Below are positions 1 to 64,000 of a stretch of 64,000 nt of DNA, in pieces; the first letter of the stretch is position 1, and the number at the start of each line of letters is the position of its first letter. The notes under the pieces are model-generated. The model had not been told where the DNA came from. It searched no databases and was given only the letters and a program-made list of their open reading frames with translations. A program made the position numbers and the translations under genes. The DNA is taken from NCBI GenBank assembly GCA_964609855.1, contig CAZSTB010000005.1:1467-65466 (forward strand). Reading direction: 5' to 3'. The stretch is from an uncultured Bdellovibrionales bacterium (GTDB taxonomy: Bacteria > Patescibacteriota > Minisyncoccia > Moranbacterales > GWC2-37-73).

Positions 1-334
1 GTTTTCATCCAAATAGAAATACCGCCTCCTTGGAATTGTCAGGAGAAATGTTCCGCAAATTTTTACAGTCAATTGAAAATCTTAATAAGGTAATTGATTT
101 GTAATAACAGCGTATAACAAAGAATATCTGGCTCAAAAATTTCTTACAATTATATTTTTACATTAAGGAAAATGAAATTTTCTCGATCCAAATTCATCTC
201 CGCTACGCTACAATGAACTTCAGATATTCTTAACGTTCAACGAAATAAATTTTTTATCTTGGTTGTAATTTAGCGATTTGTGAATTACGCAGGGACAGAA
301 AATTTGCACCACAAGGGCATTTCCGCTGGTCATT

Positions 335-413
335 TTTTATTAATTTAAAGAGGGGGATAATGTGTTTTTCTGCTTTTTGGGAAGCATAAAAAAATAATTT
401 ATTTTCAAAAAAT
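335..413 (+). repeat. Conserved ~80-nt 5' leader, copy 1 (near-identical to 1318-1397). Contains the hairpin TTCTGCTT-TTTGGG-AAGCATAA at 368-389, then an A-rich tract running into the start codon.
   Basis: Direct comparison of 335-413 with 1318-1397: about 70 of 78 nt identical, and both end exactly at an ATG start. No SD. Confidence 0.8.
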
Positions 414-1280
414 ATGATTGGACATCTAATATATACATACGATCGACTTGATGATGCTAGAATCTTGCAAGAAATTTCAAAAAATTATTTAGCCAAAGAG
501 CTAGGTGATATTTTCCTCATTCATGCTTACAACGGAGAAAATTCATTTGGATATGAAAAATATCTTGAAGACAAATTGATAAAGATAAAAAATAAAGGAC
601 ATTTTGAAGGTGCTTGCGATTTGATAAATCAAGGAATTGCTGAAGCAGGAAGGAATTTAGACATAGATTATTTAATGGTGACCGCATCCGACACTTGGTT
701 GTTGAATGCTGATTATATTAAGAAAATAATTTCAGAAATGAAAGAGATGAATAAGGTGATTGCAACTTGTGCGTGGGATGATCGCGGAATAGTTGAACCT
801 GATATAAACAATACAATGAATTTGTTTAAGATTGGTTTTGCGACTGACTTTTTTATATTAGATATGAAATGGCAAAGAGAAAATAAGCTCTTTCCGCTCA
901 AATTCAAATCTATCGCAAGAAAATTTAATGATGTGAAAGTTTTTATGACTGGACATCTCGTTTTACTGGAAGATGTTCTAGCTTATGTATATGCTAAGTT
1001 TTTTATAAAAAAGTATAATTATAATTACGGTGTTTATAAACGAGAAATGATAAAATCTTTGTATCACATGGTTGATAGAGAGCCTATACATTTTCGCAAA
1101 GAAGATGGTATATGGAAAAGAAAAATGGAATGGCCAAGTTTGGGAATTTACACTTACCATGACGAAGATGTCCAAAAGAAGAAAGCTGTATTGCAATCAA
1201 ACGAGGAAATTTCAGGTGTAAATATAGAAAAATTAAGAAATACAGACGATTTGTCATATTTTAACAAGATAAATCAATAA
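414..1280 (+). CDS. Hypothetical protein (288 aa), possibly a nucleotide-sugar transferase-like fold. No confident family.
   Basis: Long ORF with ATG start directly after the conserved leader. AT-rich codon usage typical of the window. No recognisable motif. Confidence 0.5.
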   Translation: MIGHLIYTYDRLDDARILQEISKNYLAKELGDIFLIHAYNGENSFGYEKYLEDKLIKIKNKGHFEGACDLINQGIAEAGRNLDIDYLMVTASDTWLLNADYIKKIISEMKEMNKVIATCAWDDRGIVEPDINNTMNLFKIGFATDFFILDMKWQRENKLFPLKFKSIARKFNDVKVFMTGHLVLLEDVLAYVYAKFFIKKYNYNYGVYKREMIKSLYHMVDREPIHFRKEDGIWKRKMEWPSLGIYTYHDEDVQKKKAVLQSNEEISGVNIEKLRNTDDLSYFNKINQ

Positions 1281-1320
1281 GGAGTCTTTTTTCAAAAAAA
1301 TTCACCCCGACCCTCTTTTT
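1276..1320 (+). repeat. Mini repeat (core ATTCACCCC-GACCCTC) immediately after the stop codon; a second copy at 1911-1958. Looks like a hairpin-deleted version of module A of the 150-bp repeat family.
   Basis: caataaggagtcttttttcaaaaaaattcaccccgaccctcttttt versus caataaggagtttcaaaaaaatgaaattcacccctgacccctctttc. The core matches ggtattaACCCC[ggggcaagccct]GACCCTC of the element at 25167. Confidence 0.6.
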
Positions 1321-1397
1321 TTATTTAATAATGGAGGGAGATAAGAAGTTTTTCTGCTTTTTGGGAAGCAGAAAAAAATAATTTATTTTCAAAAATT
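1318..1397 (+). repeat. Conserved ~80-nt 5' leader, copy 2, with a perfect palindrome TTCTGCTT-TTTGGG-AAGCAGAA at 1352-1373.
   Basis: Near-identical to 335-413. The 8-bp arms are exact reverse complements. Confidence 0.8.
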
Positions 1398-1916
1398 ATG
1401 CATAACAATAAAATTACGGAAGATGAAATTAAAACAGTCACCGAGATATTGAAAAAAATTGAGCCTGGGCTTTTGCCATTTCCAATTTTTTTAGAAGTAG
1501 CTCGACTATATGTTAGCTGTATTGTTGAAATAGTTCCTTTTTACAACGACAATGGCAATATTCAGGTTTTACTTCAGGAGCGTGAACAAGAAGATCCGAT
1601 TTGGGGAGGAATGTTACATACGGCGGGCACTGTAGTTAGGGCAAATGATGAAGATGGAACTTTTAAAAGTGCGTTTGATAGAATATTAAATAAGGAGTTG
1701 CAAGGAATTTTGATTAAAGGTGAACCAACTTTTGTTAAATCAGTTTTTCATCAAGTAGCTAGAGGTAGGGAGCTAGCCTTAATTTTTTATGTTGAATTGG
1801 CGACAAATGAAGTTTCACATCTGGGAAAATTATATGACATTGAGAAATTGCCAGCTGAGATAGTTGATACGCAAGTTCAGTTTATTCAAGATGCTGCCAA
1901 ACAATTTGTTCAATAA
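1398..1916 (+). CDS. Hypothetical protein (172 aa). Weak Nudix-like resemblance only.
   Basis: ORF starts at an ATG right after the shared leader. No sequence similarity to the ORF at 414. Confidence 0.5.
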   Translation: MHNNKITEDEIKTVTEILKKIEPGLLPFPIFLEVARLYVSCIVEIVPFYNDNGNIQVLLQEREQEDPIWGGMLHTAGTVVRANDEDGTFKSAFDRILNKELQGILIKGEPTFVKSVFHQVARGRELALIFYVELATNEVSHLGKLYDIEKLPAEIVDTQVQFIQDAAKQFVQ

Positions 1917-1958
1917 GGAGTTTCAAAAAAATGAAATTCACCCCTGACCCCTCTTTCA
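1911..1958 (+). repeat. Mini repeat copy 2 (ATTCACCCCTGACCCCTC core) after the stop of the 1398 gene.
   Basis: Aligns with 1276-1320, including the last codons (caa taa) and ggagt. Confidence 0.6.
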
Positions 1959-2102
1959 TTTTTCAAAACAAAAAATCAAATTTTCTTAGATGCAAAATCA
2001 GAGTATAATGAATTTAACGATGAGATAAAAATTGACATCGTTGAACAACTCATATCTGGCTTAAAAAGTTTTGCCTTATTTGATTTTAAATAAATTTTTA
2101 AT

Positions 2103-2312
2103 ATGTTGTCAAAAGAAATTAGGAATTTTATTTCAAGCTTGGTTGTCTTCGGAATTGTTTCGTATTTTGCAATTAGGAATGGCAGATTGACGATTGAAGA
2201 TGCTCTGAACTATTTTATCTGGTTCGCGGTGTTCGTATTTTTGGTATCGATCGCTTTGCGTTTTATTACTGGCATATGGGGAAGTTGTGGTTTAAGAGGG
2301 AAAGAAAAATAG
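2103..2312 (+). CDS. Small hydrophobic protein (69 aa), hypothetical.
   Basis: ORF with two predicted transmembrane helices. Confidence 0.3.
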   Translation: MLSKEIRNFISSLVVFGIVSYFAIRNGRLTIEDALNYFIWFAVFVFLVSIALRFITGIWGSCGLRGKEK

Positions 2313-2324
2313 AAAACAGATGAA

Positions 2325-3803
2325 TTATTTCTTTAAATAATGAAAGACAGATCCAATGAAATACAATGAGCCGGTTATTGCAACCGGCTTTTTTGATTCT
2401 TTGATACTTTTGATGATCTGCGAATAATTGTTGGGAATCACTGAAAAGTTGCGAAAATTTTGAGATTCTAAAAAAGTTGCGATTTCTTTGTTGTCAACAG
2501 AGCTCCAATGATTGTCCATTCCTGAAGTTGAAAAATTAGTCAGCAAGATTTTATCAGCCAGGGGAATTATTTTCTTCAGTATATTCTTGAAATCCTTGCT
2601 TTTTTTGAAAGCGACAAGGAAAGTGAATTTTTGATTAGGATAAATTGCAGCCAAGTTAGTGGTAAAAGCCTCCATTTTTTGTGGATTGTGTGCGCCATCT
2701 ATTATTACGTTTTGTTTTTCAATCTTTCTAATTTCCATGCGACCAGGAATTGAAATGCTTTCAAGAGAAAATCTCAAAGCCTTTTCATTGATGTTGAAAT
2801 CGTCACGTTCTGATGCGATTGCTAGACAAGCCAGAGCAAGTGAGCAATTTTCAGCTTGATGTTTTCCAATGAGTCCCAATCTGACCTTTTTCAAAATTAG
2901 AGATTTTTCATTCTGAACTTGTTTCAGAATACCTCTCTGATTGCGCATTTTTATAGATCCTGAAACAAGTTCAGGATGACAATTGGGAGATTTGAAATTG
3001 AAATCAAATACTGTCTTAATCGGCGTTGAGGAGGTTGTGTAATAATTCTTTTCTTGTTTGATTGTGAAAAGCTGGGATTTTTTATCAATGCATCTTTCTT
3101 TGATAATTTTTTGTGCTCTAGCTGACTGTTGGATATTGATTGTTGTATTTTGCTTTCCTATTATTCCTGCTTTCTGCTCAGCAATTTTTGCAATTGTTTT
3201 TCCGAGAATTTCAGTGTGATCTAGTCCAATTTTTGTGATGATGCAGATCTTGTTTTTCGAGCTGACCGTGTTGGTTGCGTCCAAGGTTCCACCTAGACCA
3301 GTTTCCATGACCGCGTAGTCAATCTTTTCTTTGGCGAACATGAAAAATGCCAATCCTACATTTATTTCAAAAAATGTCGGTGCGCCATATTTGCAACTTT
3401 CCATTTTTCGTATTGCGGGAAGAATCTGATTGAAATATTTTAAAATCAATTTTTCACTCAGTAGCGCATTCGCATGTCCGCCATTTGTAGTGGCGGTTTG
3501 CGACGCGGTAGTGGAGCAAAAAACTTGCATTCTTTCTCTAATGTCAAAAATATGCGGAGAAATTGAAAGTCCAACCTTGAATCCCTGGCTTTGCAAAACA
3601 TGGCTAGTCAGGTAGGCGGTTGAACCTTTGCCGGATGTCCCTGCAATATGAATAACCTTTAGCTTGTTTTGCGGGTTGCCAAGCAGTTTCATGAAATATT
3701 TGGCTCTTTTGAGCCCAATATCTCCCATGAACAAAGCATCCCTGGTCGGGACACGGGTTTTGAGAAAATCTTCAAATTGCTGTAGACTATTTACTTTTAA
3801 CAT
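2325..3803 (-). CDS. folC: Folylpolyglutamate synthase / dihydrofolate synthase (Mur ligase family), extended (492 aa).
   Basis: HIAGTSGKGST P-loop and SPH motif typical of FolC/Mur ligases. ATG-initiated long ORF. Confidence 0.8.
   Translation of the reverse strand: MLKVNSLQQFEDFLKTRVPTRDALFMGDIGLKRAKYFMKLLGNPQNKLKVIHIAGTSGKGSTAYLTSHVLQSQGFKVGLSISPHIFDIRERMQVFCSTTASQTATTNGGHANALLSEKLILKYFNQILPAIRKMESCKYGAPTFFEINVGLAFFMFAKEKIDYAVMETGLGGTLDATNTVSSKNKICIITKIGLDHTEILGKTIAKIAEQKAGIIGKQNTTINIQQSARAQKIIKERCIDKKSQLFTIKQEKNYYTTSSTPIKTVFDFNFKSPNCHPELVSGSIKMRNQRGILKQVQNEKSLILKKVRLGLIGKHQAENCSLALACLAIASERDDFNINEKALRFSLESISIPGRMEIRKIEKQNVIIDGAHNPQKMEAFTTNLAAIYPNQKFTFLVAFKKSKDFKNILKKIIPLADKILLTNFSTSGMDNHWSSVDNKEIATFLESQNFRNFSVIPNNYSQIIKSIKESKKPVAITGSLYFIGSVFHYLKK
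2908..2982. mobile_element. MITE-like inverted-repeat element (~75 bp) inserted IN FRAME inside folC. Arms tcattctgaacttgtttcagaat / atcctgaaacaagttcaggatgacaa.
   Basis: 29-30 nt of this are identical to the tyrS-pheS intergenic element at 34561-34621 (tgtcatcctgaacttgtttcaggatctata). Encodes ...CHPELVSGSIKMRNQRGILKQVQNE... in FolC. Confidence 0.6.
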
Positions 3804-3889
3804 AGTTTTTTATGATATATCCTTAGAAACAAAAATACAAGTTTTCTGTTGACATTGTAATTGATATTTGTTAGCTTGATAGCAATCGA

Positions 3890-4065
3890 ATGGGGTCTAA
3901 TATTGCTCAGTTGCTTTGTAGAAGTATCTGTACAATAGGTGTTCGCCCATTTGTACTGTTCTGGGGTGGAGTCCGCCATGAATTCCCGAAGCCCCGGAAT
4001 GGGCCGATTTCAAGTGTGAGGGTGCCACCTTGTGGCCATGGCGGAAGTTCTTTGGAAAAACAAAA
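3890..4065 (+). other. GC-rich structured intergenic segment upstream of the zinc-finger gene; candidate 5' leader or ncRNA.
   Basis: GC content clearly above surroundings. CCGCCATG (3974-3981) pairs with CATGGCGG (4035-4042), enclosing a CCCGGAATGGG hairpin and GCCACCTTGTGGC. No conserved RNase P, tmRNA or SRP motifs found. Confidence 0.3.
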
Positions 4066-4083
4066 TTTAAAGGAGGTGCTATC

Positions 4084-4506
4084 ATGCAGTGGTTTGGATT
4101 TGAAGTTCAATCGAGATTTGATGAATATTTTAATACCATTCACAATAAATTGAACTGGCTCATGGTGCTTTCTAAATTTTTTCGCAAAGACGAAATTAGA
4201 AAAGTGTTTGGTGGTGCTTATGTGCTGTGTCCCTTTCACAATGAAAACACTCCATCCATGCGCTTCTCTTTCATTGCTGACAACTTTCTTTGTTTTGGAT
4301 GTGGTTGCGGTGGAGATATTTTTTCTTTCATTAAGCGCATGGAGGGCGGCTCCTTTGAGGCTATGCTTTTCATAAGAAAATATTTTCAGATCCCTTTGCC
4401 ATTTACAAGAAAAGAGTGGCGAGCTATTAAAGCTGAGATAAGAAGAAGACAAGCAGAAAACATAAATTTATATCTGCAAGTAGTCTCAGCAGAAGATGAA
4501 AATTAA
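4084..4506 (+). CDS. Stand-alone CHC2-type zinc-finger protein (DnaG primase zinc-binding-domain-like), about 140 aa.
   Basis: CPFHNENTPSMRFSF...CFGCGCGGDIFSFIK matches the primase CHC2 zinc ribbon. Strong SD (AAGGAGGTG) 7 nt before the ATG at 4084. Confidence 0.6.
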   Translation: MQWFGFEVQSRFDEYFNTIHNKLNWLMVLSKFFRKDEIRKVFGGAYVLCPFHNENTPSMRFSFIADNFLCFGCGCGGDIFSFIKRMEGGSFEAMLFIRKYFQIPLPFTRKEWRAIKAEIRRRQAENINLYLQVVSAEDEN

Positions 4507-4507
4507 G

Positions 4508-4545
4508 TGAGGTGATGATCTGCGGATTGTCACCTCTTTTTTTGA
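4508..4545 (+). terminator. Rho-independent terminator.
   Basis: gaggtga...tcacctc stem followed by TTTTTTT. Confidence 0.7.
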
Positions 4546-4636
4546 GCTTTTTTTATTATATAATCCATGCTAAAATCAGATAGAAATAATCCCAATGCTA
4601 AAAGCTGGTGAAGCTAATGCAGCTAAAAGCTAATTT

Positions 4637-5305
4637 ATGAAATTCGACATCATTACCATTTTCCCAGCTATTTTCGACAGCTATTTCAGTGAATCGATCA
4701 TTAAGCGTGCGCAAGAAAATGAATTGATAGAAATTAAAATTCACAATTTAAGAGAATACTCAAACAATAAGCATCATAATGTTGACGATACTCCTTATGG
4801 CGGGGGCGCAGGAATGGTGATGCAAGTTCAGCCGTTTTTTGATGGTTTACAAAAAATTAAAGATACGATTACTGTCGACCAATCCGTAAGAACTATATTG
4901 TTTTCCGCAAAGGGAAAACGCTTTACGCAAAAAGATGCGCAGAGACTAGCTGAGTACGACCGGCTTGTTTTACTTTGTGGCCGATATGAAGGAGTTGATG
5001 AGCGCGTGGCTGAAAATCTTGTTGACGAAGAAATTTCAATCGGCGACTTTGTTCTGACCGGAGGAGAAATACCAGCTATGGTAATTGTGGATAGTGTCAC
5101 TAGGCTATTGCCTGGCGCACTTGGGAATGACCAAAGTGCAATCGAAGAGTCTCACAGTGAAGAAGGATATCTTGAATATCCTCAATACTCTAAGCCGGAA
5201 AAGTTTAACGAGTGGAGTGTGCCGGAAGTTCTCCTTAGTGGAAATCATGCAGAAATTGAGAAATGGAGAACACAGAAATCAAAACGCGGGCCAAAAAATG
5301 AGTAG
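4637..5305 (+). CDS. trmD: tRNA (guanine37-N1)-methyltransferase.
   Basis: [18 protein letters not shown]-knot motif. Conserved N-terminal IFP..F. Confidence 0.9.
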
Positions 5306-5415
5306 TTAAAATTGCTTGATAATAAAATACAAACACAAACACATTGGTAGCCAATAATGATTGTCTAGATAGTGATTTTAAAAAATGGCTTTGAAATTAA
5401 TGGATTTGGTTATTA

Positions 5416-6537
5416 ATGTCACTTTTAATTATGCAACATAAATTAGGTGATAAGGCACTCTTGACCATCGTAGGGACACTACTTGTTTTCGGTTTGATTA
5501 TGATTGCCAGTGCGGGCGTAATTTATTCCGAGACTCGCTTTGGCGACTCTTATTATTTTTTTAAGCACCAACTTTTTTTTGGAGTTATTCCCGGGGCGAT
5601 CGCTTTATATGTTTTTCAAAAAATAGATTATCACTTCTGGCGTAAACTTGCGGTTCCGTTCTTTATTCTTTCGGTGATCTTTTTGATTTTGGTTTTTGTG
5701 CCGGGAATTGGTTCTAGGGTTTATGGCGCAAGTCGTTGGCTGCAGCTAGGACCTTTTTCTTTTCAGCCCTCTGAAATGGCAAAGTTGGCAGTGATTATTT
5801 ATCTTGCTGCTTGGCTTGAGAGTCGTGGAACGAAACGCATTAAGGATTTTTTTGAAGGAATGTTGCCATTTTTAGGCATTATCAGTCTCATAGCTTTTCT
5901 TATCATGAAGCAGCCTGACACTGGGACGCTTGGTGTTATTATTTTAACTTCTTTCGCATTGTTTTTTGTTGCAGGTGCTCATATGAGGCACTTATTCTCA
6001 ATGGGAACTCTAGGTTTTATTGCTCTTTGGGTTTTGGTTAAGATTGAACCTTATCGTTTGAATCGAATTTTGGCTTTTCTTGATCCAGGAGCTGATCCTC
6101 AGGGTATTGGGTATCAAATCAATCAAGCATTGCTAGCCGTTGGGAGTGGAGGCCTTTTTGGGGTAGGACTGGGACATAGTAGGCAAAAATATAATTATTT
6201 GCCTGAACCGGTTGGAGATTCTATTTTTGCAGTTATTGGTGAAGAAGTGGGAATGATTGGTGCGTTAATTCTGGTCTCGTTGTTTATTTTGCTGGCGATG
6301 CGTGGGCTAAAAATTGCAAAAAAAGCACCAGACATGTTCGGTACATTAGTAGCCACGGGAATCACTATGTGGATTGTAATTCAGTCCTTTATTAATATTG
6401 GGGCTAACATCGCACTTATTCCACTTACGGGTATTCCATTGCCATTCATTAGTTATGGTGGAACCTCGCTAGTTTTTTTAATGTCATCAATAGGAATATT
6501 GCTTAACATATCCAAACAATCAAATATGGAGAACTAG
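5416..6537 (+). CDS. ftsW: SEDS-family peptidoglycan glycosyltransferase (FtsW/RodA).
   Basis: Multi-TM protein with the conserved FtsW/RodA core. Sits immediately upstream of murG and murC. Confidence 0.8.
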   Translation: MSLLIMQHKLGDKALLTIVGTLLVFGLIMIASAGVIYSETRFGDSYYFFKHQLFFGVIPGAIALYVFQKIDYHFWRKLAVPFFILSVIFLILVFVPGIGSRVYGASRWLQLGPFSFQPSEMAKLAVIIYLAAWLESRGTKRIKDFFEGMLPFLGIISLIAFLIMKQPDTGTLGVIILTSFALFFVAGAHMRHLFSMGTLGFIALWVLVKIEPYRLNRILAFLDPGADPQGIGYQINQALLAVGSGGLFGVGLGHSRQKYNYLPEPVGDSIFAVIGEEVGMIGALILVSLFILLAMRGLKIAKKAPDMFGTLVATGITMWIVIQSFINIGANIALIPLTGIPLPFISYGGTSLVFLMSSIGILLNISKQSNMEN

Positions 6538-6719
6538 CTGGAATGCTAGCTTTTTCCCTGCTTTATTGTTAAAATAGAATAGCAATAAGATGACGTAAAA
6601 AGCAATTTTGAATTTTATAATTTTGAAATATGAATGAGTTTTGAATTATTAATTTTGAAATATTAAATCATTAAGATTTGATTTAAAATTTGGAGTTCGA
6701 AATCCATCATTAACTTTAT

Positions 6720-7829
6720 ATGAGAATAGTATTAACCGGAGGTGGAACGGGCGGGCATTTGACGCCACTTGTAGCTATTGCAGATAAATTAAAGGCTAAA
6801 TTGGGCCCGGAAGCTCAACTTTTATACATTGGTTCAGGGGCGGAAATGGAAAAGCAAATGATGGCACAAGAGGGTATTCCTGCTAAATTCGTCCAGAGCG
6901 GAAAAATGCGACGTTATTTCGCCATGGAAAACTTTGTTGATTTTTTAAAAATTCCCGTGGGATTTATTCAGTCGCTTTGGATCCTGCTTCGCTTTATGCC
7001 TGATGCTATTTTTTCCAAGGGCGGATATGTGGCGGTTCCAATTGTTCTCGCAGCATGGGTGTATCGTATTCCAATTATGATTCATGAATCAGATAGTATC
7101 CCAGGCGTTGCAAATCAATTTTTGTCGAAATTTGCAAATCGTATCGCAGTCGCTTATCCATCAGCTGAACAATATTTCCCGAAAGAAAAAACTGCACTTG
7201 TTGGAAATCCTATCCGTTTTCAGGTGACTGATGGCGACGCCGTGATGTTTCGGCAGCAGCTGGGATTTACGCAATCACGCAAGACTATTTTGATCCTAGG
7301 GGGTTCGCAGGGTTCGCGGGTTATAAATAATGCAATCGTGAAAATTTTACCCAAACTCTTGCATCATTATCAGGTGATTCATCAAACGGGTGAAAAAAAT
7401 TATGAATCAGTTTTACATGATGCTGCATACATGGGAATTAAATCGGGGCATGATGGATATTATGCAACAGCTTTCATGAACGCCAATCAACTTAGAGACG
7501 CGTTCGCGCTCAGCGATTTAGTTATCAGTAGAGCAGGTGCAACATTTATTACTGAAATTGCTGCAAATGGAAAAGCTGCAATTTTGATCCCGATTGCAAC
7601 CAGTGCTAATAATCACCAGGAAATGAATGCTAATGAACTTGCGCACATCGGGGCAGCATTAGTTTTGGAAGAGGGAAATCTCGGCGAGCACATTCTGATG
7701 GAGAAAATTGAAAAGATTTTAAGTGACGAAGTTTTAAGGCAAAGTATGATAGAGAAAATTAAAACCTTTTATCACCCAAATGCAGCGGAAATCATTTCCA
7801 ATGGTGTAATCGAAATTGCACGCGCTTAA
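6720..7829 (+). CDS. murG: Undecaprenyldiphospho-muramoylpentapeptide beta-N-acetylglucosaminyltransferase.
   Basis: MRIVLTGGGTGGHLTP N-terminal signature of MurG. Confidence 0.9.
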   Translation: MRIVLTGGGTGGHLTPLVAIADKLKAKLGPEAQLLYIGSGAEMEKQMMAQEGIPAKFVQSGKMRRYFAMENFVDFLKIPVGFIQSLWILLRFMPDAIFSKGGYVAVPIVLAAWVYRIPIMIHESDSIPGVANQFLSKFANRIAVAYPSAEQYFPKEKTALVGNPIRFQVTDGDAVMFRQQLGFTQSRKTILILGGSQGSRVINNAIVKILPKLLHHYQVIHQTGEKNYESVLHDAAYMGIKSGHDGYYATAFMNANQLRDAFALSDLVISRAGATFITEIAANGKAAILIPIATSANNHQEMNANELAHIGAALVLEEGNLGEHILMEKIEKILSDEVLRQSMIEKIKTFYHPNAAEIISNGVIEIARA

Positions 7830-7831
7830 TA

Positions 7832-9250
7832 ATGAACGAAACTAGCAAACATATGGATAATCTCGAAACAAAAAAAATCTATATTGTAGGAATTGAGGGT
7901 GCCGGAACTTCGGCTCTCGCGTTGCTATATAAAAATCTCGGTTATCAGGTTTCCGGAAGTGACAGTGGTGATCATTTCTATCAAAACGTGCTGCGAAATT
8001 CCGGTGTGGAAGTTTTTCAGCAATTCGATAAAGAAAATGTTCCCAAGGAACTTGATTTTGCAGTTTATTCAAGTGCCTATGGAGAGGGTAATCCTGAAAT
8101 TTCCGAAATTAAAAAGCGTAACATTCCACTTTTGAGTTATTCGCAAGCGTTGGGTCAATTCTTTAATGAGAAATTAGGGATTGCCGTTTGCGGGACACAT
8201 GGAAAAACAACAACCACCGCTATGTTAGCAAGTGCTATGAAACAAGCAGGTCTTGACCCCTTAGCATTGGTTGGCAGTAATGTTATTGAATGGGGCAGTA
8301 GCGTGCTACTGGGAAAGGGTGAATATTTTGTAGCCGAAGCTGATGAATATCAAAATAAACTGCAATATTACAACCCTTGGGCTGCTATCTTAACAAGCGT
8401 TGATTGGGATCATCCGGATTTTTTCCCGGACTTCGAGATTTATAAACAAACTTTCAAGGATTTCGTAAAAAGAATTCCTAAGACAGGAATGCTTGTTGTT
8501 TGGGGCGATAGTGCTGCTACGCTTGAAGTTGCAGAGTCAGCAGTCTGTAAGGTTATCACTTATGGTTTCGGAAGTGAAAATGATTTCATAATTTTAAGTC
8601 ATGAAACATCGGCTTGCATGCAAGATGATGGCGCAGAGAAATTTGAACAAGTTTTTGAAATAGAATTTCATGGGAAAAGTCTGGGTTCATTTAGGACGCC
8701 ACTTTCTGGAAAGCACAATATTCTTAATGCAACTTCGGTCATTGCACTTACTTCTGCGATGCAATTAGAATTGGAAAAAATAAAAGAAGCTTTGAATTGT
8801 GCACAAGGAACCACCCGTAGATTTCAATATATCGGTAAGTTTGAAAAAGCGATCTTGATTGACGATTATGCCCATCACCCAGATGAGATCAGGGCTACCT
8901 TGAGTGGGGCTAGTGATCGCTATAGGGGCAAAAAAATCTGGACAGTTTTTCATCCGCATACTTTTACGCGAACCAAAGCTTTGCTCCAAGAATTTTCACA
9001 AAGTTTTGATGATACGGATCGCGTTATCGTAATTGATGTATATGGAAGTGCGAGGGAAACTCAAGGCGGAGTTTCTTCTCAAGATCTAGTGAAACTTATA
9101 AATAAATATAATTTTGGGAAAGCAGATTACGTTCCTACGATTGATGACGCTATCGAATATTTTCGAGAAAAGGCAGGTGAATATGACGTATTGATCACGA
9201 TGGGAGCTGGAGATGTTTGGAAAATTGGAGATAAGCTGAAAAAAATATAA
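7832..9250 (+). CDS. murC: UDP-N-acetylmuramate--L-alanine ligase.
   Basis: YIVGIEGAGTSALA Rossmann motif and GTHGKTTTTAM P-loop of Mur ligases. Confidence 0.9.
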   Translation: MNETSKHMDNLETKKIYIVGIEGAGTSALALLYKNLGYQVSGSDSGDHFYQNVLRNSGVEVFQQFDKENVPKELDFAVYSSAYGEGNPEISEIKKRNIPLLSYSQALGQFFNEKLGIAVCGTHGKTTTTAMLASAMKQAGLDPLALVGSNVIEWGSSVLLGKGEYFVAEADEYQNKLQYYNPWAAILTSVDWDHPDFFPDFEIYKQTFKDFVKRIPKTGMLVVWGDSAATLEVAESAVCKVITYGFGSENDFIILSHETSACMQDDGAEKFEQVFEIEFHGKSLGSFRTPLSGKHNILNATSVIALTSAMQLELEKIKEALNCAQGTTRRFQYIGKFEKAILIDDYAHHPDEIRATLSGASDRYRGKKIWTVFHPHTFTRTKALLQEFSQSFDDTDRVIVIDVYGSARETQGGVSSQDLVKLINKYNFGKADYVPTIDDAIEYFREKAGEYDVLITMGAGDVWKIGDKLKKI

Positions 9251-9309
9251 AGGAAATGTGATTTTAATTTTATGTAATATCCTTTTTCAAATCTTTACAT
9301 CTCAAAATA

Positions 9310-12045
9310 ATGGAAAAACAAATATATAATTTAAGCGCCACAGAAGTGCTGAAAAAATTCTCAGTAACTACTGCTGGCTTGACCTCGGTTCAGGCGCAGC
9401 AACGCACAAAGGAATACGGTTTAAACAGCGTTGCAAAGAAGCAAAATTGGAGCTGGTTTGCTTTATTAATGAATCAGTTTAATGATGCTCTAGTTTGGAT
9501 CCTGCTTGCAGCAGGATTTTTAGCTTTTATATTTGGCGAGCAAAGAGATACGGTAATAATTTTTTTGATTATTTTTATTAATGCTGCCATCGGTTTCTTT
9601 CAGGAGTATAAGGCCGAAAAAACCTTGGAAAATATTCGACGCTTGGCAAGTGATAGGGCTTTAGTTTTGCGCGATGGTGAAAGAAAGGAAATCGATGCAA
9701 AATTTTTGGTGCCTGGCGATATAATAATTCTGGCTGCCGGTGATACTGTACCTGCAGATGCTTATCTGCTTGAGAGTTATGATGTTTATTGCAACGAATT
9801 TATTTTTACTGGCGAATCAAAGCCTGGAAAAAAAATGCTTCAAGTCATTGCTGAAGAAAATATAGAGCTTGCAGATATGGACAACATGGTTTTAATGGGA
9901 ACGGCACTTACACGCGGCAGTGCGGTCGCTATCGTAACAGGAACAGGATCCAATACGCAACTTGGGAATATTGCTCATCTTGTCAGTGAGGTTAAGGAAG
10001 AAGAAACACCATTGCAAAAACAAATGCGTGTTTTGGGTAGGGATGTTTCGATTTTGGCAATCATGGTTGGTACACTCGTGATGATTGGCGGCTATTATTA
10101 CAATGTTTCTATGTATGAAAACTTCTTATTCGCACTTGCGCTTTCTGTTTCAGTTGTTCCTGAAGGTCTTCCTGCGGCAATCTCAGTAGCTCTATCATTG
10201 GGCATGAAAAAATTACTGAAAAAGAATGTGTTGGCAAAAAAACTGAATTCAGTTGAGACATTGGCTTCTGTAAGTGTTATTTGTACAGATAAAACTGGAA
10301 CTATAACTCGCAATGAACTGATGGTAACAAATATCATTGCTGGCGACGATGAATTTATAGTAGATGGGGAAGGGTATAAGAATCAAGGAAATTTTTCAAT
10401 ATTTGGACGAGTTATAAAACCTCAGGATTATCCTCAATTAGGAATGCTCTTTCAGATAGCCACGATCTGTAATGATGCTACTCTCACTGAAAAGGCAGGC
10501 AGTCCGGTAATTACCGGCGACCCTACTGAAGTTGCCTTGCTTGTGGCTGCAAGAAAATATGCTAAACTGGATTCATTTTATGAAAATTTAGTAAAAATCG
10601 ATGAAAATCCTTTTTCTTCGGAGCGCATGTGCATGAGCGTAATTTGCAGGGCTGCCGATAAGAGTCTAGCCTCCTTTGTAAAGGGTTCTCCAGATGTAAT
10701 GATTGATCTTTGTACTCATAAACGCATCGGAGAATCAATCATTCCTTTTACGCCAGAAGAAAAGCAGAAGGCTAAAAATAGCTATAACGCAATGAGTAAG
10801 CAATCGTTGAGAGTATTGGCATTTGCTGAGCGGAGCTTGGATGGGGTTGAGAATGCGGCGCTTATTGATGAAGCGGAAAAAAAATTAGTATGGGTTGGGA
10901 TGATGGGAATGATTGATCCACCACGCTCAGATGTGCGGGTGGCAATTGAAGAGTGTATAAAATCAGGTATTAAAGTCGTCATGATAACTGGCGATTATGA
11001 AATTACAGCGGAAGCGATAGCGAAAAAAGTTGGACTGCTTAAATCTGCAAACGGCGAAGTTATAAACGGGAAAACATTGAATACTTTGACGGATGCAGAG
11101 ATTCTCCAAAAGGTCACGGAGAGAGAGATTGTTTTTGCTAGGATTGCACCTGAGCAGAAATTAAGGATTGCAAATTGTCTGAAAGCTGGCGGAGTCATCA
11201 TTGCAATGACTGGGGATGGGGTAAATGATGCCCCGGCTTTAAAAGCCGCGAATATTGGGATAGCGATGGGGATTACTGGAACAGATGTCGCTAAAGAGGC
11301 GTCTGATATGATTCTATTGGATGATAATTTTGCTTCTATTGTAAAAGTCATTAAGGAAGGAAGAACTATTTATCTTAACCTTAAGAAATTCGTATATTAC
11401 GTTTTTACTTCAAATGTAAGTGAGTTTTTTACGGTTGCTATCGGCTTATTGCTTCAGATACCAGCTCCGATTGCAGCAGTGCAGATTTTGGCAATCGATT
11501 TGGGAACAGATATATTGCCTTCATTTTCCTTGGGAAAGGAGCTTCCAGAGCCAAACATTATGAAGCATAAGCCGTTTGATTCTAATGAGAAAGTTTTAAA
11601 TTCAGAAGGAATTTGGCGATTACTAAAAGTGGGGCTCATTATGGCTACGGGAGCTGTTATTGCTTTTATTCTATCCATGAAACGCGGCGGTTGGGATTTT
11701 GGCAATAAAATCGATCCAAACAGCGTACTATATATTAGATCCACTACTGCAACTTATACGGTGCTGGCAATGACTCAGATGGCAAACTTGATGCAAGCAA
11801 GAAGCGAAACAATTTCAGTATTTAAGTTAGGGTTTTTTAAAAACATGTATGCTGTTTGGGCAATGATAATGTCTACCGGGATTCTGCTATCTTTTATGTA
11901 CGTACCATTTTTGCAAAAGTCGCTTCACATGACGCCAATATTTTGGCAAGATTGGATGATGGTTATCGTAACATTTTTGGCAGTCTTTGTTTTCGAGGAA
12001 GGTCGAAAGGCTGAAAGCTCAGAATTTAAGAATAGAAGAAAATAA
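9310..12045 (+). CDS. P-type cation-transporting ATPase (P2-type, Ca2+/Mg2+-like).
   Basis: DKTGTIT phosphorylation motif, MTGDGVNDAPAL hinge, 10 TM segments. Confidence 0.85.
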   Translation: MEKQIYNLSATEVLKKFSVTTAGLTSVQAQQRTKEYGLNSVAKKQNWSWFALLMNQFNDALVWILLAAGFLAFIFGEQRDTVIIFLIIFINAAIGFFQEYKAEKTLENIRRLASDRALVLRDGERKEIDAKFLVPGDIIILAAGDTVPADAYLLESYDVYCNEFIFTGESKPGKKMLQVIAEENIELADMDNMVLMGTALTRGSAVAIVTGTGSNTQLGNIAHLVSEVKEEETPLQKQMRVLGRDVSILAIMVGTLVMIGGYYYNVSMYENFLFALALSVSVVPEGLPAAISVALSLGMKKLLKKNVLAKKLNSVETLASVSVICTDKTGTITRNELMVTNIIAGDDEFIVDGEGYKNQGNFSIFGRVIKPQDYPQLGMLFQIATICNDATLTEKAGSPVITGDPTEVALLVAARKYAKLDSFYENLVKIDENPFSSERMCMSVICRAADKSLASFVKGSPDVMIDLCTHKRIGESIIPFTPEEKQKAKNSYNAMSKQSLRVLAFAERSLDGVENAALIDEAEKKLVWVGMMGMIDPPRSDVRVAIEECIKSGIKVVMITGDYEITAEAIAKKVGLLKSANGEVINGKTLNTLTDAEILQKVTEREIVFARIAPEQKLRIANCLKAGGVIIAMTGDGVNDAPALKAANIGIAMGITGTDVAKEASDMILLDDNFASIVKVIKEGRTIYLNLKKFVYYVFTSNVSEFFTVAIGLLLQIPAPIAAVQILAIDLGTDILPSFSLGKELPEPNIMKHKPFDSNEKVLNSEGIWRLLKVGLIMATGAVIAFILSMKRGGWDFGNKIDPNSVLYIRSTTATYTVLAMTQMANLMQARSETISVFKLGFFKNMYAVWAMIMSTGILLSFMYVPFLQKSLHMTPIFWQDWMMVIVTFLAVFVFEEGRKAESSEFKNRRK

Positions 12046-12049
12046 AAAT

Positions 12050-12982
12050 ATGATAAATATTCAAGAAAATATTGCCTTGGCGCCGCTGACTTCATTTAGG
12101 GTAGGCGGAAATGCGATTTTTTACGTTGAGGTTAGTGATGTGGAGCAATTAAAGGAGGCTTTGTCTTTTGCAGAAAGCAAGAAGATAGATTTTTTCGTGT
12201 TGGGTGGCGGCACAAATCTACTTGTTAGCGACAAGGGATTTGAGGGATTGGTTATTCGAATGAAAATGAATGAAATTTGCCTGAATGAAGAAATAATCAA
12301 TGTTCAAGCAGGAGTACCTTTAATAAAGACTATAAATATGGCTGCTACTGCAGGTCTTTCAGGGATGGAGAAAATGGCCGGCATTCCAGGAACGATCGGA
12401 GGTGCAGTAAGGGGAAATGCAGGGGCATTTGGAACGGAGATTTGTGATAGTGTCATAGAAGTTGAAGCCTTTGACTGTAAGAAAAAGGAGATTGCAATCT
12501 TTGATCGAACGATATGTGATTTTGCATATCGCTCAAGTATTTTTAAAAAAGATAAGCAGCTGATTGTTCTGTCGGTTAAAATTGCCTTAAAAAAAAGCAC
12601 CCCTACGGAGGTTCAGCAATTAACGAAAGATACTATAATTAAACGCGCAAGTACTGGCTTGCATGGAGTAAAAAGTGCGGGTTCATATTTTATGAATCCG
12701 AAAGTTGAAAATCAAAAGCTTAAAGATGATTTCGAGAGAGAAAAAGGCGTGGAAGCCAGGGAGGGTAAGCTGCCAGCAGGCTGGGTAATTGAACAAGCTG
12801 GTCTTATTGGTAAGAAAATTGGAGGAGCAGCAATAAGTGAAAAACATGCGAATTATATAGTTAATGATAATAATGCCACAGCGGATGAAATCATGATGCT
12901 GGTAAGTTATGTGAAGCAACAAGTTAGGGACCAATTCGGCGTGCAGTTGCAGGAGGAAATAAATTACATCGGTTTTAATTAA
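12050..12982 (+). CDS. murB: UDP-N-acetylenolpyruvoylglucosamine reductase.
   Basis: LTSFRVGG...LGGGTNLL FAD-binding MurB signature. ATG at 12050 lies just after the ATPase stop; the longer ORF from 11987 would overlap it. Confidence 0.85.
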   Translation: MINIQENIALAPLTSFRVGGNAIFYVEVSDVEQLKEALSFAESKKIDFFVLGGGTNLLVSDKGFEGLVIRMKMNEICLNEEIINVQAGVPLIKTINMAATAGLSGMEKMAGIPGTIGGAVRGNAGAFGTEICDSVIEVEAFDCKKKEIAIFDRTICDFAYRSSIFKKDKQLIVLSVKIALKKSTPTEVQQLTKDTIIKRASTGLHGVKSAGSYFMNPKVENQKLKDDFEREKGVEAREGKLPAGWVIEQAGLIGKKIGGAAISEKHANYIVNDNNATADEIMMLVSYVKQQVRDQFGVQLQEEINYIGFN

Positions 12983-13002
12983 TTTTTTTAATATATAAAC
13001 AA

Positions 13003-13365
13003 ATGAGCACAACAGAAAACATGAGGTTTTTTTTCAAAGGAGTTGCAGTCGATCAGAAAACTAGAGATTATATCGAAAAACGCCTGAGCGGTCTGGATAA
13101 ATTTGTTGATAATATTTTAAAATCTGAAGTTGAGATTGATTTGGATAAAAAGGGTAAATTTCGCGTTGAGGTAATTATTCAGACTCCGCGTAACATGTTT
13201 ATGGCTGATAATACGACTGATAGTATTGAGGCTTCAACTGATATGGTAGTTGATGAACTGCAAAAACAAATTACCAATTTTAAAGATAAATTGCGAACAC
13301 TGAAAAAGAGAGGCGCTATTTCTCTTAAGAAAAAAGTAGTAGTTGATGAATCTGCTCGTTTCTAA
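13003..13365 (+). CDS. hpf: Ribosome hibernation promoting factor (RaiA/HPF family).
   Basis: About 120 aa, matching the HPF/YfiA fold pattern. Terminator follows at 13391-13420. Confidence 0.75.
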   Translation: MSTTENMRFFFKGVAVDQKTRDYIEKRLSGLDKFVDNILKSEVEIDLDKKGKFRVEVIIQTPRNMFMADNTTDSIEASTDMVVDELQKQITNFKDKLRTLKKRGAISLKKKVVVDESARF

Positions 13366-13390
13366 TAGTGGTAATATTGGAACATAATAA

Positions 13391-13420
13391 AAGCAAGGCA
13401 TTAGCGCCTTGCTTTTTATC
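13391..13420 (+). terminator. Rho-independent terminator after hpf.
   Basis: gcaaggc-attagc-gccttgc followed by TTTTT. Confidence 0.7.
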
Positions 13421-13550
13421 GCAGCGGCATTATAGCAAAGAGAATTATGATGGCTCCAATAACTGCTAGAATGATACCAATAGGACCAAGAATTACTTCC
13501 GGATTTATCAGGCTCACAATCACTGATATAGCCCAAACGAAAACTAGAAT

Positions 13551-13698
13551 AAAAGGTATTATACCCCAGGGCAAGCCCTGGACCCTTCGAGTTCCGTGGC
13601 GCTCCGTCGCTGGGGTATTAAACCTTTTGATATCATCGCTCGCTCGGAAATGAAAGCATGCTTTCATTTCGCTCGCTTCGCTTGATAATAAAAATAAT
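13551..13698 (+). repeat. Composite intergenic repeat R1 (~150 bp, + orientation). Module A aaaaggtattataCCCCAGGGCaaGCCCTGGaccc, a variable middle, module B tttcatttcgctcgcttcgcttgataataaaaat.
   Basis: Strong alignment to the reverse complement of 42916-43052. Shares its ends with 25167-25295 and 28622-28790. Confidence 0.85.
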
Positions 13699-13806
13699 CC
13701 AAAATGCAAATTTCATGGAATTTGTTGTTTTTTAATTACCTAAATAATACATGAATTCAAGGGTTATATTCTTAACTAGTGTTTGTGTTAAGGGTGATAT
13801 GTGATA

Positions 13807-13834
13807 TTGACATTCAAATTCAAACTTGTATAAT
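13807..13834 (+). promoter_or_regulatory. Near-consensus sigma70 promoter (TTGACA-16-TATAAT).
   Basis: ttgacattcaaattcaaacttgtataat. Confidence 0.6.
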
Positions 13835-13839
13835 TGCAA

Positions 13840-13988
13840 TATGCTTACAAACAAATCAAATCAAAATATTTATACATTTATGTATTTTTGGTTTATCGGC
13901 CGCCAAGGTCGGTTTGTTTTTGCGAATAATGCATAAGAGTTTATACATTGTTCGAATTGATAAGCCGACCTTGAAGGGTCGGTTTTTT
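13840..13988 (+). ncRNA. Candidate small RNA (~150 nt) between the consensus promoter and an intrinsic terminator.
   Basis: Promoter at 13807-13834. Terminator ccgacc-ttgaag-ggtcgg plus TTTTTT at 13965-13988, and a related weaker hairpin at about 13905-13935. No SD-associated ORF. Confidence 0.35.
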
Positions 13989-14049
13989 GTTTTAATTTAG
14001 TTTCTTAACATCACTGTCCCAGTGTGGACAAAAAAAGGAGAAAATATTC

Positions 14050-14253
14050 ATGAAAAGAGGATACTTTGTGGAGTCTTCCAATGTAGGCATGAAGGGTCGA
14101 GAGCAGGCAATGAATGAGCAAATAATGGAGGGGCAAACTGGAATAATGCAGTATGCTTCAATAAATAACAATGATTTTGTTGCAGAATTCTGCCCCTATG
14201 ATATGGGTTCAATTGCACTGAGGAGAATGCGCTTGAATAGATCCAGACGCTAG
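14050..14253 (+). CDS. Small hypothetical protein (67 aa) with a strong SD.
   Basis: AAGGAG about 10 nt before the ATG. First gene of a two-gene unit that ends at the terminator at 14509. Confidence 0.45.
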   Translation: MKRGYFVESSNVGMKGREQAMNEQIMEGQTGIMQYASINNNDFVAEFCPYDMGSIALRRMRLNRSRR

Positions 14254-14300
14254 CTTATTCATTGTCAAAGATAAGAAAACATTGAAAAAAGAGGTGAGCT

Positions 14301-14489
14301 ATGAATGCTGGGTATTCAGTGGAAGACACCCTTGAAGATCCCTATGATAAATTGCAAGCAGCTATTGAGCTGAAAAAAGAACTGCAAAGAGAAATTGCCA
14401 TTAATCATGATCCAAAATTGAAAGAACAATTTTTTAAGCAGGAAATGTTGGTAACTAGTTTAAAAAAGTCACTGCAATTGTGTTGGTAA
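14301..14489 (+). CDS. Small hypothetical protein (62 aa) with an SD.
   Basis: AGAGGTG 6 nt before the ATG. Followed by a strong terminator. Confidence 0.45.
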   Translation: MNAGYSVEDTLEDPYDKLQAAIELKKELQREIAINHDPKLKEQFFKQEMLVTSLKKSLQLCW

Positions 14490-14508
14490 AAATTGCTTCA
14501 ACCGGACA

Positions 14509-14543
14509 GGGGAAGTTGCGTATTGCGCAGCTTCCCCTTTTTT
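14509..14543 (+). terminator. Rho-independent terminator.
   Basis: ggggaagttgcg-tat-tgcgcagcttcccc followed by TTTTTT. Confidence 0.8.
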
Positions 14544-14597
14544 CTTGTAGTGGTATAATAAGATTATCGTTCGTAGATTTTTTTGATAAAAAACAAT

Positions 14598-15170
14598 ATG
14601 AAATTTAATAAAAATACATTCGAAATAATATTCTTTGCTCGCGGAGGACAGGGTGCAAAGACCGCTTCAGAACTTGTTGCGCACGGAGCAGTTTTGGAAG
14701 GAAAATATGTGAAAGCCTTTCCTTTTTTTGGACCAGAGCGTTCTGGTGCTCCAACAAAAATGTTTTTACGTATTTCTGAAAGCGAAATTCGCACACAAGA
14801 GCCGATTATTGATCCTGATGTTGTCGTGGTGATGGATGAAACTGTTTTGGACACGGATTACGTGACTGCCAGTTTAGCCAAAAATGAGTCCTTGATTATA
14901 AATTCAAAAAATAGTCCGAATGAAATTAGAAAAAAGATTTTACATTTTGAAGGTAAGATTCATGCCATAGATGCAACTGGAATTGCGATCAGAATTACTG
15001 GAAATGCCAACCCTAACATGGTACTTGTTGGACAGCTTATTAAGATTTCAGAAATTATAAAGCTTGAAAGTGCGGCGGAAATTTTTCGTGAAGTATTCAA
15101 TGAAAAATTAGGAAAAGATTTGACTGAAAAGAATATCAAAGCCATGGAGGAGGGATATGATGCGCTATAA
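14598..15170 (+). CDS. porG: Pyruvate/2-oxoacid:ferredoxin oxidoreductase gamma subunit.
   Basis: FFARGGQGAKTA signature. Operon context with delta, alpha and beta subunits. Confidence 0.8.
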   Translation: MKFNKNTFEIIFFARGGQGAKTASELVAHGAVLEGKYVKAFPFFGPERSGAPTKMFLRISESEIRTQEPIIDPDVVVVMDETVLDTDYVTASLAKNESLIINSKNSPNEIRKKILHFEGKIHAIDATGIAIRITGNANPNMVLVGQLIKISEIIKLESAAEIFREVFNEKLGKDLTEKNIKAMEEGYDAL

Positions 15171-15296
15171 GAAAATAATTTAGAATTCGGAATTTCGAAT
15201 AATATCTGAATTACATAACGTTTTAAAAATTCAAAATTTAATCATTAGAAATTCATTCAAAATTCAAAATTATAAATTCAAAATTTGTTAAATATT

Positions 15297-15587
15297 ATGG
15301 AAAAAGGAGGAATTATAACGCATGACCAAAGTAAAGCTCCAAAAACCGGAGACTGGAAATATTCGTCGCCAGTTATTGATGCTGCCAAATGTATCGGATG
15401 TAAGACCTGCGTACCGCATTGCCCTGAGGCAGTTATGGAAATGAGGGCGAGAGCTACTGAAGAAATTGAAATCAGTGGAAAAATTGGAAAGGAAAAGGAA
15501 ATCGTTGGGGTTGATATGGAATATTGTAAGGGTTGCGGCGTGTGTGCTCAAGTTTGTCCGGTTAAGGCCATAAATATGAAAAAGTAA
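15297..15587 (+). CDS. porD: Pyruvate:ferredoxin oxidoreductase delta subunit (2x[4Fe-4S] ferredoxin).
   Basis: CIGCKTCVPHCP and CKGCGVCAQVCP cluster motifs. Confidence 0.8.
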   Translation: MEKGGIITHDQSKAPKTGDWKYSSPVIDAAKCIGCKTCVPHCPEAVMEMRARATEEIEISGKIGKEKEIVGVDMEYCKGCGVCAQVCPVKAINMKK

Positions 15588-15600
15588 ACTTTTTTCATAT

Positions 15601-15630
15601 TTAGTATCCAGTATATGGTATCCTGTATGG
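15601..15630 (+). repeat. Heptamer-periodic array (..TAGTA|TCCAGTA|TATGGTA|TCCTGTA..), left flank of the four-helix-bundle pseudogene.
   Basis: 7-bp periodicity ending in GTA. Inverted relative to 16005-16038 (tttGGTA x4 on the opposite strand). Confidence 0.5.
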
Positions 15631-16001
15631 AATACAAAAATTCAAAAATACAGTCGTTTACTGATCTAGAAGCCTGGAGAGAGGGTCATAGATTAGTATT
15701 GGGTATTTATAGGATATCGCAAAAATTTCCAAAAGAAGAAATTTATGGTTTGGTTAGTTAGATGAGAAGGTGTTCAGTTTCCATAACCTCTAATATTGCT
15801 GAAGGTTTCAGTAGGAATACCGTAAAGGATAAGTATCAATTTTATTGTGTAGCACATGGTTCGCTGACTGAATTGCAAAATCAATTATTGATTGCTCGTG
15901 ATATAAAATATTTGGAAAAAGCTGAGTTTGATAAAATTGCTTCGCAAACAATCACAGTAACAAAATTACTTAATGGTTTAAAGAGAATTAAAAATCAATG
16001 A
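15627..16001 (+). pseudogene. Four-helix-bundle protein gene (TIGR02436-type, '23S rRNA intervening-sequence protein' family) disrupted by a 1-nt insertion near 15718 and an in-frame TAG (at a conserved Gln) near 15760.
   Basis: Upstream frame reads MEYKNSKIQSFTDLEAWREGHRLVLGIYRIS. The downstream frame reads ...QKFPKEEIYGLVS*MRRCSVSITSNIAEGF, which aligns with the intact paralog at 55314-55676 (...FPKTEQYGIISQMRRAAVSIPSNIAEG). Confidence 0.7.
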
Positions 16002-17191
16002 AAAAAATACCAAATACCAAATACCAAATACTAAATACCCATCGCGTTCGCGCGATGAATGGTGGTTATGCAGTGGCGGAAGCTTTTCGTCAAATTCACC
16101 CTGATGTGATGGCGGTATATCCGATTACGCCGCAAACCACGATCATAGAAACCTATGCGAAAATGAAAGCTGACGGACTAGTTGCGACGGAGATTATCCA
16201 AGCTGAATCCGAGCATTCAGCCATGAGCGCAACAATTGGAGCTTGCAGTGCGGGGGCGCGAGCAGTGACAGCTTCAAGCTCGCAAGGAATTTTACATATG
16301 GCGGAAACTTTGCCGGTAGTGAGTGGCCTAGGTCTTCCTATTGTGATGGCTGTAAGTTCTAGAGCGCTTTCCGCACCGCTTAATATCCATGGCGAGCATG
16401 GAGATGTGATGGCTGTGCGCGACATGGGCTGGATTCAGATTTTTGCTGAGCAGGCGCAAGATGCATATGATAACACTATAATTGCCCTCAGGTTGGCTGA
16501 AAAAGCGGGGGTGCCAGTTATGCCGATTATGGATGGATTCCATACCTCACACACTACAGAGCGCGTGGAGATGATTGAAGATGAAATTATCCGGACTTTT
16601 GTCGGTGATTTTGCGCCCGAGCAAAAACTAACGGATTTTGAGGACCCTATCACACTTGGAACCTTGGCGCTGCAAAACACTTATTTTGAATTTAAAGTTG
16701 AGCAAGAAAAGAGGATGGAAAAAGCCAAATCTGAATATGTGAAAATTTGCAGTGAGTATGCAAAAATTTCTGGAAGAAAACATGGTCTTTTTGAATCCTA
16801 CAAAATGAAAGATGCTCAAGAGGTTATTGTGATGATGGGTGCAACTGCAGGCACAGCTAAAGATGTTGTGGATGCATTGCGCGAAAAAGGCAAAAAAGTT
16901 GGACTCTTGAAAATAAATTTATATAGACCCTTTCCCTATAAAGAAGTTGGCAATGAGCTTGCGCACATCAAGAAAATTGCAGTATTGGATCGCGCTATTT
17001 CATTCGGCGCTTACCCGCCGCTCTATCAAGACATAGTAATTGCTATGCAACATGCTGGCAGCCGTAAGCATGAAGTTTCCAGTTATATTTATGGACTCGG
17101 TGGACGAGATACGATGCAAAAAGATATCGAAAAAGTTTACAATGATTTAGAGGAGGGAGAGATTTCTAACAAAATAAAATACCTAAAGTAA
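15998..17191 (+). CDS. porA: Pyruvate:ferredoxin oxidoreductase alpha subunit. The N-terminal 16 aa are encoded by the heptamer array; the functional start may be the internal Met near 16049.
   Basis: ...YPITPQTTIIE motif of PorA. ATGA overlap with the upstream ORF stop. Confidence 0.8.
   Translation: MKKIPNTKYQILNTHRVRAMNGGYAVAEAFRQIHPDVMAVYPITPQTTIIETYAKMKADGLVATEIIQAESEHSAMSATIGACSAGARAVTASSSQGILHMAETLPVVSGLGLPIVMAVSSRALSAPLNIHGEHGDVMAVRDMGWIQIFAEQAQDAYDNTIIALRLAEKAGVPVMPIMDGFHTSHTTERVEMIEDEIIRTFVGDFAPEQKLTDFEDPITLGTLALQNTYFEFKVEQEKRMEKAKSEYVKICSEYAKISGRKHGLFESYKMKDAQEVIVMMGATAGTAKDVVDALREKGKKVGLLKINLYRPFPYKEVGNELAHIKKIAVLDRAISFGAYPPLYQDIVIAMQHAGSRKHEVSSYIYGLGGRDTMQKDIEKVYNDLEEGEISNKIKYLK
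16005..16038 (+). repeat. Heptamer tandem repeat (ccaaata)x4-5, right flank of the pseudogene cassette. Translated as KIPNTKYQILNT at the annotated PorA N-terminus.
   Basis: ataccaaataccaaataccaaatactaaatacc. Confidence 0.6.
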
Positions 17192-17283
17192 TTTTATTTT
17201 TTAATTTACAATGATCAATTTACAATTTACAATTAAATATCAATTACACAATGTAAAATGAAAATTTTGAAAATTCAATGAAA

Positions 17284-17307
17284 ATTGAAAATTGTGAATT
17301 GAAAATT
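17284..17307 (+). promoter_or_regulatory. Conserved 24-mer ATTGAAAATTGTGAATTGAAAATT directly upstream of porB. Identical copy at 48808-48831, related copy near 58807-58840.
   Basis: Exact 24-nt identity between two unlinked intergenic loci. Confidence 0.5.
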
Positions 17308-17315
17308 ATTTAAAT

Positions 17316-18224
17316 ATGAACAAAGAACTTACAAAAAAATTATCAGCCGGGCACGCGACATGCGCAGGCTGTGGAATTCCGGCAATTGTGCGCACAATCT
17401 TAGGTGCAACTGACGAGCCCGTGATCATTTCCAATGCAACTGGTTGCTTGGAGGTGACGACAACAATTTATCCCTCGACTGCCTGGAAAGTTCCTTATAT
17501 CCACAGCGTCTTTGGAAACGCCAGTGCAACAGCAGCTGGCATAGATGCTGCACAAAAAGCTTTAGAGAAAGCCGGCAAGATTTCCAAGAAAGCTAAAATT
17601 GTTGTTTTTGGAGGAGATGGCTCAACATATGATATCGGTTTGCAATCACTTTCTGGCGCACTCGAAAGAGGGCATGATTTTCTTTACGTTTGTTATGATA
17701 ATGGCGGCTACATGAACACTGGAGGACAAAGGTCTGGGGCAACCCCCTATGGCGCAACAACGGAAACGGCCCCTGCAGGATTGGAATCTTTTGGAAAAAC
17801 CCAACAGCGAAAAGACTTGATGGAGATCGTCAATGCCCATGGCATCAAATATTTAGCACAGGCTAATGTTGCGAATCTTGTTGATCTTAAACGTAAAGCT
17901 GAAAAAGCTTTTAATACTCCAGGTCCTTCATTTTTGTTGGTCTTGCAGCCGTGCACTCAAATTTGGAAATTTCCAACTTCGCAGTATGTTGCGATTGGAA
18001 AATTAGCTACGGAAACAAATTTCTGGCCATTGTATGAAATCGACAATGGAAAATATATTATAAATACTGTCCCAAAAGAAAGAAAGTCAATTGAAGAGTT
18101 TCTGAAAACCCAAGGACGCTTCAAGCATTTATTTGCTGAAAAAAATAAGGCCATAATTGAAGAAATTCAAAAAATGGTTGATAAAAATTGGGAAAAATTA
18201 TTGAGAAAAACTGAAATACAATAG
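17316..18224 (+). CDS. porB: Pyruvate:ferredoxin oxidoreductase beta subunit (TPP-binding).
   Basis: CAGCGIPAI and GGDG thiamine-diphosphate motifs. Confidence 0.85.
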   Translation: MNKELTKKLSAGHATCAGCGIPAIVRTILGATDEPVIISNATGCLEVTTTIYPSTAWKVPYIHSVFGNASATAAGIDAAQKALEKAGKISKKAKIVVFGGDGSTYDIGLQSLSGALERGHDFLYVCYDNGGYMNTGGQRSGATPYGATTETAPAGLESFGKTQQRKDLMEIVNAHGIKYLAQANVANLVDLKRKAEKAFNTPGPSFLLVLQPCTQIWKFPTSQYVAIGKLATETNFWPLYEIDNGKYIINTVPKERKSIEEFLKTQGRFKHLFAEKNKAIIEEIQKMVDKNWEKLLRKTEIQ

Positions 18225-18228
18225 TTTT

Positions 18229-18567
18229 ATGGTGGAAAAATTCCTAAACTTTACGAGATTTAAGCAGATTATTTACGTTACGATTTTTGAACTTATGATA
18301 TTGGGCGCTGTGAATTTATTTGCGCTTAGAGATGGATTGCTTAGTATTAAAGTTGTTAGTCTTCTCTATAGACCGATTTTTTCTTTGCCATCCCACCTTA
18401 ATTCTTTTCTGTTGGTGCCCTGCGATGGCGCAGGATGCGCTTTTCCAGATCTGACATTGCTTGGCACTATATACGCGATTATTTTGAGTGTGAGTATGGT
18501 AATAATTGTGGCATTTGGAATATGTTTATTGGTCGAAATGCTTGCCAGGCGTGCTAAAATTGGTTAA
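18229..18567 (+). CDS. Hypothetical membrane protein (112 aa).
   Basis: ORF with hydrophobic segments. No family recognised. Confidence 0.3.
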   Translation: MVEKFLNFTRFKQIIYVTIFELMILGAVNLFALRDGLLSIKVVSLLYRPIFSLPSHLNSFLLVPCDGAGCAFPDLTLLGTIYAIILSVSMVIIVAFGICLLVEMLARRAKIG

Positions 18568-18584
18568 TATATCATTTATGATAT

Positions 18585-18657
18585 GCCACCTTAGCTCAGT
18601 TGGTAGAGCGGCGCACTCGTAACGCGCAGGCCATCGGTTCAATCCCGGTAGGTGGCT
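18585..18657 (+). tRNA. tRNA-Thr (anticodon CGT); CCA not encoded.
   Basis: Cloverleaf: acceptor GCCACCT/AGGTGGC, D-arm TAGCTCAGTTGGTAGAGC, anticodon loop CTCGTAA, T-loop TTCAATC. One A-C mismatch at the base of the anticodon stem. Confidence 0.75.
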
Positions 18658-18664
18658 CAGTGTC

Positions 18665-18946
18665 TTGATTAGTTTCAAAATTATGGATTTTAAAGCTAGG
18701 AAAATAATTGCACTTTTTCTGACGATAACAAACGTTTTTCTGGCTGCTTTTCTTCATGGTTATGAATACGGATTAATCATGCTCGCAATGTCATTGATTG
18801 TGTTGGTGTTTTATATCTGGTTTAAGAATTTTTTTTCAACAGTAATTGGTGGCATATGTAGAAAAAGTCCAAATTTGCTTGAATTTATAGGCTTTGCTTT
18901 TTTGTTCATTTTTTTATTTTTTACATTGTTTGCCAAAAGTATTTAA
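18665..18946 (+). CDS. Hypothetical membrane protein (93 aa).
   Basis: ORF with two or three hydrophobic helices. Confidence 0.3.
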   Translation: MISFKIMDFKARKIIALFLTITNVFLAAFLHGYEYGLIMLAMSLIVLVFYIWFKNFFSTVIGGICRKSPNLLEFIGFAFLFIFLFFTLFAKSI

Positions 18947-18977
18947 TTGAATTTTATAAATTTATAATTTATAGCTT

Positions 18978-19496
18978 ATGAAAACTTTTATTTGTGAAAT
19001 TTGCGGGGATGCATATATTGGGGCAGAAAAACCGCATAATTGTCCATTTTGTGGAGCTAGATTGTCTTTCATTAAGGATGGCAATGTTGCTAAACCTGTG
19101 ATTGAGGTTAAAGATGAACTTTCTGATATCACTAAAAAGAATTTGGAAGAAACTTTGCAATTGGAAATTGATGCCAATGCGATTTATCTTTGCATGGCAG
19201 GCAAGAGTGATTCTTACGAGATCATGAAGATGTATAAACGTTTGGCAAAGGTTGAATTGGAACATGCAACTATCTGCACTAAGTTATTAGGAATACCAAT
19301 GCCTGAACTTAAGTCTGAGGTTTGCAGTGATGAGGATATTACAAATTTTCAAAAAACTTTGGAGTTGGAAGATCATGCGGCTGGGCTTTATGCGCGTTTT
19401 GCAAAAGAAGCAGTTGAAAAGCATGTTAAAATTATGTTTACCGCTTTAGCTCAAGTGGAAGCTGACCATATAATTCTGATTAAAAATTATTTATAA
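18978..19496 (+). CDS. Rubrerythrin-family protein with an N-terminal rubredoxin-like CxxC..CxxC domain ('reverse rubrerythrin' arrangement).
   Basis: CEICG...CPFCG zinc/iron ribbon followed by a ferritin-like four-helix region with E..H pairs. Confidence 0.55.
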   Translation: MKTFICEICGDAYIGAEKPHNCPFCGARLSFIKDGNVAKPVIEVKDELSDITKKNLEETLQLEIDANAIYLCMAGKSDSYEIMKMYKRLAKVELEHATICTKLLGIPMPELKSEVCSDEDITNFQKTLELEDHAAGLYARFAKEAVEKHVKIMFTALAQVEADHIILIKNYL

Positions 19497-19567
19497 GCGT
19501 ATCTTGTGTCTCGTATCTTGTATTTCATATGAATACAGGATGCTAAATACAAAATACTGAATACGAA

Positions 19568-20314
19568 ATGGAAGTTTGGATTTATACACTAGCTAGTGTC
19601 TTTCTAGTGAGTGCGGTTTCCTTGATTGGAATCGTTACAGTTTTTTTTGGTGAAAAAAAATTGAACAACGTCCTTCGTTTATTTGTCAGTTTTTCCGTGG
19701 GAGCTCTTCTGGGAGATGCTTTTATTCATCTTATTCCCGAGGCTTTTGAGGTAAGTAGTATCGCAGCATCATTTTCCATATTGACAGGTATGATTTCTTT
19801 TTTCATTTTGGAAAGGTTGATCCAGTGGCATCATTGTCATGAGGTCGGATGTGAAGAACATGGACACGCACTTCCATATGTAATCTTGACAGGCGATGGG
19901 CTGCATAATTTTATTGATGGCATAATAATCGGTGCTAGCTATATGGTCAGCATCCCTGTTGGAATTGCGACAACACTGGCTGTTATCTTTCATGAAATCC
20001 CGCAGGAAATCGGAGATTTTGGAACGCTTTTGTACGGAGGCTTTTCCAAGGCTAAGGCGTTGCTTTGGAATTTCCTGAGTGCGCTGACTTCCGTTGCTGG
20101 CGCTATCATGGTCTTGCTTGTTAGTTCTCAATTTGAATCGGTAACAAGCATACTTGTTCCATTTGCTGCTGGAGGATTTATCTACATCGCAACCGCTGAT
20201 ATGATCCCGGAACTCCATAAGCATAAGGTGCATAAATTTTCTGAAACTTTCAAGCAGGTTTTCTTCTTTATTTTGGGTATTGCAATTATGTATAGTTTAT
20301 TGTTTTTAGAATAA
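19568..20314 (+). CDS. zupT: ZIP-family divalent metal transporter (ZupT-like).
   Basis: HNFIDG and HEIPQEIGDF ZIP signatures. Eight TM segments. Confidence 0.8.
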   Translation: MEVWIYTLASVFLVSAVSLIGIVTVFFGEKKLNNVLRLFVSFSVGALLGDAFIHLIPEAFEVSSIAASFSILTGMISFFILERLIQWHHCHEVGCEEHGHALPYVILTGDGLHNFIDGIIIGASYMVSIPVGIATTLAVIFHEIPQEIGDFGTLLYGGFSKAKALLWNFLSALTSVAGAIMVLLVSSQFESVTSILVPFAAGGFIYIATADMIPELHKHKVHKFSETFKQVFFFILGIAIMYSLLFLE

Positions 20315-20322
20315 GATTAAAT

Positions 20323-21421
20323 ATGAAAGAAATTATTGAAAAACTTGAAGTGCTAAAAGCTAAACTCCCGCTCCTGCGGGACTATCTTTGACGTTGTAAG
20401 AAAGACGAGGAGAATTTCTGAACTCGAAGTAGCAGTTTCAGAGACTGGGTTTTGGAACGATCCACAACAGGCCGCAAAAGTTTCCAAGGAATTGGAATTT
20501 TTGAAAAATGAAATCCTCGCCATTGAAGAGGCTGAAGTGAAACTTAACGAGCTCCTTGAACTTTCAAGCATGTACGATTCCTTTTCTGATGTTGAACAAG
20601 CAGAAATTCGTAAGCAAATTGAAGAAGTCCAAAAAGAAATTGAGGCATTGGAATTTAAATCACTTCTTGGCGGAGAATATGATAAGAACGATGTAATTTT
20701 AGCGATTCGTGCTGGAGCAGGCGGCGTAGATGCGCAGGATTGGGCGATGATGTTGGAGCGTATGTTTTTAAGGTGGGCAGAAAAAAATAATTTCCAAACT
20801 AGGATATTGGATGAAACTCGCGGAGGCGAAGCTGGAATTAAGAGTGCGACAATTGAAATTTCTGGTTTTTATGCTTACGGATATCTCCAAAGTGAGGCAG
20901 GTGTTCATCGACTTGTTAGACTTTCGCCATTTAATGCTGATAACTTAAGGCAGACTTCTTTTGCGATTGCAGAAGTTCTGCCAATAATTGAAGAAATTGC
21001 CCAAGTGCATATTCAGCCGCAGGACTTAGTTATTGATACCTATCGGGCATCCGGAGCTGGTGGCCAACACGTTAATACTACCGACAGCGCAGTTCGTATC
21101 ACGCACGTTCCCACAGGTATTGTCGTTACCTGCCAAAGCGAACGTTCACAGCTTCAAAACAAGGAGCAAGCAATGAAAGTTCTCAAAGCGCGTATTCATC
21201 AGCGTTACCTGGAAGAGCAGGAGGCGGAAAAACAAAAATTGCGGGGTGAATATAAGAGCGCTGACTGGGGAAATCAGATCAGGTCTTACGTGCTTCATCC
21301 ATATAAGATGGTTAAGGATCATCGTACAAAACATGAAACAAGCGATGCGGAGAAAGTTTTGGATGGCGATTTGAACGAATTTATGGAGAGTTATTTGCGC
21401 TGGCAAGCTAATGAAAAATAG
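20323..21421 (+). CDS. prfB: Peptide chain release factor 2, requiring a programmed +1 ribosomal frameshift at CTT TGA C (20386-20392). ORF0 is 20323-20391; the +1 frame continues from 20390 to 21421.
   Basis: ORF0 is MKEIIEKLEVLKAKLPLLRDYL*. The +1 frame continues DVVRKTRRISELE... through SPF and GGQ motifs. The classic RF2 autoregulatory site CUU UGA C is present. Confidence 0.9.
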
Positions 21422-21602
21422 TGTATAATATGAAAGTAAAAAAGTTTTTCTAGAAATCGTTTTGGTTTACTATATTTGCTGTAAATTATCATTTCACTGA
21501 AGACACCTTTTGGATATTCATTCAAATTTCATTCATGCGAATTAAAAAATCCTGAAAATAAATTTCCGCATTAGCGGCAGGAAAATAAAGAAAAATAAAA
21601 AT

Positions 21603-22289
21603 ATGACAATGCTTAAATTTGAAAATGTTTCAAAAATATATCCAGGTAACTTCATGGCGCTGGAGGATGTTAATCTTACTATTGAACAAGGCGAATTCTT
21701 ATCAGTTGTAGGTCATAGTGGAAGTGGAAAATCAACACTCTTGAAACTGATCTACGCAGAAGAGCGAGCTACGAGCGGCCATGTTTATTTCAATGAAAAG
21801 CCTCTCGATTCTATTAAAATAAAGCATCTTCCATATTACCGACGCAATATAGGGACAGTTTTTCAAGATTTTAAGCTACTTCCGCAAAAAACCGCCTATG
21901 AGAACGTTGCTTACGCGCTTGAAGTCGGAGATGAGCTTATCGAAGAAATTGATGAGCGCGTACCAGAGATTCTAGATATTGTCGGAATGCTTGATAAAGC
22001 TGGAAAGTTTCCGCGTCAATTGTCTGGCGGTGAGCAACAAAAAATTTGTCTCGCCCGAGCTTTAGTGCGAAGACCTCTGATGATTATCGCAGATGAACCT
22101 ACGGGAAATCTTGATCCTGTTGCGACATGGGAAATAATCCAATTGCTATTGAAAATAAACAGTATGGGAACAACTGTTGTTTTGGCTACGCATAATAAGG
22201 ATATCGTTGACAAACTTAATCGCCGCGTGCTTGCCCTGGAAAATGGTAAATTGATTCGGGATATTAAGAAAGGGCGATATGCCATTTAA
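21603..22289 (+). CDS. ftsE: Cell-division ABC transporter ATP-binding protein.
   Basis: Walker A GHSGSGKST, ABC signature LSGGEQQ, Walker B IIADEPT. Followed by ftsX. Confidence 0.85.
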   Translation: MTMLKFENVSKIYPGNFMALEDVNLTIEQGEFLSVVGHSGSGKSTLLKLIYAEERATSGHVYFNEKPLDSIKIKHLPYYRRNIGTVFQDFKLLPQKTAYENVAYALEVGDELIEEIDERVPEILDIVGMLDKAGKFPRQLSGGEQQKICLARALVRRPLMIIADEPTGNLDPVATWEIIQLLLKINSMGTTVVLATHNKDIVDKLNRRVLALENGKLIRDIKKGRYAI

Positions 22290-22341
22290 ATTCATTCATG
22301 TTGAAACTTTAAGATTTTCAAATTCAAAATAGAACAAAAAA

Positions 22342-23253
22342 ATGAAAATTCCAAAACTAAAAAGAACATTTAAAGAAGGAATTCATAACGTCTATCGTAA
22401 CGGCTGGCTTAGCTTTGCTACTGTGAGTGTTTTAGCGATCTCGCTTTATGTCATCAGCATCACTGTTATTCTAGGAGTAACCGCAAACATTGTTCTCAAC
22501 AATATTCAAGATAAGATCAATGTCAGTGTTTATTTCAATCCGGATGTTGAAGAGGATAGCATTCTGGAAATTAAAAGTAAGTTGATCGGGTTTCAAGAAA
22601 TCAAATCCATAGACTTCGTTTCTAAAGAAAAGGCACTGGAGCAGTTTATGAAAATTGGAGAAAAAAATCCTTCAATTTCGCAGGCACTGGAGGAAATCGG
22701 AGAAAATCCATTGCTTTCCGCATTGGTAATAAGAGCCAAGGATCCTACGCAATATGATGTCATTACAAAAGCCATAGGTTCTTCCAGTTTTGCGTCAGAT
22801 ATTAGCCGCATAGATTATGAAGAAAATAAAGCGGCAATTGAGCGCTTATCAAATATAATGAAGCTTGTACAGCAAGTCGGGCTCACATTGGGAATAGTTT
22901 TTGTTTTCATCGGTGTGTTGATAACTTTCAATGCAATACGTCTGACGATGTATGCACACAAGCAAGAATTTGAAATCATGCGCCTGGTTGGAGCATCGAA
23001 CATTTATATCCGCATGCCGTTTGTTTTTGAAGGAATTTTTTATGGAGCAACATCTGCAATTATTGTGATGATCGGTTTGTTTATTACTTCCAAGTTCCTA
23101 GCACCCTTAACAGCAGGTAGTATTTCCGGCGGAGATATCGTTTCTTTTTATTTTTCAAACTTCCTTGTTATTTTCGGAGGATTACTTTTCTCGGGAATAT
23201 TTCTGGGTACACTTAGTGCTATAATCGCAATTAGGCGTTATCTTAAGATATAA
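22342..23253 (+). CDS. ftsX: Cell-division ABC transporter permease.
   Basis: FtsX topology: N-terminal TM, periplasmic domain, three C-terminal TMs. Follows ftsE. Confidence 0.8.
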   Translation: MKIPKLKRTFKEGIHNVYRNGWLSFATVSVLAISLYVISITVILGVTANIVLNNIQDKINVSVYFNPDVEEDSILEIKSKLIGFQEIKSIDFVSKEKALEQFMKIGEKNPSISQALEEIGENPLLSALVIRAKDPTQYDVITKAIGSSSFASDISRIDYEENKAAIERLSNIMKLVQQVGLTLGIVFVFIGVLITFNAIRLTMYAHKQEFEIMRLVGASNIYIRMPFVFEGIFYGATSAIIVMIGLFITSKFLAPLTAGSISGGDIVSFYFSNFLVIFGGLLFSGIFLGTLSAIIAIRRYLKI

Positions 23254-23259
23254 AGTTTC

Positions 23260-24528
23260 ATGAATAAGAATAATATCGCATGTCCAAATTGCGGAACAGA
23301 GATCTCTATCGATCAGGTTTTAACGCAGCAAATTGAATCTCAGCTGAAGAAATCTTATGAACTTAAGCAACAAGAATCACAAAAAATGCTCTTGCAGAAG
23401 CAAGAGGAGCTTTTGCTGAAAGAGCAGCAAGTTGATCAAATTGTTGCACAAAAGCTTTCTTCCGAAAAAACATTCTTATTGGATAAAGTTCGCGAAGACG
23501 TGCAAAAAGAAAAAATTCAGGAGATATCTTTTTTAGAGAAACAGCTGCAGGAAAAAAATGACAAACTTACCGAGGCTAGAAACGCGGAATTGGAAATCAG
23601 AAAGGAAAAAATGCAGCTTGAAGAGGATAAACGCTCCTTTGAAATAAAAATGCAGCAACAATTGGATGCGGAGAGGGTAAAGATTGTCGAAGATGTTAAA
23701 AGACAAGCGACCGAGGAGCAGCAATATAAGGTTGCTGAGTTAAATAAGCAGTTGAGTGATGCAATGAAAGTTAATGATGAGATGCGTCGTAAGCTCGAAC
23801 AAGGCTCCCAACAGACACAGGGAGAGGTTTTAGAATTAGAGATAGAAGAACTGCTTCGCAGAGAATTTCCCTTGGATGAAATTGCTCCAGTGGGAAAGGG
23901 GGTTAATGGTGCGGATATAATTCAGCGAGTTCATGATCGCTCAGGCAGACAAAGCGGACAGATTATTTGGGAATTGAAGCGCACTAAAACCTGGAGTGAG
24001 GGCTGGATTCAGAAACTTAAAGATGATCAGAGAATTGCCAAGGCTGATATTGCCGTGTTGATTTCAATTTCGATGCCTGATGGTGTTAAGTCTTTCCAGC
24101 AAAGAAACGGTGTCTGGGTCACTAATTTGAATTCGTTTCTGGGTCTAGCAAGTGCTCTGCGTATGAGTTTGCTGCAAGTTGCATCAATAAAATCGGCATC
24201 TGTTGGCAAAAATGAGAAAATGGAAGTTTTGTATGATTATTTATCCGGCATTGAATTCAAGCAAAAAATTGAAGGTATAGTGGAAGCTTTTGTTGGTATG
24301 AAAGAGGAATTGGAAAAGGAAAAACGCGCATACCAAAAGATCTGGGCACACAGAGAAAAACAAATTCAAAGAGTGGTGGATAATACGGTTGGTATGTACG
24401 GGGACCTCGGGGGACTTATGGGAAAAGCTCTTCCTCAAATAAAGCTTTTAGAAATTACTGATGGAGATGCATTGGAGATTTCAGCTGGCAGCGAAATCGA
24501 GGAAGATCGAACTGCAAGGCTGCTGTAA
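23260..24528 (+). CDS. DUF2130-like protein: N-terminal zinc ribbon, long coiled coil, C-terminal restriction-endonuclease-like domain.
   Basis: CPNCGTEI ribbon. EQ/K-rich heptad region. Conserved C-terminal region. Confidence 0.5.
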   Translation: MNKNNIACPNCGTEISIDQVLTQQIESQLKKSYELKQQESQKMLLQKQEELLLKEQQVDQIVAQKLSSEKTFLLDKVREDVQKEKIQEISFLEKQLQEKNDKLTEARNAELEIRKEKMQLEEDKRSFEIKMQQQLDAERVKIVEDVKRQATEEQQYKVAELNKQLSDAMKVNDEMRRKLEQGSQQTQGEVLELEIEELLRREFPLDEIAPVGKGVNGADIIQRVHDRSGRQSGQIIWELKRTKTWSEGWIQKLKDDQRIAKADIAVLISISMPDGVKSFQQRNGVWVTNLNSFLGLASALRMSLLQVASIKSASVGKNEKMEVLYDYLSGIEFKQKIEGIVEAFVGMKEELEKEKRAYQKIWAHREKQIQRVVDNTVGMYGDLGGLMGKALPQIKLLEITDGDALEISAGSEIEEDRTARLL

Positions 24529-24652
24529 TTAATTCATATTCGATTTAAGTGCTTTCGCTTTTTTGTAAAAAGATGTACAATGAATATATTATAATATTGC
24601 AATAAATAAAAAGACTTCATTTGCATGCTCGCAGAAAATAAAAAATAAAAAT

Positions 24653-25168
24653 ATGAACACCAAAAAGAAAACCTTAAAAAAAGTGGAGGCACCAAAGAAA
24701 AAAGCAGTTAAAAAGCCTGTGAAAACTTTGGCGATTATGAAGGGGACGAAAAAAGCTGAAAAAAAAGCTTCGGTAATCATTGTAAAAAAAACAGCAAGAA
24801 AAGCAGCAGTTAAAAAAACCAAGACAGTGGCTGCCTCAAAATTTTCACACAAAGAAGAGAAATGTTGTCTCAATCGAGAACCGGCGATTAAGCGATTTTT
24901 TTACATGACACTTGCAATTATAATCGGCCTACTTTTAGGAATAGCTGTCAATCTTTTTGTAGAATTAGCGTATTTGCAGCAAAAGATGATAGACGGCGAA
25001 GCGGTCAGGGTATACACATTGTTTGGAATGAACAGTTATCTGCCCATTGTTTCTCAGATATTTTTCTTACTTTCCGGCTTAATTTTTGGAGTTTGGCTTG
25101 GGATGTGGGGATGGCGGATGGTGTACATTGAACGTAGACACAGAATGTTCAAACATTGCTGCAAATAA
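24653..25168 (+). CDS. Hypothetical protein: lysine/alanine-rich histone-H1-like N-terminus fused to a 2-TM membrane anchor.
   Basis: About 70 aa of KKxxKKAxKK repeats followed by two hydrophobic helices. Confidence 0.5.
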   Translation: MNTKKKTLKKVEAPKKKAVKKPVKTLAIMKGTKKAEKKASVIIVKKTARKAAVKKTKTVAASKFSHKEEKCCLNREPAIKRFFYMTLAIIIGLLLGIAVNLFVELAYLQQKMIDGEAVRVYTLFGMNSYLPIVSQIFFLLSGLIFGVWLGMWGWRMVYIERRHRMFKHCCK

Positions 25169-25295
25169 AAGGTATTAACCCCGGGGCAAGCCCTGACCCT
25201 CGCATGTAACGAGATACCTGCCTGCCCTGTCTACCGATAGGCAGGCGGTAGGTAGTAAAACGAAAATTCATTTTCGCTTCGCTTGATAATAAAAA
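25167..25295 (+). repeat. Composite intergenic repeat R2 (+ orientation): module A, module C (tacctgcctgccctgtctaccgataggcaggcggtagg), module B.
   Basis: Ends match R1 and R3. The middle matches the reverse complement of 28700-28760. Confidence 0.8.
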
Positions 25296-25302
25296 TCACC
25301 AA

Positions 25303-25328
25303 CAGCTCCTAGTGAGCTGTTTTTTTTG
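25303..25328 (+). terminator. Rho-independent terminator.
   Basis: cagctc-ctagt-gagctg followed by T9. Confidence 0.8.
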
Positions 25329-25389
25329 TTTCTATTTTTTTGTTTTTACGCTAAGATAAATTAATGAACAGAATTAATGATAAAAAAAG

Positions 25390-27051
25390 ATGACTAAGAA
25401 AAACAAGTTAATATTGGAAAAGGAGCTTGAGAAATATTTTTCTTTTTCAAAATTTCGTCCAGGACAAAAAGAGATTATAGAAAGTATTATCGCAGGTAAG
25501 GATGTTGTAGCTCTGATGCCAACCGGCGGAGGAAAATCCCTCTGTTTTCAATTCCCGGCTATCTTGTCGGGCGGTATTTCAATTGTTATTTCGCCGCTTA
25601 TCGCGTTAATGCAAGATCAGGTCGATGCCTTGAACGCCAGGGGTATTGCGGCTGTCTATATTAATAGTGCACTTACTAGTGAGGAAATTTCGCAACATTT
25701 TCGCGATATACAGGCGGGAAAAATTAAAATAATTTACGTGGCTCCCGAGCGATTTGGCAATAGGGAATTTCAAGATATTTTTTCGAACTTGGAAGTGTAT
25801 CTGCTTGCAGTGGATGAGGCGCACTGTGTTTCACAATGGGGGCATGATTTTCGTCCAGATTATTTGGCAGTCAAGGATTACATAGCCATGCTCAAGAAGC
25901 GTCCCATTGTGGCTGCTTTTACAGCAACAGCAACTCCTGAGGTTAAAGACGATATTATCGAACGTCTTGCGTTGATTGAACCGGATGTTTTTGTGCGAGG
26001 ATTTGATCGACCCAATCTCAAATTTTTTGTGCGTGAGAATTTAAAGAAGAGAGAGCGCTCTGCAGAGGCGCTGAGAATAGTCAAATCTATCCCGGGATCG
26101 GGAATTATTTATGCGATAACCAGAAAGGAAACAGAGGAATTGGTAAGATTTTTTGGAGCAAACGGAATTGAAGCCGCTGCTTATCATGCTGGTATGCCCG
26201 CGATGAAACGCAGTAAGATCCAAAATGATTTCATGGAAAATAGATTCAAGGTTATTGTAGCGACGATAGCATTCGGGATGGGTGTCGATAAAGCTGATAT
26301 TCGTTTCGTGATTCATGTGGGCATGCCTTCAAGCCCAGAGGGTTATTATCAAGAGGCTGGAAGAGCTGGTCGCGATGGGGAACAGGCTTATTGCATTTTG
26401 CTGCACAGTAAGGCTGATGCAAGTCTGCATCATTATTTTATCATGGCGAACAAGGGAGAGATGTTTTCCCATGGTAAGGATTTAGCGCAAGCGCGCCAGG
26501 TTTTGAATATTAAATATTCAAGATTGGATAAAATGAAAGAGTACGTGAATTTGAAATCATGCCGCAGACTTTTATTATTGAAGTATTTTGGCGATCCAGT
26601 GGCTGCGACGCATAGTGGAAATTGTAATGGCTGCGACATCTGCCTGGATTATAAGTGGGAAAAATCAGAAAAAACTGAGGAAGAAATAAAAGCTGCTGGA
26701 GGCAAGGTAAAAAAAGTGAAAAAAACTAAAGCTGAATTAGGTGGCACGATCCTGGAAAGCGTGAAACTTTATCAGCAAGAACTTTCTGTAGAAAAAATCG
26801 CAAAAATTAGAAGTCTCGGAGTCAGCACGGTTTATAATCATCTTACACAATGGTATTTGGCTGGGGGAGAATTAGTTGTTGCTGACTTTGTTTCGAGTGT
26901 AGATGAGAAACTCATCAATGATGTTCTGGATAATTCAACTGGCTTTCAGGGATTGAAAATGATAAAAGAAAAGCTGGGTGAAAACATCAGCTATGAGCAG
27001 ATAAGGCTAGTTTTTGCTAAAAGGCAACGAGAAAAATCAAAGAAGTCATAA
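25390..27051 (+). CDS. recQ: ATP-dependent DNA helicase RecQ.
   Basis: DEAH box (LLAVDEAHCVSQWGHDFRP), zinc-binding CxxC cluster, RecQ C-terminal region. Confidence 0.85.
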   Translation: MTKKNKLILEKELEKYFSFSKFRPGQKEIIESIIAGKDVVALMPTGGGKSLCFQFPAILSGGISIVISPLIALMQDQVDALNARGIAAVYINSALTSEEISQHFRDIQAGKIKIIYVAPERFGNREFQDIFSNLEVYLLAVDEAHCVSQWGHDFRPDYLAVKDYIAMLKKRPIVAAFTATATPEVKDDIIERLALIEPDVFVRGFDRPNLKFFVRENLKKRERSAEALRIVKSIPGSGIIYAITRKETEELVRFFGANGIEAAAYHAGMPAMKRSKIQNDFMENRFKVIVATIAFGMGVDKADIRFVIHVGMPSSPEGYYQEAGRAGRDGEQAYCILLHSKADASLHHYFIMANKGEMFSHGKDLAQARQVLNIKYSRLDKMKEYVNLKSCRRLLLLKYFGDPVAATHSGNCNGCDICLDYKWEKSEKTEEEIKAAGGKVKKVKKTKAELGGTILESVKLYQQELSVEKIAKIRSLGVSTVYNHLTQWYLAGGELVVADFVSSVDEKLINDVLDNSTGFQGLKMIKEKLGENISYEQIRLVFAKRQREKSKKS

Positions 27052-27073
27052 ATATTTATAAATTTGATAAAAT

Positions 27074-27604
27074 ATGGCTAAATTTAATAATACCAAACAA
27101 ATTAAATTAATGAAGCCGTCCCTATTATTTAGTGAAAGCTTTATTGAGGCAATAGTTGAGTTTCAAGGGGAGAATAGGGAGCTTGATCTCGACACCGCTC
27201 AACTTAAGGAGAATTTTCGCGAGTATCTACAAAAAATTAAAACTGAAGAAGATGGCCTGAGCTTTCCTGCTGGATATGTTCCAGCATCAACTTTCTGGCT
27301 TATTGGTGGGGAGCAATTCATCGGTAAAGTTTCCATCCGACATAGACTGAATGAAACATTGATTCAGATGGGCGGCCATATCAGTTATCAGGTACGTCCA
27401 AGTAAGAGAAAACTGGGTTATGGAAGTATCGCGCTGGCTCTCGCTTTGCCAATGGCTAAAAAGCTTGGTTTGGATAAAGTTTTAATAACCTGCAGCGACG
27501 ACAATGTGGGTTCTTGGAAGATAATTGAAAAAAATGGTGGAATCCTGGAAAATAAAATTATATTTAACGATATTTTGAAAAGAAGATACTGGATCAGTTT
27601 ATAA
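27074..27604 (+). CDS. GNAT-family N-acetyltransferase (putative).
   Basis: RKLGYGSIALALAL acetyl-CoA binding-like motif and overall GNAT pattern. Confidence 0.5.
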   Translation: MAKFNNTKQIKLMKPSLLFSESFIEAIVEFQGENRELDLDTAQLKENFREYLQKIKTEEDGLSFPAGYVPASTFWLIGGEQFIGKVSIRHRLNETLIQMGGHISYQVRPSKRKLGYGSIALALALPMAKKLGLDKVLITCSDDNVGSWKIIEKNGGILENKIIFNDILKRRYWISL

Positions 27605-27871
27605 ATCTTGAAATAATGTTTCTAGGGCATTTGTATTAAAGCTGGAACATACAAATTGAAAAAAATGTGAAATTTGCTGAGAAGTGTGGATCATCACATT
27701 ATCAGCAAGGCTGAACAAATTCTCACGGAAACATCACGCGGGAATTTTTCGGTTTACCCGAATTCAATTGAGATGTTTAGTGTGATATAATAAAGGCACA
27801 TTGATACCAGCTGCGTGCATACTTGGTTGGCAATAGGCTATTAGGGCAGCTAAAAAATAAAATACTTAAAA

Positions 27872-28342
27872 ATGAAATATATTGCTTTTGAGAAATCTGT
27901 AGGTGGTGTGATATATAAGCAGCGGGATGAAAAAATCTTGTTTTTAATGTTACGCTACAGAAGCGGTCAGTGGGATTTTCCGAAAGGTCATATGGAAAAA
28001 AATGAAAATGAAGAGCAGACATTAAGACGGGAAATATTGGAAGAAACAAATATTGGCGAGCTAAACATCTTTCCAAAATTCAGAATTGCCGTTAATTATT
28101 TTTACAGTGCTAAGGGTAAGGAAAAGAAAGAGCGCATTAGAGAGGGACGCGGCATATATATATTTAAGAAAGTAGCGTATTATCTTTGTCGTACAACGCA
28201 GGAAGATGTAAAAATTGATTTTGAAAACACCGATTACGCATGGCTTGAATACCAACAAGCTTATGACCGAATATCTAACGACGGATCACGCAAAATTATT
28301 GCCGCCGCGCAACACGCGATTATTTCCAGAAAGAATGCATAG
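27872..28342 (+). CDS. Nudix hydrolase.
   Basis: Nudix box GHMEKNENEEQTLRREILEETNI (Gx5Ex7REUxEExxU). Confidence 0.75.
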   Translation: MKYIAFEKSVGGVIYKQRDEKILFLMLRYRSGQWDFPKGHMEKNENEEQTLRREILEETNIGELNIFPKFRIAVNYFYSAKGKEKKERIREGRGIYIFKKVAYYLCRTTQEDVKIDFENTDYAWLEYQQAYDRISNDGSRKIIAAAQHAIISRKNA

Positions 28343-28383
28343 CGTATTTTTGTATTAGTAGGTGTAAGAAATAATACAAAAAT

Positions 28384-28617
28384 ATGATTTATACCGGAGC
28401 GGAATATTCTTTAGAAAATATTTACCATCAATTATTGCAGCAAGCAAGATATGAAGATATCCGCACATATGAGCAATATAAGGAACTTGTGGATTTATTT
28501 ATTGAAGAAAAAAAGAGTTATGGATTCTTTTCAGAAGATGAGGATCTTGTTCAGATCAAACATTCATTGGAACTCCGCTGGCCAGAAATAGAGGCAAATT
28601 TAGCAGCAAAGCGGTAA
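28384..28617 (+). CDS. Hypothetical small protein (77 aa).
   Basis: ORF only. Confidence 0.3.
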   Translation: MIYTGAEYSLENIYHQLLQQARYEDIRTYEQYKELVDLFIEEKKSYGFFSEDEDLVQIKHSLELRWPEIEANLAAKR

Positions 28618-28621
28618 GTGA

Positions 28622-28790
28622 GTTGTAATATTTAATAAGCTCGCAGCTCCGGACGCAAATTTTTCTCGGCATGATTATTTTATTGTCAGTGAAGTCGAGC
28701 AAAGCAAAATGAATTTTTGTTTCTTGCCTACCGCCAGCCTATCCGTGACGGGGCAGGTAGCCATAAGTGAGCTATGACATCAAATAGTAT
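28622..28790 (-). repeat. Composite intergenic repeat R4 (- orientation, more degenerate): module B' (catgattattttattgtcagtgaa...gcaaagcaaaatgaattttt) plus module C'. Module A is degenerate.
   Basis: Reverse complement aligns to R2 (ctgccccgtcacggataggctggcggtagg; gaaaaattcattttgctttgctcgac). Confidence 0.65.
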
Positions 28791-28889
28791 TTATTTGCAT
28801 TTTGAATTTTTTTACGTTAGTATCAATATATATTTTAAAAAATGTTCTTTCGCAATGCGACTATAAATTCAAATCATAGGAGGTGTAGT

Positions 28890-29069
28890 ATGGATGATGG
28901 TAAGCGAATGACATACTGTGCAAGTTTGGGTATGATCGTGCTTTTAGTCGTAGTGATAACAGGGGTCCTGCTTTTTGTTAAGCCGGCAGAAAAAAAAGCA
29001 ACTGCTGGTACTGAGAATCAGAAAAACATGACCAAGACTAAGCTGTCTGAAAACGGCGCAAAGAAATGA
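28890..29069 (+). CDS. Small membrane protein (59 aa) with a strong SD.
   Basis: AGGAGG 8 nt before the ATG. Single TM helix. Terminator at 29088. Confidence 0.4.
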   Translation: MDDGKRMTYCASLGMIVLLVVVITGVLLFVKPAEKKATAGTENQKNMTKTKLSENGAKK

Positions 29070-29087
29070 ATCTAAATTTTACCCAAA

Positions 29088-29119
29088 AAGGGAAAAGACT
29101 GATTAAGTCTTTTCCCTTT
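29088..29119. terminator. Bidirectional rho-independent terminator.
   Basis: aaagggaaaagact-gatt-aagtcttttcccttt. Confidence 0.7.
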
Positions 29120-29133
29120 AAAATAAGGTTCTA

Positions 29134-29162
29134 TTGCAATATGTGGCGCGATAAATTATAAT
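29134..29162 (+). promoter_or_regulatory. sigma70-like promoter (TTGCAA-17-TATAAT) upstream of secD.
   Basis: ttgcaatatgtggcgcgataaattataat. Confidence 0.5.
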
Positions 29163-29291
29163 TGTAAGGTGTAAATATGTAATGTTTAAGGTAGTATTTA
29201 AATTAATTTACGTGTGAGGTCATTTTCTTAGTTTGAATTAAATAATTATCAAATTTTGAGCGGGCAATGCCTATTCAAATTTCACTATCGG

Positions 29292-30962
29292 ATGAATACC
29301 AAGAAAAAACTACAACTGAAATTCGCAGGCATCGTACTGCTGGCTGTTATGGTCGGGCTAATTGCATATCCTCAATCAGTTAAGCGTGTGCCATACTTGT
29401 ATGAAGCTTTAAATAAATTCAATGTAAAATTGGGATTGGATTTGCAAGGTGGTATTCACCTGGAATATAAAGCAGATGTTACGAATATAGAGCCATCGAA
29501 AATAAGTGAAGCCCTTCAAGGCGCACAAGATGTGATTGAAAGACGTGTAAATGCTTTTGGCGTAGGTGAGCCATTGGTGCAAACAGCAAAAAGTGGAGAT
29601 GATTGGCGGGTAATAGTGGAATTACCAGGAGTTAAAGATATTGAGCAAGCCAAGCAACAAATAAAAGAAACTCCTCTATTGGAATTTAAAGAGGAGGGTA
29701 TGGAGCCCCAAATCGCAGAAATGTTCGATTCTCAAAATGCACAAGCCAAAGAAAAAGCTGAGGGGTTACTAAGGGAAGTTAAGGCTGGGGGTGATTTTGA
29801 GCAACTAGCTAAGGAAAATAGTCAGGATTCTGGCTCGAAAGAAAAAGGTGGAGATTTGGACTTTGTTAAAAAAGGTGCATTTGTTCCTGAATTTGACAAG
29901 GTGCTTTTCGAGGAAAAACTGAAACCAGGAGAAGTTTATCCCGAATTGGTAGAATCGGATTTTGGTTGGCATATTATTAGATTGATGGAAACGAGAGGAG
30001 AAGGGGATGATCTCGAAGTCCGCGCCCAGCATATTCTATTGAGCAAACTGAATCTTGATCAATATCCGCAATTTAAATACAAAGCAACAGGGCTTACTGG
30101 AAAAAACCTAAAAAGTGCAAGTGTAGTTTTTCAGAGTCAAGGAATTGGAGAGCCGCAAATTTCTTTGAAATTCGATGATGAGGGTACAAAGCTTTTTGCC
30201 GACCTGACAAAGGCAAATCTTGGCAAAACAATTGCAATTTTATTGGACGGCGAAATTATCAGCGCACCGACTGTGCAATCTGAAATCACAAATGGTGAGG
30301 CTGTTATTACAGGGCAATTTACCGTACAAGAAGCAAAAGAACTAGCTAAAAGCCTGAATACGGGGGCACTTCCAGTTCCGCTTACGTTGGTTGGGCAACA
30401 AAGTATTGAAGCCACATTAGGCGCTGACTCATTGCGTACGAGTGTTATTGCTGGAGCAATCGGTCTTGGAGCGGTTATACTTTTTATGTTGATATTCTAT
30501 CGTTTCTTGGGTTTAGTCGCATCGTTGGCATTGCTCATCTACACTGCGCTGATGATTGCCATTTTTAAATTTACGGGAATCACACTTACGCTTTCTGGAA
30601 TTGCCGGTTTCGTGCTTTCTATTGGTATGGCCGTGGATGCGAATATCTTAATTTTTGAACGAACTAAAGAGGAAATCAGAAACGGAAGAACCATTGCTAA
30701 TTCACTTGACGAAGGATTTAAGCGGGCATGGACTTCCATTCGCGACGGTAACATCTCATCACTTCTAACTGCAGGTATCCTATATTTGATGGGCACGGGG
30801 TTTGTGAAAGGTTTTGCTGCCGCCCTGTTTATCGGAGTTGTAGTTTCAATGTTTACCGCAGTAGTAATTACTCGCACCATGCTTAAATTTATCATAAGTG
30901 ATTGGATTCATGGTCGCACTTGGATGGTTGGGGTTAGAAAATCCAAAATAAAGTCAGAATAA
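29292..30962 (+). CDS. secD: Protein translocase subunit SecD carrying a parvulin-type peptidyl-prolyl isomerase (PpiC) domain in the periplasmic P1-head position.
   Basis: SecD base (LGLDLQGGIHL, VIERRVNAFGVGEP) and C-terminal SecDF TM core. The internal segment GGDLDFVKKGAFVPEFDKVLFEEKLKPGEVYPELVESDFGWHIIRLMETRG matches the parvulin signature (GGDLGxxxxGxMVPEFE...FGWHII). Confidence 0.8.
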   Translation: MNTKKKLQLKFAGIVLLAVMVGLIAYPQSVKRVPYLYEALNKFNVKLGLDLQGGIHLEYKADVTNIEPSKISEALQGAQDVIERRVNAFGVGEPLVQTAKSGDDWRVIVELPGVKDIEQAKQQIKETPLLEFKEEGMEPQIAEMFDSQNAQAKEKAEGLLREVKAGGDFEQLAKENSQDSGSKEKGGDLDFVKKGAFVPEFDKVLFEEKLKPGEVYPELVESDFGWHIIRLMETRGEGDDLEVRAQHILLSKLNLDQYPQFKYKATGLTGKNLKSASVVFQSQGIGEPQISLKFDDEGTKLFADLTKANLGKTIAILLDGEIISAPTVQSEITNGEAVITGQFTVQEAKELAKSLNTGALPVPLTLVGQQSIEATLGADSLRTSVIAGAIGLGAVILFMLIFYRFLGLVASLALLIYTALMIAIFKFTGITLTLSGIAGFVLSIGMAVDANILIFERTKEEIRNGRTIANSLDEGFKRAWTSIRDGNISSLLTAGILYLMGTGFVKGFAAALFIGVVVSMFTAVVITRTMLKFIISDWIHGRTWMVGVRKSKIKSE

Positions 30963-31080
30963 TTTCGAATTTTTAATTTAGAATTTCGATTCAATTTTGA
31001 ATGACTAAATGTTTGAAACATCGGAACATTAATATTTTCATTCAAAATTGAAAATTGGAAATTCAAAAAATTTATCAACT

Positions 31081-31983
31081 ATGTATAACATTATTCCAAA
31101 AACTAAATACGCTTACATTTTCTCCATCGTCATTTCTCTGTTGAGCATCTTAAGTTTATTTGTATGGGGATTGAAGCCGGATATTGATTTCACTGGAGGA
31201 ACTCGCATGGGAATTAAGTTTGCAACTGAAGTTCCTGAAAAGCAAGAAATTTTTGATGCAGTTAAAGACCTTAATCTTACGAGTTTATCTGTTCAGGGTA
31301 GTGAAAATAATTCTGTATTCATGCGTTATGCTTCTGAGGAAGATAAGACTAATGAAGAAGTTTGGAAAACAATCAGTTCGAAATATCCAGACGCAACACA
31401 ATTAAGTGTTGATTTTATAAACTCTTCAGTATCAAAAGAACTGAAAACCAAGTCTCTTAATGCAATCGTGATTGCCATCATGTCGATCATGGCATATATC
31501 GCCTGGGCGTTCCGTAGGGTTTCCAAGCCGGTGCAATCCTGGAAATATGGCGCAGGTGCGGTTATTGCTTTGGCTCATGATATATTGATCACTGCCGGTG
31601 TGTTTTCTTTGCTTGGTCATTTTTACGGTATAGAAGTTGGAATTCCTTTTATTGCAGCACTTTTGACGATATTAGGTTTTTCCGTACACGATACGATTGT
31701 AGTATATGATAGAACTAGAGAAAATCTGCTGAGGACCTCTCATAAAGAACCATTTGCCGATGTTGTAAATCGCTCGCTCAATGAAACGCTAGTGCGTTCA
31801 ATCAATACATCTTTTACGGTGGTTATTACGCTGTTAGCTATCTACCTATTTGGGGGAGCGTCGATTAAATATTTTGCCTTGGCACTTTTGGTTGGTGTGA
31901 CTTTCGGAACATATTCATCAATTTTTATCGCCTCCGCCCTCTTGGTTACAAGTTACAATCTGACTGTGAAACATAGAAGTTAA
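31081..31983 (+). CDS. secF: Protein translocase subunit SecF.
   Basis: IDFTGGT motif, six TM segments. Follows secD. Confidence 0.85.
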   Translation: MYNIIPKTKYAYIFSIVISLLSILSLFVWGLKPDIDFTGGTRMGIKFATEVPEKQEIFDAVKDLNLTSLSVQGSENNSVFMRYASEEDKTNEEVWKTISSKYPDATQLSVDFINSSVSKELKTKSLNAIVIAIMSIMAYIAWAFRRVSKPVQSWKYGAGAVIALAHDILITAGVFSLLGHFYGIEVGIPFIAALLTILGFSVHDTIVVYDRTRENLLRTSHKEPFADVVNRSLNETLVRSINTSFTVVITLLAIYLFGGASIKYFALALLVGVTFGTYSSIFIASALLVTSYNLTVKHRS

Positions 31984-32022
31984 TTTTAAATTAAAAATTT
32001 TAAATTTTAAATTATTGAATAT

Positions 32023-32301
32023 ATGAGTATTCTAGACGCATTTAAAAAGAAAGATGAAAAGAAGAAGTCGGACAATCCGATGGATCCGAGTAATATGGGT
32101 ATGCTTCAACGCATGGCTATGAAAAAACTACAAAAAATGAGTCCAGAAGAAAGGGAGAATTTGATGAAGAAAGTTATGACTCCGGATAATATTCAAAAAA
32201 ATAAAGCAGATATCTTGAAAACTTTGGAAGCCATGAAAAAATCAGGTCAAATGAATGACCATCAGATTTTTGAAGCCAAGAAAAGATTAGGACTCTTGTA
32301 A
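32023..32301 (+). CDS. Small Met/Lys-rich protein (92 aa). Faint resemblance to the methionine-rich M-domain segment of SRP54 (speculative).
   Basis: NMGMLQRMAMKKLQKMSPEERENLMKKVM is a methionine-bristle-like region. Confidence 0.35.
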   Translation: MSILDAFKKKDEKKKSDNPMDPSNMGMLQRMAMKKLQKMSPEERENLMKKVMTPDNIQKNKADILKTLEAMKKSGQMNDHQIFEAKKRLGLL

Positions 32302-32318
32302 GCCTACTTGAGAAATTT

Positions 32319-32352
32319 AAAAGCCGGGAACGCGCAAAGCGTCCCGGCTTTT
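32319..32352. terminator. Bidirectional terminator between convergent genes.
   Basis: gccgggaacgc-gcaaa-gcgtcccggc flanked by A and T runs. Confidence 0.7.
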
Positions 32353-32353
32353 A

Positions 32354-33136
32354 TTATGCCTGAATCTCATTGAGCTTCGGCTTATGCTTCTTGGCATACA
32401 TCTCAGCATCTGCTCTTGATAATGCTTCCATTATATCCTCATTAGGATTAAAAACGTGAATCCCCATGGTTATGGAAAGAAGAATTCTCATACTCTTGCA
32501 ATAGAAAGGGGTCTTGCTTAGATTTTCGTGGATTCGCTGACAAATTATGCTGACCTCATTGAGCGCTTCAATTTCGCTATCGGAATTGCTGATTTTCAAG
32601 GCTGCGCAAAATTCATCCCCACCATATCTGCAGAGATAATTTTCCGTATCCTCTCTTATTTCTTGTCGCATAATTTCGGCGCATGTGCATATTGCTGAAT
32701 CTCCGAACGCATGTCCATAAGAGTCATTAATATTTTTGAACTTGTCTATGTCCATGAAAACCAAAATGAGATAGGTCTGCTGTCCCTTTCGGATATCTCT
32801 CAGTACTTGTTTTTGCAGTCGGCGAAGGGATTCTTCCAAGTATAGGCGATTATGAAGTCCCGTTAGGGGATCGCGCATTGAATTTTCCAGATGCTTAAAA
32901 AGACTTTTGCCTCCCCTTGTCCAGCCGTAGGAAAAGAAGAATACTATAAGTGATGGTACGAGGAATAGGAAGTAGCTTTTAAATTCCGGTGCGTTAACTT
33001 CCAAAAATCCGTAAATATAGAGATTTGCAAAAGATGAAGCCAGTCCTGCGATAATTACGATAATCCATCGCTTATTGCTATTTAATTTAACTATCCACCA
33101 GTCGTAGAGTTTCTCTTCCGATTTGCTTAGATGCAT
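32354..33136 (-). CDS. Membrane-anchored GGDEF-domain diguanylate cyclase.
   Basis: RYGGDEF active-site motif. Two N-terminal TM helices. Confidence 0.8.
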   Translation of the reverse strand: MHLSKSEEKLYDWWIVKLNSNKRWIIVIIAGLASSFANLYIYGFLEVNAPEFKSYFLFLVPSLIVFFFSYGWTRGGKSLFKHLENSMRDPLTGLHNRLYLEESLRRLQKQVLRDIRKGQQTYLILVFMDIDKFKNINDSYGHAFGDSAICTCAEIMRQEIREDTENYLCRYGGDEFCAALKISNSDSEIEALNEVSIICQRIHENLSKTPFYCKSMRILLSITMGIHVFNPNEDIMEALSRADAEMYAKKHKPKLNEIQA

Positions 33137-33294
33137 TTTTATTCTCCTATAAATGAACTAACTGCTTAATCTTGGTCGTAAAGCTTTATAGCACAAGTAT
33201 TGGGTTCTGGCAAGTAAAATGAGTTTGAGTATTGCTAAAAACGGCCATAATTGGTACTATTGATACATAATATTTGTAGAAGAAGTTTATTAGG

Positions 33295-33323
33295 TGGGTA
33301 TTTAAATAGGTATTTAAATACGT
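33295..33323. promoter_or_regulatory. Palindromic/direct-repeat operator-like site GGTATTTAAATAGGTATTTAAATACG in the divergent GGDEF/tyrS promoter region.
   Basis: GTATTTAAATAC is a perfect 12-bp palindrome. GGTATTTAAATA is directly repeated. Lies 20 bp upstream of the tyrS start. Confidence 0.4.
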
Positions 33324-33344
33324 ATTTTTTAAGAAAATTGGAAT

Positions 33345-34544
33345 ATGAACAAACAAAACCTGGAAAAACAGATAGATGAAATTCTTTCCCGCGGTGTTAA
33401 TGAGGTTATAGATAAAGAGCATCTTAAAAAAAGATTGCTTAGTGGTGAAAAACTTCGTATTAAACTTGGGATAGACCCGACTAGTCCTAATTTGCATTTA
33501 GGCAGGGCTGTTTCCCTGATGAAGCTAAGGGACTTTCAGCAACTAGGTCATCAGATAGTTTTGATTATTGGTGATTTTACGGGAGTAATTGGAGATACCT
33601 CGGATAAGGAAAGCGAAAGGCCGATGCTTGAAAAAGAAACTGTTGAAAGCAATCTGACAACTTATCTTGAGCAGGCCGGAAAACTTTTAGATATGGACAA
33701 TGTTGAATTTCACAGAAATTCCGAGTGGTTAGGTAAATTGACCTATGGGGAGATTTCTGAACAGGCAGATACTTTTTCTTTGGCAGAATTTATTGCGCGT
33801 GAAAATATTAAGAAGAGATTGGAAAAGGGTACGCGCGTTTCTCTGCGTGAACTTCTGTATCCATTGATGCAAGGGTATGACAGTGTGATGCTAAAAGCGG
33901 ATGTTGAACTTGGCGGGACAGACCAGCGTTTTAATCTGCTGGCTGGTAGAGAATTGCAGAAAAAATACAAGCAACTTCCTCAGGACATTTTAATGGTTAA
34001 TTTAATCGAAGGTTTGGATGGGCGCAAAATGAGTTCATCTTGGGGCAATACGATTAATCTTACTGATGATGCAAATTCGATGTTTGGAAAGGTTATGAGT
34101 ATGGGCGACGAGCTTATTGGAAAGTATTTCATTCATTGTACGCGTCTTCCAATGGAAGAAATAGTTGAGATTGAAAAACAGATGAAAGACGGCGCTCTGA
34201 ATCCTCGCGATGCTAAACTCAGACTTGCGGGAGAGATTACTGAGATTTATCACGGAGAAGAAGCGGCTCGTCAGGCGCGCGAATATTTTATAAACACTTT
34301 CTCTAAAAAGGAAATTCCGACTGATATTGCGGAATTTAAGATTGAGGGAGAGATGAAATTGGCGGAATTAGTTTTGAAATCCGGAAATGCTTCGAGCATG
34401 GGCGATGCCCGTCGCAAGATTGAACAGGGGGGCGTTTCCGTGGACGAAGAAAAGTTTCTTGATCCGCAATTTATCGTGACAAAAGATTTGGACCAAAAAG
34501 TTTTAAAGATCGGAAAAATGGGATTTGTAAAAATTGTATTTTAG
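33345..34544 (+). CDS. tyrS: Tyrosine--tRNA ligase.
   Basis: Class I HIGH-like (PNLHLG) and KMSSS motifs. C-terminal S4-like domain. Confidence 0.85.
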   Translation: MNKQNLEKQIDEILSRGVNEVIDKEHLKKRLLSGEKLRIKLGIDPTSPNLHLGRAVSLMKLRDFQQLGHQIVLIIGDFTGVIGDTSDKESERPMLEKETVESNLTTYLEQAGKLLDMDNVEFHRNSEWLGKLTYGEISEQADTFSLAEFIARENIKKRLEKGTRVSLRELLYPLMQGYDSVMLKADVELGGTDQRFNLLAGRELQKKYKQLPQDILMVNLIEGLDGRKMSSSWGNTINLTDDANSMFGKVMSMGDELIGKYFIHCTRLPMEEIVEIEKQMKDGALNPRDAKLRLAGEITEIYHGEEAARQAREYFINTFSKKEIPTDIAEFKIEGEMKLAELVLKSGNASSMGDARRKIEQGGVSVDEEKFLDPQFIVTKDLDQKVLKIGKMGFVKIVF

Positions 34545-34560
34545 AAATAATTATTGTTTA

Positions 34561-34621
34561 TGTCATCCTGAACTTGTTTCAGGATCTATATTTTAGATTC
34601 CGGATTAAGTCCGGAATGACA
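34561..34621. mobile_element. MITE-like element with TGTCATCC...GGAATGACA termini and two arm hairpins (atcctgaa/ttcaggat; ttccgga/tccggaa), between tyrS and pheS.
   Basis: Termini are inverted repeats. The left arm is identical over 29 nt to the element inside folC. Related termini at 52815-52888 and 60051-60121. Confidence 0.6.
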
Positions 34622-34631
34622 AGGGGAATAT

Positions 34632-35660
34632 ATGAAAGAAAAAATCGAAAAAATTAAATCAGAGGCGTTGGTTGAAATAAGTTCGGCGGCATCTTTTGAC
34701 ATGGCTGAAGAGCTTCGCATTAAGTATTTGGGAAGAAAAAGTGAATTTAACAATATCCTGAAAGGACTTAAGGATTTGGATGTCGACGAGCGAAAAAATG
34801 TCGGGCAATTGGCAAATATAGTGAAAGCCGAAATCGAGACAGCTTTTTTGGAAAAGGAAAAGGAACTTTCTGAAAAAAGTTTTGATTTTTCTGCGGAAAA
34901 AATCGATGTGACGATGCCGGCAAAAAAAATCAGAAGAGGGTATTTGCATCCTCTAACTATAATTCAAAATGAACTTGAAGATATTTTTACCTCAATGGGC
35001 TTCGAAATCGCAGATGGTCCTGAAGTTGAAACAGAATTTTACGCATTCGATGCGCTTAATATTCCAGAGAACCATCCCGCAAGAGACAAATGGGATACCT
35101 TTTGGCTAAAGCAGGTTGGCGATAAGGAAAAAGTTTTATTGCGTCCACACACCTCACCAGTACAGGTGCGGTATATGGAGTCGCATAAACCTCCGTTTCG
35201 CATCATTGCTCCCGGGAAATGTTTTCGTAATGAATCCACTGATGCTACCCATGAACATTCATTTTATCAATTTGAAGCGTTAATGGTAGGAGAAGACGTG
35301 AATGTCGGAAATTTCAAGTATGTCGCTCAACAATTTTTTTCAAGATTCTTTAAGAAAGAAATTACGATCAGACTTAGGCCGAGTTTCTTTCCTTTTACGG
35401 AACCAAGTTTTGAATTTGATGTCAGCTGCACGGTATGTGGTGGAAAAGGATGTTCTTCATGTAAAAATACCGGTTGGCTTGAAGTTGGCGGCGCAGGCAT
35501 GGTGAATCAGGCTGTTTTTGAGGCAGCAGGATATCCCAAAGGAAAGTATCAAGGGTTTGCTTGGGGATTCGGACTCGAAAGGCTTTTGATGATGCGTCAT
35601 AAAATCAATGACGTGAGACTTTTTCATGGAGGGGATATTCGATTTATAAAACAATTTTAA
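34632..35660 (+). CDS. pheS: Phenylalanine--tRNA ligase alpha subunit.
   Basis: Class II motifs 2 and 3 (FRPSFFPFTEPS; GFAWGFGLERL). Confidence 0.9.
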   Translation: MKEKIEKIKSEALVEISSAASFDMAEELRIKYLGRKSEFNNILKGLKDLDVDERKNVGQLANIVKAEIETAFLEKEKELSEKSFDFSAEKIDVTMPAKKIRRGYLHPLTIIQNELEDIFTSMGFEIADGPEVETEFYAFDALNIPENHPARDKWDTFWLKQVGDKEKVLLRPHTSPVQVRYMESHKPPFRIIAPGKCFRNESTDATHEHSFYQFEALMVGEDVNVGNFKYVAQQFFSRFFKKEITIRLRPSFFPFTEPSFEFDVSCTVCGGKGCSSCKNTGWLEVGGAGMVNQAVFEAAGYPKGKYQGFAWGFGLERLLMMRHKINDVRLFHGGDIRFIKQF

Positions 35661-35664
35661 ATTT

Positions 35665-38112
35665 ATGAAATATAGTTACAATTGGCTTAAAGAACTTTCT
35701 GGCACAACTAAAAATCCCCAGGAATTAGCACAACTGCTCATGCTTCACGCATTCGAAGTTGAAGGCATCGAGCAGCAGAATAAATTGGAGGGAGTCGTGG
35801 TTGGTGAAATATTAGAAATTACCAAACATCCCAACGCGGATAAATTACAAATTACCAAAACTGATATTGGATCGGAAGTTTTGACTATAGTTTGCGGCGC
35901 AAAAAATATCGCAGTGGGGGATAAAGTTCCCGTTGCGGTTGTTGGCACCTCTCTTCCTGCCTCAGCGAAAGACGGGACTGGAGAATTCGTAATCAAGGAA
36001 GCTGAGATTCGCGGCGAAAAATCTTTCGGTATGCTTTGCGCAGAAGATGAGTTGGGACTAGGCGCAAGTCACGAAGGTATATTGCAACTTGATAAGCAAC
36101 TTGCGGTCGGTAGTACTATCGCTGATGTTTTGGAGTTGAGTGACGCCACGATAGAAATAGACATTCTTGCTAACAGGGCGCACGACGCACTTTCGCATGT
36201 GGGAATGGCGAGAGAGATTGCGGCATTGGAGGGAAGAGAAATAGATTATGATTATGACGGTTTGAAATTGCCAAGAAAAAATAGCAAGAAACTGACGGTT
36301 GCGATTCAGGATAAAAATATTTGTTCAAGATATATTGGAATCGTAATGGAGAATGTTAAAGTTTCGCAGTCGCCGCAATGGATTAAAAACAGACTGAAAA
36401 ATTCAGGCATACGCTCAATTAATAATATTGTGGATGCGACAAATCTAGTGATGTTGGAAATTGGACAACCGCTGCATGCTTTTGATTTTGATAAAGTGAA
36501 GTCATCAGTAATTAAAAATCAGTCAGTAGCCAATATTACTGTTCGCAGCGCTAATAAGGGAGAGGAAATTGTGATTTTGGATGGAAGCAAAAAGAAATTA
36601 TCCAAAGATGATATTGTTATCGCAAACGAAAAAGAGGCGATTGCTCTTGCTGGAGTGATGGGCGGTCTGGAAAGTGGCGTAACCGAAGAAACAACCTCAA
36701 TTATTTTGGAGGCGGCAAATTTTTCTCCTGCCATGATAAGAAGAACTAGAATGAGGCTAGGTTTGGCAAGTGATGCGGCAATGCGCTTTGAAAAAGAAAT
36801 CGATCCTAATATTGCCGAGAAGGCCGCTATGAGGGTGGTTGAAATTTTAGAGCACATCGCAGATGCAACTTTAGAGGGAATGGATGAAAAATATTTAGCA
36901 AAGAAAGAATCCTGGAAAGTGCAATTAGATTTGGCAAAAGCTGATAAATTATTAGGCGTAACTATCGATAAGAAAATCAGCAAAAAAATTCTTGCAACTT
37001 TAGGCGTAAAAGTTTCCGGATCAGGTAATATTATCAAAGCTACAATTCCCACCTTTAGATTGGATTTGCAATCAGCTGAAGATTTGATAGAGGAAATCGG
37101 CAGAGTTTACGGCTATGAAAAAATTACACCTATTGCACCATTGGTGTCGGTTGCTCCTGCTCAAATAAATGAAAAAAGGTTATTCGCGCGCAGCATGAAA
37201 GATATTCTGGCTTCTCTTGGTTTTTTTGAGATGTACAATTATTCTTTCTATTCTCAAAAAGACGTGGAATTAGCTAAGCTTTCGGGTAGCAAGCATTTAG
37301 AATTGGAAGCACCCATGAATCCTGAGCAGGCTTTGATGCGCGTGAGCTTGATTCCTGGCGTCTTGAAAAATGTCAGAGAGAATCTGAAGAACTTCAAGGA
37401 ATTTAATGTTTTCGAAATTGGAAAAATATATTTACCGAGCGAGGATATTTTGCCTCAAGAAAAAAACATGCTCGTGGGAGCAATTATTATTGAGAAAAAA
37501 AATGCCAAAGAGGAAAAAATGGATTTGCGCCACAGTTCAAATTTTTTCCATGGAAAATCCGTTATGGATCATGTGCTTGAGCGACTTGGAATTACAGACC
37601 AGTATTACGATGATTACAAACATGAATCAGAGAACTCACCAAGCACACTTTGGCACAAAGGTCGTAGCGCTCAAATAAAAACTGAGGGCAAGGGAGAAAC
37701 TATCGGGTATATCGGTGAAATCAGTCCACTCGTTCTTGAGGGATATGATATCAGTACTCGTGTAGTGGTTTTCGAATTGGAAATGGATAAACTGGCTGAA
37801 ATTTCTGAGAGTGAGCGAGAATTCACACCAATCAGAAAACATCCGACTTTGACCAGGGATATTTCTTTGATTGCCGGTGCGGATGTACGAATTGATGACA
37901 TTCTGATGATTGTTCAAAGAGCAGGAGGTGACCTTGTTTTAGATGTCGATCTTTTTGATGCTATTGATTTTTCAGATAACACTTCTAGTTTTGCATTCCA
38001 TCTTATTTTTGGAGCAGCAGAGCGTTCTTTAACCGGAAAAGAAGTGGATGAAATAATGCAAACCATCGCTGGAGAACTTGAGGAGAAGCTTGATTTAAAA
38101 ATGCGTAGATAG
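35665..38112 (+). CDS. pheT: Phenylalanine--tRNA ligase beta subunit.
   Basis: tRNA-binding N-terminus, B3/B4 and B5 domains, C-terminal FDX-ACB-like domain. Follows pheS. Confidence 0.9.
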   Translation: MKYSYNWLKELSGTTKNPQELAQLLMLHAFEVEGIEQQNKLEGVVVGEILEITKHPNADKLQITKTDIGSEVLTIVCGAKNIAVGDKVPVAVVGTSLPASAKDGTGEFVIKEAEIRGEKSFGMLCAEDELGLGASHEGILQLDKQLAVGSTIADVLELSDATIEIDILANRAHDALSHVGMAREIAALEGREIDYDYDGLKLPRKNSKKLTVAIQDKNICSRYIGIVMENVKVSQSPQWIKNRLKNSGIRSINNIVDATNLVMLEIGQPLHAFDFDKVKSSVIKNQSVANITVRSANKGEEIVILDGSKKKLSKDDIVIANEKEAIALAGVMGGLESGVTEETTSIILEAANFSPAMIRRTRMRLGLASDAAMRFEKEIDPNIAEKAAMRVVEILEHIADATLEGMDEKYLAKKESWKVQLDLAKADKLLGVTIDKKISKKILATLGVKVSGSGNIIKATIPTFRLDLQSAEDLIEEIGRVYGYEKITPIAPLVSVAPAQINEKRLFARSMKDILASLGFFEMYNYSFYSQKDVELAKLSGSKHLELEAPMNPEQALMRVSLIPGVLKNVRENLKNFKEFNVFEIGKIYLPSEDILPQEKNMLVGAIIIEKKNAKEEKMDLRHSSNFFHGKSVMDHVLERLGITDQYYDDYKHESENSPSTLWHKGRSAQIKTEGKGETIGYIGEISPLVLEGYDISTRVVVFELEMDKLAEISESEREFTPIRKHPTLTRDISLIAGADVRIDDILMIVQRAGGDLVLDVDLFDAIDFSDNTSSFAFHLIFGAAERSLTGKEVDEIMQTIAGELEEKLDLKMRR

Positions 38113-38248
38113 CGTAAAAAAAAGCAGAATATTCAAAAACAAAGGAGATTAAACCTCCTTTGTTTTTTGAGTTTTTTCGCTCTTGACAAATATTTTATAT
38201 GTGTTAATATAATTTGAAACCTAATATAATCATATTTTGTCTAAAAAA

Positions 38249-39307
38249 ATGGAAACAGCATCAAATAAGGAGCAACAAGTCACTGCAATTGAAGAGCTAT
38301 GCTTTTCTGATGCCCTGAAGCAACTTGTAAGTGACCTAACTTTACGGTCACAAGAGATCATCTTTACTCGTTATGGTGTTTTTAATTCTCACGCCATGAC
38401 CCTGGAAGAGATCGGTAAAAAATATAGCATCACGCGTGAACGCGTGAGGCAGGTTATTCGTGAAGTTTTGAAAAAAATCCGTGAAAAGAAACAAGATCCG
38501 ATTTTTCTGCAAACAGAAAAGCATATTGTCTTGGCCTTGGAAAAAAATAATGGTATAATGGAGGAAAGTCAGTTGCTTGCTTTTTTAGGGAAAAATGATA
38601 CTAGTCAAAAGGCGGCAGTGAGTTTTTTTCTGGAATGCATCGATTCGATTGAATCTAAGGAAATCAAGGGTGAACTCCTATTTTCTTATGCTAAACCTGA
38701 ATTTGATTTAGAAAACTGGCGCGCAATAAAAAATATTGCAATAGCATCTTTGAAAAACAAGAAAAAACCACTTTCCCTAGAGGAGTTATTTGATGCTATG
38801 AAAGCTGAAGTAAGATTTCCGAATTTTTCAAAAGAAATATTGGCTAGTTTCCTGGCTGTTTCTGAGGAGATTAGGCAAAATACTTTTGAAAAATATGGAA
38901 TCGCTAAATGGAAAGAGATTTCACCGAAAGGAACAAGAGAAAAGGCGTATCTCGTTTTAAAAGAAGCGGCAGAACCTTTGCATTTTAGGGATATCGCAAA
39001 AAAGATAGACAAGTATCATTTGAATAAGAAGAAAACACATCCGCAAACAGTTCATAATGAACTCATTAAAGATAAGAATTTCGTGTTGGTTGGAAGAGGG
39101 ATTTATGCGCTTGTTGAATGGGGTTACAAAAAAGGCACGGTTAAAGATGTTATTGAAGAGATTTTGAAAAAAGCACAAAAACCCCTAAGTAGGGAAGAAG
39201 TGTTAAATAAAGTATTGGAAATCAGACACGTGAAAAAATCCACAATCGTGATAAATTTGAACAACTATTTCTCTAAAAATAAAGGAGGGGTGTATTCAAT
39301 CAAATAA
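38249..39307 (+). CDS. DNA-binding protein with an N-terminal sigma-70 region-4-like HTH and C-terminal HARE-HTH (RNAP delta N-terminal-like) domain(s).
   Basis: MTLEEIGKKYSITRERVRQVIREVLKKIR matches sigma70 region 4. PLHFRDIAKKI...VGRGIYALVEW matches the HARE-HTH pattern. Confidence 0.5.
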   Translation: METASNKEQQVTAIEELCFSDALKQLVSDLTLRSQEIIFTRYGVFNSHAMTLEEIGKKYSITRERVRQVIREVLKKIREKKQDPIFLQTEKHIVLALEKNNGIMEESQLLAFLGKNDTSQKAAVSFFLECIDSIESKEIKGELLFSYAKPEFDLENWRAIKNIAIASLKNKKKPLSLEELFDAMKAEVRFPNFSKEILASFLAVSEEIRQNTFEKYGIAKWKEISPKGTREKAYLVLKEAAEPLHFRDIAKKIDKYHLNKKKTHPQTVHNELIKDKNFVLVGRGIYALVEWGYKKGTVKDVIEEILKKAQKPLSREEVLNKVLEIRHVKKSTIVINLNNYFSKNKGGVYSIK

Positions 39308-39348
39308 GCTGACTTTCGTAAATTCGAATCGGTTAAAATAAAACAAAC

Positions 39349-40626
39349 ATGGATATTCTTTCAAGTTCACTTCAGGAAATATTATCTTCATTAAAAGAGG
39401 TTGGTCAGGTAATGAGCTATACATGGTTCATTGTTTTGCCGCCTCTTTTTTATTTTCTGTTTATGGAGCTTTGGATAGCGCATATTAGTGGATCATATGC
39501 GGGAACTTTGGAATGGGTGCTTTTGGAAATTATCCCCCCAAAAAATATTGAAAAAAGTCCTAAACCTATGGAGGCCCTGTATAATGGTATGGCTGGAACG
39601 GAGGCGAGTTTGAATGTTTTAGACCAATTTGTTGCTGGAAAATTTCAAGATACTTACAGCTTGGAAATAGTAAGTGATGGTGGCGATGTGCATATGTACA
39701 TCAGAACGCAAAAGAAATATCGACATTTAGTTGAAGCGCATCTTTATTCTCAATATCCGGATATTGAAATTTTGGAAGTGCCTGATTATGTTGATGATAT
39801 TCCAAAAGTTGTGCCGAATGCCGAATGGGATCTTTGGGGAGCTGATTTGCAATCAGTAAAAAAAGAACCAGGTTATCCGATTAGAACATACAAAGCTTTT
39901 GAAGAAGATATCACTGGCAAAATGATCGACCCCTTGGCTGGGTTGGCAGAATCGATGGGGAAACTTCCACCGGGGCAAAAACTCTGGATGCAGATCATCA
40001 TTTCCGCACATCCACCGGTATGGAACAGTACGGTTGGCAAAAAACTTACGGATAAGTTGAAATTCAGAGAAGTAAAAAAAGATGATCCCTGGGAAAAATT
40101 CATTCAGGATCTTAAGGATGTTTTTGGAAACCTTTGGGCGGCAACGCAAGGACCCGTCGAATTTGAAAAAGCAAAAAAGAAAGAAGAGTCCCCATTGGAT
40201 ACCAGGCTTTCACCTGGAGAACGCGACGTGCTTAAGGCTGTCGAAGATAATCTGGGGAAAATTCAATTCTTAACGAAAATTAGATTCCTACTCGTCGGAA
40301 GAAAGGAAAATTTTGACAAATCTTTTGTATCTTCTTTCATGGGAGGTATAAAACAATTCGGGGATGACAATCTAAATTCGCTTAAGCCGGAAGATTCGTC
40401 AAAGACGTACGCGAATTTCATCATGAAAAAATCTCGCTTGAGATATCGTCAGAGAAAGATTCTTAGACGTTATCGCGGCCGAAGTAGAGATGGTGTGACC
40501 TTAACAATGAGTAGTGAGGAATTGGCAACGATTTTCCATTTGCCTGATATGAATGTTATGGCACCTTCGCTTTCTCGTGTGGAAGCAAAACGTGGCGGTG
40601 CGCCATCTAACCTGCCTATAGAATAA
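39349..40626 (+). CDS. Hypothetical membrane-anchored protein (425 aa). Partner of the downstream ATPase.
   Basis: N-terminal TM helix (WFIVLPPLFYFLFMELW), large soluble domain, basic C-terminus. Confidence 0.45.
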   Translation: MDILSSSLQEILSSLKEVGQVMSYTWFIVLPPLFYFLFMELWIAHISGSYAGTLEWVLLEIIPPKNIEKSPKPMEALYNGMAGTEASLNVLDQFVAGKFQDTYSLEIVSDGGDVHMYIRTQKKYRHLVEAHLYSQYPDIEILEVPDYVDDIPKVVPNAEWDLWGADLQSVKKEPGYPIRTYKAFEEDITGKMIDPLAGLAESMGKLPPGQKLWMQIIISAHPPVWNSTVGKKLTDKLKFREVKKDDPWEKFIQDLKDVFGNLWAATQGPVEFEKAKKKEESPLDTRLSPGERDVLKAVEDNLGKIQFLTKIRFLLVGRKENFDKSFVSSFMGGIKQFGDDNLNSLKPEDSSKTYANFIMKKSRLRYRQRKILRRYRGRSRDGVTLTMSSEELATIFHLPDMNVMAPSLSRVEAKRGGAPSNLPIE

Positions 40627-40630
40627 AATG

Positions 40631-40706
40631 CAGGAATTAGCTAGTAGGATTTAGCTTGTAGCAAACAGCTTTCCTGATTCCTAACTCCTAATTCCTAACT
40701 CCTGAT
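40631..40706. repeat. Inverted pair of heptamer arrays with no cargo: caggaat|tagctag|taggatt|tagcttg|tagc ... loop ... cctgattcctaactcctaattcctaactcctgatt. Predicted long imperfect hairpin.
   Basis: 7-bp periodicity (TAGNNNN / NNNNCTA). The right array is the reverse complement of AGGAGTTAGGAATTAGGAGTTAGGAATCAGG, matching the arrays at 55307 and 57070. Confidence 0.55.
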
Positions 40707-40734
40707 TTTTAATATTTAATACTACAACGTTAGT

Positions 40735-42885
40735 ATGGCTAATAACGAAATCGCATTCTTTGCAAAAACAAATTTTAGAAATGAAGAAAGAGTTTTCGGA
40801 ATAAAAACTGACGACCGCACCCGGCACATGTACATCATTGGAAAGACCGGTATGGGTAAGACGAACTTGCTGGAAAATCTGGTAGTGCAAGATATTCGCA
40901 ATGGTCATGGAATTTGCTATATCGACCCGCACGGCGACACGGCTGAAAAACTTCTAAAAGCAGTACCGGCGAATCGTATCAATGATGTTATTTATTTGAA
41001 TCCGTCCGACCAAAATTTCCCTTTGGCATTTAATGTTATGGAATCTGTAGATCCTGATTATCGCCATTTGGTGGCGTCGGGCTTGATTGGCGTTTTCAAA
41101 AAAATCTGGGCCGATTCTTGGGGACCTCGCTTGGAATATATTTTACGTAATGCTATCTTAGCGCTTTTGGAATATCCTGGCAGTACTTTGCTTGGAGTTA
41201 CACGTATTTTGGTAGACAAGAAATATCGCGAGAAAGTCGTTGAAAAAGTTACCGATCCTGTAATCAGGCAATTTTGGGTTGATGAATTTCCAAAATGGAG
41301 CGACAAAGTTTTGCAGGAAGTGGTATCTCCGATTCAGAATAAGGTTGGACAATTCTTGTCCAGTTCTTTGATTAGAAACATTGTCGGTCAGACGCAATCT
41401 TCCTTTGATATTAGAAACGCGATGGATACTAGAAAGATTTTAATTCTAAATCTTTCAAAAGGAAGAATCGGTGAAGATAACAGTGCCTTGTTGGGCGCGA
41501 TGATGATCACTAAGATTCAGCTGGCCGCCATGGGACGTGTTGATATTCCTGAAGAAGATCGAAAGGATTTTTATCTGTATGTCGATGAGTTTCAAAACTT
41601 CGCGACGGAATCTTTTGCAAACATTTTGTCTGAAGCTCGAAAGTATCGTTTGAATCTTATTTTAGCGAATCAGTATATCACTCAGATCGACGAAAAAGTT
41701 CGCGACGCGATTTTTGGTAATGCCGGAACGATTATTTCATTTCGTGTGGGCGCTACGGATGCGGAATTTTTGGAAAAAGAATTCGCACCAGTTTTTGTGC
41801 AGAACGATATTGTGAACCTTCCGAAATATAATGTATATCTGAAACTCATGATTGATGGTATTGCGGGCGACGCTTTTTCGGCAAAAGTTTTGCCTCCGGT
41901 GTACATTGGCGACACCATTGATAATGAGGAAAAAATTATTGCGGCTTCACGTGAGCGTTATGCTTCAAGCAAGGAAGAAGTTGAAGACAAGATTTCTCGT
42001 TGGGCAGGTATTATGCCGGCACAAGGATTTCAGACTGTGAACAAGGGTCCGATGGCAGGAGCTACTACCTATCCGAATCCTGCAGCCCGAACGGCGCAAA
42101 ATTATACCCAAAGTCAGCAATTTCAGCCTGCACAAAGCGGTTCGCAAAATTCTGCAAATCAAGTGCAGAACAACTCTCCGCAACCTCAAGCTCCCAAATT
42201 CGAGCCTCAGCGACCCCAAGTGGCTCCACCTGAGCTGCCAAAGGAGACGCGGCTGCAATTTACAGCTCCTTTGCCACCTGTAGCCCCTCAGCAGCCCCAT
42301 AGCTCGATTGAACCTCAGAAAGTTATACAAGCGCAGCCCCAATTCCAGTCAGCTCCCGAATTCGACGATTTAGGAGAATATAATCAACCGGAACCTCCTA
42401 AGCCTGTCTTTGAAGCGGTTTGCGATATGTGCGGCGAAAACATTCAAGTTCCATTTCAGCCGGATGGAAAACGCCCAACTTTTTGCAAGGATTGTCTCAA
42501 GGATTATCAGCGAATGACGGCAAAGGAGAAATTAAACCAGGAAAGAAAGATGCAGCGCGAGCAGGAGGACTCTCGTCAGCAAGCTGTTCCTTTTCAGCCG
42601 CCAAGAATGTCACAGCCAACTCCGAGTTATCCGCCAACGCATGGGATGCAACAACCACAGTATGCCGCACCTTCAAGATCACAGCGAGAGCAACCTAGAA
42701 CATCTACCCCAACCGAAAGACGTGTTGAACCGAAATCTTACGCTCCGCAAGAAGCTCCAATGTCACTTTCTCAAATGTCTCACATTGCACCTAAGAAATT
42801 TAAGTCGCAACGTCAGCGTCCGAATGTGAATTTGGATGAAGTGAGAAATTTGATCAATCAAACGCGCAGTGGCGAAGAAAAATAA
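40735..42885 (+). CDS. TraD/TraG/VirD4-family (type IV coupling protein-like) P-loop ATPase. Soluble form with a Q/P-rich low-complexity linker and a C-terminal CxxC...CxxC zinc ribbon.
   Basis: Walker A YIIGKTGMGKT, Walker B LYVDEFQNF. The C-terminus CDMCGENIQVPFQPDGKRPTFCKDC is a zinc ribbon. Confidence 0.5.
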   Translation: MANNEIAFFAKTNFRNEERVFGIKTDDRTRHMYIIGKTGMGKTNLLENLVVQDIRNGHGICYIDPHGDTAEKLLKAVPANRINDVIYLNPSDQNFPLAFNVMESVDPDYRHLVASGLIGVFKKIWADSWGPRLEYILRNAILALLEYPGSTLLGVTRILVDKKYREKVVEKVTDPVIRQFWVDEFPKWSDKVLQEVVSPIQNKVGQFLSSSLIRNIVGQTQSSFDIRNAMDTRKILILNLSKGRIGEDNSALLGAMMITKIQLAAMGRVDIPEEDRKDFYLYVDEFQNFATESFANILSEARKYRLNLILANQYITQIDEKVRDAIFGNAGTIISFRVGATDAEFLEKEFAPVFVQNDIVNLPKYNVYLKLMIDGIAGDAFSAKVLPPVYIGDTIDNEEKIIAASRERYASSKEEVEDKISRWAGIMPAQGFQTVNKGPMAGATTYPNPAARTAQNYTQSQQFQPAQSGSQNSANQVQNNSPQPQAPKFEPQRPQVAPPELPKETRLQFTAPLPPVAPQQPHSSIEPQKVIQAQPQFQSAPEFDDLGEYNQPEPPKPVFEAVCDMCGENIQVPFQPDGKRPTFCKDCLKDYQRMTAKEKLNQERKMQREQEDSRQQAVPFQPPRMSQPTPSYPPTHGMQQPQYAAPSRSQREQPRTSTPTERRVEPKSYAPQEAPMSLSQMSHIAPKKFKSQRQRPNVNLDEVRNLINQTRSGEEK

Positions 42886-42915
42886 TCTATCAGATAAACT
42901 CCTAGTAATGGGAGT

Positions 42916-43052
42916 TTATTATCAAGCGAAGCGAGCGAAATGAAAAATTAATATTTTCCATTTCCGAGCAAGTGTAGATATCAAAAGGTATAATACCTCG
43001 CAGCTCTGCCCCAAAGGGTCCAGGGCTCTGCCCTGGGGTATGATACCTTTTA
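42916..43052 (-). repeat. Composite intergenic repeat R3 (- orientation), closest relative of R1.
   Basis: Reverse complement: aaaggtatcataccccagggcagagccctggaccc...ggtattataccttttgatatc...tttcatttcgctcgcttcgcttgataataaa. Confidence 0.85.
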
Positions 43053-43076
43053 TTTTTTTGAATAAATTTATGCTTA

Positions 43077-44312
43077 ATGATATTATTAGGGAAAGGGATA
43101 ATTACTAGCTGGTTAACTAATATGAAAGGCGAACACCTAATTCGGATAAGTAATAATGGGGAAGAGGAAATTCAGGGAAAAAAGTATGAATCTGAAGCCG
43201 CTTTGGAAATCATGAAATTACCGGAGATTATCGTAGGGTATGAAAGAAGTGAGATTTTATTATCGATACTTTTTAAGGGATATGACAATGATTGGGGTGG
43301 TCATAAACATGAACTCGTTTCTGAAGTTGATGATTTCTTCGTTGAAAATCCGTTAGATAAAACAGGTATCGATTTTTTGCGTCAAATTGGAGCGCTGAAT
43401 GATGACGGCGTTGACGAAGAAGCCTTATATGAAATGGCTCTGACAATGGATCATCCGGAGCGTATCATTATGGTTAATGAGTTTATCTTAAAAAATAAAG
43501 ACTACATACAGAATCCGGAAAATGTAAGAGAAAAACTGATTGAAGAGCTACACAAATTAGATGCATCGCTTCCCTCATCCCTGAAAAGTCATTTTCGACA
43601 AGCAATATCCGAAGATATGCAGAAGCGGAACGATAAGATCAAGGAAACAGAAAGACAAATTTCTGAACTCATTGATTTTTTCAAACCTGATCCAGCGACG
43701 ACTAAAATTCAATTAATAAAAATTCTTCCTACAGATTTCCTATATCCGGAGCAATCCGGAACGGCTTTTGAATTTGGCAATATGACTATTTTGCGAACCC
43801 ATATCGATAACAATGAAAACCTGGAACATGAATTTTTGCATTGCATCATCAATCCTGTCGTTGAAAAATTAGCAGAAAAATTGAGTGATAAGCAAAAGAA
43901 CAAAATTAGTGAGATGGGGAGTTACAGACTCAAAATTGAGGAGGGATATGGCAATGGATATTTTAGTTTACTCTGCGAAGAATTCATACGGACTTATAAT
44001 GAAGTAATTCAGAAAAATCAGAAACCGCTTTCATATTTGAATTTTATGGAGAAAATAAATGAAATCAGTGATGAAAAATTTCAAGTTGCATTAAAATCAG
44101 ACGAAGCTTTAAAGAGGCGATGCGACCAATTGGATGTTTGTACATTAGATGATTTGAAAAATAACAGCAAGAAATATTATGATAGATTTGGTGACGGTGA
44201 ATTAAGGAGCGTCGTTTACGAATTTTATCAGGCTTATATCAAAGAAAAATCACAAAATGAGCGGATTTCTTTTGAGCGTTTTGCGCTGGATGAATTAGAA
44301 AATTTTATATAA
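43077..44312 (+). CDS. Hypothetical protein (411 aa) with an HExxH motif (HEFLH); putative zinc-metallopeptidase-like.
   Basis: Long ORF. HExxH at about residue 250. No other signature. Confidence 0.4.
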   Translation: MILLGKGIITSWLTNMKGEHLIRISNNGEEEIQGKKYESEAALEIMKLPEIIVGYERSEILLSILFKGYDNDWGGHKHELVSEVDDFFVENPLDKTGIDFLRQIGALNDDGVDEEALYEMALTMDHPERIIMVNEFILKNKDYIQNPENVREKLIEELHKLDASLPSSLKSHFRQAISEDMQKRNDKIKETERQISELIDFFKPDPATTKIQLIKILPTDFLYPEQSGTAFEFGNMTILRTHIDNNENLEHEFLHCIINPVVEKLAEKLSDKQKNKISEMGSYRLKIEEGYGNGYFSLLCEEFIRTYNEVIQKNQKPLSYLNFMEKINEISDEKFQVALKSDEALKRRCDQLDVCTLDDLKNNSKKYYDRFGDGELRSVVYEFYQAYIKEKSQNERISFERFALDELENFI

Positions 44313-44340
44313 GGTTTTATTTTTATAACATAAAATTATT

Positions 44341-44997
44341 ATGAGACTATTACTTACATCTGCTGGGCTAACAAATAAGTCAATAATTAATGCGCTCTTG
44401 GAGCTGACGCAAAAACCTTTTTCTGAGCTTAATCTTGTTTTCATTCCAACTGCTGCCAACATTGAAGAGGGGGATAAGGGATGGCTGATTGATGACTTGG
44501 TCAATTGCAAAAACCAAGGATTCAAATCGGTTGATATCGTTGATATTTCAGCATTGCCCAAAAATGATTGGCTTCCAAGACTTGAGGAAGCAGACGTGAT
44601 TTATGTTGAAGGGGGCAACAATTTTTATTTGATGAGATGCTTTGAGAAATCCGGACTGAAAGAAATTTTGGTAGAGCTTTTGAGGACAAGAGTTTATGTC
44701 GGAGTAAGTGCTGGCAGCGTTGTCATGTGTCCAAGCGGAGATCTTTCCATGTCTGAGAGATTGTGGTCAGAAGAAGTCGGAGAACATGATAGTGATGAAG
44801 CTTTGGGGTATGTTGATTTTTTGCTCAGGCCTCATCTCAATTCTCCATATTTTCCAAAGCTTAATTTGGAAAACCTTGAGGAAATTGCAAAAGAATTTCC
44901 TGATACTTTTTATGCGATTGATGATCAAACAGCAATCAAAATCGTGGATGGGAAAGTCGATATCGTTTCCGAAGGTGTTTGGAAGAAATTCAATTAG
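44341..44997 (+). CDS. Peptidase S51 (dipeptidase E / cyanophycinase-like) family protein.
   Basis: LLTSAG...ADVIYVEGGN...VYVGVSAGSV pattern of the class-I glutamine-amidotransferase-like S51 fold. Confidence 0.6.
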   Translation: MRLLLTSAGLTNKSIINALLELTQKPFSELNLVFIPTAANIEEGDKGWLIDDLVNCKNQGFKSVDIVDISALPKNDWLPRLEEADVIYVEGGNNFYLMRCFEKSGLKEILVELLRTRVYVGVSAGSVVMCPSGDLSMSERLWSEEVGEHDSDEALGYVDFLLRPHLNSPYFPKLNLENLEEIAKEFPDTFYAIDDQTAIKIVDGKVDIVSEGVWKKFN

Positions 44998-45095
44998 CAA
45001 TATGATGCAAGATTAACGCGGTCTTCGGAAAGTGTCATCGTTGTTTAGGATATAGCGTTTACAGAAAAGGTAAATACTGTTAGAATGGGGTACAT

Positions 45096-46265
45096 ATGAA
45101 CAAAAAATCGCCAAAAAAACGAGTGATTGTGGGGATGAGCGCGGGAGTTGATTCTTCCGTGGCGGCCGCACTTCTGAAAGAGCAGGGCTATGACGTCGTG
45201 GGAGTTTTTTTGCATTTCTGGAAAGAACCTGGCCAGGATGCTCTCAGGGAAAATAAGTGTTGCTCGGTGGAATCACAGCAAGATGCTCGTAAAGTTGCTC
45301 AGCTTTTGGATATCCCACTTTATACTGTGAATGCAGCGGCGGAATTTAAAAAAGAAGTTGTGGATTATTTTTTGGAAGAAACTAAAGCTGGAAGAACTCC
45401 AAATCCATGCGTAGTTTGCAACGAAAGAATAAAATTCAATTTTCTCTTTAAGAAAATGTTGGAGATGGGTGCTGATTTTGTGGCAACCGGTCATTATGCG
45501 GAGCTTAAAAATATTGATGGAAAATTTCATCTCTATACATCAACTGATGAGGAAAAAGACCAGACTTATTTTTTGTATTCAGTTTCGCAGAAACAACTTT
45601 CCAGAATTTTGTTTCCAGTTGGAGGATATAAAAAACCCGAAATTAGAAAAATTGCTGAAAAAATCAATTTGCCGGTTTTTGATAAGGAGGATTCCCAAGG
45701 ATTATGTTTTACGCCGGAAAAAACTCCAACCAAATTCATTAAACGAAATTTGTCTTTATCGGCAGGTGACATTGTGACGACTGAAGGCCCGCCTCGCGTC
45801 GACGAACAAGGCGTCTTGCGAGTCGAGGCGGGAAAAAAGATTGGAACACATGAAGGACTGGAGCTTTATACGCTTGGACAAAGAAAGGGAATCAATATTG
45901 GAGGCAACGGTCCCTATTTCGTTGTTGAGCGGGATTTTAAAAACAATATCCTGATCGTTACAAATGACGAACAAGATGAAAAAATTTACAAAAAAAGTAT
46001 GCTGGTTGAGGTGAAAAGTTGGATTGCGGAAAAGCCGTCATTGCCCTTGGAAGTTAATGTGAAAATCAGATACAGACACCCGTTGGTTAGGTGTATAATT
46101 AAAAGCGTTTCCACATCTGATCAGAAAAATATAAGGATAGCTAGAGATGCCGAACTGTATGAGGTGGAATTTTTAGAAAAACAAAAGGCCGTCACACCGG
46201 GACAATCAGCAGTTTTTTATGCGGATGATAATGAAGTTTTAGGGGGAGGAACGATTCTTGGATAA
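45096..46265 (+). CDS. mnmA: tRNA-specific 2-thiouridylase.
   Basis: PP-loop VIVGMSAGVDSSV. Conserved catalytic Cys region. Confidence 0.9.
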   Translation: MNKKSPKKRVIVGMSAGVDSSVAAALLKEQGYDVVGVFLHFWKEPGQDALRENKCCSVESQQDARKVAQLLDIPLYTVNAAAEFKKEVVDYFLEETKAGRTPNPCVVCNERIKFNFLFKKMLEMGADFVATGHYAELKNIDGKFHLYTSTDEEKDQTYFLYSVSQKQLSRILFPVGGYKKPEIRKIAEKINLPVFDKEDSQGLCFTPEKTPTKFIKRNLSLSAGDIVTTEGPPRVDEQGVLRVEAGKKIGTHEGLELYTLGQRKGINIGGNGPYFVVERDFKNNILIVTNDEQDEKIYKKSMLVEVKSWIAEKPSLPLEVNVKIRYRHPLVRCIIKSVSTSDQKNIRIARDAELYEVEFLEKQKAVTPGQSAVFYADDNEVLGGGTILG

Positions 46266-46325
46266 AATTTCAAATTTCAAATTTAAAATTAAAAATTTAT
46301 TGAGTCGCTTTGCGACGAAACTTAT

Positions 46326-46586
46326 ATGCAATTATCACCTGAACTCTTGTCACAGAGAAAAAAGATGCAGATGGAAATCATGCTGAAGGATTCCGATATT
46401 AAAAAGCTTATGCGCTCTAAAATGCAGGTTGAAATTATCATTCGCGAATTGAAACATAAGCAGGCGCAGATTCAAGTAGATTTGATTAATAAGGAAAAAG
46501 AATTGAAAAAGATGGAGGGCGCGAATATACAATTTCAAAATGAGCTGATTAAACTCAAGCATCAAATGAATAATCTAGGAAGGTAA
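46326..46586 (+). CDS. Hypothetical coiled-coil protein (86 aa).
   Basis: ORF only. Confidence 0.3.
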   Translation: MQLSPELLSQRKKMQMEIMLKDSDIKKLMRSKMQVEIIIRELKHKQAQIQVDLINKEKELKKMEGANIQFQNELIKLKHQMNNLGR

Positions 46587-46621
46587 TTCAAGCACCGTTA
46601 TTTAAATTAAATGCAAATTAT

Positions 46622-46849
46622 ATGATTTATTTAAGAGACTTCGTTTTAAAACTCGCTAAAGAAAAGGAAATTAAATTACACGAGCATACGAAATTGGCGA
46701 TTAGAGAAATTGAAAGAAAAATGGAAAAGAATGATAGCATTGAAGTGCGAGATATTATGAGCGATTTGAAAGATGAGACGGATTTGAAAAAAGGTTTTAG
46801 CTCGAGTGAGTGGGGTGCAATTGAAAAAGAAGTTAAGAAAATGATCTAA
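46622..46849 (+). CDS. Hypothetical small protein (75 aa).
   Basis: ORF only. Confidence 0.3.
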   Translation: MIYLRDFVLKLAKEKEIKLHEHTKLAIREIERKMEKNDSIEVRDIMSDLKDETDLKKGFSSSEWGAIEKEVKKMI

Positions 46850-46854
46850 AAAAT

Positions 46855-48717
46855 ATGAAAGCAAACGAACTGAGAACAAAATATTTTAAATTTTTTGAAT
46901 CAAAGGGTCATACGATTGTTCCTTCTGCGAAGCTTACGCCAGAAAACGATCCGACCACACTTTTCACGGGCTCTGGAATGCAACCTATGATTCAGTATCT
47001 GCTGGGTGAAAAGCATCCGCTTGGGACAAGATTGGTTGATTCGCAAAAATGCTTCCGCGCTCAGGACATCGAAGAAGTCGGCGACAATCGTCACACCACT
47101 TTTTTCGAGATGCTTGGGAACTGGTCTTTTGGAGACTACTTCAAAAAAGAGCAAGTTGCTTGGATGTTTGAATTTTTGACCAATGAAATCGGACTTGATC
47201 CTCAAAAACTTTTCATCACGGTTTTTCGCGGAAATGATGAGCTTGGAATTTCCCGAGACACCGAGGCTGTGAATTTTTGGAAAGAAAAATTCGCGGAAGT
47301 TGGGATCGAGGCCAAGGATGTTGATTTTTCTGAAAGGGATGGAATGCAGGGAGGAAAGATTTTCTACTATGAAGAAAAGAAGAATTGGTGGAGCAGGGCA
47401 GGTGTGCCGGACAATATGCCAGTCGGCGAGCCAGGCGGACCGGACAGCGAGATGTTTTGGGATTTTGGCGCAGAACTTGGATTGCACGAGAAATCGGAAT
47501 TCAAAGAGTTGCCGTGCCATGTGAACTGTGACTGCGGACGCTTTTTGGAAATCGGAAACAATGTTTTCATGCAATACATCAAAACCGACAAAGGTTTTGA
47601 GCAGCTTCCGAAAGGGAACATTGATTTCGGAGGAGGGTTGGAAAGAATGGTGGCGGTCAGTGAAAACACCCCTGACATTTTCCTGACTGATCTTTTTTCG
47701 GCAATCATTAAAAAAATTGAAGAGCTGTCAGAGAAAAAATATGGCGAAACTGAAGATGTAACAAAATCATTCAGAATCATCTGCGACCATTTGAAAGCTG
47801 GCACATTTTTGATCGGCGACGGGGTTATCCCATCTAATACTGGAGCTGGTTATGTTTTGAGACGACTTATCCGTCGCGCAGTTCGCTACGGAAAACTGAT
47901 CGGAATTGAAAAAGATTTTTCAGTGAGTGTGGCTGAGATTGTGATTCAGATGTATGGCGAACAATATCCGGAGTTGAGCAAGAAACGTTCAGAGATTTTT
48001 GCAGAATTGAAAAAAGAAGAAGAGAAATTTAGGAAGACTATTGAGAATGGACTTAGACAATTCAATAAATTATCAGAAGGGAACATTTCGGGAAAGGATG
48101 CTTTCGATCTTTATCAAACGTATGGTTTCCCTTTTGAGCTTACGGTTGAATTGGCGAATGAGAAAAAAATATCCGTGGACGAAGTGGAATTCAATGAAGA
48201 GCTGAAAAAACACCAAGAACTTTCCAGAACTGCCTCAGCAGGAATGTTCAAGGGAGGACTGCAAGATGTTAGCGAGGAAACCACTAAACTTCATACAGCT
48301 GCTCATTTGATGCTGGCAGCACTTCGCACGGTTTTGGGTGATCATGTTTCTCAGAAAGGTTCAAACATCACATCTGAACGACTTAGATTCGATTTTTCTC
48401 ATGGCGAAAAGATGACCGATAATCAGAAAAAAGAGGTTGAAAAATTGGTAAACGAAGCTATTGTTGCTGATGCGACTGTCAAAAAGGAGGAAATGACGCT
48501 TGATGAAGCCAAAAAAGCCGGCGCAATGGGCGCTTTTGAGTCAAAATATGGCGAAAAAGTGACCGTGTATACCGCTGAAAAAGATGGGGTGCTGTTCAGT
48601 AAAGAAATATGTGGTGGACCGCATGTTGAGCATACTGGAGCCCTAGGACGCTTCAAGATACAGAAAGAAGAGGCCTCGTCAGCCGGAGTAAGGAGGATTA
48701 AGGCTGTTTTGGAATAA
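46855..48717 (+). CDS. alaS: Alanine--tRNA ligase, short form (620 aa) with catalytic and editing domains but no C-terminal C-Ala/DHHA1 domain.
   Basis: Class II AlaRS N-terminus (FTGSGMQPM, WSFGDYFK). Editing-domain HxxxH...CGGxH. ORF ends right after the editing domain. Confidence 0.85.
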   Translation: MKANELRTKYFKFFESKGHTIVPSAKLTPENDPTTLFTGSGMQPMIQYLLGEKHPLGTRLVDSQKCFRAQDIEEVGDNRHTTFFEMLGNWSFGDYFKKEQVAWMFEFLTNEIGLDPQKLFITVFRGNDELGISRDTEAVNFWKEKFAEVGIEAKDVDFSERDGMQGGKIFYYEEKKNWWSRAGVPDNMPVGEPGGPDSEMFWDFGAELGLHEKSEFKELPCHVNCDCGRFLEIGNNVFMQYIKTDKGFEQLPKGNIDFGGGLERMVAVSENTPDIFLTDLFSAIIKKIEELSEKKYGETEDVTKSFRIICDHLKAGTFLIGDGVIPSNTGAGYVLRRLIRRAVRYGKLIGIEKDFSVSVAEIVIQMYGEQYPELSKKRSEIFAELKKEEEKFRKTIENGLRQFNKLSEGNISGKDAFDLYQTYGFPFELTVELANEKKISVDEVEFNEELKKHQELSRTASAGMFKGGLQDVSEETTKLHTAAHLMLAALRTVLGDHVSQKGSNITSERLRFDFSHGEKMTDNQKKEVEKLVNEAIVADATVKKEEMTLDEAKKAGAMGAFESKYGEKVTVYTAEKDGVLFSKEICGGPHVEHTGALGRFKIQKEEASSAGVRRIKAVLE

Positions 48718-48807
48718 AAGGCTCAAAATAACCAATTTTCAATAATCAATTCTCAATTCACAATGAATTTTCAATTTTCAATTTTTTAATTGCAAATTCT
48801 GGTTTTA

Positions 48808-48831
48808 TTGAAAATTGTGAATTGAAAATTG
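48808..48831 (+). promoter_or_regulatory. Second copy of the conserved 24-mer ATTGAAAATTGTGAATTGAAAATT, about 25 bp upstream of the rplU promoter.
   Basis: Identical to 17284-17307. Confidence 0.5.
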
Positions 48832-48857
48832 GAAATTCTGGCAAAATGCCTTTGTAC

Positions 48858-48886
48858 TTGACTTTATTTGCCAGTTTAGGTATACT
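48858..48886 (+). promoter_or_regulatory. sigma70-like promoter TTGACT-17-TATACT for rplU.
   Basis: ttgactttatttgccagtttaggtatact. Confidence 0.55.
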
Positions 48887-48916
48887 TATTTAGTAACAAT
48901 TATCTATATTAATGAC

Positions 48917-49225
48917 ATGTTGGCAATTATTAAAACCGGTGGAAAGCAATACAAAGTTGCTGTTGGTGACAAGATTAAGATTGAAAAGCTTGAAGGAGAA
49001 GCTGGATCAGTAATTTCTTTTGAAGAAGTACTTTTCGTTGGAGATGACAAAGATGTAAAAATCGGAACTCCTTTAGTTGCTGGTGCAATCGTTGAAGGAA
49101 CTTTGGTTGAACAGGGACGTCATAAGAAAGTTTGGGGAATTAAGCATAAGCCAAAGAAAAGATATAAAGTTAAGTTTGGTCACAAACAACTTTTCACTGA
49201 GGTGGAAATTACAAAGATTGCGTAA
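48917..49225 (+). CDS. rplU: 50S ribosomal protein L21.
   Basis: MLAIIKTGGKQYKV N-terminus. No rpmA follows; a terminator lies at 49249-49278. Confidence 0.9.
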   Translation: MLAIIKTGGKQYKVAVGDKIKIEKLEGEAGSVISFEEVLFVGDDKDVKIGTPLVAGAIVEGTLVEQGRHKKVWGIKHKPKKRYKVKFGHKQLFTEVEITKIA

Positions 49226-49248
49226 GACACCATACAATATATACAATT

Positions 49249-49278
49249 TGAAAACCGAGGCGAAAGCTTCGGTTTTTT
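49249..49278 (+). terminator. Rho-independent terminator after rplU.
   Basis: aaaccgaggcg-aaag-cttcggtttttt. Confidence 0.8.
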
Positions 49279-49373
49279 GTTGTCTGAAAATTAAAAATCC
49301 CCGCTCGAAACTACGAGAGGGGAATAATAGAAGAGATTCAACTGCAGCCCTTTTTGTTGAGATTTGTGTACAC

Positions 49374-49736
49374 CTAAGCTAAGGCTTTCAGATTGTTTTT
49401 AGCGATACTTGAAAGACCTTTCCTGATTTCTTCAGAGGTGGGACTTTTGAGTGTGCTCTTTTTCAAATAATATTCCGCCGCTTGACCAATTCTGCCATGC
49501 ATTTCTCTTGCAAAACGGCGCATCGCAATCAGGATTTCTTCCCTGGTTATGTTGCCTGTCGTTTCAATAGTGACATCTTTTATCTCACTTTCGAAAGTAG
49601 CATCATCATCTTTGCATTCGAATGAGGCGCGAACAAATGCCCCATCGATAACAGTTGAAAACATCCCAGCTGCAACCTGATGAATCGCTCTGTGTTTGTC
49701 TCCGATCAGAATTTTCAATGAAAGTAGTTCGGTCAT
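49374..49736 (-). CDS. Hypothetical protein (120 aa).
   Basis: ORF. Terminator-like hairpin tccccgctcg...cgagagggga downstream at 49285-49320. Confidence 0.4.
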   Translation of the reverse strand: MTELLSLKILIGDKHRAIHQVAAGMFSTVIDGAFVRASFECKDDDATFESEIKDVTIETTGNITREEILIAMRRFAREMHGRIGQAAEYYLKKSTLKSPTSEEIRKGLSSIAKNNLKALA

Positions 49737-49745
49737 TTCTGTCTC

Positions 49746-50270
49746 CTAGATCTTGGGTTGGGATGAGAACTCTGTCTGATGCTGTTGAATGTGATTGAAA
49801 TGCAATTCTGTCGGATCAGTTGCGTACCCTTTTATTTGTGCAGCTTCAAAAACAAACTTCCCTTTTTCGTTAATAATTTTTCCAGAAAAAGCGTATAGGG
49901 GGTGTCTAAATTCAGTTATTTCCACTGAGGCTGAAAAGCGTTCGCCTATTTTTATAGATTGTGTAATTTTTATGCCATCAAGACTTACGACTTGCGGCAG
50001 TTTACCATTAAGTATGCTTCGAAATTGCATGTGGGCATGTAGCGCACAAAGCTGACTTAGTATTTCAATCAATACAACCGCTGGAATTACTTTGCTCGTC
50101 CTGAAATGTCCGAGTGTCAGTAAATTGAATTTGGAGAGCTTTGTCATCGTCGATGTCTGCATGCGGTCGTGTGAGGCGTACGGAATAAGGTTACATGGCC
50201 ATCTGTGTGTAAGAATTTTTCTTACATCCGCTTTTTCAACAACGATTACGTCATTGCATAAAAATTTCAT
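49746..50270 (-). CDS. Hotdog-fold protein (FabZ/MaoC-like dehydratase or thioesterase).
   Basis: LTLGHFRTSKVIPAVVLIEILSQ resembles the FabZ GHFP/P(G)VL[IM]E motif. Confidence 0.45.
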   Translation of the reverse strand: MKFLCNDVIVVEKADVRKILTHRWPCNLIPYASHDRMQTSTMTKLSKFNLLTLGHFRTSKVIPAVVLIEILSQLCALHAHMQFRSILNGKLPQVVSLDGIKITQSIKIGERFSASVEITEFRHPLYAFSGKIINEKGKFVFEAAQIKGYATDPTELHFNHIQQHQTEFSSQPKI

Positions 50271-50323
50271 CTCTCCTCCTAATTTCCTTATTTTAATGAA
50301 CTATTCGTCATTGCATCTGTAAA

Positions 50324-50911
50324 CTATAACAATTCTTTTCGATTTGTCAAAGCTTCCGAGAGAGTGAGTTCATCGGCATATTCAAGATCGGCACCTGTTG
50401 AAAGTCCGCGGCCAAGGCGCGTGATTTTAACATTCAGCGGCAGAAGTTTTCTTTTAAGATAAAGGGATGTTGCGTCTCCCTCAGTTGTTGGATTGGTGGC
50501 TAAGATAACTTCTTTGATTTCTTCTTTTTCGATGCGACTGAGCAATTCAGGAATTTTAAGATCGGTGCCACTATCACCAACTTGAATAACGCCGCCAAGA
50601 ACATGGTACAAGCCATTATAAACTTTGGTGCGTTCTAGGGAAATGATATCCAACGGTTCCTCGACAACACAAATTGAATGTTGGTCGCGATCTTTGCTTT
50701 TGCAGTACTCGCAAAGTTCTGCCTCTGCAATATTGAAACATTTATGACAGATTCGCATGTTTTTTATTTCCAACAAGTTTTCTGCAAAATCTCGAATTTT
50801 TTCGATATCCTGCTTGAAAAGAAAAAGCACAAGGCGTTCGGCCATTTTGGGACCGACTGATGGAAGGGAAGAGAGATTTTTGATTAGTTTTTGAAAAGCC
50901 TTGGGATACAT
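50324..50911 (-). CDS. recR: Recombination protein RecR.
   Basis: Helix-hairpin-helix N-terminus, C4 zinc finger (CHKCFNI...CEYC), Toprim domain. Confidence 0.9.
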   Translation of the reverse strand: MYPKAFQKLIKNLSSLPSVGPKMAERLVLFLFKQDIEKIRDFAENLLEIKNMRICHKCFNIAEAELCEYCKSKDRDQHSICVVEEPLDIISLERTKVYNGLYHVLGGVIQVGDSGTDLKIPELLSRIEKEEIKEVILATNPTTEGDATSLYLKRKLLPLNVKITRLGRGLSTGADLEYADELTLSEALTNRKELL

Positions 50912-51010
50912 ATGGGGCAGCTTATTAGGTTTTTAGCTTCTTAGCTTTTTAGGAATAACTTAGTACTTTGCTGAAAAGCTAAGAAGCTACTGCCTGAAAA
51001 GCTGTTAAAA

Positions 51011-52414
51011 TTATTGCAGGTTTTCAGTGTGGATTCTTTCAAGTGATCTGAAAGAAGCGCTGTTTTCCTGGAAGAAGGCGTTTACTTCACCTACTGGTCC
51101 GTTACGATGTTTAGCGATAATAATTTTTACGATACCTTTATTTGGAGTATCAGGTTTTTCGCGGTCTTCTCTGTATAGGAAAAGTACGACGTCAGCATCC
51201 TGCTCAATCGAACCGGATTCGCGAAGATCGGACAGTTTAGGAATTTGAGGAGAACGAGCTTCCACTGCGCGAGAAAGCTGCGAAAGGGCAAGGATTGGAA
51301 TGTTGAGTTCGCGAGCTAGATTTTTAAGTCCGCGAGAAATTTCAGAAATTTCCTGCACGCGATTGTCTCCGCCGCGTCCTTCCATAAGCTGTAAGTAGTC
51401 GATAACAATAAGCCCGAGATTATGTTCAGCTTGAAGTCGCCGCGCCATGGTACGCATTTCCATGATGTTGGCACTGGCCGTATCATCAATAAATAATTTC
51501 GCTTCGGAAAGAATACCCATCGCTTCACCGATTCTTTGAAAGTCATTATTTTCACCTTCACTTTTTAGTCGTCCGGTTCTTAGTCGCCAAAGATCAACAT
51601 TGGCTTCCGCTGCAAGCATACGGTCGACAAGCTGATCGGCACCCATTTCTAATGAGAACATAGCCACAGCAGCATTTTCACGCACCGCCACATGTCTGGC
51701 GATATCCAGAGCAAAGGAAGTTTTACCGACAGAAGGTCGCGCCGCCAAAATTAAAAGATCGGATTTTTGAAGACCTGCAAGAATATTATCCAAATCAATA
51801 AAGCCGGTCGGGATACCACGGAATTTGTTGCCATCGCGATGAAGTTCATCAATACGATTGAAAGCGGATTCCAAAATATTTCTAATCGGAATAAAGTCCT
51901 GTTTTATATATTTTTGTGAAACGGCAAAAAGTTTTTGTTCCGCTTCATCGAGAATTTTTTCAACGTCATCTCCTTCGCGAAACCCTGCCTCAATGATATC
52001 TGTGGCGGCAAAAATAAGTCTTCGCAGCAAAGCTTTTTTCTGAACTACTTTGGCATAATGCACGATGTGCGAAGCTGAGGGAACAGTTCCAACAAGGGAA
52101 GCGAGATAGCTAGAGCCCCCAACTTTTTCCAATTGCTTTTGCTCATCTAGTTTATTGGAAATACTTAGCACGTCCAGAGGTTCTCTTTCTTCATAGAGGG
52201 AAAGCATCGCTTCATAAATCGTATTATGGGCATCTTTATAGAAATCCCCAGCTTTCAAGAGATCGGCAACCTTTATAACCGCATCTTTTTCCAGCATCAA
52301 AGAACCCAAAACTGATTGTTCAGCTTCCATGTTATGAGGCGGGGTTCGCAAATTGTCTACATTTACTGTTGTAGGTTGCGGCTTGGGTTTGAAATTGTGA
52401 AAATCTTTTGCCAT
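51011..52414 (-). CDS. dnaB: Replicative DNA helicase DnaB.
   Basis: DnaB N-terminal domain and RecA-like core with Walker A (AARPSVGKTSFAL). Confidence 0.9.
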   Translation of the reverse strand: MAKDFHNFKPKPQPTTVNVDNLRTPPHNMEAEQSVLGSLMLEKDAVIKVADLLKAGDFYKDAHNTIYEAMLSLYEEREPLDVLSISNKLDEQKQLEKVGGSSYLASLVGTVPSASHIVHYAKVVQKKALLRRLIFAATDIIEAGFREGDDVEKILDEAEQKLFAVSQKYIKQDFIPIRNILESAFNRIDELHRDGNKFRGIPTGFIDLDNILAGLQKSDLLILAARPSVGKTSFALDIARHVAVRENAAVAMFSLEMGADQLVDRMLAAEANVDLWRLRTGRLKSEGENNDFQRIGEAMGILSEAKLFIDDTASANIMEMRTMARRLQAEHNLGLIVIDYLQLMEGRGGDNRVQEISEISRGLKNLARELNIPILALSQLSRAVEARSPQIPKLSDLRESGSIEQDADVVLFLYREDREKPDTPNKGIVKIIIAKHRNGPVGEVNAFFQENSASFRSLERIHTENLQ

Positions 52415-52814
52415 ATTAAAAAGGTTTTAGCATCCAGTTAGCAGCTGTTAGCTTTAAAAAATCATATTTATCCGAAAGCTAAAAGTCGAAAGCTTAAAGC
52501 TAATATATTATAGCAACTGTGCAGGGGTTAGCAACCATGGAAAGCTGGCATTTGTGCACGATTTGCGCACATATTGACAAAATAATAAAAAAATAGCAAT
52601 ACGATGTTCCTTAAGGTAATATTTCAAATTTTTCAGCACGAAACATTTTTTCAAAAAAGGGGATATCTTGAAGCAGAAGTTACTGAGAAACTAGCAATTC
52701 AGTAACATTAAGAAAAAGGATCATATGCAATCTTACTGGACTAGATTTAGAATATTTATAAATTGCATGAAAATGGATTGAATTTGCAACACCAGATCAA
52801 ATAATTTATTCCAC

Positions 52815-52888
52815 TTTGTCATCCTCAGCTTGACTGGGGATCCAGAGCCCTGCCTAGCCCTGGATTCTCGTTTACACGGGAATGACAT
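52815..52888. mobile_element. MITE-like element TTGTCATCC...CGGGAATGACA (about 74 bp) in the long non-coding region upstream of dnaB.
   Basis: Terminal inverted repeats match those at 34561-34621 and 60051-60121. Confidence 0.5.
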
Positions 52889-53042
52889 AGGAGGTTATTT
52901 GATTTTGCAAGGTTTGGATATGGCTAACGAAAGAAGCTTGGAACGTTTTGATAATTACTTTTCTTAAATTTTATTTGAGCATACGATTATCTGAAAAACT
53001 TAACCAAAATGAATCCCTACAGCCATATTGCGTATGATTCTA

Positions 53043-53079
53043 AAAGGCAGGAGTCGTAACTGATGACTCCTGCCTTCTA
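53043..53079. terminator. Hairpin terminator-like structure.
   Basis: aggcaggagtc-gtaactgat-gactcctgcct. Confidence 0.5.
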
Positions 53080-53178
53080 ATTTATCGTGTTGACTCATTG
53101 ATTTAAAGAAGATAAACTAAAAATCATTGATAGTTGTTTACCAATCTATCGGCATTTGCCGAAAAAGGAGCGTGTGAA

Positions 53179-53772
53179 GTGGGGATTACTTATGGAAAAT
53201 GTATTTTTTTTATCTGGTACAGGGGCTTTATTGCCTCATGTCTTCGATTCATGGTGTTGACTATGATTTTGGGTTTCATTGCAATTTGTTTTTTTCTTTG
53301 GTATTGTCCTTCCCCTGAAAGCTTGGGGTATTCCGATATCAAGCAAGAGGATTCCTTTTTATATGTTCCTCGTTTCATATCGGATGGGGCTCAATTGCAA
53401 CAAGGGTATTATCTTGCAAAAGTTGATTGCACCAAAGAGGCATTCCACGTCTATTCGCTAGACTGCTACATATTGAATCTAAATACTTCACTTGTAACAG
53501 ATGGTCTTCAGATGGAATACAAGGCGAAAAGAACGCCAGAAAGTACGGATTATTATATTTATGAATATCTGATAAAAAATGAGATAATTAGCGATGCCAT
53601 TCTCAAGCGACCGATGTCTGTGGCATTCCAAGATGGAAAAGCATTTGTCAGTTATGAATATCGAAGACAGAATTCCAGGATTGGCTTTGCAGTTTTATAT
53701 TGCGCCATGATTATTCTTTCTTTGCTTATCCCGTATCTTTTGATTGCAGATTGGATAAAAGGAAGAAGATGA
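53179..53772 (+). CDS. Hypothetical membrane protein. Start taken as the GTG with AGGAGC SD; the ORF is open from 53134.
   Basis: SD AAGGAGC 7 nt before GTG. TM helices at both ends. Confidence 0.4.
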   Translation: MGITYGKCIFFIWYRGFIASCLRFMVLTMILGFIAICFFLWYCPSPESLGYSDIKQEDSFLYVPRFISDGAQLQQGYYLAKVDCTKEAFHVYSLDCYILNLNTSLVTDGLQMEYKAKRTPESTDYYIYEYLIKNEIISDAILKRPMSVAFQDGKAFVSYEYRRQNSRIGFAVLYCAMIILSLLIPYLLIADWIKGRR

Positions 53773-53795
53773 TGGTTTTATAGATGATTTCAGAA

Positions 53796-53830
53796 AAGGC
53801 GAGGGCTGTAACAGCTCCCGCCTTTCTTTT
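53796..53830. terminator. Bidirectional terminator between convergent genes.
   Basis: ggcgagggctg-taa-cagctcccgcc followed by TTTCTTTTTT. Confidence 0.65.
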
Positions 53831-53870
53831 TTATCATGAATCCTGAATTTCAGAATAAATTCTTGAGATA

Positions 53871-55301
53871 TTAGGAAGCTGGCTTTATCTTTGGTCCTTC
53901 GCTTGTATCTTCGACCACGAAGCCATGTTTTTCAATAAGTGCTCTGAGTTCGTCTGATTTTTTGAAATCTTTTTGATCTCTGGCAGCTTCGCGTTTTTGC
54001 ATGAGTTCTTTCACTTCTGTAGGAATTTCTGCTTGACCCTGTAGGATGAGTCCAAAGACGCTATTCATTCTGTTCCAGAGCGACAAAATTTTCTTGGCAT
54101 CCTCGGAGCTGATGTCCTCATTGGTTTGGCGAATATTGAATTCGGTTATAAGTTCATAGAGTTGACTTAATGCAAGCGGAGTGTTGAGGTCATCATCTAA
54201 GGCGCTCTCAAATTTTTCCTTGTGAGATGTGATTTCAAATTCTTTGGCGCTTGGTTTTTCTGATTTGGCTAAAATTTCTAAATTCAAAATGAAATCATTA
54301 ATTTTTTGCAAGTTCTTATGAGCTTGCATTATGGCATCCCAAGAAAAATCCATTTGAGAACGGTAATGCGATGAAAGGAATAGGACCCTCAGATCCATCG
54401 GTGAAAAACCTTTCTCAATGATGTCTTCAAGTTTGTATAAATTACCCTTGGATTTGCTCATTTTTTCTCCATTCATCAAGAGATGGCGACCATGAATCCA
54501 GAATCGGACATATTTTTTTCCGGTGAAGCATTCAGTTTGTGCAATTTCTGCTTCATGATGCGGGAAGATGTTATCTTCGCCACCAGTGTGAATATCAATG
54601 GTTGAACCGAGGTATTCCGTGCTCATGGCGCTGCATTCAATATGCCAGCCTGGATAACCGATTGACCATGGAGAATGCCATTTTAAAAGATGGGCTTCAG
54701 GCGCTTTGAGCCAAAGTGCGAAATCCCAGGGATTTCTTTTGTCTGGATGTTCTTCGAGGCGAGCTCCTACTTTTAAATTTTCCAGCGTATTGCCAGAAAG
54801 TTTTCCGTATTCTTCAAATTTGGTCACATCAAAAAATACATTGCCATTCACTTCGTAAGCGTAGCCTTTTTCAATCAGTCCTTCGATTATTTTAATCATT
54901 TGCGGAACGTGCTTGGTGGCGCGTGGGAAATATTGAGCAGGCAAAATATTCAATTGTTTTTCAACATCCTTAAAATATTCCTCATAAAATCTGGCTATTT
55001 CTTCAGGGGTCTTTTTTTCAGCTAAAGCAGCCTTAAGCATCTTATCTTCGCCAGCATCACCTTGGGCAATATCATCAGCGGTAAGATGTCCGACATCGGT
55101 AATGTTTTTGATTTGTCGAACTTCATAGCCAATGTATTCCAAATAGCGTCTTACGATATCAGAAAGTAGGTAGGCACGAATATTACCAATGTGCACAAAG
55201 CCGTAAACTGTGGGACCGCAAGTATACATCCCAACCTTACCGGGATTAAGCGACTCAAATTCTTCCTTTTGTTTGGAGTAGGTATTGTAAATCTTTAACA
55301 T
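53871..55301 (-). CDS. cysS: Cysteine--tRNA ligase.
   Basis: Class I motifs: HIGN (HIGH variant), KMSKS, and zinc-binding Cys residues. Confidence 0.9.
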   Translation of the reverse strand: MLKIYNTYSKQKEEFESLNPGKVGMYTCGPTVYGFVHIGNIRAYLLSDIVRRYLEYIGYEVRQIKNITDVGHLTADDIAQGDAGEDKMLKAALAEKKTPEEIARFYEEYFKDVEKQLNILPAQYFPRATKHVPQMIKIIEGLIEKGYAYEVNGNVFFDVTKFEEYGKLSGNTLENLKVGARLEEHPDKRNPWDFALWLKAPEAHLLKWHSPWSIGYPGWHIECSAMSTEYLGSTIDIHTGGEDNIFPHHEAEIAQTECFTGKKYVRFWIHGRHLLMNGEKMSKSKGNLYKLEDIIEKGFSPMDLRVLFLSSHYRSQMDFSWDAIMQAHKNLQKINDFILNLEILAKSEKPSAKEFEITSHKEKFESALDDDLNTPLALSQLYELITEFNIRQTNEDISSEDAKKILSLWNRMNSVFGLILQGQAEIPTEVKELMQKREAARDQKDFKKSDELRALIEKHGFVVEDTSEGPKIKPAS

Positions 55302-55306
55302 AGGCG

Positions 55307-55340
55307 TTAGGAATTAGGAGTTAGGTTGTAGGGATGAGGA
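55307..55340 (+). repeat. Heptamer array TTAGGAA|TTAGGAG|TTAGGTT|GTAGGGA|TGAGGAT, left flank of the intact four-helix-bundle gene. Overlaps its last codons.
   Basis: Strict 7-bp periodicity. Inverted relative to 55727-55759. Confidence 0.7.
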
Positions 55341-55676
55341 TAATTTATTTAGCATCCTCATTATTTCCTGTAGTAAGCAATCAATTGCTTTATACTTCAT
55401 TGGGTCAGAATAATTCAATCTTTTTGTGATTTCTATCTGCGTTTCAAGTTCTGATCCACTACCGTAAGCAATTATTAAAAAATGCCTGAATTCTTTTCTG
55501 CTGCTTCTTCTGCGGCCTTCAGCTATGTTTGAAGGGATAGAAACGGCAGCACGTCTCATTTGAGATATGATGCCATATTGTTCAGTTTTTGGAAAGTCCT
55601 CGGTTAGTTTGTATATTTCCAAGACCAAATCCATGGATTTTTGCCAAACAATTAGGTCTTTGTATGAAGTTATCAT
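55314..55676 (-). CDS. Four-helix-bundle protein (TIGR02436-type; the family first found in 23S rRNA intervening sequences), intact copy.
   Basis: ITSYKDLIVWQKSMDLVLEIYKLTEDFPKTEQYGIISQMRRAAVSIPSNIAEG matches the family core. Confidence 0.75.
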   Translation of the reverse strand: MITSYKDLIVWQKSMDLVLEIYKLTEDFPKTEQYGIISQMRRAAVSIPSNIAEGRRRSSRKEFRHFLIIAYGSGSELETQIEITKRLNYSDPMKYKAIDCLLQEIMRMLNKLSSSLQPNS

Positions 55677-55726
55677 GAGGATATGGAATTTGAATATTTA
55701 CTTCTAATTCTTTATGCTGGTAATAA

Positions 55727-55759
55727 GCTACAACCTAATTCCTACAACCTAAATCCTTA
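55727..55759 (-). repeat. Heptamer array, right flank (reverse complement AGGATTTAGGTTGTAGGAATTAGGTTGTAGC). Forms an inverted pair with 55307-55340 around the gene.
   Basis: gctacaacctaattcctacaacctaaatcctta on the + strand. Confidence 0.7.
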
Positions 55760-55765
55760 TAGATA

Positions 55766-56668
55766 CTATAGCCAATTTTTGAATTTGAATATTATAAAAG
55801 TTGAAATTGCGATGGCGGCCATTGCTCCAACATGAATCCAGAAAAGTGTTGGATTATTGGAGATGCTAGCACTCATAGAGATGATGCTGGAGTACAGCGT
55901 CAAAAGAAATATGATTATTGAAAAAGTTGTCAGAACTTTCATTGTGAAATCCAGTTTGTTTGAAAGCAGGGAATTGTTAGTTTCCTCCATAGATTCAATT
56001 GTTTCTTTATTGCTTTCCAGCGCATTCCAGATGCGGATGTTTGTGCCAGCCAAGTTTTGAAAATATGGCGCAAGGTCAGATGGAATCAGCTCAGTTTTCA
56101 TTTGAGCCAAAGATTCAATGATGTGTCGTTGAGGTTTCAGAGTTCTTCTGAAATTCAAAATATCACGCTTCACAATGGAAATTTCAAAAACCATTTCTTT
56201 TTCATTTTCGTTAAAAACCTGCTCCTCAATGTTAAGAAGTTTTTCATGAATATGGTCGATTCTTGGAAAACAGGAATCAAGCAGCATTTCCAGAATGCTG
56301 TAAAGTAGATGCGATGGACTTTGACTCATGAAAATTCGCCTTTTCCCTTCACTGGCTTCCAGTTCTGCGAAAAAACTGTCCAATTCAAGTATTTCCTTAT
56401 TGTGTCCTGTAATGAGATGATCCTTGGTAATCACAATGTCTAATTCTCCTGGATAAGTCGTTCTTATTTTCGTATCGTAAAGCGGGATGTGAATTGTCAG
56501 AAAAACACAATTATTGTAAAGAGTAGCTTTTGCTCGATAGGTTGGCGTAGCAAATTCTTCGATGGCAATTGGATGGATATCAAAATTTTCCTGCAAATAA
56601 AGTACATCGTCCGCGCTAGGATCCGAAAAGTCTGTCCAGGTTATATTTTTGAATGTTACTTGTTTCAT
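55766..56668 (-). CDS. CorA-like divalent cation transporter family protein. Divergent; the canonical GMN motif is not evident.
   Basis: About 300 aa: cytoplasmic domain plus two C-terminal TM helices, as in CorA/ZntB. Confidence 0.45.
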   Translation of the reverse strand: MKQVTFKNITWTDFSDPSADDVLYLQENFDIHPIAIEEFATPTYRAKATLYNNCVFLTIHIPLYDTKIRTTYPGELDIVITKDHLITGHNKEILELDSFFAELEASEGKRRIFMSQSPSHLLYSILEMLLDSCFPRIDHIHEKLLNIEEQVFNENEKEMVFEISIVKRDILNFRRTLKPQRHIIESLAQMKTELIPSDLAPYFQNLAGTNIRIWNALESNKETIESMEETNNSLLSNKLDFTMKVLTTFSIIIFLLTLYSSIISMSASISNNPTLFWIHVGAMAAIAISTFIIFKFKNWL

Positions 56669-56810
56669 GTTTTTCTTTTTTGTTTTTTAGTTGCACGAAT
56701 CTCTTGCCTGGTAAATATTTTTGTGTCTAATTTAAAAGGCATTATTATATTAAATTATACACTAAATCGCTTGATTGACAAAGCAAGGCAATCTATGTAG
56801 ATTAATAGAT

Positions 56811-57074
56811 ATGAAAGTGATGAAATTAGCTAAAAAAATGTTCTTATTTTTGATTAAAGTCTATCAAAAAGTTTTTTCTCTTGATCATGGGATACCTTCA
56901 TTTTTTTGGGGTGGTAGGATTTGTAGATTTCATCCATCCTGCAGTCATTATATGTATCAGGCAGTTGAAAGATTTGGAATTATTAAGGGTTTCTGGCTTG
57001 GATTGAAGAGATTTTTCAGGTGCCATCCCTGGAACGATGGGGGATATGATCCGGTGCCGAAGAGCAGGAGTTAG
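56811..57074 (+). CDS. yidD: Membrane protein insertion efficiency factor YidD.
   Basis: [18 protein letters not shown]...[14 protein letters not shown] is a near-complete YidD signature. Confidence 0.85.
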
Positions 57075-57180
57075 GTCGTAGGAAGTAGGTGGTAGGATGA
57101 AACTGGAATTATGAATTAGGCTGTGGGAATGATGTGGTAGGATTTAGGAATTAGGTGGTGGGTTGTGGTGATTAAAATTG
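57070..57180 (+). repeat. Two direct heptamer arrays (GCAGGAG|TTAGGTC|GTAGGAA|GTAGGTG|GTAGGAT ... TAGGATT|TAGGAAT|TAGGTGG|TGGGTTG|TGGTGAT).
   Basis: 7-bp periodic TAGG repeats in the same orientation. No cargo ORF between them. Confidence 0.55.
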
Positions 57181-57280
57181 GATTATTTATATATAAGCGG
57201 TAGTTTTTTAAAAATATGGAATGTGAAAATGGTAAATAAATCAAGTTTATAAATTATAGAAACATACTAGGAGGTAAGCG

Positions 57281-57463
57281 ATGGAAAATTGCGACGGAAA
57301 AGTAATAAACATGAAATGTCTCGGTTGCCAATTTCTTCCTTTGTGTTTGGAGGAAAAGGTGTTTTCAAAGGAGTTGGATGGAGATAAGGAAAAGTTGATC
57401 TTGAACTCTTGTCCGAAAACGGAAAAGGGCGATGGTCACATCGCTTGTTGTTGCTGCGATTAA
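57281..57463 (+). CDS. Cys-rich small protein (60 aa, 9 Cys, C-terminal ACCCCD) with a strong SD.
   Basis: AGGAGG 8 nt before the ATG. CxxC-type spacing in several places. Confidence 0.45.
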   Translation: MENCDGKVINMKCLGCQFLPLCLEEKVFSKELDGDKEKLILNSCPKTEKGDGHIACCCCD

Positions 57464-57557
57464 TGCATGATTACATATTCAAAAACAAGGAGGTGAAACT
57501 TGGTGAATTTTAAATTTTCCATTGGAATGTAACCTTAACCTGTAAAAGGAGTGATTT

Positions 57558-57797
57558 ATGCCGAGGAACCAGAGAGAAACAACCAGAATCATCGGCCGTG
57601 GAAAAAAAACAAGAAGCGCGGGCTTGATTGTTGCACCTCCAAGCAATGATGAGATCATCGTAACCGTTCATCCATCCTGTCCACTTAAGTCAGGTGGTTA
57701 CGTAGCGCCGGGAAATGGCCCGTTCGATACCATGCCACTTTCAAGCAGGGAATTGGATATCTGTCACAATAAATGCGGAAAAGCGTGCGTGCTGTAA
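57558..57797 (+). CDS. Small Cys-containing protein (79 aa) with an SD.
   Basis: AAGGAGTG 6 nt before the ATG. Terminator aaaccgctctga-gtatat-cagagcggttttt at 57818-57848. Confidence 0.45.
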   Translation: MPRNQRETTRIIGRGKKTRSAGLIVAPPSNDEIIVTVHPSCPLKSGGYVAPGNGPFDTMPLSSRELDICHNKCGKACVL

Positions 57798-57868
57798 TTA
57801 GCATGTCGCTTAAAGAAACCGCTCTGAGTATATCAGAGCGGTTTTTAATTTTTTTGTAAAAATAAAGA

Positions 57869-57895
57869 TTAGCACTCGGACTTGACGACTGCTAA
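57869..57895. promoter_or_regulatory. CIRCE operator (TTAGCACTC-N9-GACTGCTAA; one mismatch to consensus) overlapping the hrcA promoter TTGACG-17-TATAAT (57882-57910).
   Basis: ttagcactcggacttgacgactgctaa, followed by atcggcatat tataat. Confidence 0.75.
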
Positions 57896-57964
57896 TCGGC
57901 ATATTATAATGAATTTGTAATAAAGCTAGGAAGCTAAAAAGCTAAATCCTAATAAGTTGTTCAT

Positions 57965-58708
57965 ATGAACGAAAGACAAGAAAAAATTTTAGCAGCTGTC
58001 GTTGAAGAATATACTCAAACGGCTGTTCCTGTTGGGAGTCAGATTCTGGCTGGTAAATATGGCTTTCAGGTAAGCTCGGCAACCATCAGAAATGACATGA
58101 TGACTCTTGAGGAGGAGGGATATTTATATCAGCCACATATTAGTGCTGGTAGAATTCCAACTGATAATGGTTACAGATATTTTGTGGAAGAGGTCATGAA
58201 AGATAAGGTGCTTTCAAAAGAGGAACAGCAGATAATGCAAAAAGAATTTTTAAAATTAAAGGCTCAAAATAAACGACTCACGAGAACAACAGCGAAACTA
58301 CTTTCCCATGTTAGCGGAAATTTTGCTATCAGTAGTTTGCAGGAAAACGATGAATTTGCGGAATTTGGAATGCGCGAACTTATGGAGGCTCCGGAATTCC
58401 AAGAAATGGATGAAATGTGCAGGGTAGTTGAAATGCTGGATTATATCGATGAGAAATTTGACCAGCTGACAAAGGGTATTAAGGAGGGAGAAACGAGGAT
58501 ATTCATTGGGAAAGAAAATCCTATCCATCCAACTGCCAATTGTTCTATGATTGTTTCCCCCTATAGGTTGAAAAACGGCGAGAAAGGAATCCTGGCATTA
58601 ATCGGACCAAAAAGAATGAAGTATGCTCAGAACAAGTCTATGATTGATTATGTAAAAAAGCTCCTGGGAGCATCAATGGTGATAATAGTAATGATAAATA
58701 TCGTTTAA
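57965..58708 (+). CDS. hrcA: Heat-inducible transcription repressor HrcA (short form).
   Basis: N-terminal winged HTH (ILAAVVEEYTQTAVPVGSQILA). CIRCE site upstream. grpE-dnaK downstream. Confidence 0.8.
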   Translation: MNERQEKILAAVVEEYTQTAVPVGSQILAGKYGFQVSSATIRNDMMTLEEEGYLYQPHISAGRIPTDNGYRYFVEEVMKDKVLSKEEQQIMQKEFLKLKAQNKRLTRTTAKLLSHVSGNFAISSLQENDEFAEFGMRELMEAPEFQEMDEMCRVVEMLDYIDEKFDQLTKGIKEGETRIFIGKENPIHPTANCSMIVSPYRLKNGEKGILALIGPKRMKYAQNKSMIDYVKKLLGASMVIIVMINIV

Positions 58709-58845
58709 ATAATTTTCAATGCTCAATTCTCAATTTTCATTGAATTTTCAAATCATAATTATTGATAATGCATCTGTTTAAGAACTTTTTCATTGTAAAT
58801 TGATTGTGAATTGAAAACTGTAAATTGAAAATTGATATTAAATTT

Positions 58846-59436
58846 ATGTCAAAAGAACACAAAAAAATGAAAGATGAAAAAGAGTCGTCGCAAGAATCTG
58901 AAACCCCTAAAGATATTAAGGATATTGAAGAGGAAATTGTGATCGAGCAAGACCCGTCTGACGCCGAGGCAGTAAATGAAATTGCAGAGTTAGAGAAAAA
59001 GGCCTTGGAAAACTTGGAGGGATGGAAGCGTTGTCAGGCTGATTTTGAAAACTACAAAAAAATGCAGGCTGAGTCTCAAAAGGATATGGTGCGCTATGCT
59101 ACGCAGAATATTGTTATGGAAATCATTCCTGTGCTCGATAATTTCCACATGTCGACCGCGCATATTCCGGAAGATCAAAAGGACGGCGGATGGGTTGTGG
59201 GAATCATGCATATTCAAAAACAGTTGGAAAATGTTTTAACTGAAAATGGTGTCCAAGAAATTGCTCCCAAGATTGGTGAAAATTTTGATCCGGTAATGCA
59301 CGAAGCAATTGAAGACAAGGAGTGTACGCATTGCAAAAGTGAGAAAAAATTTGAAAATAAGATCAAAAGTGTGGCGATGAACGGATATAAGATTGGGGAC
59401 AAGGTGATTCGTGCGGCAAGAGTTGTAGTTGAATAA
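58846..59436 (+). CDS. grpE: Nucleotide exchange factor GrpE.
   Basis: RCQADFENYKKM and IPVLDNFHMSTAHI motifs. Confidence 0.85.
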   Translation: MSKEHKKMKDEKESSQESETPKDIKDIEEEIVIEQDPSDAEAVNEIAELEKKALENLEGWKRCQADFENYKKMQAESQKDMVRYATQNIVMEIIPVLDNFHMSTAHIPEDQKDGGWVVGIMHIQKQLENVLTENGVQEIAPKIGENFDPVMHEAIEDKECTHCKSEKKFENKIKSVAMNGYKIGDKVIRAARVVVE

Positions 59437-59442
59437 AAAAAG

Positions 59443-59478
59443 ATCCAAGCTCTCAGGAGGTGAAAAGCTTGGATCATG
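59443..59478 (+). terminator. Terminator after grpE.
   Basis: gatccaagct...agcttggatc hairpin. Confidence 0.6.
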
Positions 59479-59567
59479 CAGACAATCATTGAAAGTCTGC
59501 GCATACAGGCATTATAAACGGGGAAAGTTATTTGTCAATTTATGTTGAAATAAAAAGAAAGCGCCCG

Positions 59568-59774
59568 CTAAATGGGGCGCCGATAAGGATCGCAGTTTCT
59601 GCTAGAGGTGGTCAAGAGGTGTTTTTTCGCAAGGAATGAATTCGTCGCTGTGTTGTTCTTGGACTGGGAATCCGAAAAGATATATCTTCGGTTTTTTACC
59701 TGCAGGTGCCAAAACTTCTTCTTCCCCAGGCTTGACGATGACTTTCGGCTTTGTTTCTTCTGATAATCAGACAT
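59568..59774 (-). CDS. Small basic hypothetical protein (68 aa) with an SD and its own promoter (TTGACA-17-TATAAA at about 59820-59848, - strand).
   Basis: AGAGGTG 5 nt before the ATG. Near-consensus -35. The sequence is low-complexity, so the call is tentative. Confidence 0.35.
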   Translation of the reverse strand: MSDYQKKQSRKSSSSLGKKKFWHLQVKNRRYIFSDSQSKNNTATNSFLAKKHLLTTSSRNCDPYRRPI

Positions 59775-60050
59775 GGCACACCTCTTGAATTCATTGTTAA
59801 CGTACTAACGAGTATAGATTTTATATCACATATCATGTTCATTGTCAAGTACCGGGAAATAAAAAAAACCCGCATGGGCATTTGTTGAAATATCCCGCAC
59901 GGGCGAGCAGGCAAGCGCTGTGCCAAGCTCTGGATTCAGTATACAACGCACAATAGACAATATGCAACAGACAAAAGACAAAAGACAACATGCAAAATAC
60001 AACAGTCAAATGTAAAATACAACAACTACAATTCTAAACATGCAGGCACA

Positions 60051-60121
60051 TTGTCATTCCCATGAAAATGGGAATCCAGGTTCGAGAGAATCCACGGATT
60101 ATAAATTCATGGGAATGACAA
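60051..60121. mobile_element. MITE-like element TTGTCATTCC...GGGAATGACAA upstream of dnaK.
   Basis: 10-bp terminal inverted repeats. Internal hairpin attcccatgaaaatgggaat. Confidence 0.55.
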
Positions 60122-60224
60122 TAAAAATTAAATAATTTAATAAATTATAAAATCCTATTGGAATTACTATTTGTACATTTGTAAATTTGTAATAGATTTG
60201 TAATTTCGTAGGAGCAAAAAGAAT

Positions 60225-62150
60225 ATGGGAAAAATTCTCGGAATCGATCTCGGAACCACTAACAGCGCCATGGCGGTTGTGATGGGTGGAAAACCTGAAA
60301 TCGTGGAAAACAAAGAAGGTGCAAGAACAACCCCTTCAATGGTTGCAATTTCAAAAACCGGAGAAAGATTGGTTGGGCTTTTGGCAAAACGTCAATCAGT
60401 GACCAATCCTGCCAACACTCTTTATTCAATCAAGCGTTTGATTGGACGAGCTTATCATGACGCTGAAGTTCAGCGCGATGAAAAACTTATGCCATACAAG
60501 ATTGTGCATGCTGGAGAAATGGTGAAAGTGACCATGGGAGACAAGGACTACACTCCGCAAGAAATTTCTGCCATGATTCTTGGAAAATTGAAAGCTGACG
60601 CCGAAGAAAAACTGGGAGAAAAAATCACTGACGCTGTAATCACGGTTCCTGCATATTTCGATGACGCTCAAAGAAAGGCAACTAAGGAAGCTGGAGAAAT
60701 CGCTGGTTTCAATGTTCGTCGAATCATCAACGAACCGACAGCCGCAGCCTTGGCTTATGGTTTCGATAAAAAAGCTGACGAAAAAATCGCAGTCTATGAT
60801 CTTGGTGGAGGAACTTTCGATATTTCCATCTTGGAAGTTGGGGGAGACACGGTTGAAGTTAAATCAACCAACGGAGACACCCACCTTGGAGGAGATGACT
60901 TCGATCAGATCATCATTCAATGGATCATCGATGAATTCAAAAAACAGGAAGGAATCGATCTTTCAAATGATCCTCTTTCGCTTCAAAGAATCAAAGAAGC
61001 TGCTGAGAAAGCTAAGATCGAACTTTCAACTGCGGCTGACACTGAAATCAATCAACCGTTCATTACATCCGATGCAACCGGTCCGAAACATTTGGTGATG
61101 AAGATGACCCGCGCAAAACTTGAAGAATTGGTTGGCGAGCTTGTTGAAAAAACTTTGGAACCAGTCAAGAAAGCTCTTGCTGATGCAAAACTAACAGTTG
61201 GCGACATCAATGAAGTTGTGATGGTTGGAGGAATGACCCGCATGCCGCTTGTTCTTCAGACTGTTGAGAAATTCTTCGGCAAGAAACCGAACATCTCAGT
61301 GAACCCTGACGAAGTTGTTGCGCTTGGAGCTGCAATTCAAGGAGGAGTGCTGGAAGGTTCAATGAAAGATGTTTTGCTTTTGGATGTCACACCACTTACA
61401 CTCGGAATCGAAACAATGGGAGGAGTTTCAACTCCGCTTATTGATCGCAACACAACTGTCCCAACTTCAAAAACTCAGACATTTTCAACTGCCGCTGACA
61501 ATCAGCCAGGCGTTGAAATTCACGTGCTCCAAGGTGAACGCGAATTGGCTTCTGGAAACAAGACTCTTGGAAAATTCCTGCTTGATGGAATTCCACCAGC
61601 ACCACGCGGAGTTCCTCAGATTGAAGTTGAATTCGACATTGATGCAAACGGAATTCTGAATGTGACTGCCAAAGACAAAGCAACTGGAAAATCTCAGTCA
61701 ATCAAAATCGAAGCTTCATCCGGACTTTCAAAAGAAGAAATCGAGAAGATGAAGAAAGATGCTGAAATGCATGCTGAAGAAGACAAGCAAAAGAAAGAAT
61801 TGATTGAAGCTCGCAACATGGCTGACACTCTTGTCTACACAACCGAGAAAGCGATGCGAGATGCTGGCGATAAAGTGACCGAAGAGGAAACTAAGCCAGT
61901 GAAAGATGCAATCGAAGAACTTAACAAAGTGAAAAACGGAGAAGACTTGAATGAAATCAAGGCCAAAACCGAAGCGCTTTCACAAGCTGCCCAAAAGATT
62001 GGTGAAAAACTTTACGCTGCCGCTCAAGAAAAAGAGAAGGCTGATAAAGAAGCCAACGCCGGCGCAGAAGGCGAGACAGTGAAAGAGGCCGAAGTTGAAT
62101 CAGATAAAAAAGATGAGACTGAGGAAAAGAAAGACGAAGACAAAAAATAA
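60225..62150 (+). CDS. dnaK: Chaperone DnaK (Hsp70).
   Basis: [16 protein letters not shown] and other Hsp70 signatures. EEKK-rich C-terminal tail. Confidence 0.95.
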
Positions 62151-62155
62151 TCTTT

Positions 62156-62187
62156 TTAAAGAGCGAGGCATTTAGCCTCGCTCTTTA
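62156..62187. terminator. Bidirectional terminator after dnaK.
   Basis: aaagagcgaggc-attt-agcctcgctcttt. Confidence 0.8.
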
Positions 62188-62195
62188 ATATAAAT

Positions 62196-62969
62196 ATGGA
62201 AAAGATAAAAAAATATATTAGAGATGTTTTAAAGGTGCTCATACCAAATGAAATTATGAGAAAATCATCATTTATGGCGCTTGTTTCTGCGTTTTTAATT
62301 CTAAATTTTTTAGGATGGCTCATAGCTAAATTTTTAGATTTGTTTTTCTTGAGTTGGTTTTCGAAATATGGTGGTAAATTTATCACATACATACTGAGTC
62401 TTATTTTTAAGCCATTTAATGTTAATTTTTTGGTGGTCTTTTTGTATTCAATCTTTTTTATTATTGTCTATAGGTTTTTCGATAAAAAATATCTTAATAA
62501 AAAAGAAGGTGTTGTTATTTATGAACATGATTTCAGATATGGTGATAGTGGTTGGGTTAAAAATTATTGGGGATCAACCAATCCGCAGAAGACAAATAGG
62601 ATTGAAAATCAATCTATGATATTTGAAGCAACACCAGGGGAATTATTGCATGAAAATAAAGAATTTGGAGCATATCATGATTTATCTGATGGAATTTATG
62701 AAGGAAATGAATACGAAGTTTCTTGTGTGGTAAGATCTGAACCTGATACAACAATGAAATTTCAAATATGGATACATGACGATATAACAGGCAATGGATC
62801 AACAAGGAGGGCGCGTTTTCCTGAACAACCGGAGACTCCAGCAGAAACTTTAAAAACCATACGAACAAGGTTTGTAGCAAGTAATACAAATGCCATGAGA
62901 ATACATCTACATAATATAGGAGGTAATGGAAAAATTATTATAGAAAGTGTTAAGGTTGTTAAATTGTAA
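62196..62969 (+). CDS. Hypothetical membrane-anchored protein (257 aa).
   Basis: Two N-terminal TM helices and a soluble C-terminal domain. Confidence 0.4.
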   Translation: MEKIKKYIRDVLKVLIPNEIMRKSSFMALVSAFLILNFLGWLIAKFLDLFFLSWFSKYGGKFITYILSLIFKPFNVNFLVVFLYSIFFIIVYRFFDKKYLNKKEGVVIYEHDFRYGDSGWVKNYWGSTNPQKTNRIENQSMIFEATPGELLHENKEFGAYHDLSDGIYEGNEYEVSCVVRSEPDTTMKFQIWIHDDITGNGSTRRARFPEQPETPAETLKTIRTRFVASNTNAMRIHLHNIGGNGKIIIESVKVVKL

Positions 62970-62985
62970 TTTTTTGCAAAAATTA

Positions 62986-63294
62986 ATGAAATTCATCATC
63001 ATCTACATCACTCATAAAAGTCTCAAAGAGGCGAAGAAAGTTGCTGAGCATTTGCTTGAGAAAAAAATGATTGCGTGCGTGAACTATTTTCCAATCCAAA
63101 GTTCTTATTGGTGGAATGGAAAAATTGAAAATGCAAAAGAAATTGTATCTCTTGTTAAGACTAAAAAAGAAAATTGGACAAAGATTAAAAAGGAAGTTGA
63201 AAAAATCCATCCTTACGACGTGCCATGCATAATGAAAATTGAAGTTGAAGCAAATGGAGATTATGCAAGATGGATAGAAAAAGAAACGAAATAA
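62986..63294 (+). CDS. cutA: Divalent-cation tolerance protein CutA.
   Basis: MKFIIIYITHKSLKEAKKVAEHLLEKKMIACVN and HPYDVPCI match the CutA1 fold. Confidence 0.8.
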   Translation: MKFIIIYITHKSLKEAKKVAEHLLEKKMIACVNYFPIQSSYWWNGKIENAKEIVSLVKTKKENWTKIKKEVEKIHPYDVPCIMKIEVEANGDYARWIEKETK

Positions 63295-63625
63295 AAAAGA
63301 GGCGGGGATTTATGTTTCACCATTTGAAGTACGTAGGCAATGCGCAAGTGGACGAGCGTAAAAATTTTCGCGAGACGACTCGAGAGGTGCAGTGAAATTT
63401 TAGCTCGGTAGCGTAGCGCATGCCACAGTATCTTCATCAGGCGAGAGTTTTCTTTCCTCCAGGTTTCTTTTGCGGAAAAAGAAATGTGGAAAACTATAAA
63501 AAGCCTCGCGACATTATTGCAATACCTTGGTTATTATAGAGAAATGCGCTGCATGATTCATACCTCCGAATGTGAAAAATGGTTGCACTCAAAAACTTTC
63601 TAAACAAAAGCTTGTAAAAAATTTT

Positions 63626-63665
63626 AAGGGACCTTGCGATATTGACCGCAAGGTCCCTTTTTTAC
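63626..63665 (+). terminator. Strong rho-independent terminator.
   Basis: gggaccttgcg-atattgacc-gcaaggtccc followed by TTTTTT on the + strand. Confidence 0.75.
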
Positions 63666-63949
63666 GGAAGCAGATCTAGATACTCAGGCGCATCAAAGAT
63701 GTATTCCGTCCGCCACCATGAGGTGTGCGCTCTTCCTGCATGAGAGGTTACAAGTTTGTAACCTACTTCAATGAAGCGGTTGATAATTGCCAGGGATTTT
63801 TTTGCACTGGAATCGCAATCATCGGTCAGTGCGTTTACTACCGATTTGAACAGGGACCCACTCTTGATTTTTGAGCTGGGTAAGTAGTAAACATCAACAT
63901 TTATTGCATTGCTATCGTCAAATTCCTGTATGCTAACTTTTACCAACAT
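63662..63949 (-). CDS. Hypothetical protein (95 aa) with a strong SD.
   Basis: AAGGAGG 6 nt upstream of the ATG on the - strand. Confidence 0.45.
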   Translation of the reverse strand: MLVKVSIQEFDDSNAINVDVYYLPSSKIKSGSLFKSVVNALTDDCDSSAKKSLAIINRFIEVGYKLVTSHAGRAHTSWWRTEYIFDAPEYLDLLP

Positions 63950-64000
63950 AAAGCCTCCTTTTCAAAGTGCTACTTTGGGATATAAAGCTAACCATATATT

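Follow-up and report, generated by a model that had tools for sequence, protein, structure and literature searches.

Knowledge of rRNA intervening sequences (IVSs) and of their S23p/four-helix-bundle (4HB) ORF goes back to about 1990, as does that of the heptamer repeats of cyanobacteria. To our knowledge, there is no accepted function or origin for the IVSs and the S23p ORF, or for the cyanobacterial heptamer repeats. The rRNA IVSs of Leptospira, Coxiella, Salmonella and others have complementary ends that form an extended stem, and they occur in forms with and without an ORF; where present, the ORF belongs to the 4HB family PF05635. In Coxiella, two to three tandem GACAGAT heptamers lie 5' of the S23p ORF, in a copy number that varies between strains (Warrier et al. 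2016, PMC4990558). The 5' cut by RNase III falls at the first heptamer repeat, and rRNA IVSs are the only elements for which excision by RNase III without re-ligation has been demonstrated experimentally (PMC4990558).

Tandem heptamers are also described outside rRNA. The cyanobacterial STRR and the prokaryotic LSSR heptamers are tandem, longer than expected by chance and mostly intergenic, and long heptamer repeats change their copy number in 7-nt steps (background in PMC4679880). TAACTGA heptamers are found intergenically in Beggiatoaceae, Cyanobacteria and Bacteroidetes (MacGregor 2015, PMC4679880). Nearly all of them repeat one invariant unit in direct orientation, and only one inverted case is reported; the arrays end a few nucleotides before the start codons of genes that often lack a Shine-Dalgarno sequence, and a post-transcriptional role has been proposed for them (PMC4679880). 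The same paper makes no mention of 4HB genes.

The window, by which we mean the whole 64-kb stretch of DNA analysed, comes from an uncultured bacterium of groundwater and contains an ORF-less hairpin at 40632-40705 that has the complementary ends of an rRNA IVS; its upstream arm, like those of the 4HB cassettes, consists of tandem heptamers as in Coxiella. Unlike the rRNA IVSs, it sits between protein-coding genes rather than in a 16S or 23S rRNA helix, and it has no ORF of its own; the corresponding PF05635 ORF is present in a sister element (55314-55676) and as a pseudogene in another (15627-16001). The arrays here are tandem and mostly intergenic, as are the STRR and LSSR heptamers, and the cyanobacterial 4HB genes that were examined are flanked by STRR/LSSR-like heptamer arrays. 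However, the arrays described here form complementary inverted pairs whose polarity is fixed, and they go with a single gene family. Their units are locus-specific and presumably differ from the named STRR1-3 units. In contrast to the TAACTGA class, the units at 40632-40705 are TAGGAxT and AxTCCTA, in an inverted pair that ends 29 nt from the next ATG.

REP/BIME and REPIN-RAYT elements are similar in being short, dispersed, intergenic palindromes, with a small gene between inverted repeat copies, but the flanked gene here encodes a 4HB protein and not an IS200/IS605-like tyrosine transposase, and the unit sequences vary by locus. Integron cassettes have a single 3' attC, whereas the repeats here lie on both sides of the gene, and no integrase was found in the contexts examined. 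Avd of the diversity-generating retroelements is a homologous 4HB pentamer (the homology is discussed in PMC10053308). The 4HB protein of the window has weak matches to PF22296 and NF033474 and falls below the Avd cut-off (29.9 versus 80 bits), and neither a reverse transcriptase nor a template or variable repeat was present beside the cassettes examined.

We consider it fairly likely that the hairpin at 40632-40705 belongs, as a partly degenerated copy that lacks an ORF, to a widespread group of stem-loop cassettes with inverted heptamer or octamer arms, the full form of which carries a 4HB gene.

The Hairpin at 40632-40705

The hairpin has three parts:

40632-40663, + strand: 5' arm, AGGAATT AGCTAGT AGGATTT AGCTTGT AGC; C-poor, TAG phased at 7 nt, repeat family D4
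40664-40672, + strand: loop of 9 nt without an ORF, AACAGCTTT
40673-40705, + strand: 3' arm, CCTGATT CCTAACT CCTAATT CCTAACT CCTGA; G-poor, contains a 20-mer that is also found in the 3' arm of the 4HB cassette

Inverted arrays around an ORF-less loop of about 10 nt had been predicted at 40631-40706, and they are present within one nucleotide of those bounds, with four TAG/AGG-AGC heptamers opposite five CCT heptamers and a loop of about 9 nt. The reverse complement of the 3' arm reads TCAGGAG TTAGGAA TTAGGAG TTAGGAA TCAGG. Tandem Repeats Finder reported arrays of period 14/7 at 40632-40661 and 40671-40707. The arms have the periodicity and polarity of the cassettes, being (T)AG-phased and C-poor on the 5' side and CT(A)-phased and G-poor on the 3' side. 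A CRISPR array was ruled out, as the 7-mers are contiguous and have no spacers.

The hairpin lies between a DUF8128 gene, the TAA stop codon of which (40624-40626) is just 5' of it, and a co-directional gene for a VirD4/TrwB-like ATPase. The 425-aa protein encoded upstream had been called a membrane protein, which is plausible given its single N-terminal hydrophobic segment. The RNA fold of 40632-40705 was -22.3 kcal/mol (z -2.7) for the + strand and -26.5 kcal/mol (z -3.7) for the - strand. The stem is AU-rich, interrupted and weak, with about 60% complementarity; it is imperfect because AGG and AGC units alternate in the left arm. The ATPase start is 29 nt past the end of the stem and is therefore not occluded by it. 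No Rfam match was found up to E 1 in 40550-40800, and the whole window returned one tRNA only. An rRNA match was absent from the whole window, and the locus is thus outside any rRNA helix.

Related Arrays and Cassettes in the Window

The following features of the window bear on the assignment of the hairpin:

15603-16039, + strand: second cassette, in the porD-porA gap; 5' arm AGTATCC AGTATAT GGTATCC TGTATGG, followed by a 4HB pseudogene and a 3' arm
15627-16001, + strand: 4HB pseudogene of the second cassette, 40% identical to the first 4HB, with an in-frame TAG at 15759-15761
16005-16039, + strand: 3' arm of the second cassette, (AAATACC)x5
19499-19565, + strand: ORF-less hairpin with GTAT/ATAC units as in the 15603-16039 cassette; -21.9 kcal/mol, z -4.0
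50917-51004, - strand: ORF-less hairpin of TAGCTTxT octamers with a perfect 16-bp stem; -33.8 kcal/mol, z -5.9
55301-55335, - strand: 3' arm of the 4HB cassette, sense CCCTACAACCTAACTCCTAATTCCTAACGCCTA; overlaps the final 4HB codons and ends at the cysS ATG
55314-55676, - strand: 4HB gene, PF05635 141.7 bits, TIGR02436 135.7 bits; homologue of PDB 2GSC
55727-55757, - strand: 5' arm of the 4HB cassette, sense AGGATTT AGGTTGT AGGAATT AGGTTGT AGC; begins 8 nt past the CorA stop
57066-57100, + strand: first orphan 5'-type array, AGGAGTT AGGTCGT AGGAAGT AGGTGGT AGGATGA
57139-57168, + strand: second orphan 5'-type array, AGGATTT AGGAATT AGGTGGT GGGTTGT GG; same sense as the first, without an adjoining 3' partner
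57923-57951, + strand: 3'-type array, AAGCTAGG AAGCTAAA AAGCTAAA TCCTAA; just 5' of the hrcA start at 57965

The 4HB gene scored well above the family cut-offs (33.8 for PF05635 and 24 for TIGR02436) and matched PDB 2GSC with E 1.2e-25; its true start may be at 55634 rather than at the annotated position. The paired arms of its cassette (55301-55757) enclose a domain of about 420 nt, with a fold z of -4.7. Of the ORF-less hairpins, that at 19499-19565 extends from the stop codon of the rubrerythrin gene to the start of the ZIP-transporter gene, and that at 50917-51004 occupies the whole gap between two co-directional genes.

A scan of the 64 kb for AGG phased at 7 nt in runs of at least three units found only five: 40669-40703 (-), 55302-55343 (+), 55730-55757 (-), 57066-57100 (+) and 57139-57159 (+). 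These are the loci of the original prediction together with both flanks of the 4HB gene, and the arrays at 40632 and 57066 therefore belong to one family with those flanks. Repeat clustering likewise placed 40631-40665, 55301-55335, 57065-57099 and 57138-57172 in a single family (D4), and an exact 20-mer (chance expectation in the window, 0) is common to 40680-40699 (+) and 55306-55325 (-); the 4HB cassette with which the hairpin shares this arm sequence is about 15 kb away. The assertion that the arrays are of the class that flanks the 4HB gene is thereby borne out. The same 20-mer was present in 16 stretches of viral contigs of 41-70% GC, most of them without a 4HB gene nearby; its identity within the window is thus no proof of copying within the genome, and we dropped that explanation.

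Same-orientation TAGG arrays had also been reported after yidD, at 57070-57180, and they were found at 57066-57168. They are orphan 5' arms of the same cassette-arm family as the hairpin. The first TAG of the 57066-57100 array serves as the stop codon of yidD (57072-57074), and this array is retained 3' of yidD in the relative L114. No fold was predicted for the direct arrays at 57066-57168 (z +1.0). The array at 57923-57951 is a possible distant partner, judging from the motifs TAGGATTTAG/CTAAATCCTA common to both.

In total, the window has 29 arrays of period 7 or 8, compared with 1-3 in locally shuffled sequence, and 23 of the 29 are intergenic in a window that is 18% non-coding. An SD-like motif precedes 7 of 43 genes.

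Array Architecture at 4HB Genes

The flanks of 4HB homologues were analysed in 69 non-redundant, independent metagenome loci, and consisted of tandem arrays of period 7 and sometimes 8. Arrays scoring at least 10 had period 7 in 32 upstream and 28 downstream flanks and period 8 in 4 and 6, respectively; none of 70 shuffled flanks reached this score. The arms were complementary with z > 3 in 60 of the 69 loci (median z 8.1). The mean duplex energy was -35.2 kcal/mol for cognate arms versus -12.4 kcal/mol for non-cognate arms, and the cognate arm was the best-pairing partner in 27 of 46 loci. Polarity was fixed, with phased AG in 50 of 57 5' arms and phased CT in 45 of 54 3' arms; the full phased cores are (T)AG and CT(A), respectively, and C makes up 10% of the 5' arms and G 9% of the 3' arms. 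The 4HB gene and both of its neighbours were on the same strand in 23 of 34 loci. The upstream stop codon lay -7 to +16 nt from the arm start in 20 of 24 loci (it was TAG in 13 of the 24), and the downstream ATG lay -1 to +16 nt from the arm end in 19 of 27. Stop codons in all three frames, considered as a reason for the period of 7, were present in 37 of 57 5' arms, but 3' arms (sense) have them likewise (29 of 54), so this property does not discriminate.

The same arm architecture was observed on plasmids of Nostoc, Calothrix, Anabaena, Pseudanabaena, Geminocystis, Picosynechococcus, Gemmatirosa and Riemerella (cyanobacterial, Gemmatimonadota and Bacteroidota) and in viral contigs. In an Azospirillum locus (L110), the heptamer arms are inside a true 23S rRNA IVS (bacterial LSU rRNA match, 500.8 bits). 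The proposed association of arrays with TIGR02436/PF05635 genes therefore proved to be very strong and general, across the 69 loci, the plasmids and the viral contigs. The searchable literature contains no description of a heptamer-arm rule with fixed polarity for IVSs, nor of a general link between PF05635/TIGR02436 genes and flanking heptamer arrays, although Elhai et al. (2008), on small cyanobacterial repeats, may describe one.

Simple repeats offer the first alternative, in which the arrays would be functionless long simple-sequence repeats of the LSSR/STRR type, produced by polymerase slippage in AT-rich intergenic DNA, with the inversion as a by-product of quasi-palindrome template switching. 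Among the long repeats of prokaryotes, heptamer units are the most frequent (Mrazek et al. 2007, as cited in PMC4679880), and arrays of many unit types are indeed common between genes, with about 3.5-4.5 per 10 kb in these genomes and 3.5 per 10 kb away from 4HB genes. Turnover between strains is fast, and the arm mismatches have no excess of G·U (37 G·U, 51 A·C and 92 other among 1283 paired positions in 46 arm pairs), so there is no wobble signature of RNA-level selection on either strand. The original prediction had named ubiquity without association to cassette genes as a reason for doubt, and on this the result is mixed: the arrays are common, but they are about 5-fold denser beside 4HB genes. 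Simple repeats also do not account for the fixed polarity with its phased AG/CT core, for pairing that is specific to the arms within each cassette, or for the exact placement from stop codon to start codon. Furthermore, the 26-nt core of the 55301-55335 arm is 100% identical in a species with 71%-identical CorA DNA, and the 20-mer is identical in viral contigs over a wide range of GC content. We regard this explanation as unlikely.

A second alternative is that the arrays are protein binding sites read at 7-nt spacing, for which the pentameric 4HB protein would be the prime candidate, acting in trans on dispersed cis sites in the manner of RAYTs and REPINs. Consistent with this, 4HB genes and arrays are found together in nearly all cases across phyla, the AG/CT core is kept at a fixed phase, and arm sequence is conserved more than a stem requires. 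Of the arrays lying over 220 nt away from a 4HB gene, 25% shared an 8-mer with the arms of that gene, against 4% for the arms of other loci, and for each 4HB copy in the window there is an ORF-less hairpin with the same type of unit (TAGG at 40632, GTAT at 19499). However, the arm unit tracks the similarity of the 4HB protein weakly (Spearman 0.09, p 0.009), and orthologous cassettes change from TAGG heptamers to TAGCTTAT octamers while the protein is retained. The arrays also persist at a 4HB pseudogene, most of the viral contigs with the 20-mer have no 4HB gene nearby, and nucleic-acid binding by this 4HB subfamily is putative. This explanation is, in our view, quite unlikely.

Comparison of the Site among Relatives

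The DUF8128-ATPase junction was compared in nine relatives (L003, L006-L010, L112 and L113, plus identical contigs). In distant relatives the junction is tight, with almost no spacer and no insert; the position is taken by other inserts in closer relatives, and by an unrelated hairpin in a strain that is 98.8% identical. The junction was originally tight, and separate lineages now carry separate inserts. The site is a turnover hot-spot, in agreement with the earlier suggestion of an insertion hot-spot. The difference between the strains is bordered by clustered synonymous changes, the pattern expected for homologous import of a diverged allele.

In the suggested comparison of filled and empty sites, none of the nine relatives had a filled (4HB-containing) allele at the DUF8128-ATPase site, which held other inserts or nothing. 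The CorA-4HB-CysS cassette is stably inherited in species at 72-83% CorA identity; L114, the one relative without the 4HB gene between CorA and CysS, has three TGTATnn units there and no TAGG hairpin, and thus gives no example of an ORF deletion that leaves an empty hairpin.

The near-absence of a spacer also bears on a third alternative, in which the hairpin would be a common intrinsic terminator or attenuator that separates one transcription unit from the next. While a T-rich stretch (CTCCTGATTTTTAATATTT) lies 3' of the stem, a terminator and promoter scan of 40300-41000 called nothing at the hairpin and no promoter downstream, and the stem is AU-rich and interrupted. The near-spacerless adjacency of the DUF8128 and ATPase genes in distant relatives indicates that they are co-transcribed, and sister hairpins lie between subunit genes of one pyruvate:ferredoxin oxidoreductase operon. 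A terminator is thus very unlikely.

The least probable account, which we think can hardly be correct, makes the hairpin a site of recombination, or the footprint of a cassette that is mobile as DNA (attC-like, a transposon end pair or the excision scar that had been suggested): inverted arms do surround a gene or nothing, near-identical strains are polymorphic at the site and similar arrays are scattered through the genome, but there was no footprint evidence or evident target-site duplication, no integrase, transposase or recombinase was found near any cassette examined (nor a transposase domain in the 30 window proteins, about half of the window genes, scanned against Pfam), the CorA-4HB-CysS cassette is stable across species, and the strain difference fits homologous import.

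Proposed Mechanism and Significance

The shared architecture and the mapping of the Coxiella RNase III cut to the heptamers led us to interpret 40632-40705 as an insertion between two genes of the same direction, in the form of an IVS-like stem-loop with a weak stem. We infer a mechanism of RNase III processing, translational coupling or both. The element would be transcribed within the DUF8128-ATPase message and form an imperfect hairpin. Like the heptamer stems of rRNA IVSs, this hairpin could act as an RNase III processing site, so that the insertion would be tolerated within the operon. Alternatively or additionally, a ribosome terminating upstream could melt the 5' arm; the G-poor 3' arm, once released, would give the next gene a leader free of structure, and Shine-Dalgarno sequences are seldom used in this genome. 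Slippage and quasi-palindrome template switching at the DNA level probably contribute as much as selection on the RNA to keeping the arms complementary.

A broader reading joins the 4HB "IVS protein" and the heptamer-array stems into a single two-component system that would occur in bacteria and phages alike. The pentamer would recognise, protect or propagate stems whose heptamers carry a phased (T)AG; the non-autonomous members of the system would be the ORF-less hairpins (40632-40705, the cyanobacterial STRR-like arrays and the phage copies). We consider this doubtful; if true, insertions within rRNA genes, operons and even single genes would do no harm at the level of the RNA.

The hairpin at 40632-40705 is itself a minor, degenerate copy. 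The general rule to which it leads is that PF05635 genes sit between complementary, polarity-fixed arrays of 7-8-nt repeats. The rule applies to PF05635 genes within rRNA, to those lying between operon cistrons (CRISPR-Cas and oxidoreductase operons among them) and to those of phage contigs, and ORF-less stems of the same kind are dispersed in the same genomes. It joins three phenomena that have been described separately, namely the IVSs, the STRR/LSSR heptamers and the heptamer arrays close to start codons. In practical terms, the arrays break short-read assemblies and can mislead gene callers, and they can hold or adjoin the stop and start codons of their neighbours.

Hairpin at 40632-40705 and related heptamer arrays

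The original prediction described two inverted heptamer arrays at 40631-40706 and assigned them to the repeat class that flanks the gene of the four-helix-bundle protein (4HB; PF05635/TIGR02436). The arrays were checked in the sequence and are real, both being detected by Tandem Repeats Finder. The locus is an ORF-less heptamer hairpin resembling a ribosomal RNA intervening sequence (IVS). Its arms lie 9 nt apart, and the alternation of AGG with AGC units in the left arm makes the stem imperfect.

Heptamer loci of the window and their neighbours
39349-40626: DUF8128 protein, 425 aa, with one N-terminal hydrophobic segment; upstream neighbour of the hairpin
40632-40663: hairpin 5' arm, AGGAATT AGCTAGT AGGATTT AGCTTGT AGC
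40673-40705: hairpin 3' arm, CCTGATT CCTAACT CCTAATT CCTAACT CCTGA
40735-42885: VirD4/TrwB-like ATPase, 716 aa; downstream neighbour of the hairpin
55314-55676 (-): 4HB gene flanked by CorA and CysS; 5' arm AGGATTT AGGTTGT AGGAATT AGGTTGT AGC; 3' arm CCCTACAACCTAACTCCTAATTCCTAACGCCTA, ending at the cysS ATG
57066-57100 and 57139-57159: arrays after yidD, found by the scan for phased AGG
15627-16001: second 4HB copy, a pseudogene with an in-frame TAG, 40% identical to the first; arms of another unit type, AGTATCC/AAATACC
19499-19565: ORF-less hairpin of the AGTATCC/AAATACC type

The window has a GC content of 38% and is matched at 100% identity by Logan contigs of runs SRR446575-7. The closest relatives of its proteins are from Candidatus Moranbacteria/Moraniibacteriota (Patescibacteria/CPR). 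It contains 29 arrays of period 7 or 8, compared with 1-3 in shuffles, and 23 of the 29 are intergenic, though 82% of the window is coding. The scan of the 64 kb for AGG phased at 7 nt found five runs only, namely the hairpin locus, the two arrays after yidD and both 4HB flanks; a repeat-family search placed the same loci in a single family (D4). The 3' arms of the hairpin and of the 4HB cassette have an exact 20-mer, CCTAACTCCTAATTCCTAAC, in common (0 expected in the window), and the hairpin 5' arm ends with the same motifs as the cassette 5' arm (...TAGGATTTAG...TTGTAGC). The predicted kinship with the 4HB flanks was supported by the scan, the family search and the 20-mer.

The fold of 40632-40705 was predicted at -22.3 kcal/mol (z -2.7) on the plus strand and -26.5 kcal/mol (z -3.7) on the minus strand. 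In the predicted fold of the cassette at 55314-55676, the arms pair and enclose the entire gene (z -4.7). The arrays after yidD run in one direction and have no predicted structure (z +1.0). The stem at 40632-40705 is weak, with the ATPase start 29 nt past it, and this hairpin may be a family member in decay and close to neutral. There was little support for reading it as a terminator, an attC-like site or a transposon footprint.

The 20-mer was also present in 16 viral-contig stretches (L143-L158) with GC contents of 41-70%, and several of these are ORF-less hairpins with the polarity of 40632-40705; its identity is therefore no proof of copying within the genome. Arm sequences of the TAGGAGT/TAGGAAT type evidently recur and are under constraint, and an AT-rich array found unchanged in a contig of 70% GC suggests either that it spreads horizontally or that its sequence is strongly constrained. 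The viral copies are often ORF-less hairpins or lie just upstream of opposite-strand genes. The units of the 20-mer resemble the Shine-Dalgarno (AGGAG) and anti-Shine-Dalgarno (CUCCU) cores.

In the second 4HB copy, a single in-frame TAG at 15759-15761 replaces the conserved Gln of the family (S-Q-M-R-R to S-*-M-R-R), the ORF being otherwise intact around it. A recent pseudogene is the likelier reading, a recoded codon the less likely one. The copy lies in a pyruvate:ferredoxin oxidoreductase operon (14583-18224) with a heptamer hairpin at every junction of the gamma, delta/ferredoxin, alpha and beta genes, one of these hairpins being the pseudogene cassette itself. The alpha-subunit ORF starts at 15998, and its 5' end meets or includes the (AAATACC)x5 arm.

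Site history

In distant relatives (43-53% protein identity), the DUF8128-ATPase spacer is very short and without arrays, and the hairpin is therefore an insertion. A strain 98.8% identical to the window over 2.4 kb (L003) has, at the same position, an unrelated hairpin whose periodicity is ~21 nt. A 64%-identical species (L113) has an CGAATCTACGAAT array resembling that of L003, and an 83%-identical species (L112) has another insert again, of ~200 nt. The junction is thus a hot-spot of hairpin turnover, as the original prediction had allowed. No evidence was found for an excision footprint, which it also suggested, or for an empty site awaiting a cassette, and no 4HB gene was present at this junction in the relatives compared (the distant relatives, L003, L113 and L112). 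Three synonymous changes and a different stop codon between L003 and the window are clustered in the last 15 nt of the gene, and the strain difference has more the look of an imported, diverged allele than of an exact swap of cassettes.

Unlike these inserts, the CorA-4HB-CysS cassette is inherited. It was found in relatives with CorA identities of 83, 77 and 72%, and its arms are homologous, with TAGG heptamers in three lineages and TAGCTTAT octamers in a fourth, where both arms changed together. A 26-nt core of the 3' arm is identical across species with CorA DNA at 71% identity. A relative with 81% CorA identity (L114) has neither the 4HB gene nor TAGG arms at CorA-CysS; it has kept the TAGG array after yidD, including the first TAG, which serves as the yidD stop. 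In a related species (L095-L101), the 3' side of the orthologous cassette has 2 to at least 4 tandem copies of a ~45-nt unit that includes the entire arm (about 1850-2020 in L095), with the copy number varying by sample. Several of these scaffolds have N-gaps at the ~45-nt repeats, and such arrays break short-read assemblies.

Architecture of 4HB loci

Eighty metagenome loci were fetched with 4HB protein similarity as the sole criterion, and 69 non-redundant loci with flanks were analysed for periodicity and complementarity. Arrays scoring at least 10 were of period 7 (32 upstream, 28 downstream) or 8 (4 upstream, 6 downstream), and none was seen in shuffled flanks. The flanks were complementary to one another (z>3) in 60/69 loci, with a mean duplex energy of -35.2 kcal/mol for cognate arms versus -12.4 kcal/mol for the arms of other loci. 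The arm units vary by locus (TAGCTTT, TAGTGGC, TAGGGAC, CAGTGGC and others), and the polarity is constant: the 5' arms have 10% C, with AG phased in 50/57 arrays and TAG in 33/57, and the 3' arms have 9% G, with CT phased in 45/54. As the arms are inverted, this polarity is the same from either strand, and so belongs to the element rather than reflecting the orientation of neighbouring genes.

The cassettes fit exactly between genes. The 4HB gene and its two neighbours are all on one strand in 23/34 loci; the stop codon on the upstream side falls -7 to +16 nt from the arm start in 20/24 loci (TAG in 13/24), and the next ATG lies -1 to +16 nt from the arm end in 19/27. In some metagenome and viral contigs, L047 (~1090-1700), L123, L130 and L131 (~1380-2000), the cassette seemingly lies within one long ORF, the upstream frame ending ...FGRYSLD..GL..AGG and the downstream frame resuming with motifs like ...LHGIDIDPR. 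Judged by eye, the ORF looks like a candidate large BREX/PglX-type DNA methyltransferase, a putative gene that the cassette would split.

The association of arrays with TIGR02436 genes, which the original prediction had put forward for testing, held: array density was ~5-fold higher in the vicinity of 4HB genes (121 arrays no more than 220 nt from 79 such genes, versus 3.5 per 10 kb beyond). Beyond 220 nt, 25% of the arrays of the metagenome loci have an 8-mer in common with the arms of that locus's gene, versus 4% with those of other loci. This co-occurrence and sharing of array sequence within genomes speak in favour of a possible heptad-reading protein, perhaps the 4HB pentamer (the protein of 55314-55676 is a homologue of the pentameric XCC0516, structure 2GSC). 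A simple version is opposed by the weak correlation between 4HB protein and arm unit (r 0.09), by the change of unit type between orthologous cassettes and by the viral array copies without 4HB. Neutral simple-sequence repeats would account for the abundance and turnover of the arrays, but leave polarity, cognate complementarity, placement and conservation unexplained.

The same architecture was found on plasmids of Nostoc, Calothrix, Anabaena (between cas6 and cas4), Pseudanabaena, Geminocystis, Picosynechococcus (between cmr2 and cmr3), Gemmatirosa and Riemerella, and in viral contigs. An Azospirillum 4HB locus is bacterial LSU rRNA by Rfam (500.8 bits) and is a true 23S rRNA IVS, with the arms CAGAGGA CGGATGA CAGAGGA... 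/ ...CCGTCCTCTGTCTTCTGTCATCCGTC. The Coxiella IVS has 2-3 tandem GACAGAT heptamers 5' of the ORF of the same family (S23p), the copy number varies among strains, and the RNase III 5' cut is at the first repeat (PMC4990558). IVSs come with or without an ORF, as an extended stem in place of a helix tip. The hairpin at 40632-40705 is of value mainly as a pointer to an architecture general to the PF05635 gene family and apparently undescribed; no general rule tying the family to inverted heptamer arrays was found in the literature searched.

Possible mode of action

Architecture, placement, polarity, insertion history and kinship to 4HB cassettes and a true IVS were shown here; the element itself would, we infer, act at the RNA level. 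RNase III may excise it at the arm duplex in the manner of an IVS, parting the upstream message, the cassette and the downstream message. Such excision is experimentally established for rRNA IVSs with heptamers of this kind. Alternatively, through translational coupling, a ribosome terminating at the stop in or adjoining the 5' arm could melt the stem and free the G-poor 3' arm, unable to fold on itself, as a leader for the next start codon. Coupling would fit this genome, since an SD-like motif was present within 20 nt upstream in only 7/43 ATG-start genes of the window and since sister hairpins separate the gamma, delta, alpha and beta genes of the pyruvate:ferredoxin oxidoreductase operon. 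Most gene leaders in the window are A/T-rich and G-poor. The organism appears to rely mainly on Shine-Dalgarno-independent initiation, a known feature of Bacteroidetes and Cyanobacteria, which are likewise phyla with many heptamer arrays.

The arm mismatches (37 G·U, 51 A·C and 92 other) showed no G·U excess, which counts against a purely RNA-selected structure; complementarity may instead be restored in the DNA itself, through slippage and template switching at quasi-palindromes, an established mechanism.

Other elements of the window

A second family of ORF-less intergenic hairpins is composed of AT-rich heptamers (17192-17314, 48724-48840 and 58704-58835; also 6600-6667, 15223-15287 and 30960-31068). 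Its polarity is reversed: G is scarce in the 5' arm (CAATTTT...) and C in the 3' arm (...GAAAATTG). Copies at separate loci are close relatives, with 94% complementarity between 17266-17314 and 58704-58752 across 49 nt, and look like a dispersed REP/MITE-like family. A GC-richer intergenic element of ~130 nt, GGTATTAAACC...CGCTCGCTTCGCTTGATAATAAA, is present in three copies in both orientations (13560-13700, 25169-25300 and 42915-43060), 13662-13692 and 42915-42945 being 100% complementary, and has the appearance of a MITE-like repeat. Another sequence, TGTCATCCTGAACTTGTTTCAGGATCTATA, forms a perfect inverted pair of 30-nt copies at 2952-2981 and 34561-34590, one copy within the Mur-ligase ORF. 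Related palindromic elements, GTCATTCC...GGAATGAC, lie in other intergenic regions (52815-52905 and 60045-60125), the latter bracketed by the heptamer arrays ACAAAAG and ATTTGTA.

The yidD-hrcA interval (57283-57465, 57554-57793 and 57818-57910) contains two small ORFs of 60 aa (Cys-rich) and 79 aa, both called genes in the source contigs. A strong terminator-like hairpin comes after them; another locus (L115) has a comparable Cys-rich ORF after yidD. Upstream of hrcA are a CIRCE-like inverted repeat, TTAGCACTC-N9-GACTGCTAA, and a promoter-like TTGACG/TATAAT pair. The release factor 2 gene has a classical programmed +1 frameshift site (TAT CTT TGA C) in the region 20322-20491, between a short upstream frame and the main ORF (20492-21421); the organism therefore uses UGA as a stop codon. 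An 87-nt upstream region is duplicated with 86% identity (330-416 and 1314-1400), preceding the adjacent genes 414-1280 and 1398-1916, both without Pfam matches, and looks like a tandem duplication of leader plus gene.

Follow-up and report, generated by a model that had tools for sequence, protein, structure and literature searches.

Why does a gene for a small four-helix-bundle protein lie between corA and cysS, with inverted arrays of heptamer repeats on its two sides? The initial annotation of the 64,000-nucleotide stretch of DNA analyzed here (the window) had described a 120-aa gene of this family bracketed by inverted heptamer arrays, with corA-like and cysS neighbors, and this description held with its coordinates and sequences. 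In sense-strand order, the features of the locus are as follows:

56754..56781, minus strand: best promoter-like match, TTGTCA-16-TATAAT, 11 of 12 positions, upstream of corA
55766..56668, minus strand: upstream host gene corA (CorA, PF01544, E 3.6e-44), in the same orientation as the cassette
55728..55760, minus strand: 5' arm (sense strand), G-rich AGGATTTAGGTTGTAGGAATTAGGTTGTAGC
55677..55727, minus strand: 51-nt spacer from the 5' arm to the ATG, with no promoter-like site and no Shine-Dalgarno
55314..55676, minus strand: cargo gene, four-helix-bundle protein of 120 aa (PF05635 / TIGR02436), from the ORF and profile matches
55302..55341, minus strand: 3' arm (sense strand), C-rich ATCCTCATCCCTACAACCTAACTCCTAATTCCTAACGCCT, terminating at the cysS ATG
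53871..55301, minus strand: downstream host gene cysS (CysS, TIGR00435, E 1e-143), in the same orientation as the cassette

The left array consists of six NNAGGNN units on the plus strand (55300-55341), among them TTAGGAA, TTAGGAG, TTAGGTT, GTAGGGA and TGAGGAT, and the right array carries the NNAGGNN motif on the minus strand (55732-55759). The two form inverted repeats of 27-30 nt with 80-85% complementarity, 394-396 nt apart, and their flank-to-flank inverted-repeat score of 14 is higher than those of all 402 same-geometry control placements within the window (maximum 13). As only 5 nt separate the stop codon of corA from the 5' arm, and the cysS ATG (55299-55301) directly abuts the 3' arm, the cassette, about 460 nt in length, occupies the entire corA-cysS spacer; the stop codon and the last six codons of the 120-aa ORF fall within the 3' arm. 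Folding of the sense RNA (z -4.6) predicts that the arms pair, in the MFE and the centroid structure alike, and the claim that the flanks would form a long stem across the ORF held as a predicted fold. We found no promoter-like or terminator-like sites within the cassette, and the match upstream of corA is a possible promoter for a transcript covering corA, the four-helix-bundle gene and cysS, on the strength of a consensus match only. An Rfam search of the window gave one tRNA and no rRNA. No transposase, integrase or reverse transcriptase was present beside the cassette, and no target-site duplication was noticed at its ends in a non-systematic inspection.

Profile searches place the protein in its family: PF05635 matches over all 106 profile positions (1-106) with 141.7 bits against a cutoff of 33.8 (E 1.1e-41), and TIGR02436 with 135.7 bits against a cutoff of 24 (E 6.5e-40). 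Among solved structures, 2gsc is the closest, at E 1.2e-25. The core motif of the family, Q-x2-R-x3-S-I-P-S-N-I-A-E-G with later S/E/T/Q positions, is present as QMRRAAVSIPSNIAEG, and P29, E32, Q39, R42, N50, E53, G54, S73 and E76 are invariant among 73 homologs. In Pfam, the protein gave only PF05635 and a weak bAvd match, with no HUH/Y1 transposase; no PADLOC model matched at E values up to 0.01, and there was no match in the phage collection. The four-helix-bundle protein is not known to contain a nuclease or recombinase motif, and no function is known for the family outside the Avd of diversity-generating retroelements (DGRs). The solved relatives 2gsc and 2rld have five chains each, XCC0516 of Xanthomonas campestris has been described as a homopentameric toroid (PMC4990558), and the median pI of the homologs is 9.1. 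By analogy with the relative Avd, the most plausible role for such a basic, toroid-forming protein is to bind nucleic acid, but there are no binding data.

Two outcomes had been named that would refute a link between gene and arrays, and neither was met. The first was that other copies in the genome lack arrays, but heptamer arrays in inverted orientation border the second copy within the window as well, built from another unit than those of the corA-cysS cassette:

15600..15630, plus strand: 5' arm of the second cassette, NNNGTAT units, overlapping the ATG at 15627
15627..16001, plus strand: second four-helix-bundle gene, between porD and porA, about 40% identical to the first
16005..16039, plus strand: second cassette, 3' arm of five AAATACC units, complementary to the GTAT-type units

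The inverted-repeat score of these arms is 12, matched by 2 of the 402 controls, and the gene has an in-frame TAG (15759-15761) in place of the invariant Gln codon. The other outcome was that the arrays are a widespread repeat unrelated to the gene; they are indeed widespread here but strongly correlated with the four-helix-bundle family. As a side observation, the arrays have given rise to false N-terminal extensions of downstream genes, as in porA of the window and cas4 of Anabaena 90, many family members are annotated with 35-45 residues in excess or as a fusion with the following gene, and assemblies break within heptamer arrays.

The correlation is seen in a survey of 81 genes at 80 loci spread over more than 10 phyla, where the loci were picked by similarity to the 120-aa protein (48% identity or more) and more distant members may differ. 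Flank complementarity was above the 95th percentile of the controls for 62 of the 81 homologs. Periodicity at lag 7 was found in 39 upstream and 36 downstream flanks and at other lags in 0-7, while lag-7 arrays on both flanks were found for 24 of the 81 genes vs. 1 of 1,826 control placements. Conversely, array pairs 251-600 nt apart enclosed a four-helix-bundle gene in 42 of 45 cases. The cassettes were co-oriented with both neighbors in 56 of 77 cases, with median spacers of 57 and 53 nt, and the polarity of the arms relative to the ORF was constant, the G-rich arm being 5'. Stops in all three sense frames were present in 28 of 45 5' arms; we considered stop-codon insulation as the cause of the polarity and rejected it, as stop codons contain no C and composition alone may suffice. 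For the 64 stems, length had a median of 26 nt and Watson-Crick pairs made up 87.5%. Their mismatches, read on the sense strand, comprised 59 G:U and 56 A:C, and, with no excess of G:U over A:C, they give no specific sign that the sense RNA is under selection; the complementarity of the arms might possibly be kept at the DNA level.

The sequence of the arms varies among cassettes, even in one genome where paralogs have different units, and the period alone is kept. Protein identity correlates with the 7-mers shared by the flanks (Spearman 0.23, Mantel p about 0.001), but this is expected from co-inheritance and shared base composition and is not evidence of specificity. Cassettes are also present in cultured strains with finished genomes, including Nostoc punctiforme PCC 73102 (NPUN_RS33770 on pNPUN01), Anabaena 90 (cas6-cas4) and Picosynechococcus PCC 7003 (cmr2-cmr3). 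The family itself is large, with 23,845 clusters at 50% identity (E up to 0.001), or 9,515 at E up to 1e-10.

Empty sites were located with protein searches and contig look-ups, and they show turnover of the cassette, by gain, loss and replacement, over the timescale of a genus or family. In the closest relative (locus L168; CysS 80% identical), the corA-cysS site has no cassette and instead holds an unrelated one-armed array, with no footprint of the arms. At locus L169, whose CorA is 87% identical to that of L170, the site holds a different cassette with a protein 64-68% identical and 8-nt TTAGCTTN arms, whereas L170 and L083-L087 have the same cassette type as the window. Identical cassette copies in different contexts were not found among the loci examined, and a metagenome scan with CysS for further empty sites returned relatives at most 53% identical, too distant for the purpose. 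Where present, the cassette protein is more conserved than its essential neighbors: the TTAGGNN-type proteins are 83-93% identical and CysS 75-77% in the same genome pairs, with fourfold sites largely to near saturated (0.32-0.57 identical vs. 0.27-0.45 in the neighbors, from only 31-38 sites). As it is under strong purifying selection, the protein has a function.

The same architecture is found within rRNA. A homolog in Azospirillum lipoferum is located within the 23S rRNA (Rfam LSU, 906 bits), and the arms of this intervening sequence (IVS) are heptamer arrays that pair over about 25 bp (z -9.1). In Coxiella, the IVS measures about 430 nt and has a 28-bp terminal stem in which RNase III sites have been mapped, with GACAGAT repeated two to three times upstream of its ORF (PMC4990558). 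An IVS can be defined by a stem of terminal inverted repeats, by an ORF of the S23p family in its loop (for the ORF-containing subclass), by a sporadic occurrence in close relatives, and by insertion in an rRNA helix (23S helix 9, 25 or 45). The corA-cysS cassette meets the first three but not the last, its neighbors being corA and cysS. A further hallmark, excision from the precursor by RNase III with no re-ligation, is for this cassette an inference from Coxiella (PMC4990558).

These results bear on the remaining claims of the initial annotation. That the cassette has the same architecture as rRNA IVSs is supported by the Azospirillum 23S heptamer arms and the Coxiella stem (PMC4990558). That it is mobile is supported on the evolutionary scale, as the closest relative's site is empty and another relative's contains a foreign cassette, whereas RNA processing rests solely on the predicted stem and analogy. 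The claim that heptamer termini were undescribed held in part, as earlier work on the Coxiella IVS had noted heptamers at its 5' end. In the open-access literature searched, we found no paper tying PF05635/TIGR02436 genes outside rRNA to inverted heptamer arrays; subscription-only papers were not covered.

On balance, we lean toward the explanation that the locus contains an IVS-type cassette placed in an mRNA spacer rather than in rRNA, with RNase III excision inferred by analogy. The unit would consist of a G-rich heptamer arm, the four-helix-bundle ORF and a complementary C-rich arm. With no recognizable promoter of its own, the cassette probably depends on read-through of transcripts that start at the corA promoter, an inference for which there are no RNA data showing co-transcription. 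In the transcript, the arms are predicted to close off the ORF with an imperfectly paired stem of about 27 bp, and RNase III would probably cut the stem, as inferred from ORF-carrying 23S IVSs, releasing the cassette RNA and separating the host messages. Repeats of 7 nt, sometimes 8 nt, tolerate gain and loss of units with pairing kept, and they often put stop codons in all three frames.

Heptamer arrays are not limited to the cassettes. The window contains 23 lag-7 segments, nearly all noncoding, and the same number at the harmonic lag 14, with 0-9 at all other lags; TTAGGNNTTAGG, allowing up to one mismatch, occurs 16 times, whereas shuffled sequences had it 3.35 times on average and 9 times at most. 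Two of the additional loci are:

40632..40707, plus strand: "empty" hairpin of the TTAGGNN/CCTAANN family, with a G-rich arm, 9-nt loop, C-rich arm and no ORF (z -3.1)
57064..57168, plus strand: direct TTAGGNN-type arrays just after yidD, with no obvious nearby partner arm

The genes beside the empty hairpin are DUF8128-like on one side and VirD4-like on the other, and the hairpin has 73-78% column identity with the arms of the corA-cysS cassette in an alignment. In total, the four-helix-bundle loci and the window contain 29 empty hairpins with a loop of 60 nt or less. When loops of 250 nt or less were considered, 20 of 29 hairpins had 20% or more of their 7-mers in common with the cassette of the same locus, the mean for cassettes of other loci being 1.6%, with the reservation that some hairpin counts reuse a cassette arm. 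Outside cassettes, lag-7 arrays were found at 16.4 per 100 kb in the four-helix-bundle loci vs. 4.05 per 100 kb in CysS-sampled loci, a comparison confounded by taxonomy. The empty hairpins have the appearance of cargo-less relatives of the cassette. Of the orthologous spacers of the 40.6-kb hairpin in four relatives, none contained a four-helix-bundle gene and each had different arrays; this spacer shows rapid array turnover and gives no filled/empty pair keeping its arms.

The dispersed hairpins allow a possible alternative of a protein-plus-repeat system following the logic of RAYT and REPIN, which is compatible with the IVS-type explanation. There, the toroid protein would be the trans-acting partner of genome-wide heptamer hairpins, binding them and either controlling how RNA is processed or translated at a large number of spacers or driving the spread of the hairpins, with its own gene between two target copies. 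The strong purifying selection on the protein, its invariant polar residues (E32, Q39, R42, N50, E53, S73 and E76) and the basic pI of the homologs (median 9.1) speak for it, as do the 29 empty hairpins, the 20 of 29 sharing 7-mers with their own-locus cassette, and the extra lag-7 arrays (16.4 vs. 4.05 per 100 kb). Moreover, taxa with heptamer repeats (Nostoc, Xanthomonas, Geobacter, Beggiatoa, cyanobacteria) are also known or found to carry the family. On the other hand, binding data are absent, no nuclease or recombinase motif is known in the protein, the AT-rich hairpins of the window have a polarity opposite to that of the cassettes, and both the reuse of cassette arms in the hairpin counts and the taxonomic confounding weaken the support; a single regulon is unlikely because paralogs in one genome have different units. 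A DNA transposon or MITE-like element, with the arrays as terminal inverted repeats for a transposase encoded elsewhere and the four-helix-bundle gene as a passenger, would explain the inverted termini, the presence/absence polymorphism and the short cargo-less versions, and Geobacter IS elements have been reported at fixed distances from paired repeats (PMC2700814). We nevertheless regard it as unlikely: the arm sequence differs between cassettes, even in one genome, with only the period constant, no identical copies are seen at different sites, the cargo is nearly always of one family (42 of 45), and its polarity relative to the arms is fixed. The criteria for a MITE or TIR transposon, namely a shared terminal sequence, a target-site duplication and a cognate transposase, are not met, no duplication having been noticed, without a systematic search, and no transposase being present nearby.

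Least support was found for the remaining two. If heptamer arrays were generic to intergenic regions, a gene with two intergenic flanks could by coincidence get one on each side, and the 23 largely noncoding lag-7 segments of the window and the different arrays in orthologous spacers of relatives agree with this. Coincidence is, however, very unlikely given that each flank has one arm only and the two are complementary, that flanks are complementary for 62 of 81 homologs across phyla and periodic on both sides for 24 of 81 (vs. 1 of 1,826 controls), that long-loop pairs enclose the gene in 42 of 45 cases, and that a true rRNA IVS, in Azospirillum, has the same heptamer arms. We consider it equally improbable that the locus is a remnant or accessory of a DGR with the protein as its Avd. 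The protein does match bAvd (PF22296, 25.4 bits) and DGR Avd (NF033474, 29.9 bits), but both scores are below the cutoffs (40 and 80, respectively), corA and cysS are the neighbors, neither a reverse transcriptase nor a template/variable repeat pair accompanies them, and the phage collection gave no match; this reading was set aside for its subthreshold scores and its gene context.

If the architecture is general, ORF-carrying rRNA IVSs, the heptamer repeats of cyanobacteria, Xanthomonas, Geobacter and Beggiatoaceae, and the "four helix bundle protein" genes of operons may be one kind of element. The operons with such wedged-in genes include por in the window and CRISPR-Cas in cyanobacteria, and the presence of cassettes in cultivable strains makes RNA processing and the target of the protein open to experiment. 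A bolder reading, against which we would still lean, is that the toroid proteins and heptamer-array hairpins form an unrecognized, bacteria-wide class of self-propagating elements. The ORF-loaded hairpins would then be autonomous and the empty ones nonautonomous, with the protein creating, spreading or maintaining its own arms. If true, this would cover ORF-containing rRNA IVSs, the STRR, Xanthomonas, Geobacter and Beggiatoa repeats, and one of the largest uncharacterized families of small proteins.

Compared with known systems, the cassette protein shares a homologous fold and a basic character with DGR Avd but is below the Avd cutoffs and lacks the reverse transcriptase and TR/VR context. 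MITEs and attC integron cassettes are similarly short, promoter-less and orientation-biased, with ends set by structure and not by a fixed sequence; the cassette differs in having no transposase or integrase, no target duplication noticed (without a systematic search), one arm on each side of the ORF and a single-family cargo. REPIN-RAYT systems follow the same logic: the gene has an inverted copy of a short repeat on each side, and this repeat recurs in spacers within operons of the same genome as hairpins that carry no cargo. Here, however, the protein is a four-helix bundle where RAYT is an HUH tyrosine transposase, the arms consist of heptamers in tandem whose sequence varies and not of one conserved palindrome, and a genome has several paralogs, each with its own unit. 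The heptamer repeats of cyanobacteria are known as STRR, and the STRR-like criterion of intergenic tandem 7-nt units in excess over other periods is met in the window. Like the cassette arms, the STRR, the GGGAATC pairs of Xanthomonas, the 7-8-nt sites of Geobacter metallireducens and the TAACTGA repeats of Beggiatoaceae are 7-nt tandem units in spacers of co-directional genes, often in convergent pairs and often ending at the next start codon. The papers on these have read them as G-quadruplexes, IHF/HU or global-regulator sites, or post-transcriptional signals, and none connects them to four-helix-bundle genes. The ORF-containing 23S IVSs of Leptospira, Coxiella burnetii and Brucella (helix 45) have the same S23p / PF05635 ORF in the loop and share with the cassette the size of about 430-460 nt, the inverted-repeat stem of 25-30 bp and the sporadic distribution, with heptamers at the 5' end in Coxiella and as full arms, like those of the cassette, in Azospirillum. 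The cassette differs from them in lying between two protein-coding genes and not in rRNA, with RNase III excision only inferred, and in its protein being under strong purifying selection, whereas the ORF of the Coxiella IVS is reported to be decaying (PMC4990558).

The four-helix-bundle (4HB) gene between corA and cysS encodes a protein covered by PF05635 (23S rRNA-intervening sequence protein) along the whole profile (E 1.1e-41) and matched by TIGR02436 (four helix bundle protein) at E 6.5e-40. An identity as Avd, the accessory protein of diversity-generating retroelements (DGR), was rejected, the model scores being far under cutoffs. Together with the arrays of 7-nt units (heptamers) that flank it as arms, the ORF forms a cassette.

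Features of the corA–cysS region
53871-55301, minus strand: cysS
55300-55341, plus-strand reading: arm, NNAGGNN x6
55314-55676, minus strand: 4HB ORF, 120 aa, with PF05635 and TIGR02436 profile matches
55732-55759, minus-strand reading: arm, NNAGGNN motif again
55766-56668, minus strand: corA

The arms are inverted repeats of 27-30 nt with 80-85% complementarity, and the cassette takes up the entire spacer: 5 nt separate the corA stop codon from the 5' arm, the 3' arm contains the stop codon and last six codons of the 4HB ORF, and the cysS ATG abuts that arm. The window contains 16 occurrences of the double-unit heptamer pattern, where shuffles lead one to expect 3.35 and reach 9 at most, and none of 402 geometry-matched control placements attains the complementarity measured between the two flanks. 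The pattern flanking 55314-55676 is beyond chance, and the ORF, repeats and neighbours described by the initial annotation held, with the sequence as stated.

Heptamer arrays are also a widespread repeat in the non-coding DNA of the window. We counted 23 lag-7 segments, nearly all outside ORFs, with other lags giving 0-9 except the harmonic 14 (also 23), and correlation with the 4HB gene therefore became the deciding question. The initial annotation had named two outcomes that would refute it, namely other copies lacking arrays, or arrays that were merely widespread and uncorrelated with the gene. The second copy in the window (15627-16001) is also bracketed, by a different unit; of the other outcome, the widespread part is true and the uncorrelated part false. 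A scan with one genome per species gave 80 loci with 81 measured genes, spanning Patescibacteria, Bacteroidota, Acidobacteriota, Bacillota, Pseudomonadota, Planctomycetota, Elusimicrobiota, Ignavibacteriota and other phyla, where the heptamer-flank layout is nearly universal and the unit differs by lineage. Under a periodicity criterion of at least 16 of 21 at lag 7, the upstream flank was periodic in 39/81 4HB genes (other lags 0-6; controls 32/1826), the downstream flank in 36/81 (other lags 0-7; controls 36/1826), and both flanks in 24/81 versus 1/1826 controls. Flank complementarity exceeded the control 95th percentile, passed by definition by about 5% of controls, for 62 of the 81 genes. 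Across the 80 loci and the window, 42 of 45 inverted heptamer pairs 251-600 nt apart enclose a 4HB member, the three exceptions being cross-pairings of neighbouring elements, and a further 29 pairs enclose no gene and have loops of at most 60 nt. The arrays are correlated with the 4HB gene, in the window and across bacteria, and the original observation as a whole is confirmed.

Finished genomes of cultured strains show the same layout. Nostoc punctiforme pNPUN01 carries a cassette with CAGGAGT/CAGAATT arms, and cassettes lie inside CRISPR-Cas operons in Anabaena sp. 90 pANA02 (locus L174, between cas6 and cas4) and on a plasmid of Picosynechococcus PCC 7003 (L175, between cmr2 and cmr3). Two loci are atypical: on Gemmatirosa kalamazoonensis plasmid 1 (L176) both ORF-adjoining arrays are C-rich on the same strand, with a G-rich partner further upstream, and on the Nostoc PCC 7120 gamma plasmid (L172) the flanks are not complementary and an ISL3 transposase adjoins. 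In five Patescibacteria lineages (L013, L015, L017, L022, L037) the cassette lies directly 5' of the same gene (N-terminus MQFKVPQF...), a placement that could have been conserved since long ago or could mark a repeatedly used target.

The cassettes share further anatomy. Across 64 stems, the median length is 26 nt, with 87.5% Watson–Crick pairs; 56/77 cassettes are co-oriented with both neighbours, at median spacers of 57 and 53 nt. The median of 20 nt between the end of the 5' array and the start codon leaves little room for a promoter. Polarity is fixed, with G exceeding C in 38/43 upstream arms and C exceeding G in 36/43 downstream arms. The period is 7, sometimes 8 (loci L003 and L169), never 6, and all three sense frames contain stop codons in 28/45 5' arms. 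Many family members in the representative library are annotated with 35-45 residues too many or run into the following gene, and the RefSeq call of cas4 in Anabaena sp. 90 (L174 1008-1100) has a false N-terminal extension through the C-rich arm. In three relatives (L083 1860-1985; L084 and L085 1750-2030) the 3' side is a higher-order repeat, arm plus ~20-nt spacer, present two or three times; ENA assemblies have N runs exactly there, indicating that the arrays break short-read assemblies.

The second cassette lies in the por operon.

15600-15630 and 16005-16039: arms, inverted heptamer arrays
15627-16001, plus strand: second 4HB gene, between porD and porA, ~40% identity to the first

Its unit differs from that of the first cassette (NNNGTAT upstream, AAATACC x5 downstream), and the arms pair in the predicted fold. 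A TAG (15759-15761) replaces the family-invariant Gln39 codon in an otherwise intact ORF, which might reflect a recent pseudogene, an assembly consensus error or read-through. An AAAATTC array (15226-15285) and an AATTTAC/GAAAATT hairpin (17192-17309) lie in the other two spacers, so that every porG-porD-porA-porB junction is occupied by heptamer repeats. Calling through the C-rich arm (15998-16057) gives porA a false N-terminal extension, the longest-ORF start being 15998 versus a likely ATG at 16055.

Named relatives of its CysS identify the organism as a Candidatus Moranbacteria. Comparison with related genomes, denoted by locus handles, revealed turnover at the corA–cysS site.

State of the corA–cysS site (identities to the window)
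Window: TTAGGNN-type cassette (reference)
L168: CysS 80%; no cassette, 86-nt spacer with a one-armed TTAGTAT array
L169: CysS 79%; different cassette with 8-nt TTAGCTTN arrays; 4HB 68%
L170: CysS 75%; TTAGGNN-type cassette; 4HB 87%
L083 / L087: CysS 75% (L083); TTAGGNN-type cassette; 4HB 83-84%

These states imply a minimum of one loss and one replacement of the cassette. The TTAGGNN-type 4HB proteins are 83-93% identical mutually versus 75-77% for CysS and 71-77% for CorA of the same genomes, whereas the L169 protein reaches only 64-68% identity to any of them, even though L169 and L170 have 87% identical CorA. In all three genes, saturation of four-fold degenerate sites is extensive to nearly complete (identity 0.32-0.57 in 4HB versus 0.27-0.45 in the neighbours, from only 31-38 sites); given the high protein identity, strong purifying selection is evidently acting on the 4HB protein. 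No identical cassette copies in different contexts were seen among the loci compared, and movement is therefore slow. The suggestion of a mobile cassette is supported as regards evolutionary mobility.

Many arrays in the window form inverted pairs with a short loop and no enclosed gene.

Examples of empty hairpins (inverted heptamer pairs)
17192-17309
19498-19570
40632-40707, TTAGGNN family, as the corA–cysS cassette arms
48731-48840
58708-58843

These hairpins are predicted to fold more stably than shuffled sequence (z between -2.5 and -4.6). They might be deletion derivatives of cassettes; equally, hairpins and 4HB protein might form a protein-plus-repeat partnership following the logic of RAYT and REPINs. 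Both readings fit the same evidence. The 40632-40707 hairpin has 73-78% column identity to the cassette arms, and the two 3' arms share CCTAACTCCTAATTCCTAAC exactly after a one-unit shift. Among hairpins with a loop of 250 nt or less, 20/29 have at least 20% of 7-mers in common with the same-locus cassette, against a mean of 1.6% with cassettes elsewhere, some counts reusing a cassette arm. Lag-7 arrays outside cassettes number 16.4 per 100 kb in 4HB loci versus 4.05 in CysS-sampled loci (other lags 0.2-3.2), a comparison confounded by taxonomy. None of this discriminates between the readings.

The array upstream of the VirD4-like gene, in the spacer of the 40.6-kb hairpin, differs in each of four relatives; the arrays thus turn over quickly. 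A ACTACAACG(T/C)TAGT motif (window 40715-40737 and L178-L181) is conserved right before the start of that gene in 5/5 genomes, and the arrays upstream of it are completely different among them. Empty hairpins between co-oriented genes have the cassette polarity in 18 cases versus 8 against, the AT-rich window hairpins being the exception to G-rich-first polarity. These AATTTTC/GAAAATT-type hairpins (17192-17309, 48731-48840, 58708-58843), between co-oriented genes, have the C-containing arm first, opposite to 4HB cassettes and most empty hairpins elsewhere, and could represent a separate class. Direct TTAGGNN arrays after yidD (57064-57168) and a CTAAATCCTAA-type stretch just ahead of the hrcA ATG (57925-57955) flank a pair of small ORFs rich in Cys (57281-57463 and 57558-57797), without hits in a Pfam search, and a terminator-like hairpin (near 57815-57845); the yidD-hrcA stretch may be a heptamer-flanked unit with different cargo. 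A one-armed ACAAAAG/ACAACAT array (59950-60010) lies upstream of a 641-aa ORF (60225-62150).

In the predicted fold of the 470-nt sense strand of the corA–cysS cassette, the arms are paired in both MFE and centroid structures (z -4.6), with the cysS start codon at the stem foot. No promoter-like or terminator-like sites were found inside the cassette, and the strongest match to a promoter, at 11 of 12 positions, lies upstream of corA. Co-transcription with the host genes and RNase III cleavage are inferred, and the proposal of an RNA-processed cassette remains an inference only. The mismatches across the 64 cassette stems (G:U 59 versus A:C 56) do not favour sense RNA, and the complementarity may be maintained at the DNA level.

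The nearest solved structures to the protein are 2gsc (XCC0516, E 1.2e-25) and 2rld, with five chains each, XCC0516 being described as a homopentameric toroid (PMC4990558). Across 73 homologues, P29, E32, Q39, R42, N50, E53, G54, S73 and E76 are invariant and the median pI is 9.1; the family comprises 23,845 clusters at 50% identity (E up to 0.001). Searches of PADLOC models and a phage collection gave no match.

Similar repeats have been reported as 70-75 convergent GGGAATC pairs in Xanthomonas, read as G-quadruplexes (PMC4692102), as 24+21+8 pairs of 7-8-nt repeat sites between operon genes of Geobacter metallireducens, taken to be sites for global regulators (PMC2700814), and as TAACTGA repeats ending at start codons in Beggiatoaceae and cyanobacteria (PMC4679880). 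None of these reports, nor that on Coxiella, ties the repeats to 4HB genes outside rRNA. We found no paper making this link in the full-text literature searched; subscription journals were mostly outside its scope and a prior description is not excluded. We regard the IVS-type cassettes of mRNA spacers, whose heptamer-array arms characterise the whole family, as a new form of an already known type of element.

The closest known system is the ORF-containing intervening sequence (IVS) of rRNA. In Coxiella burnetii, the IVS is 428-444 nt long, with a 28-bp terminal stem and an S23p ORF in the loop, and GACAGAT is repeated two or three times ahead of the ORF. The mapped RNase III sites fall in the stem, the one on the 5' side coinciding with the first repeat (PMC4990558). 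A homologue from the plasmid collection, on Azospirillum lipoferum 4B AZO_p2, is located within 23S rRNA (Rfam LSU, 906 bits), and its arms are heptamer arrays (CAGAGGA CGGATGA CAGAGGA upstream, TCCGTCC TCTGTCT TCTGTCA downstream), G-rich arm first, closing a ~25 bp stem (z -9.1). The window cassette is therefore likely to be an element of this type that occupies an mRNA spacer, which supports the rRNA-IVS architecture proposed by the initial annotation. Unlike an IVS, it does not reside in rRNA, the defining criterion, and we therefore name it IVS-type rather than IVS.
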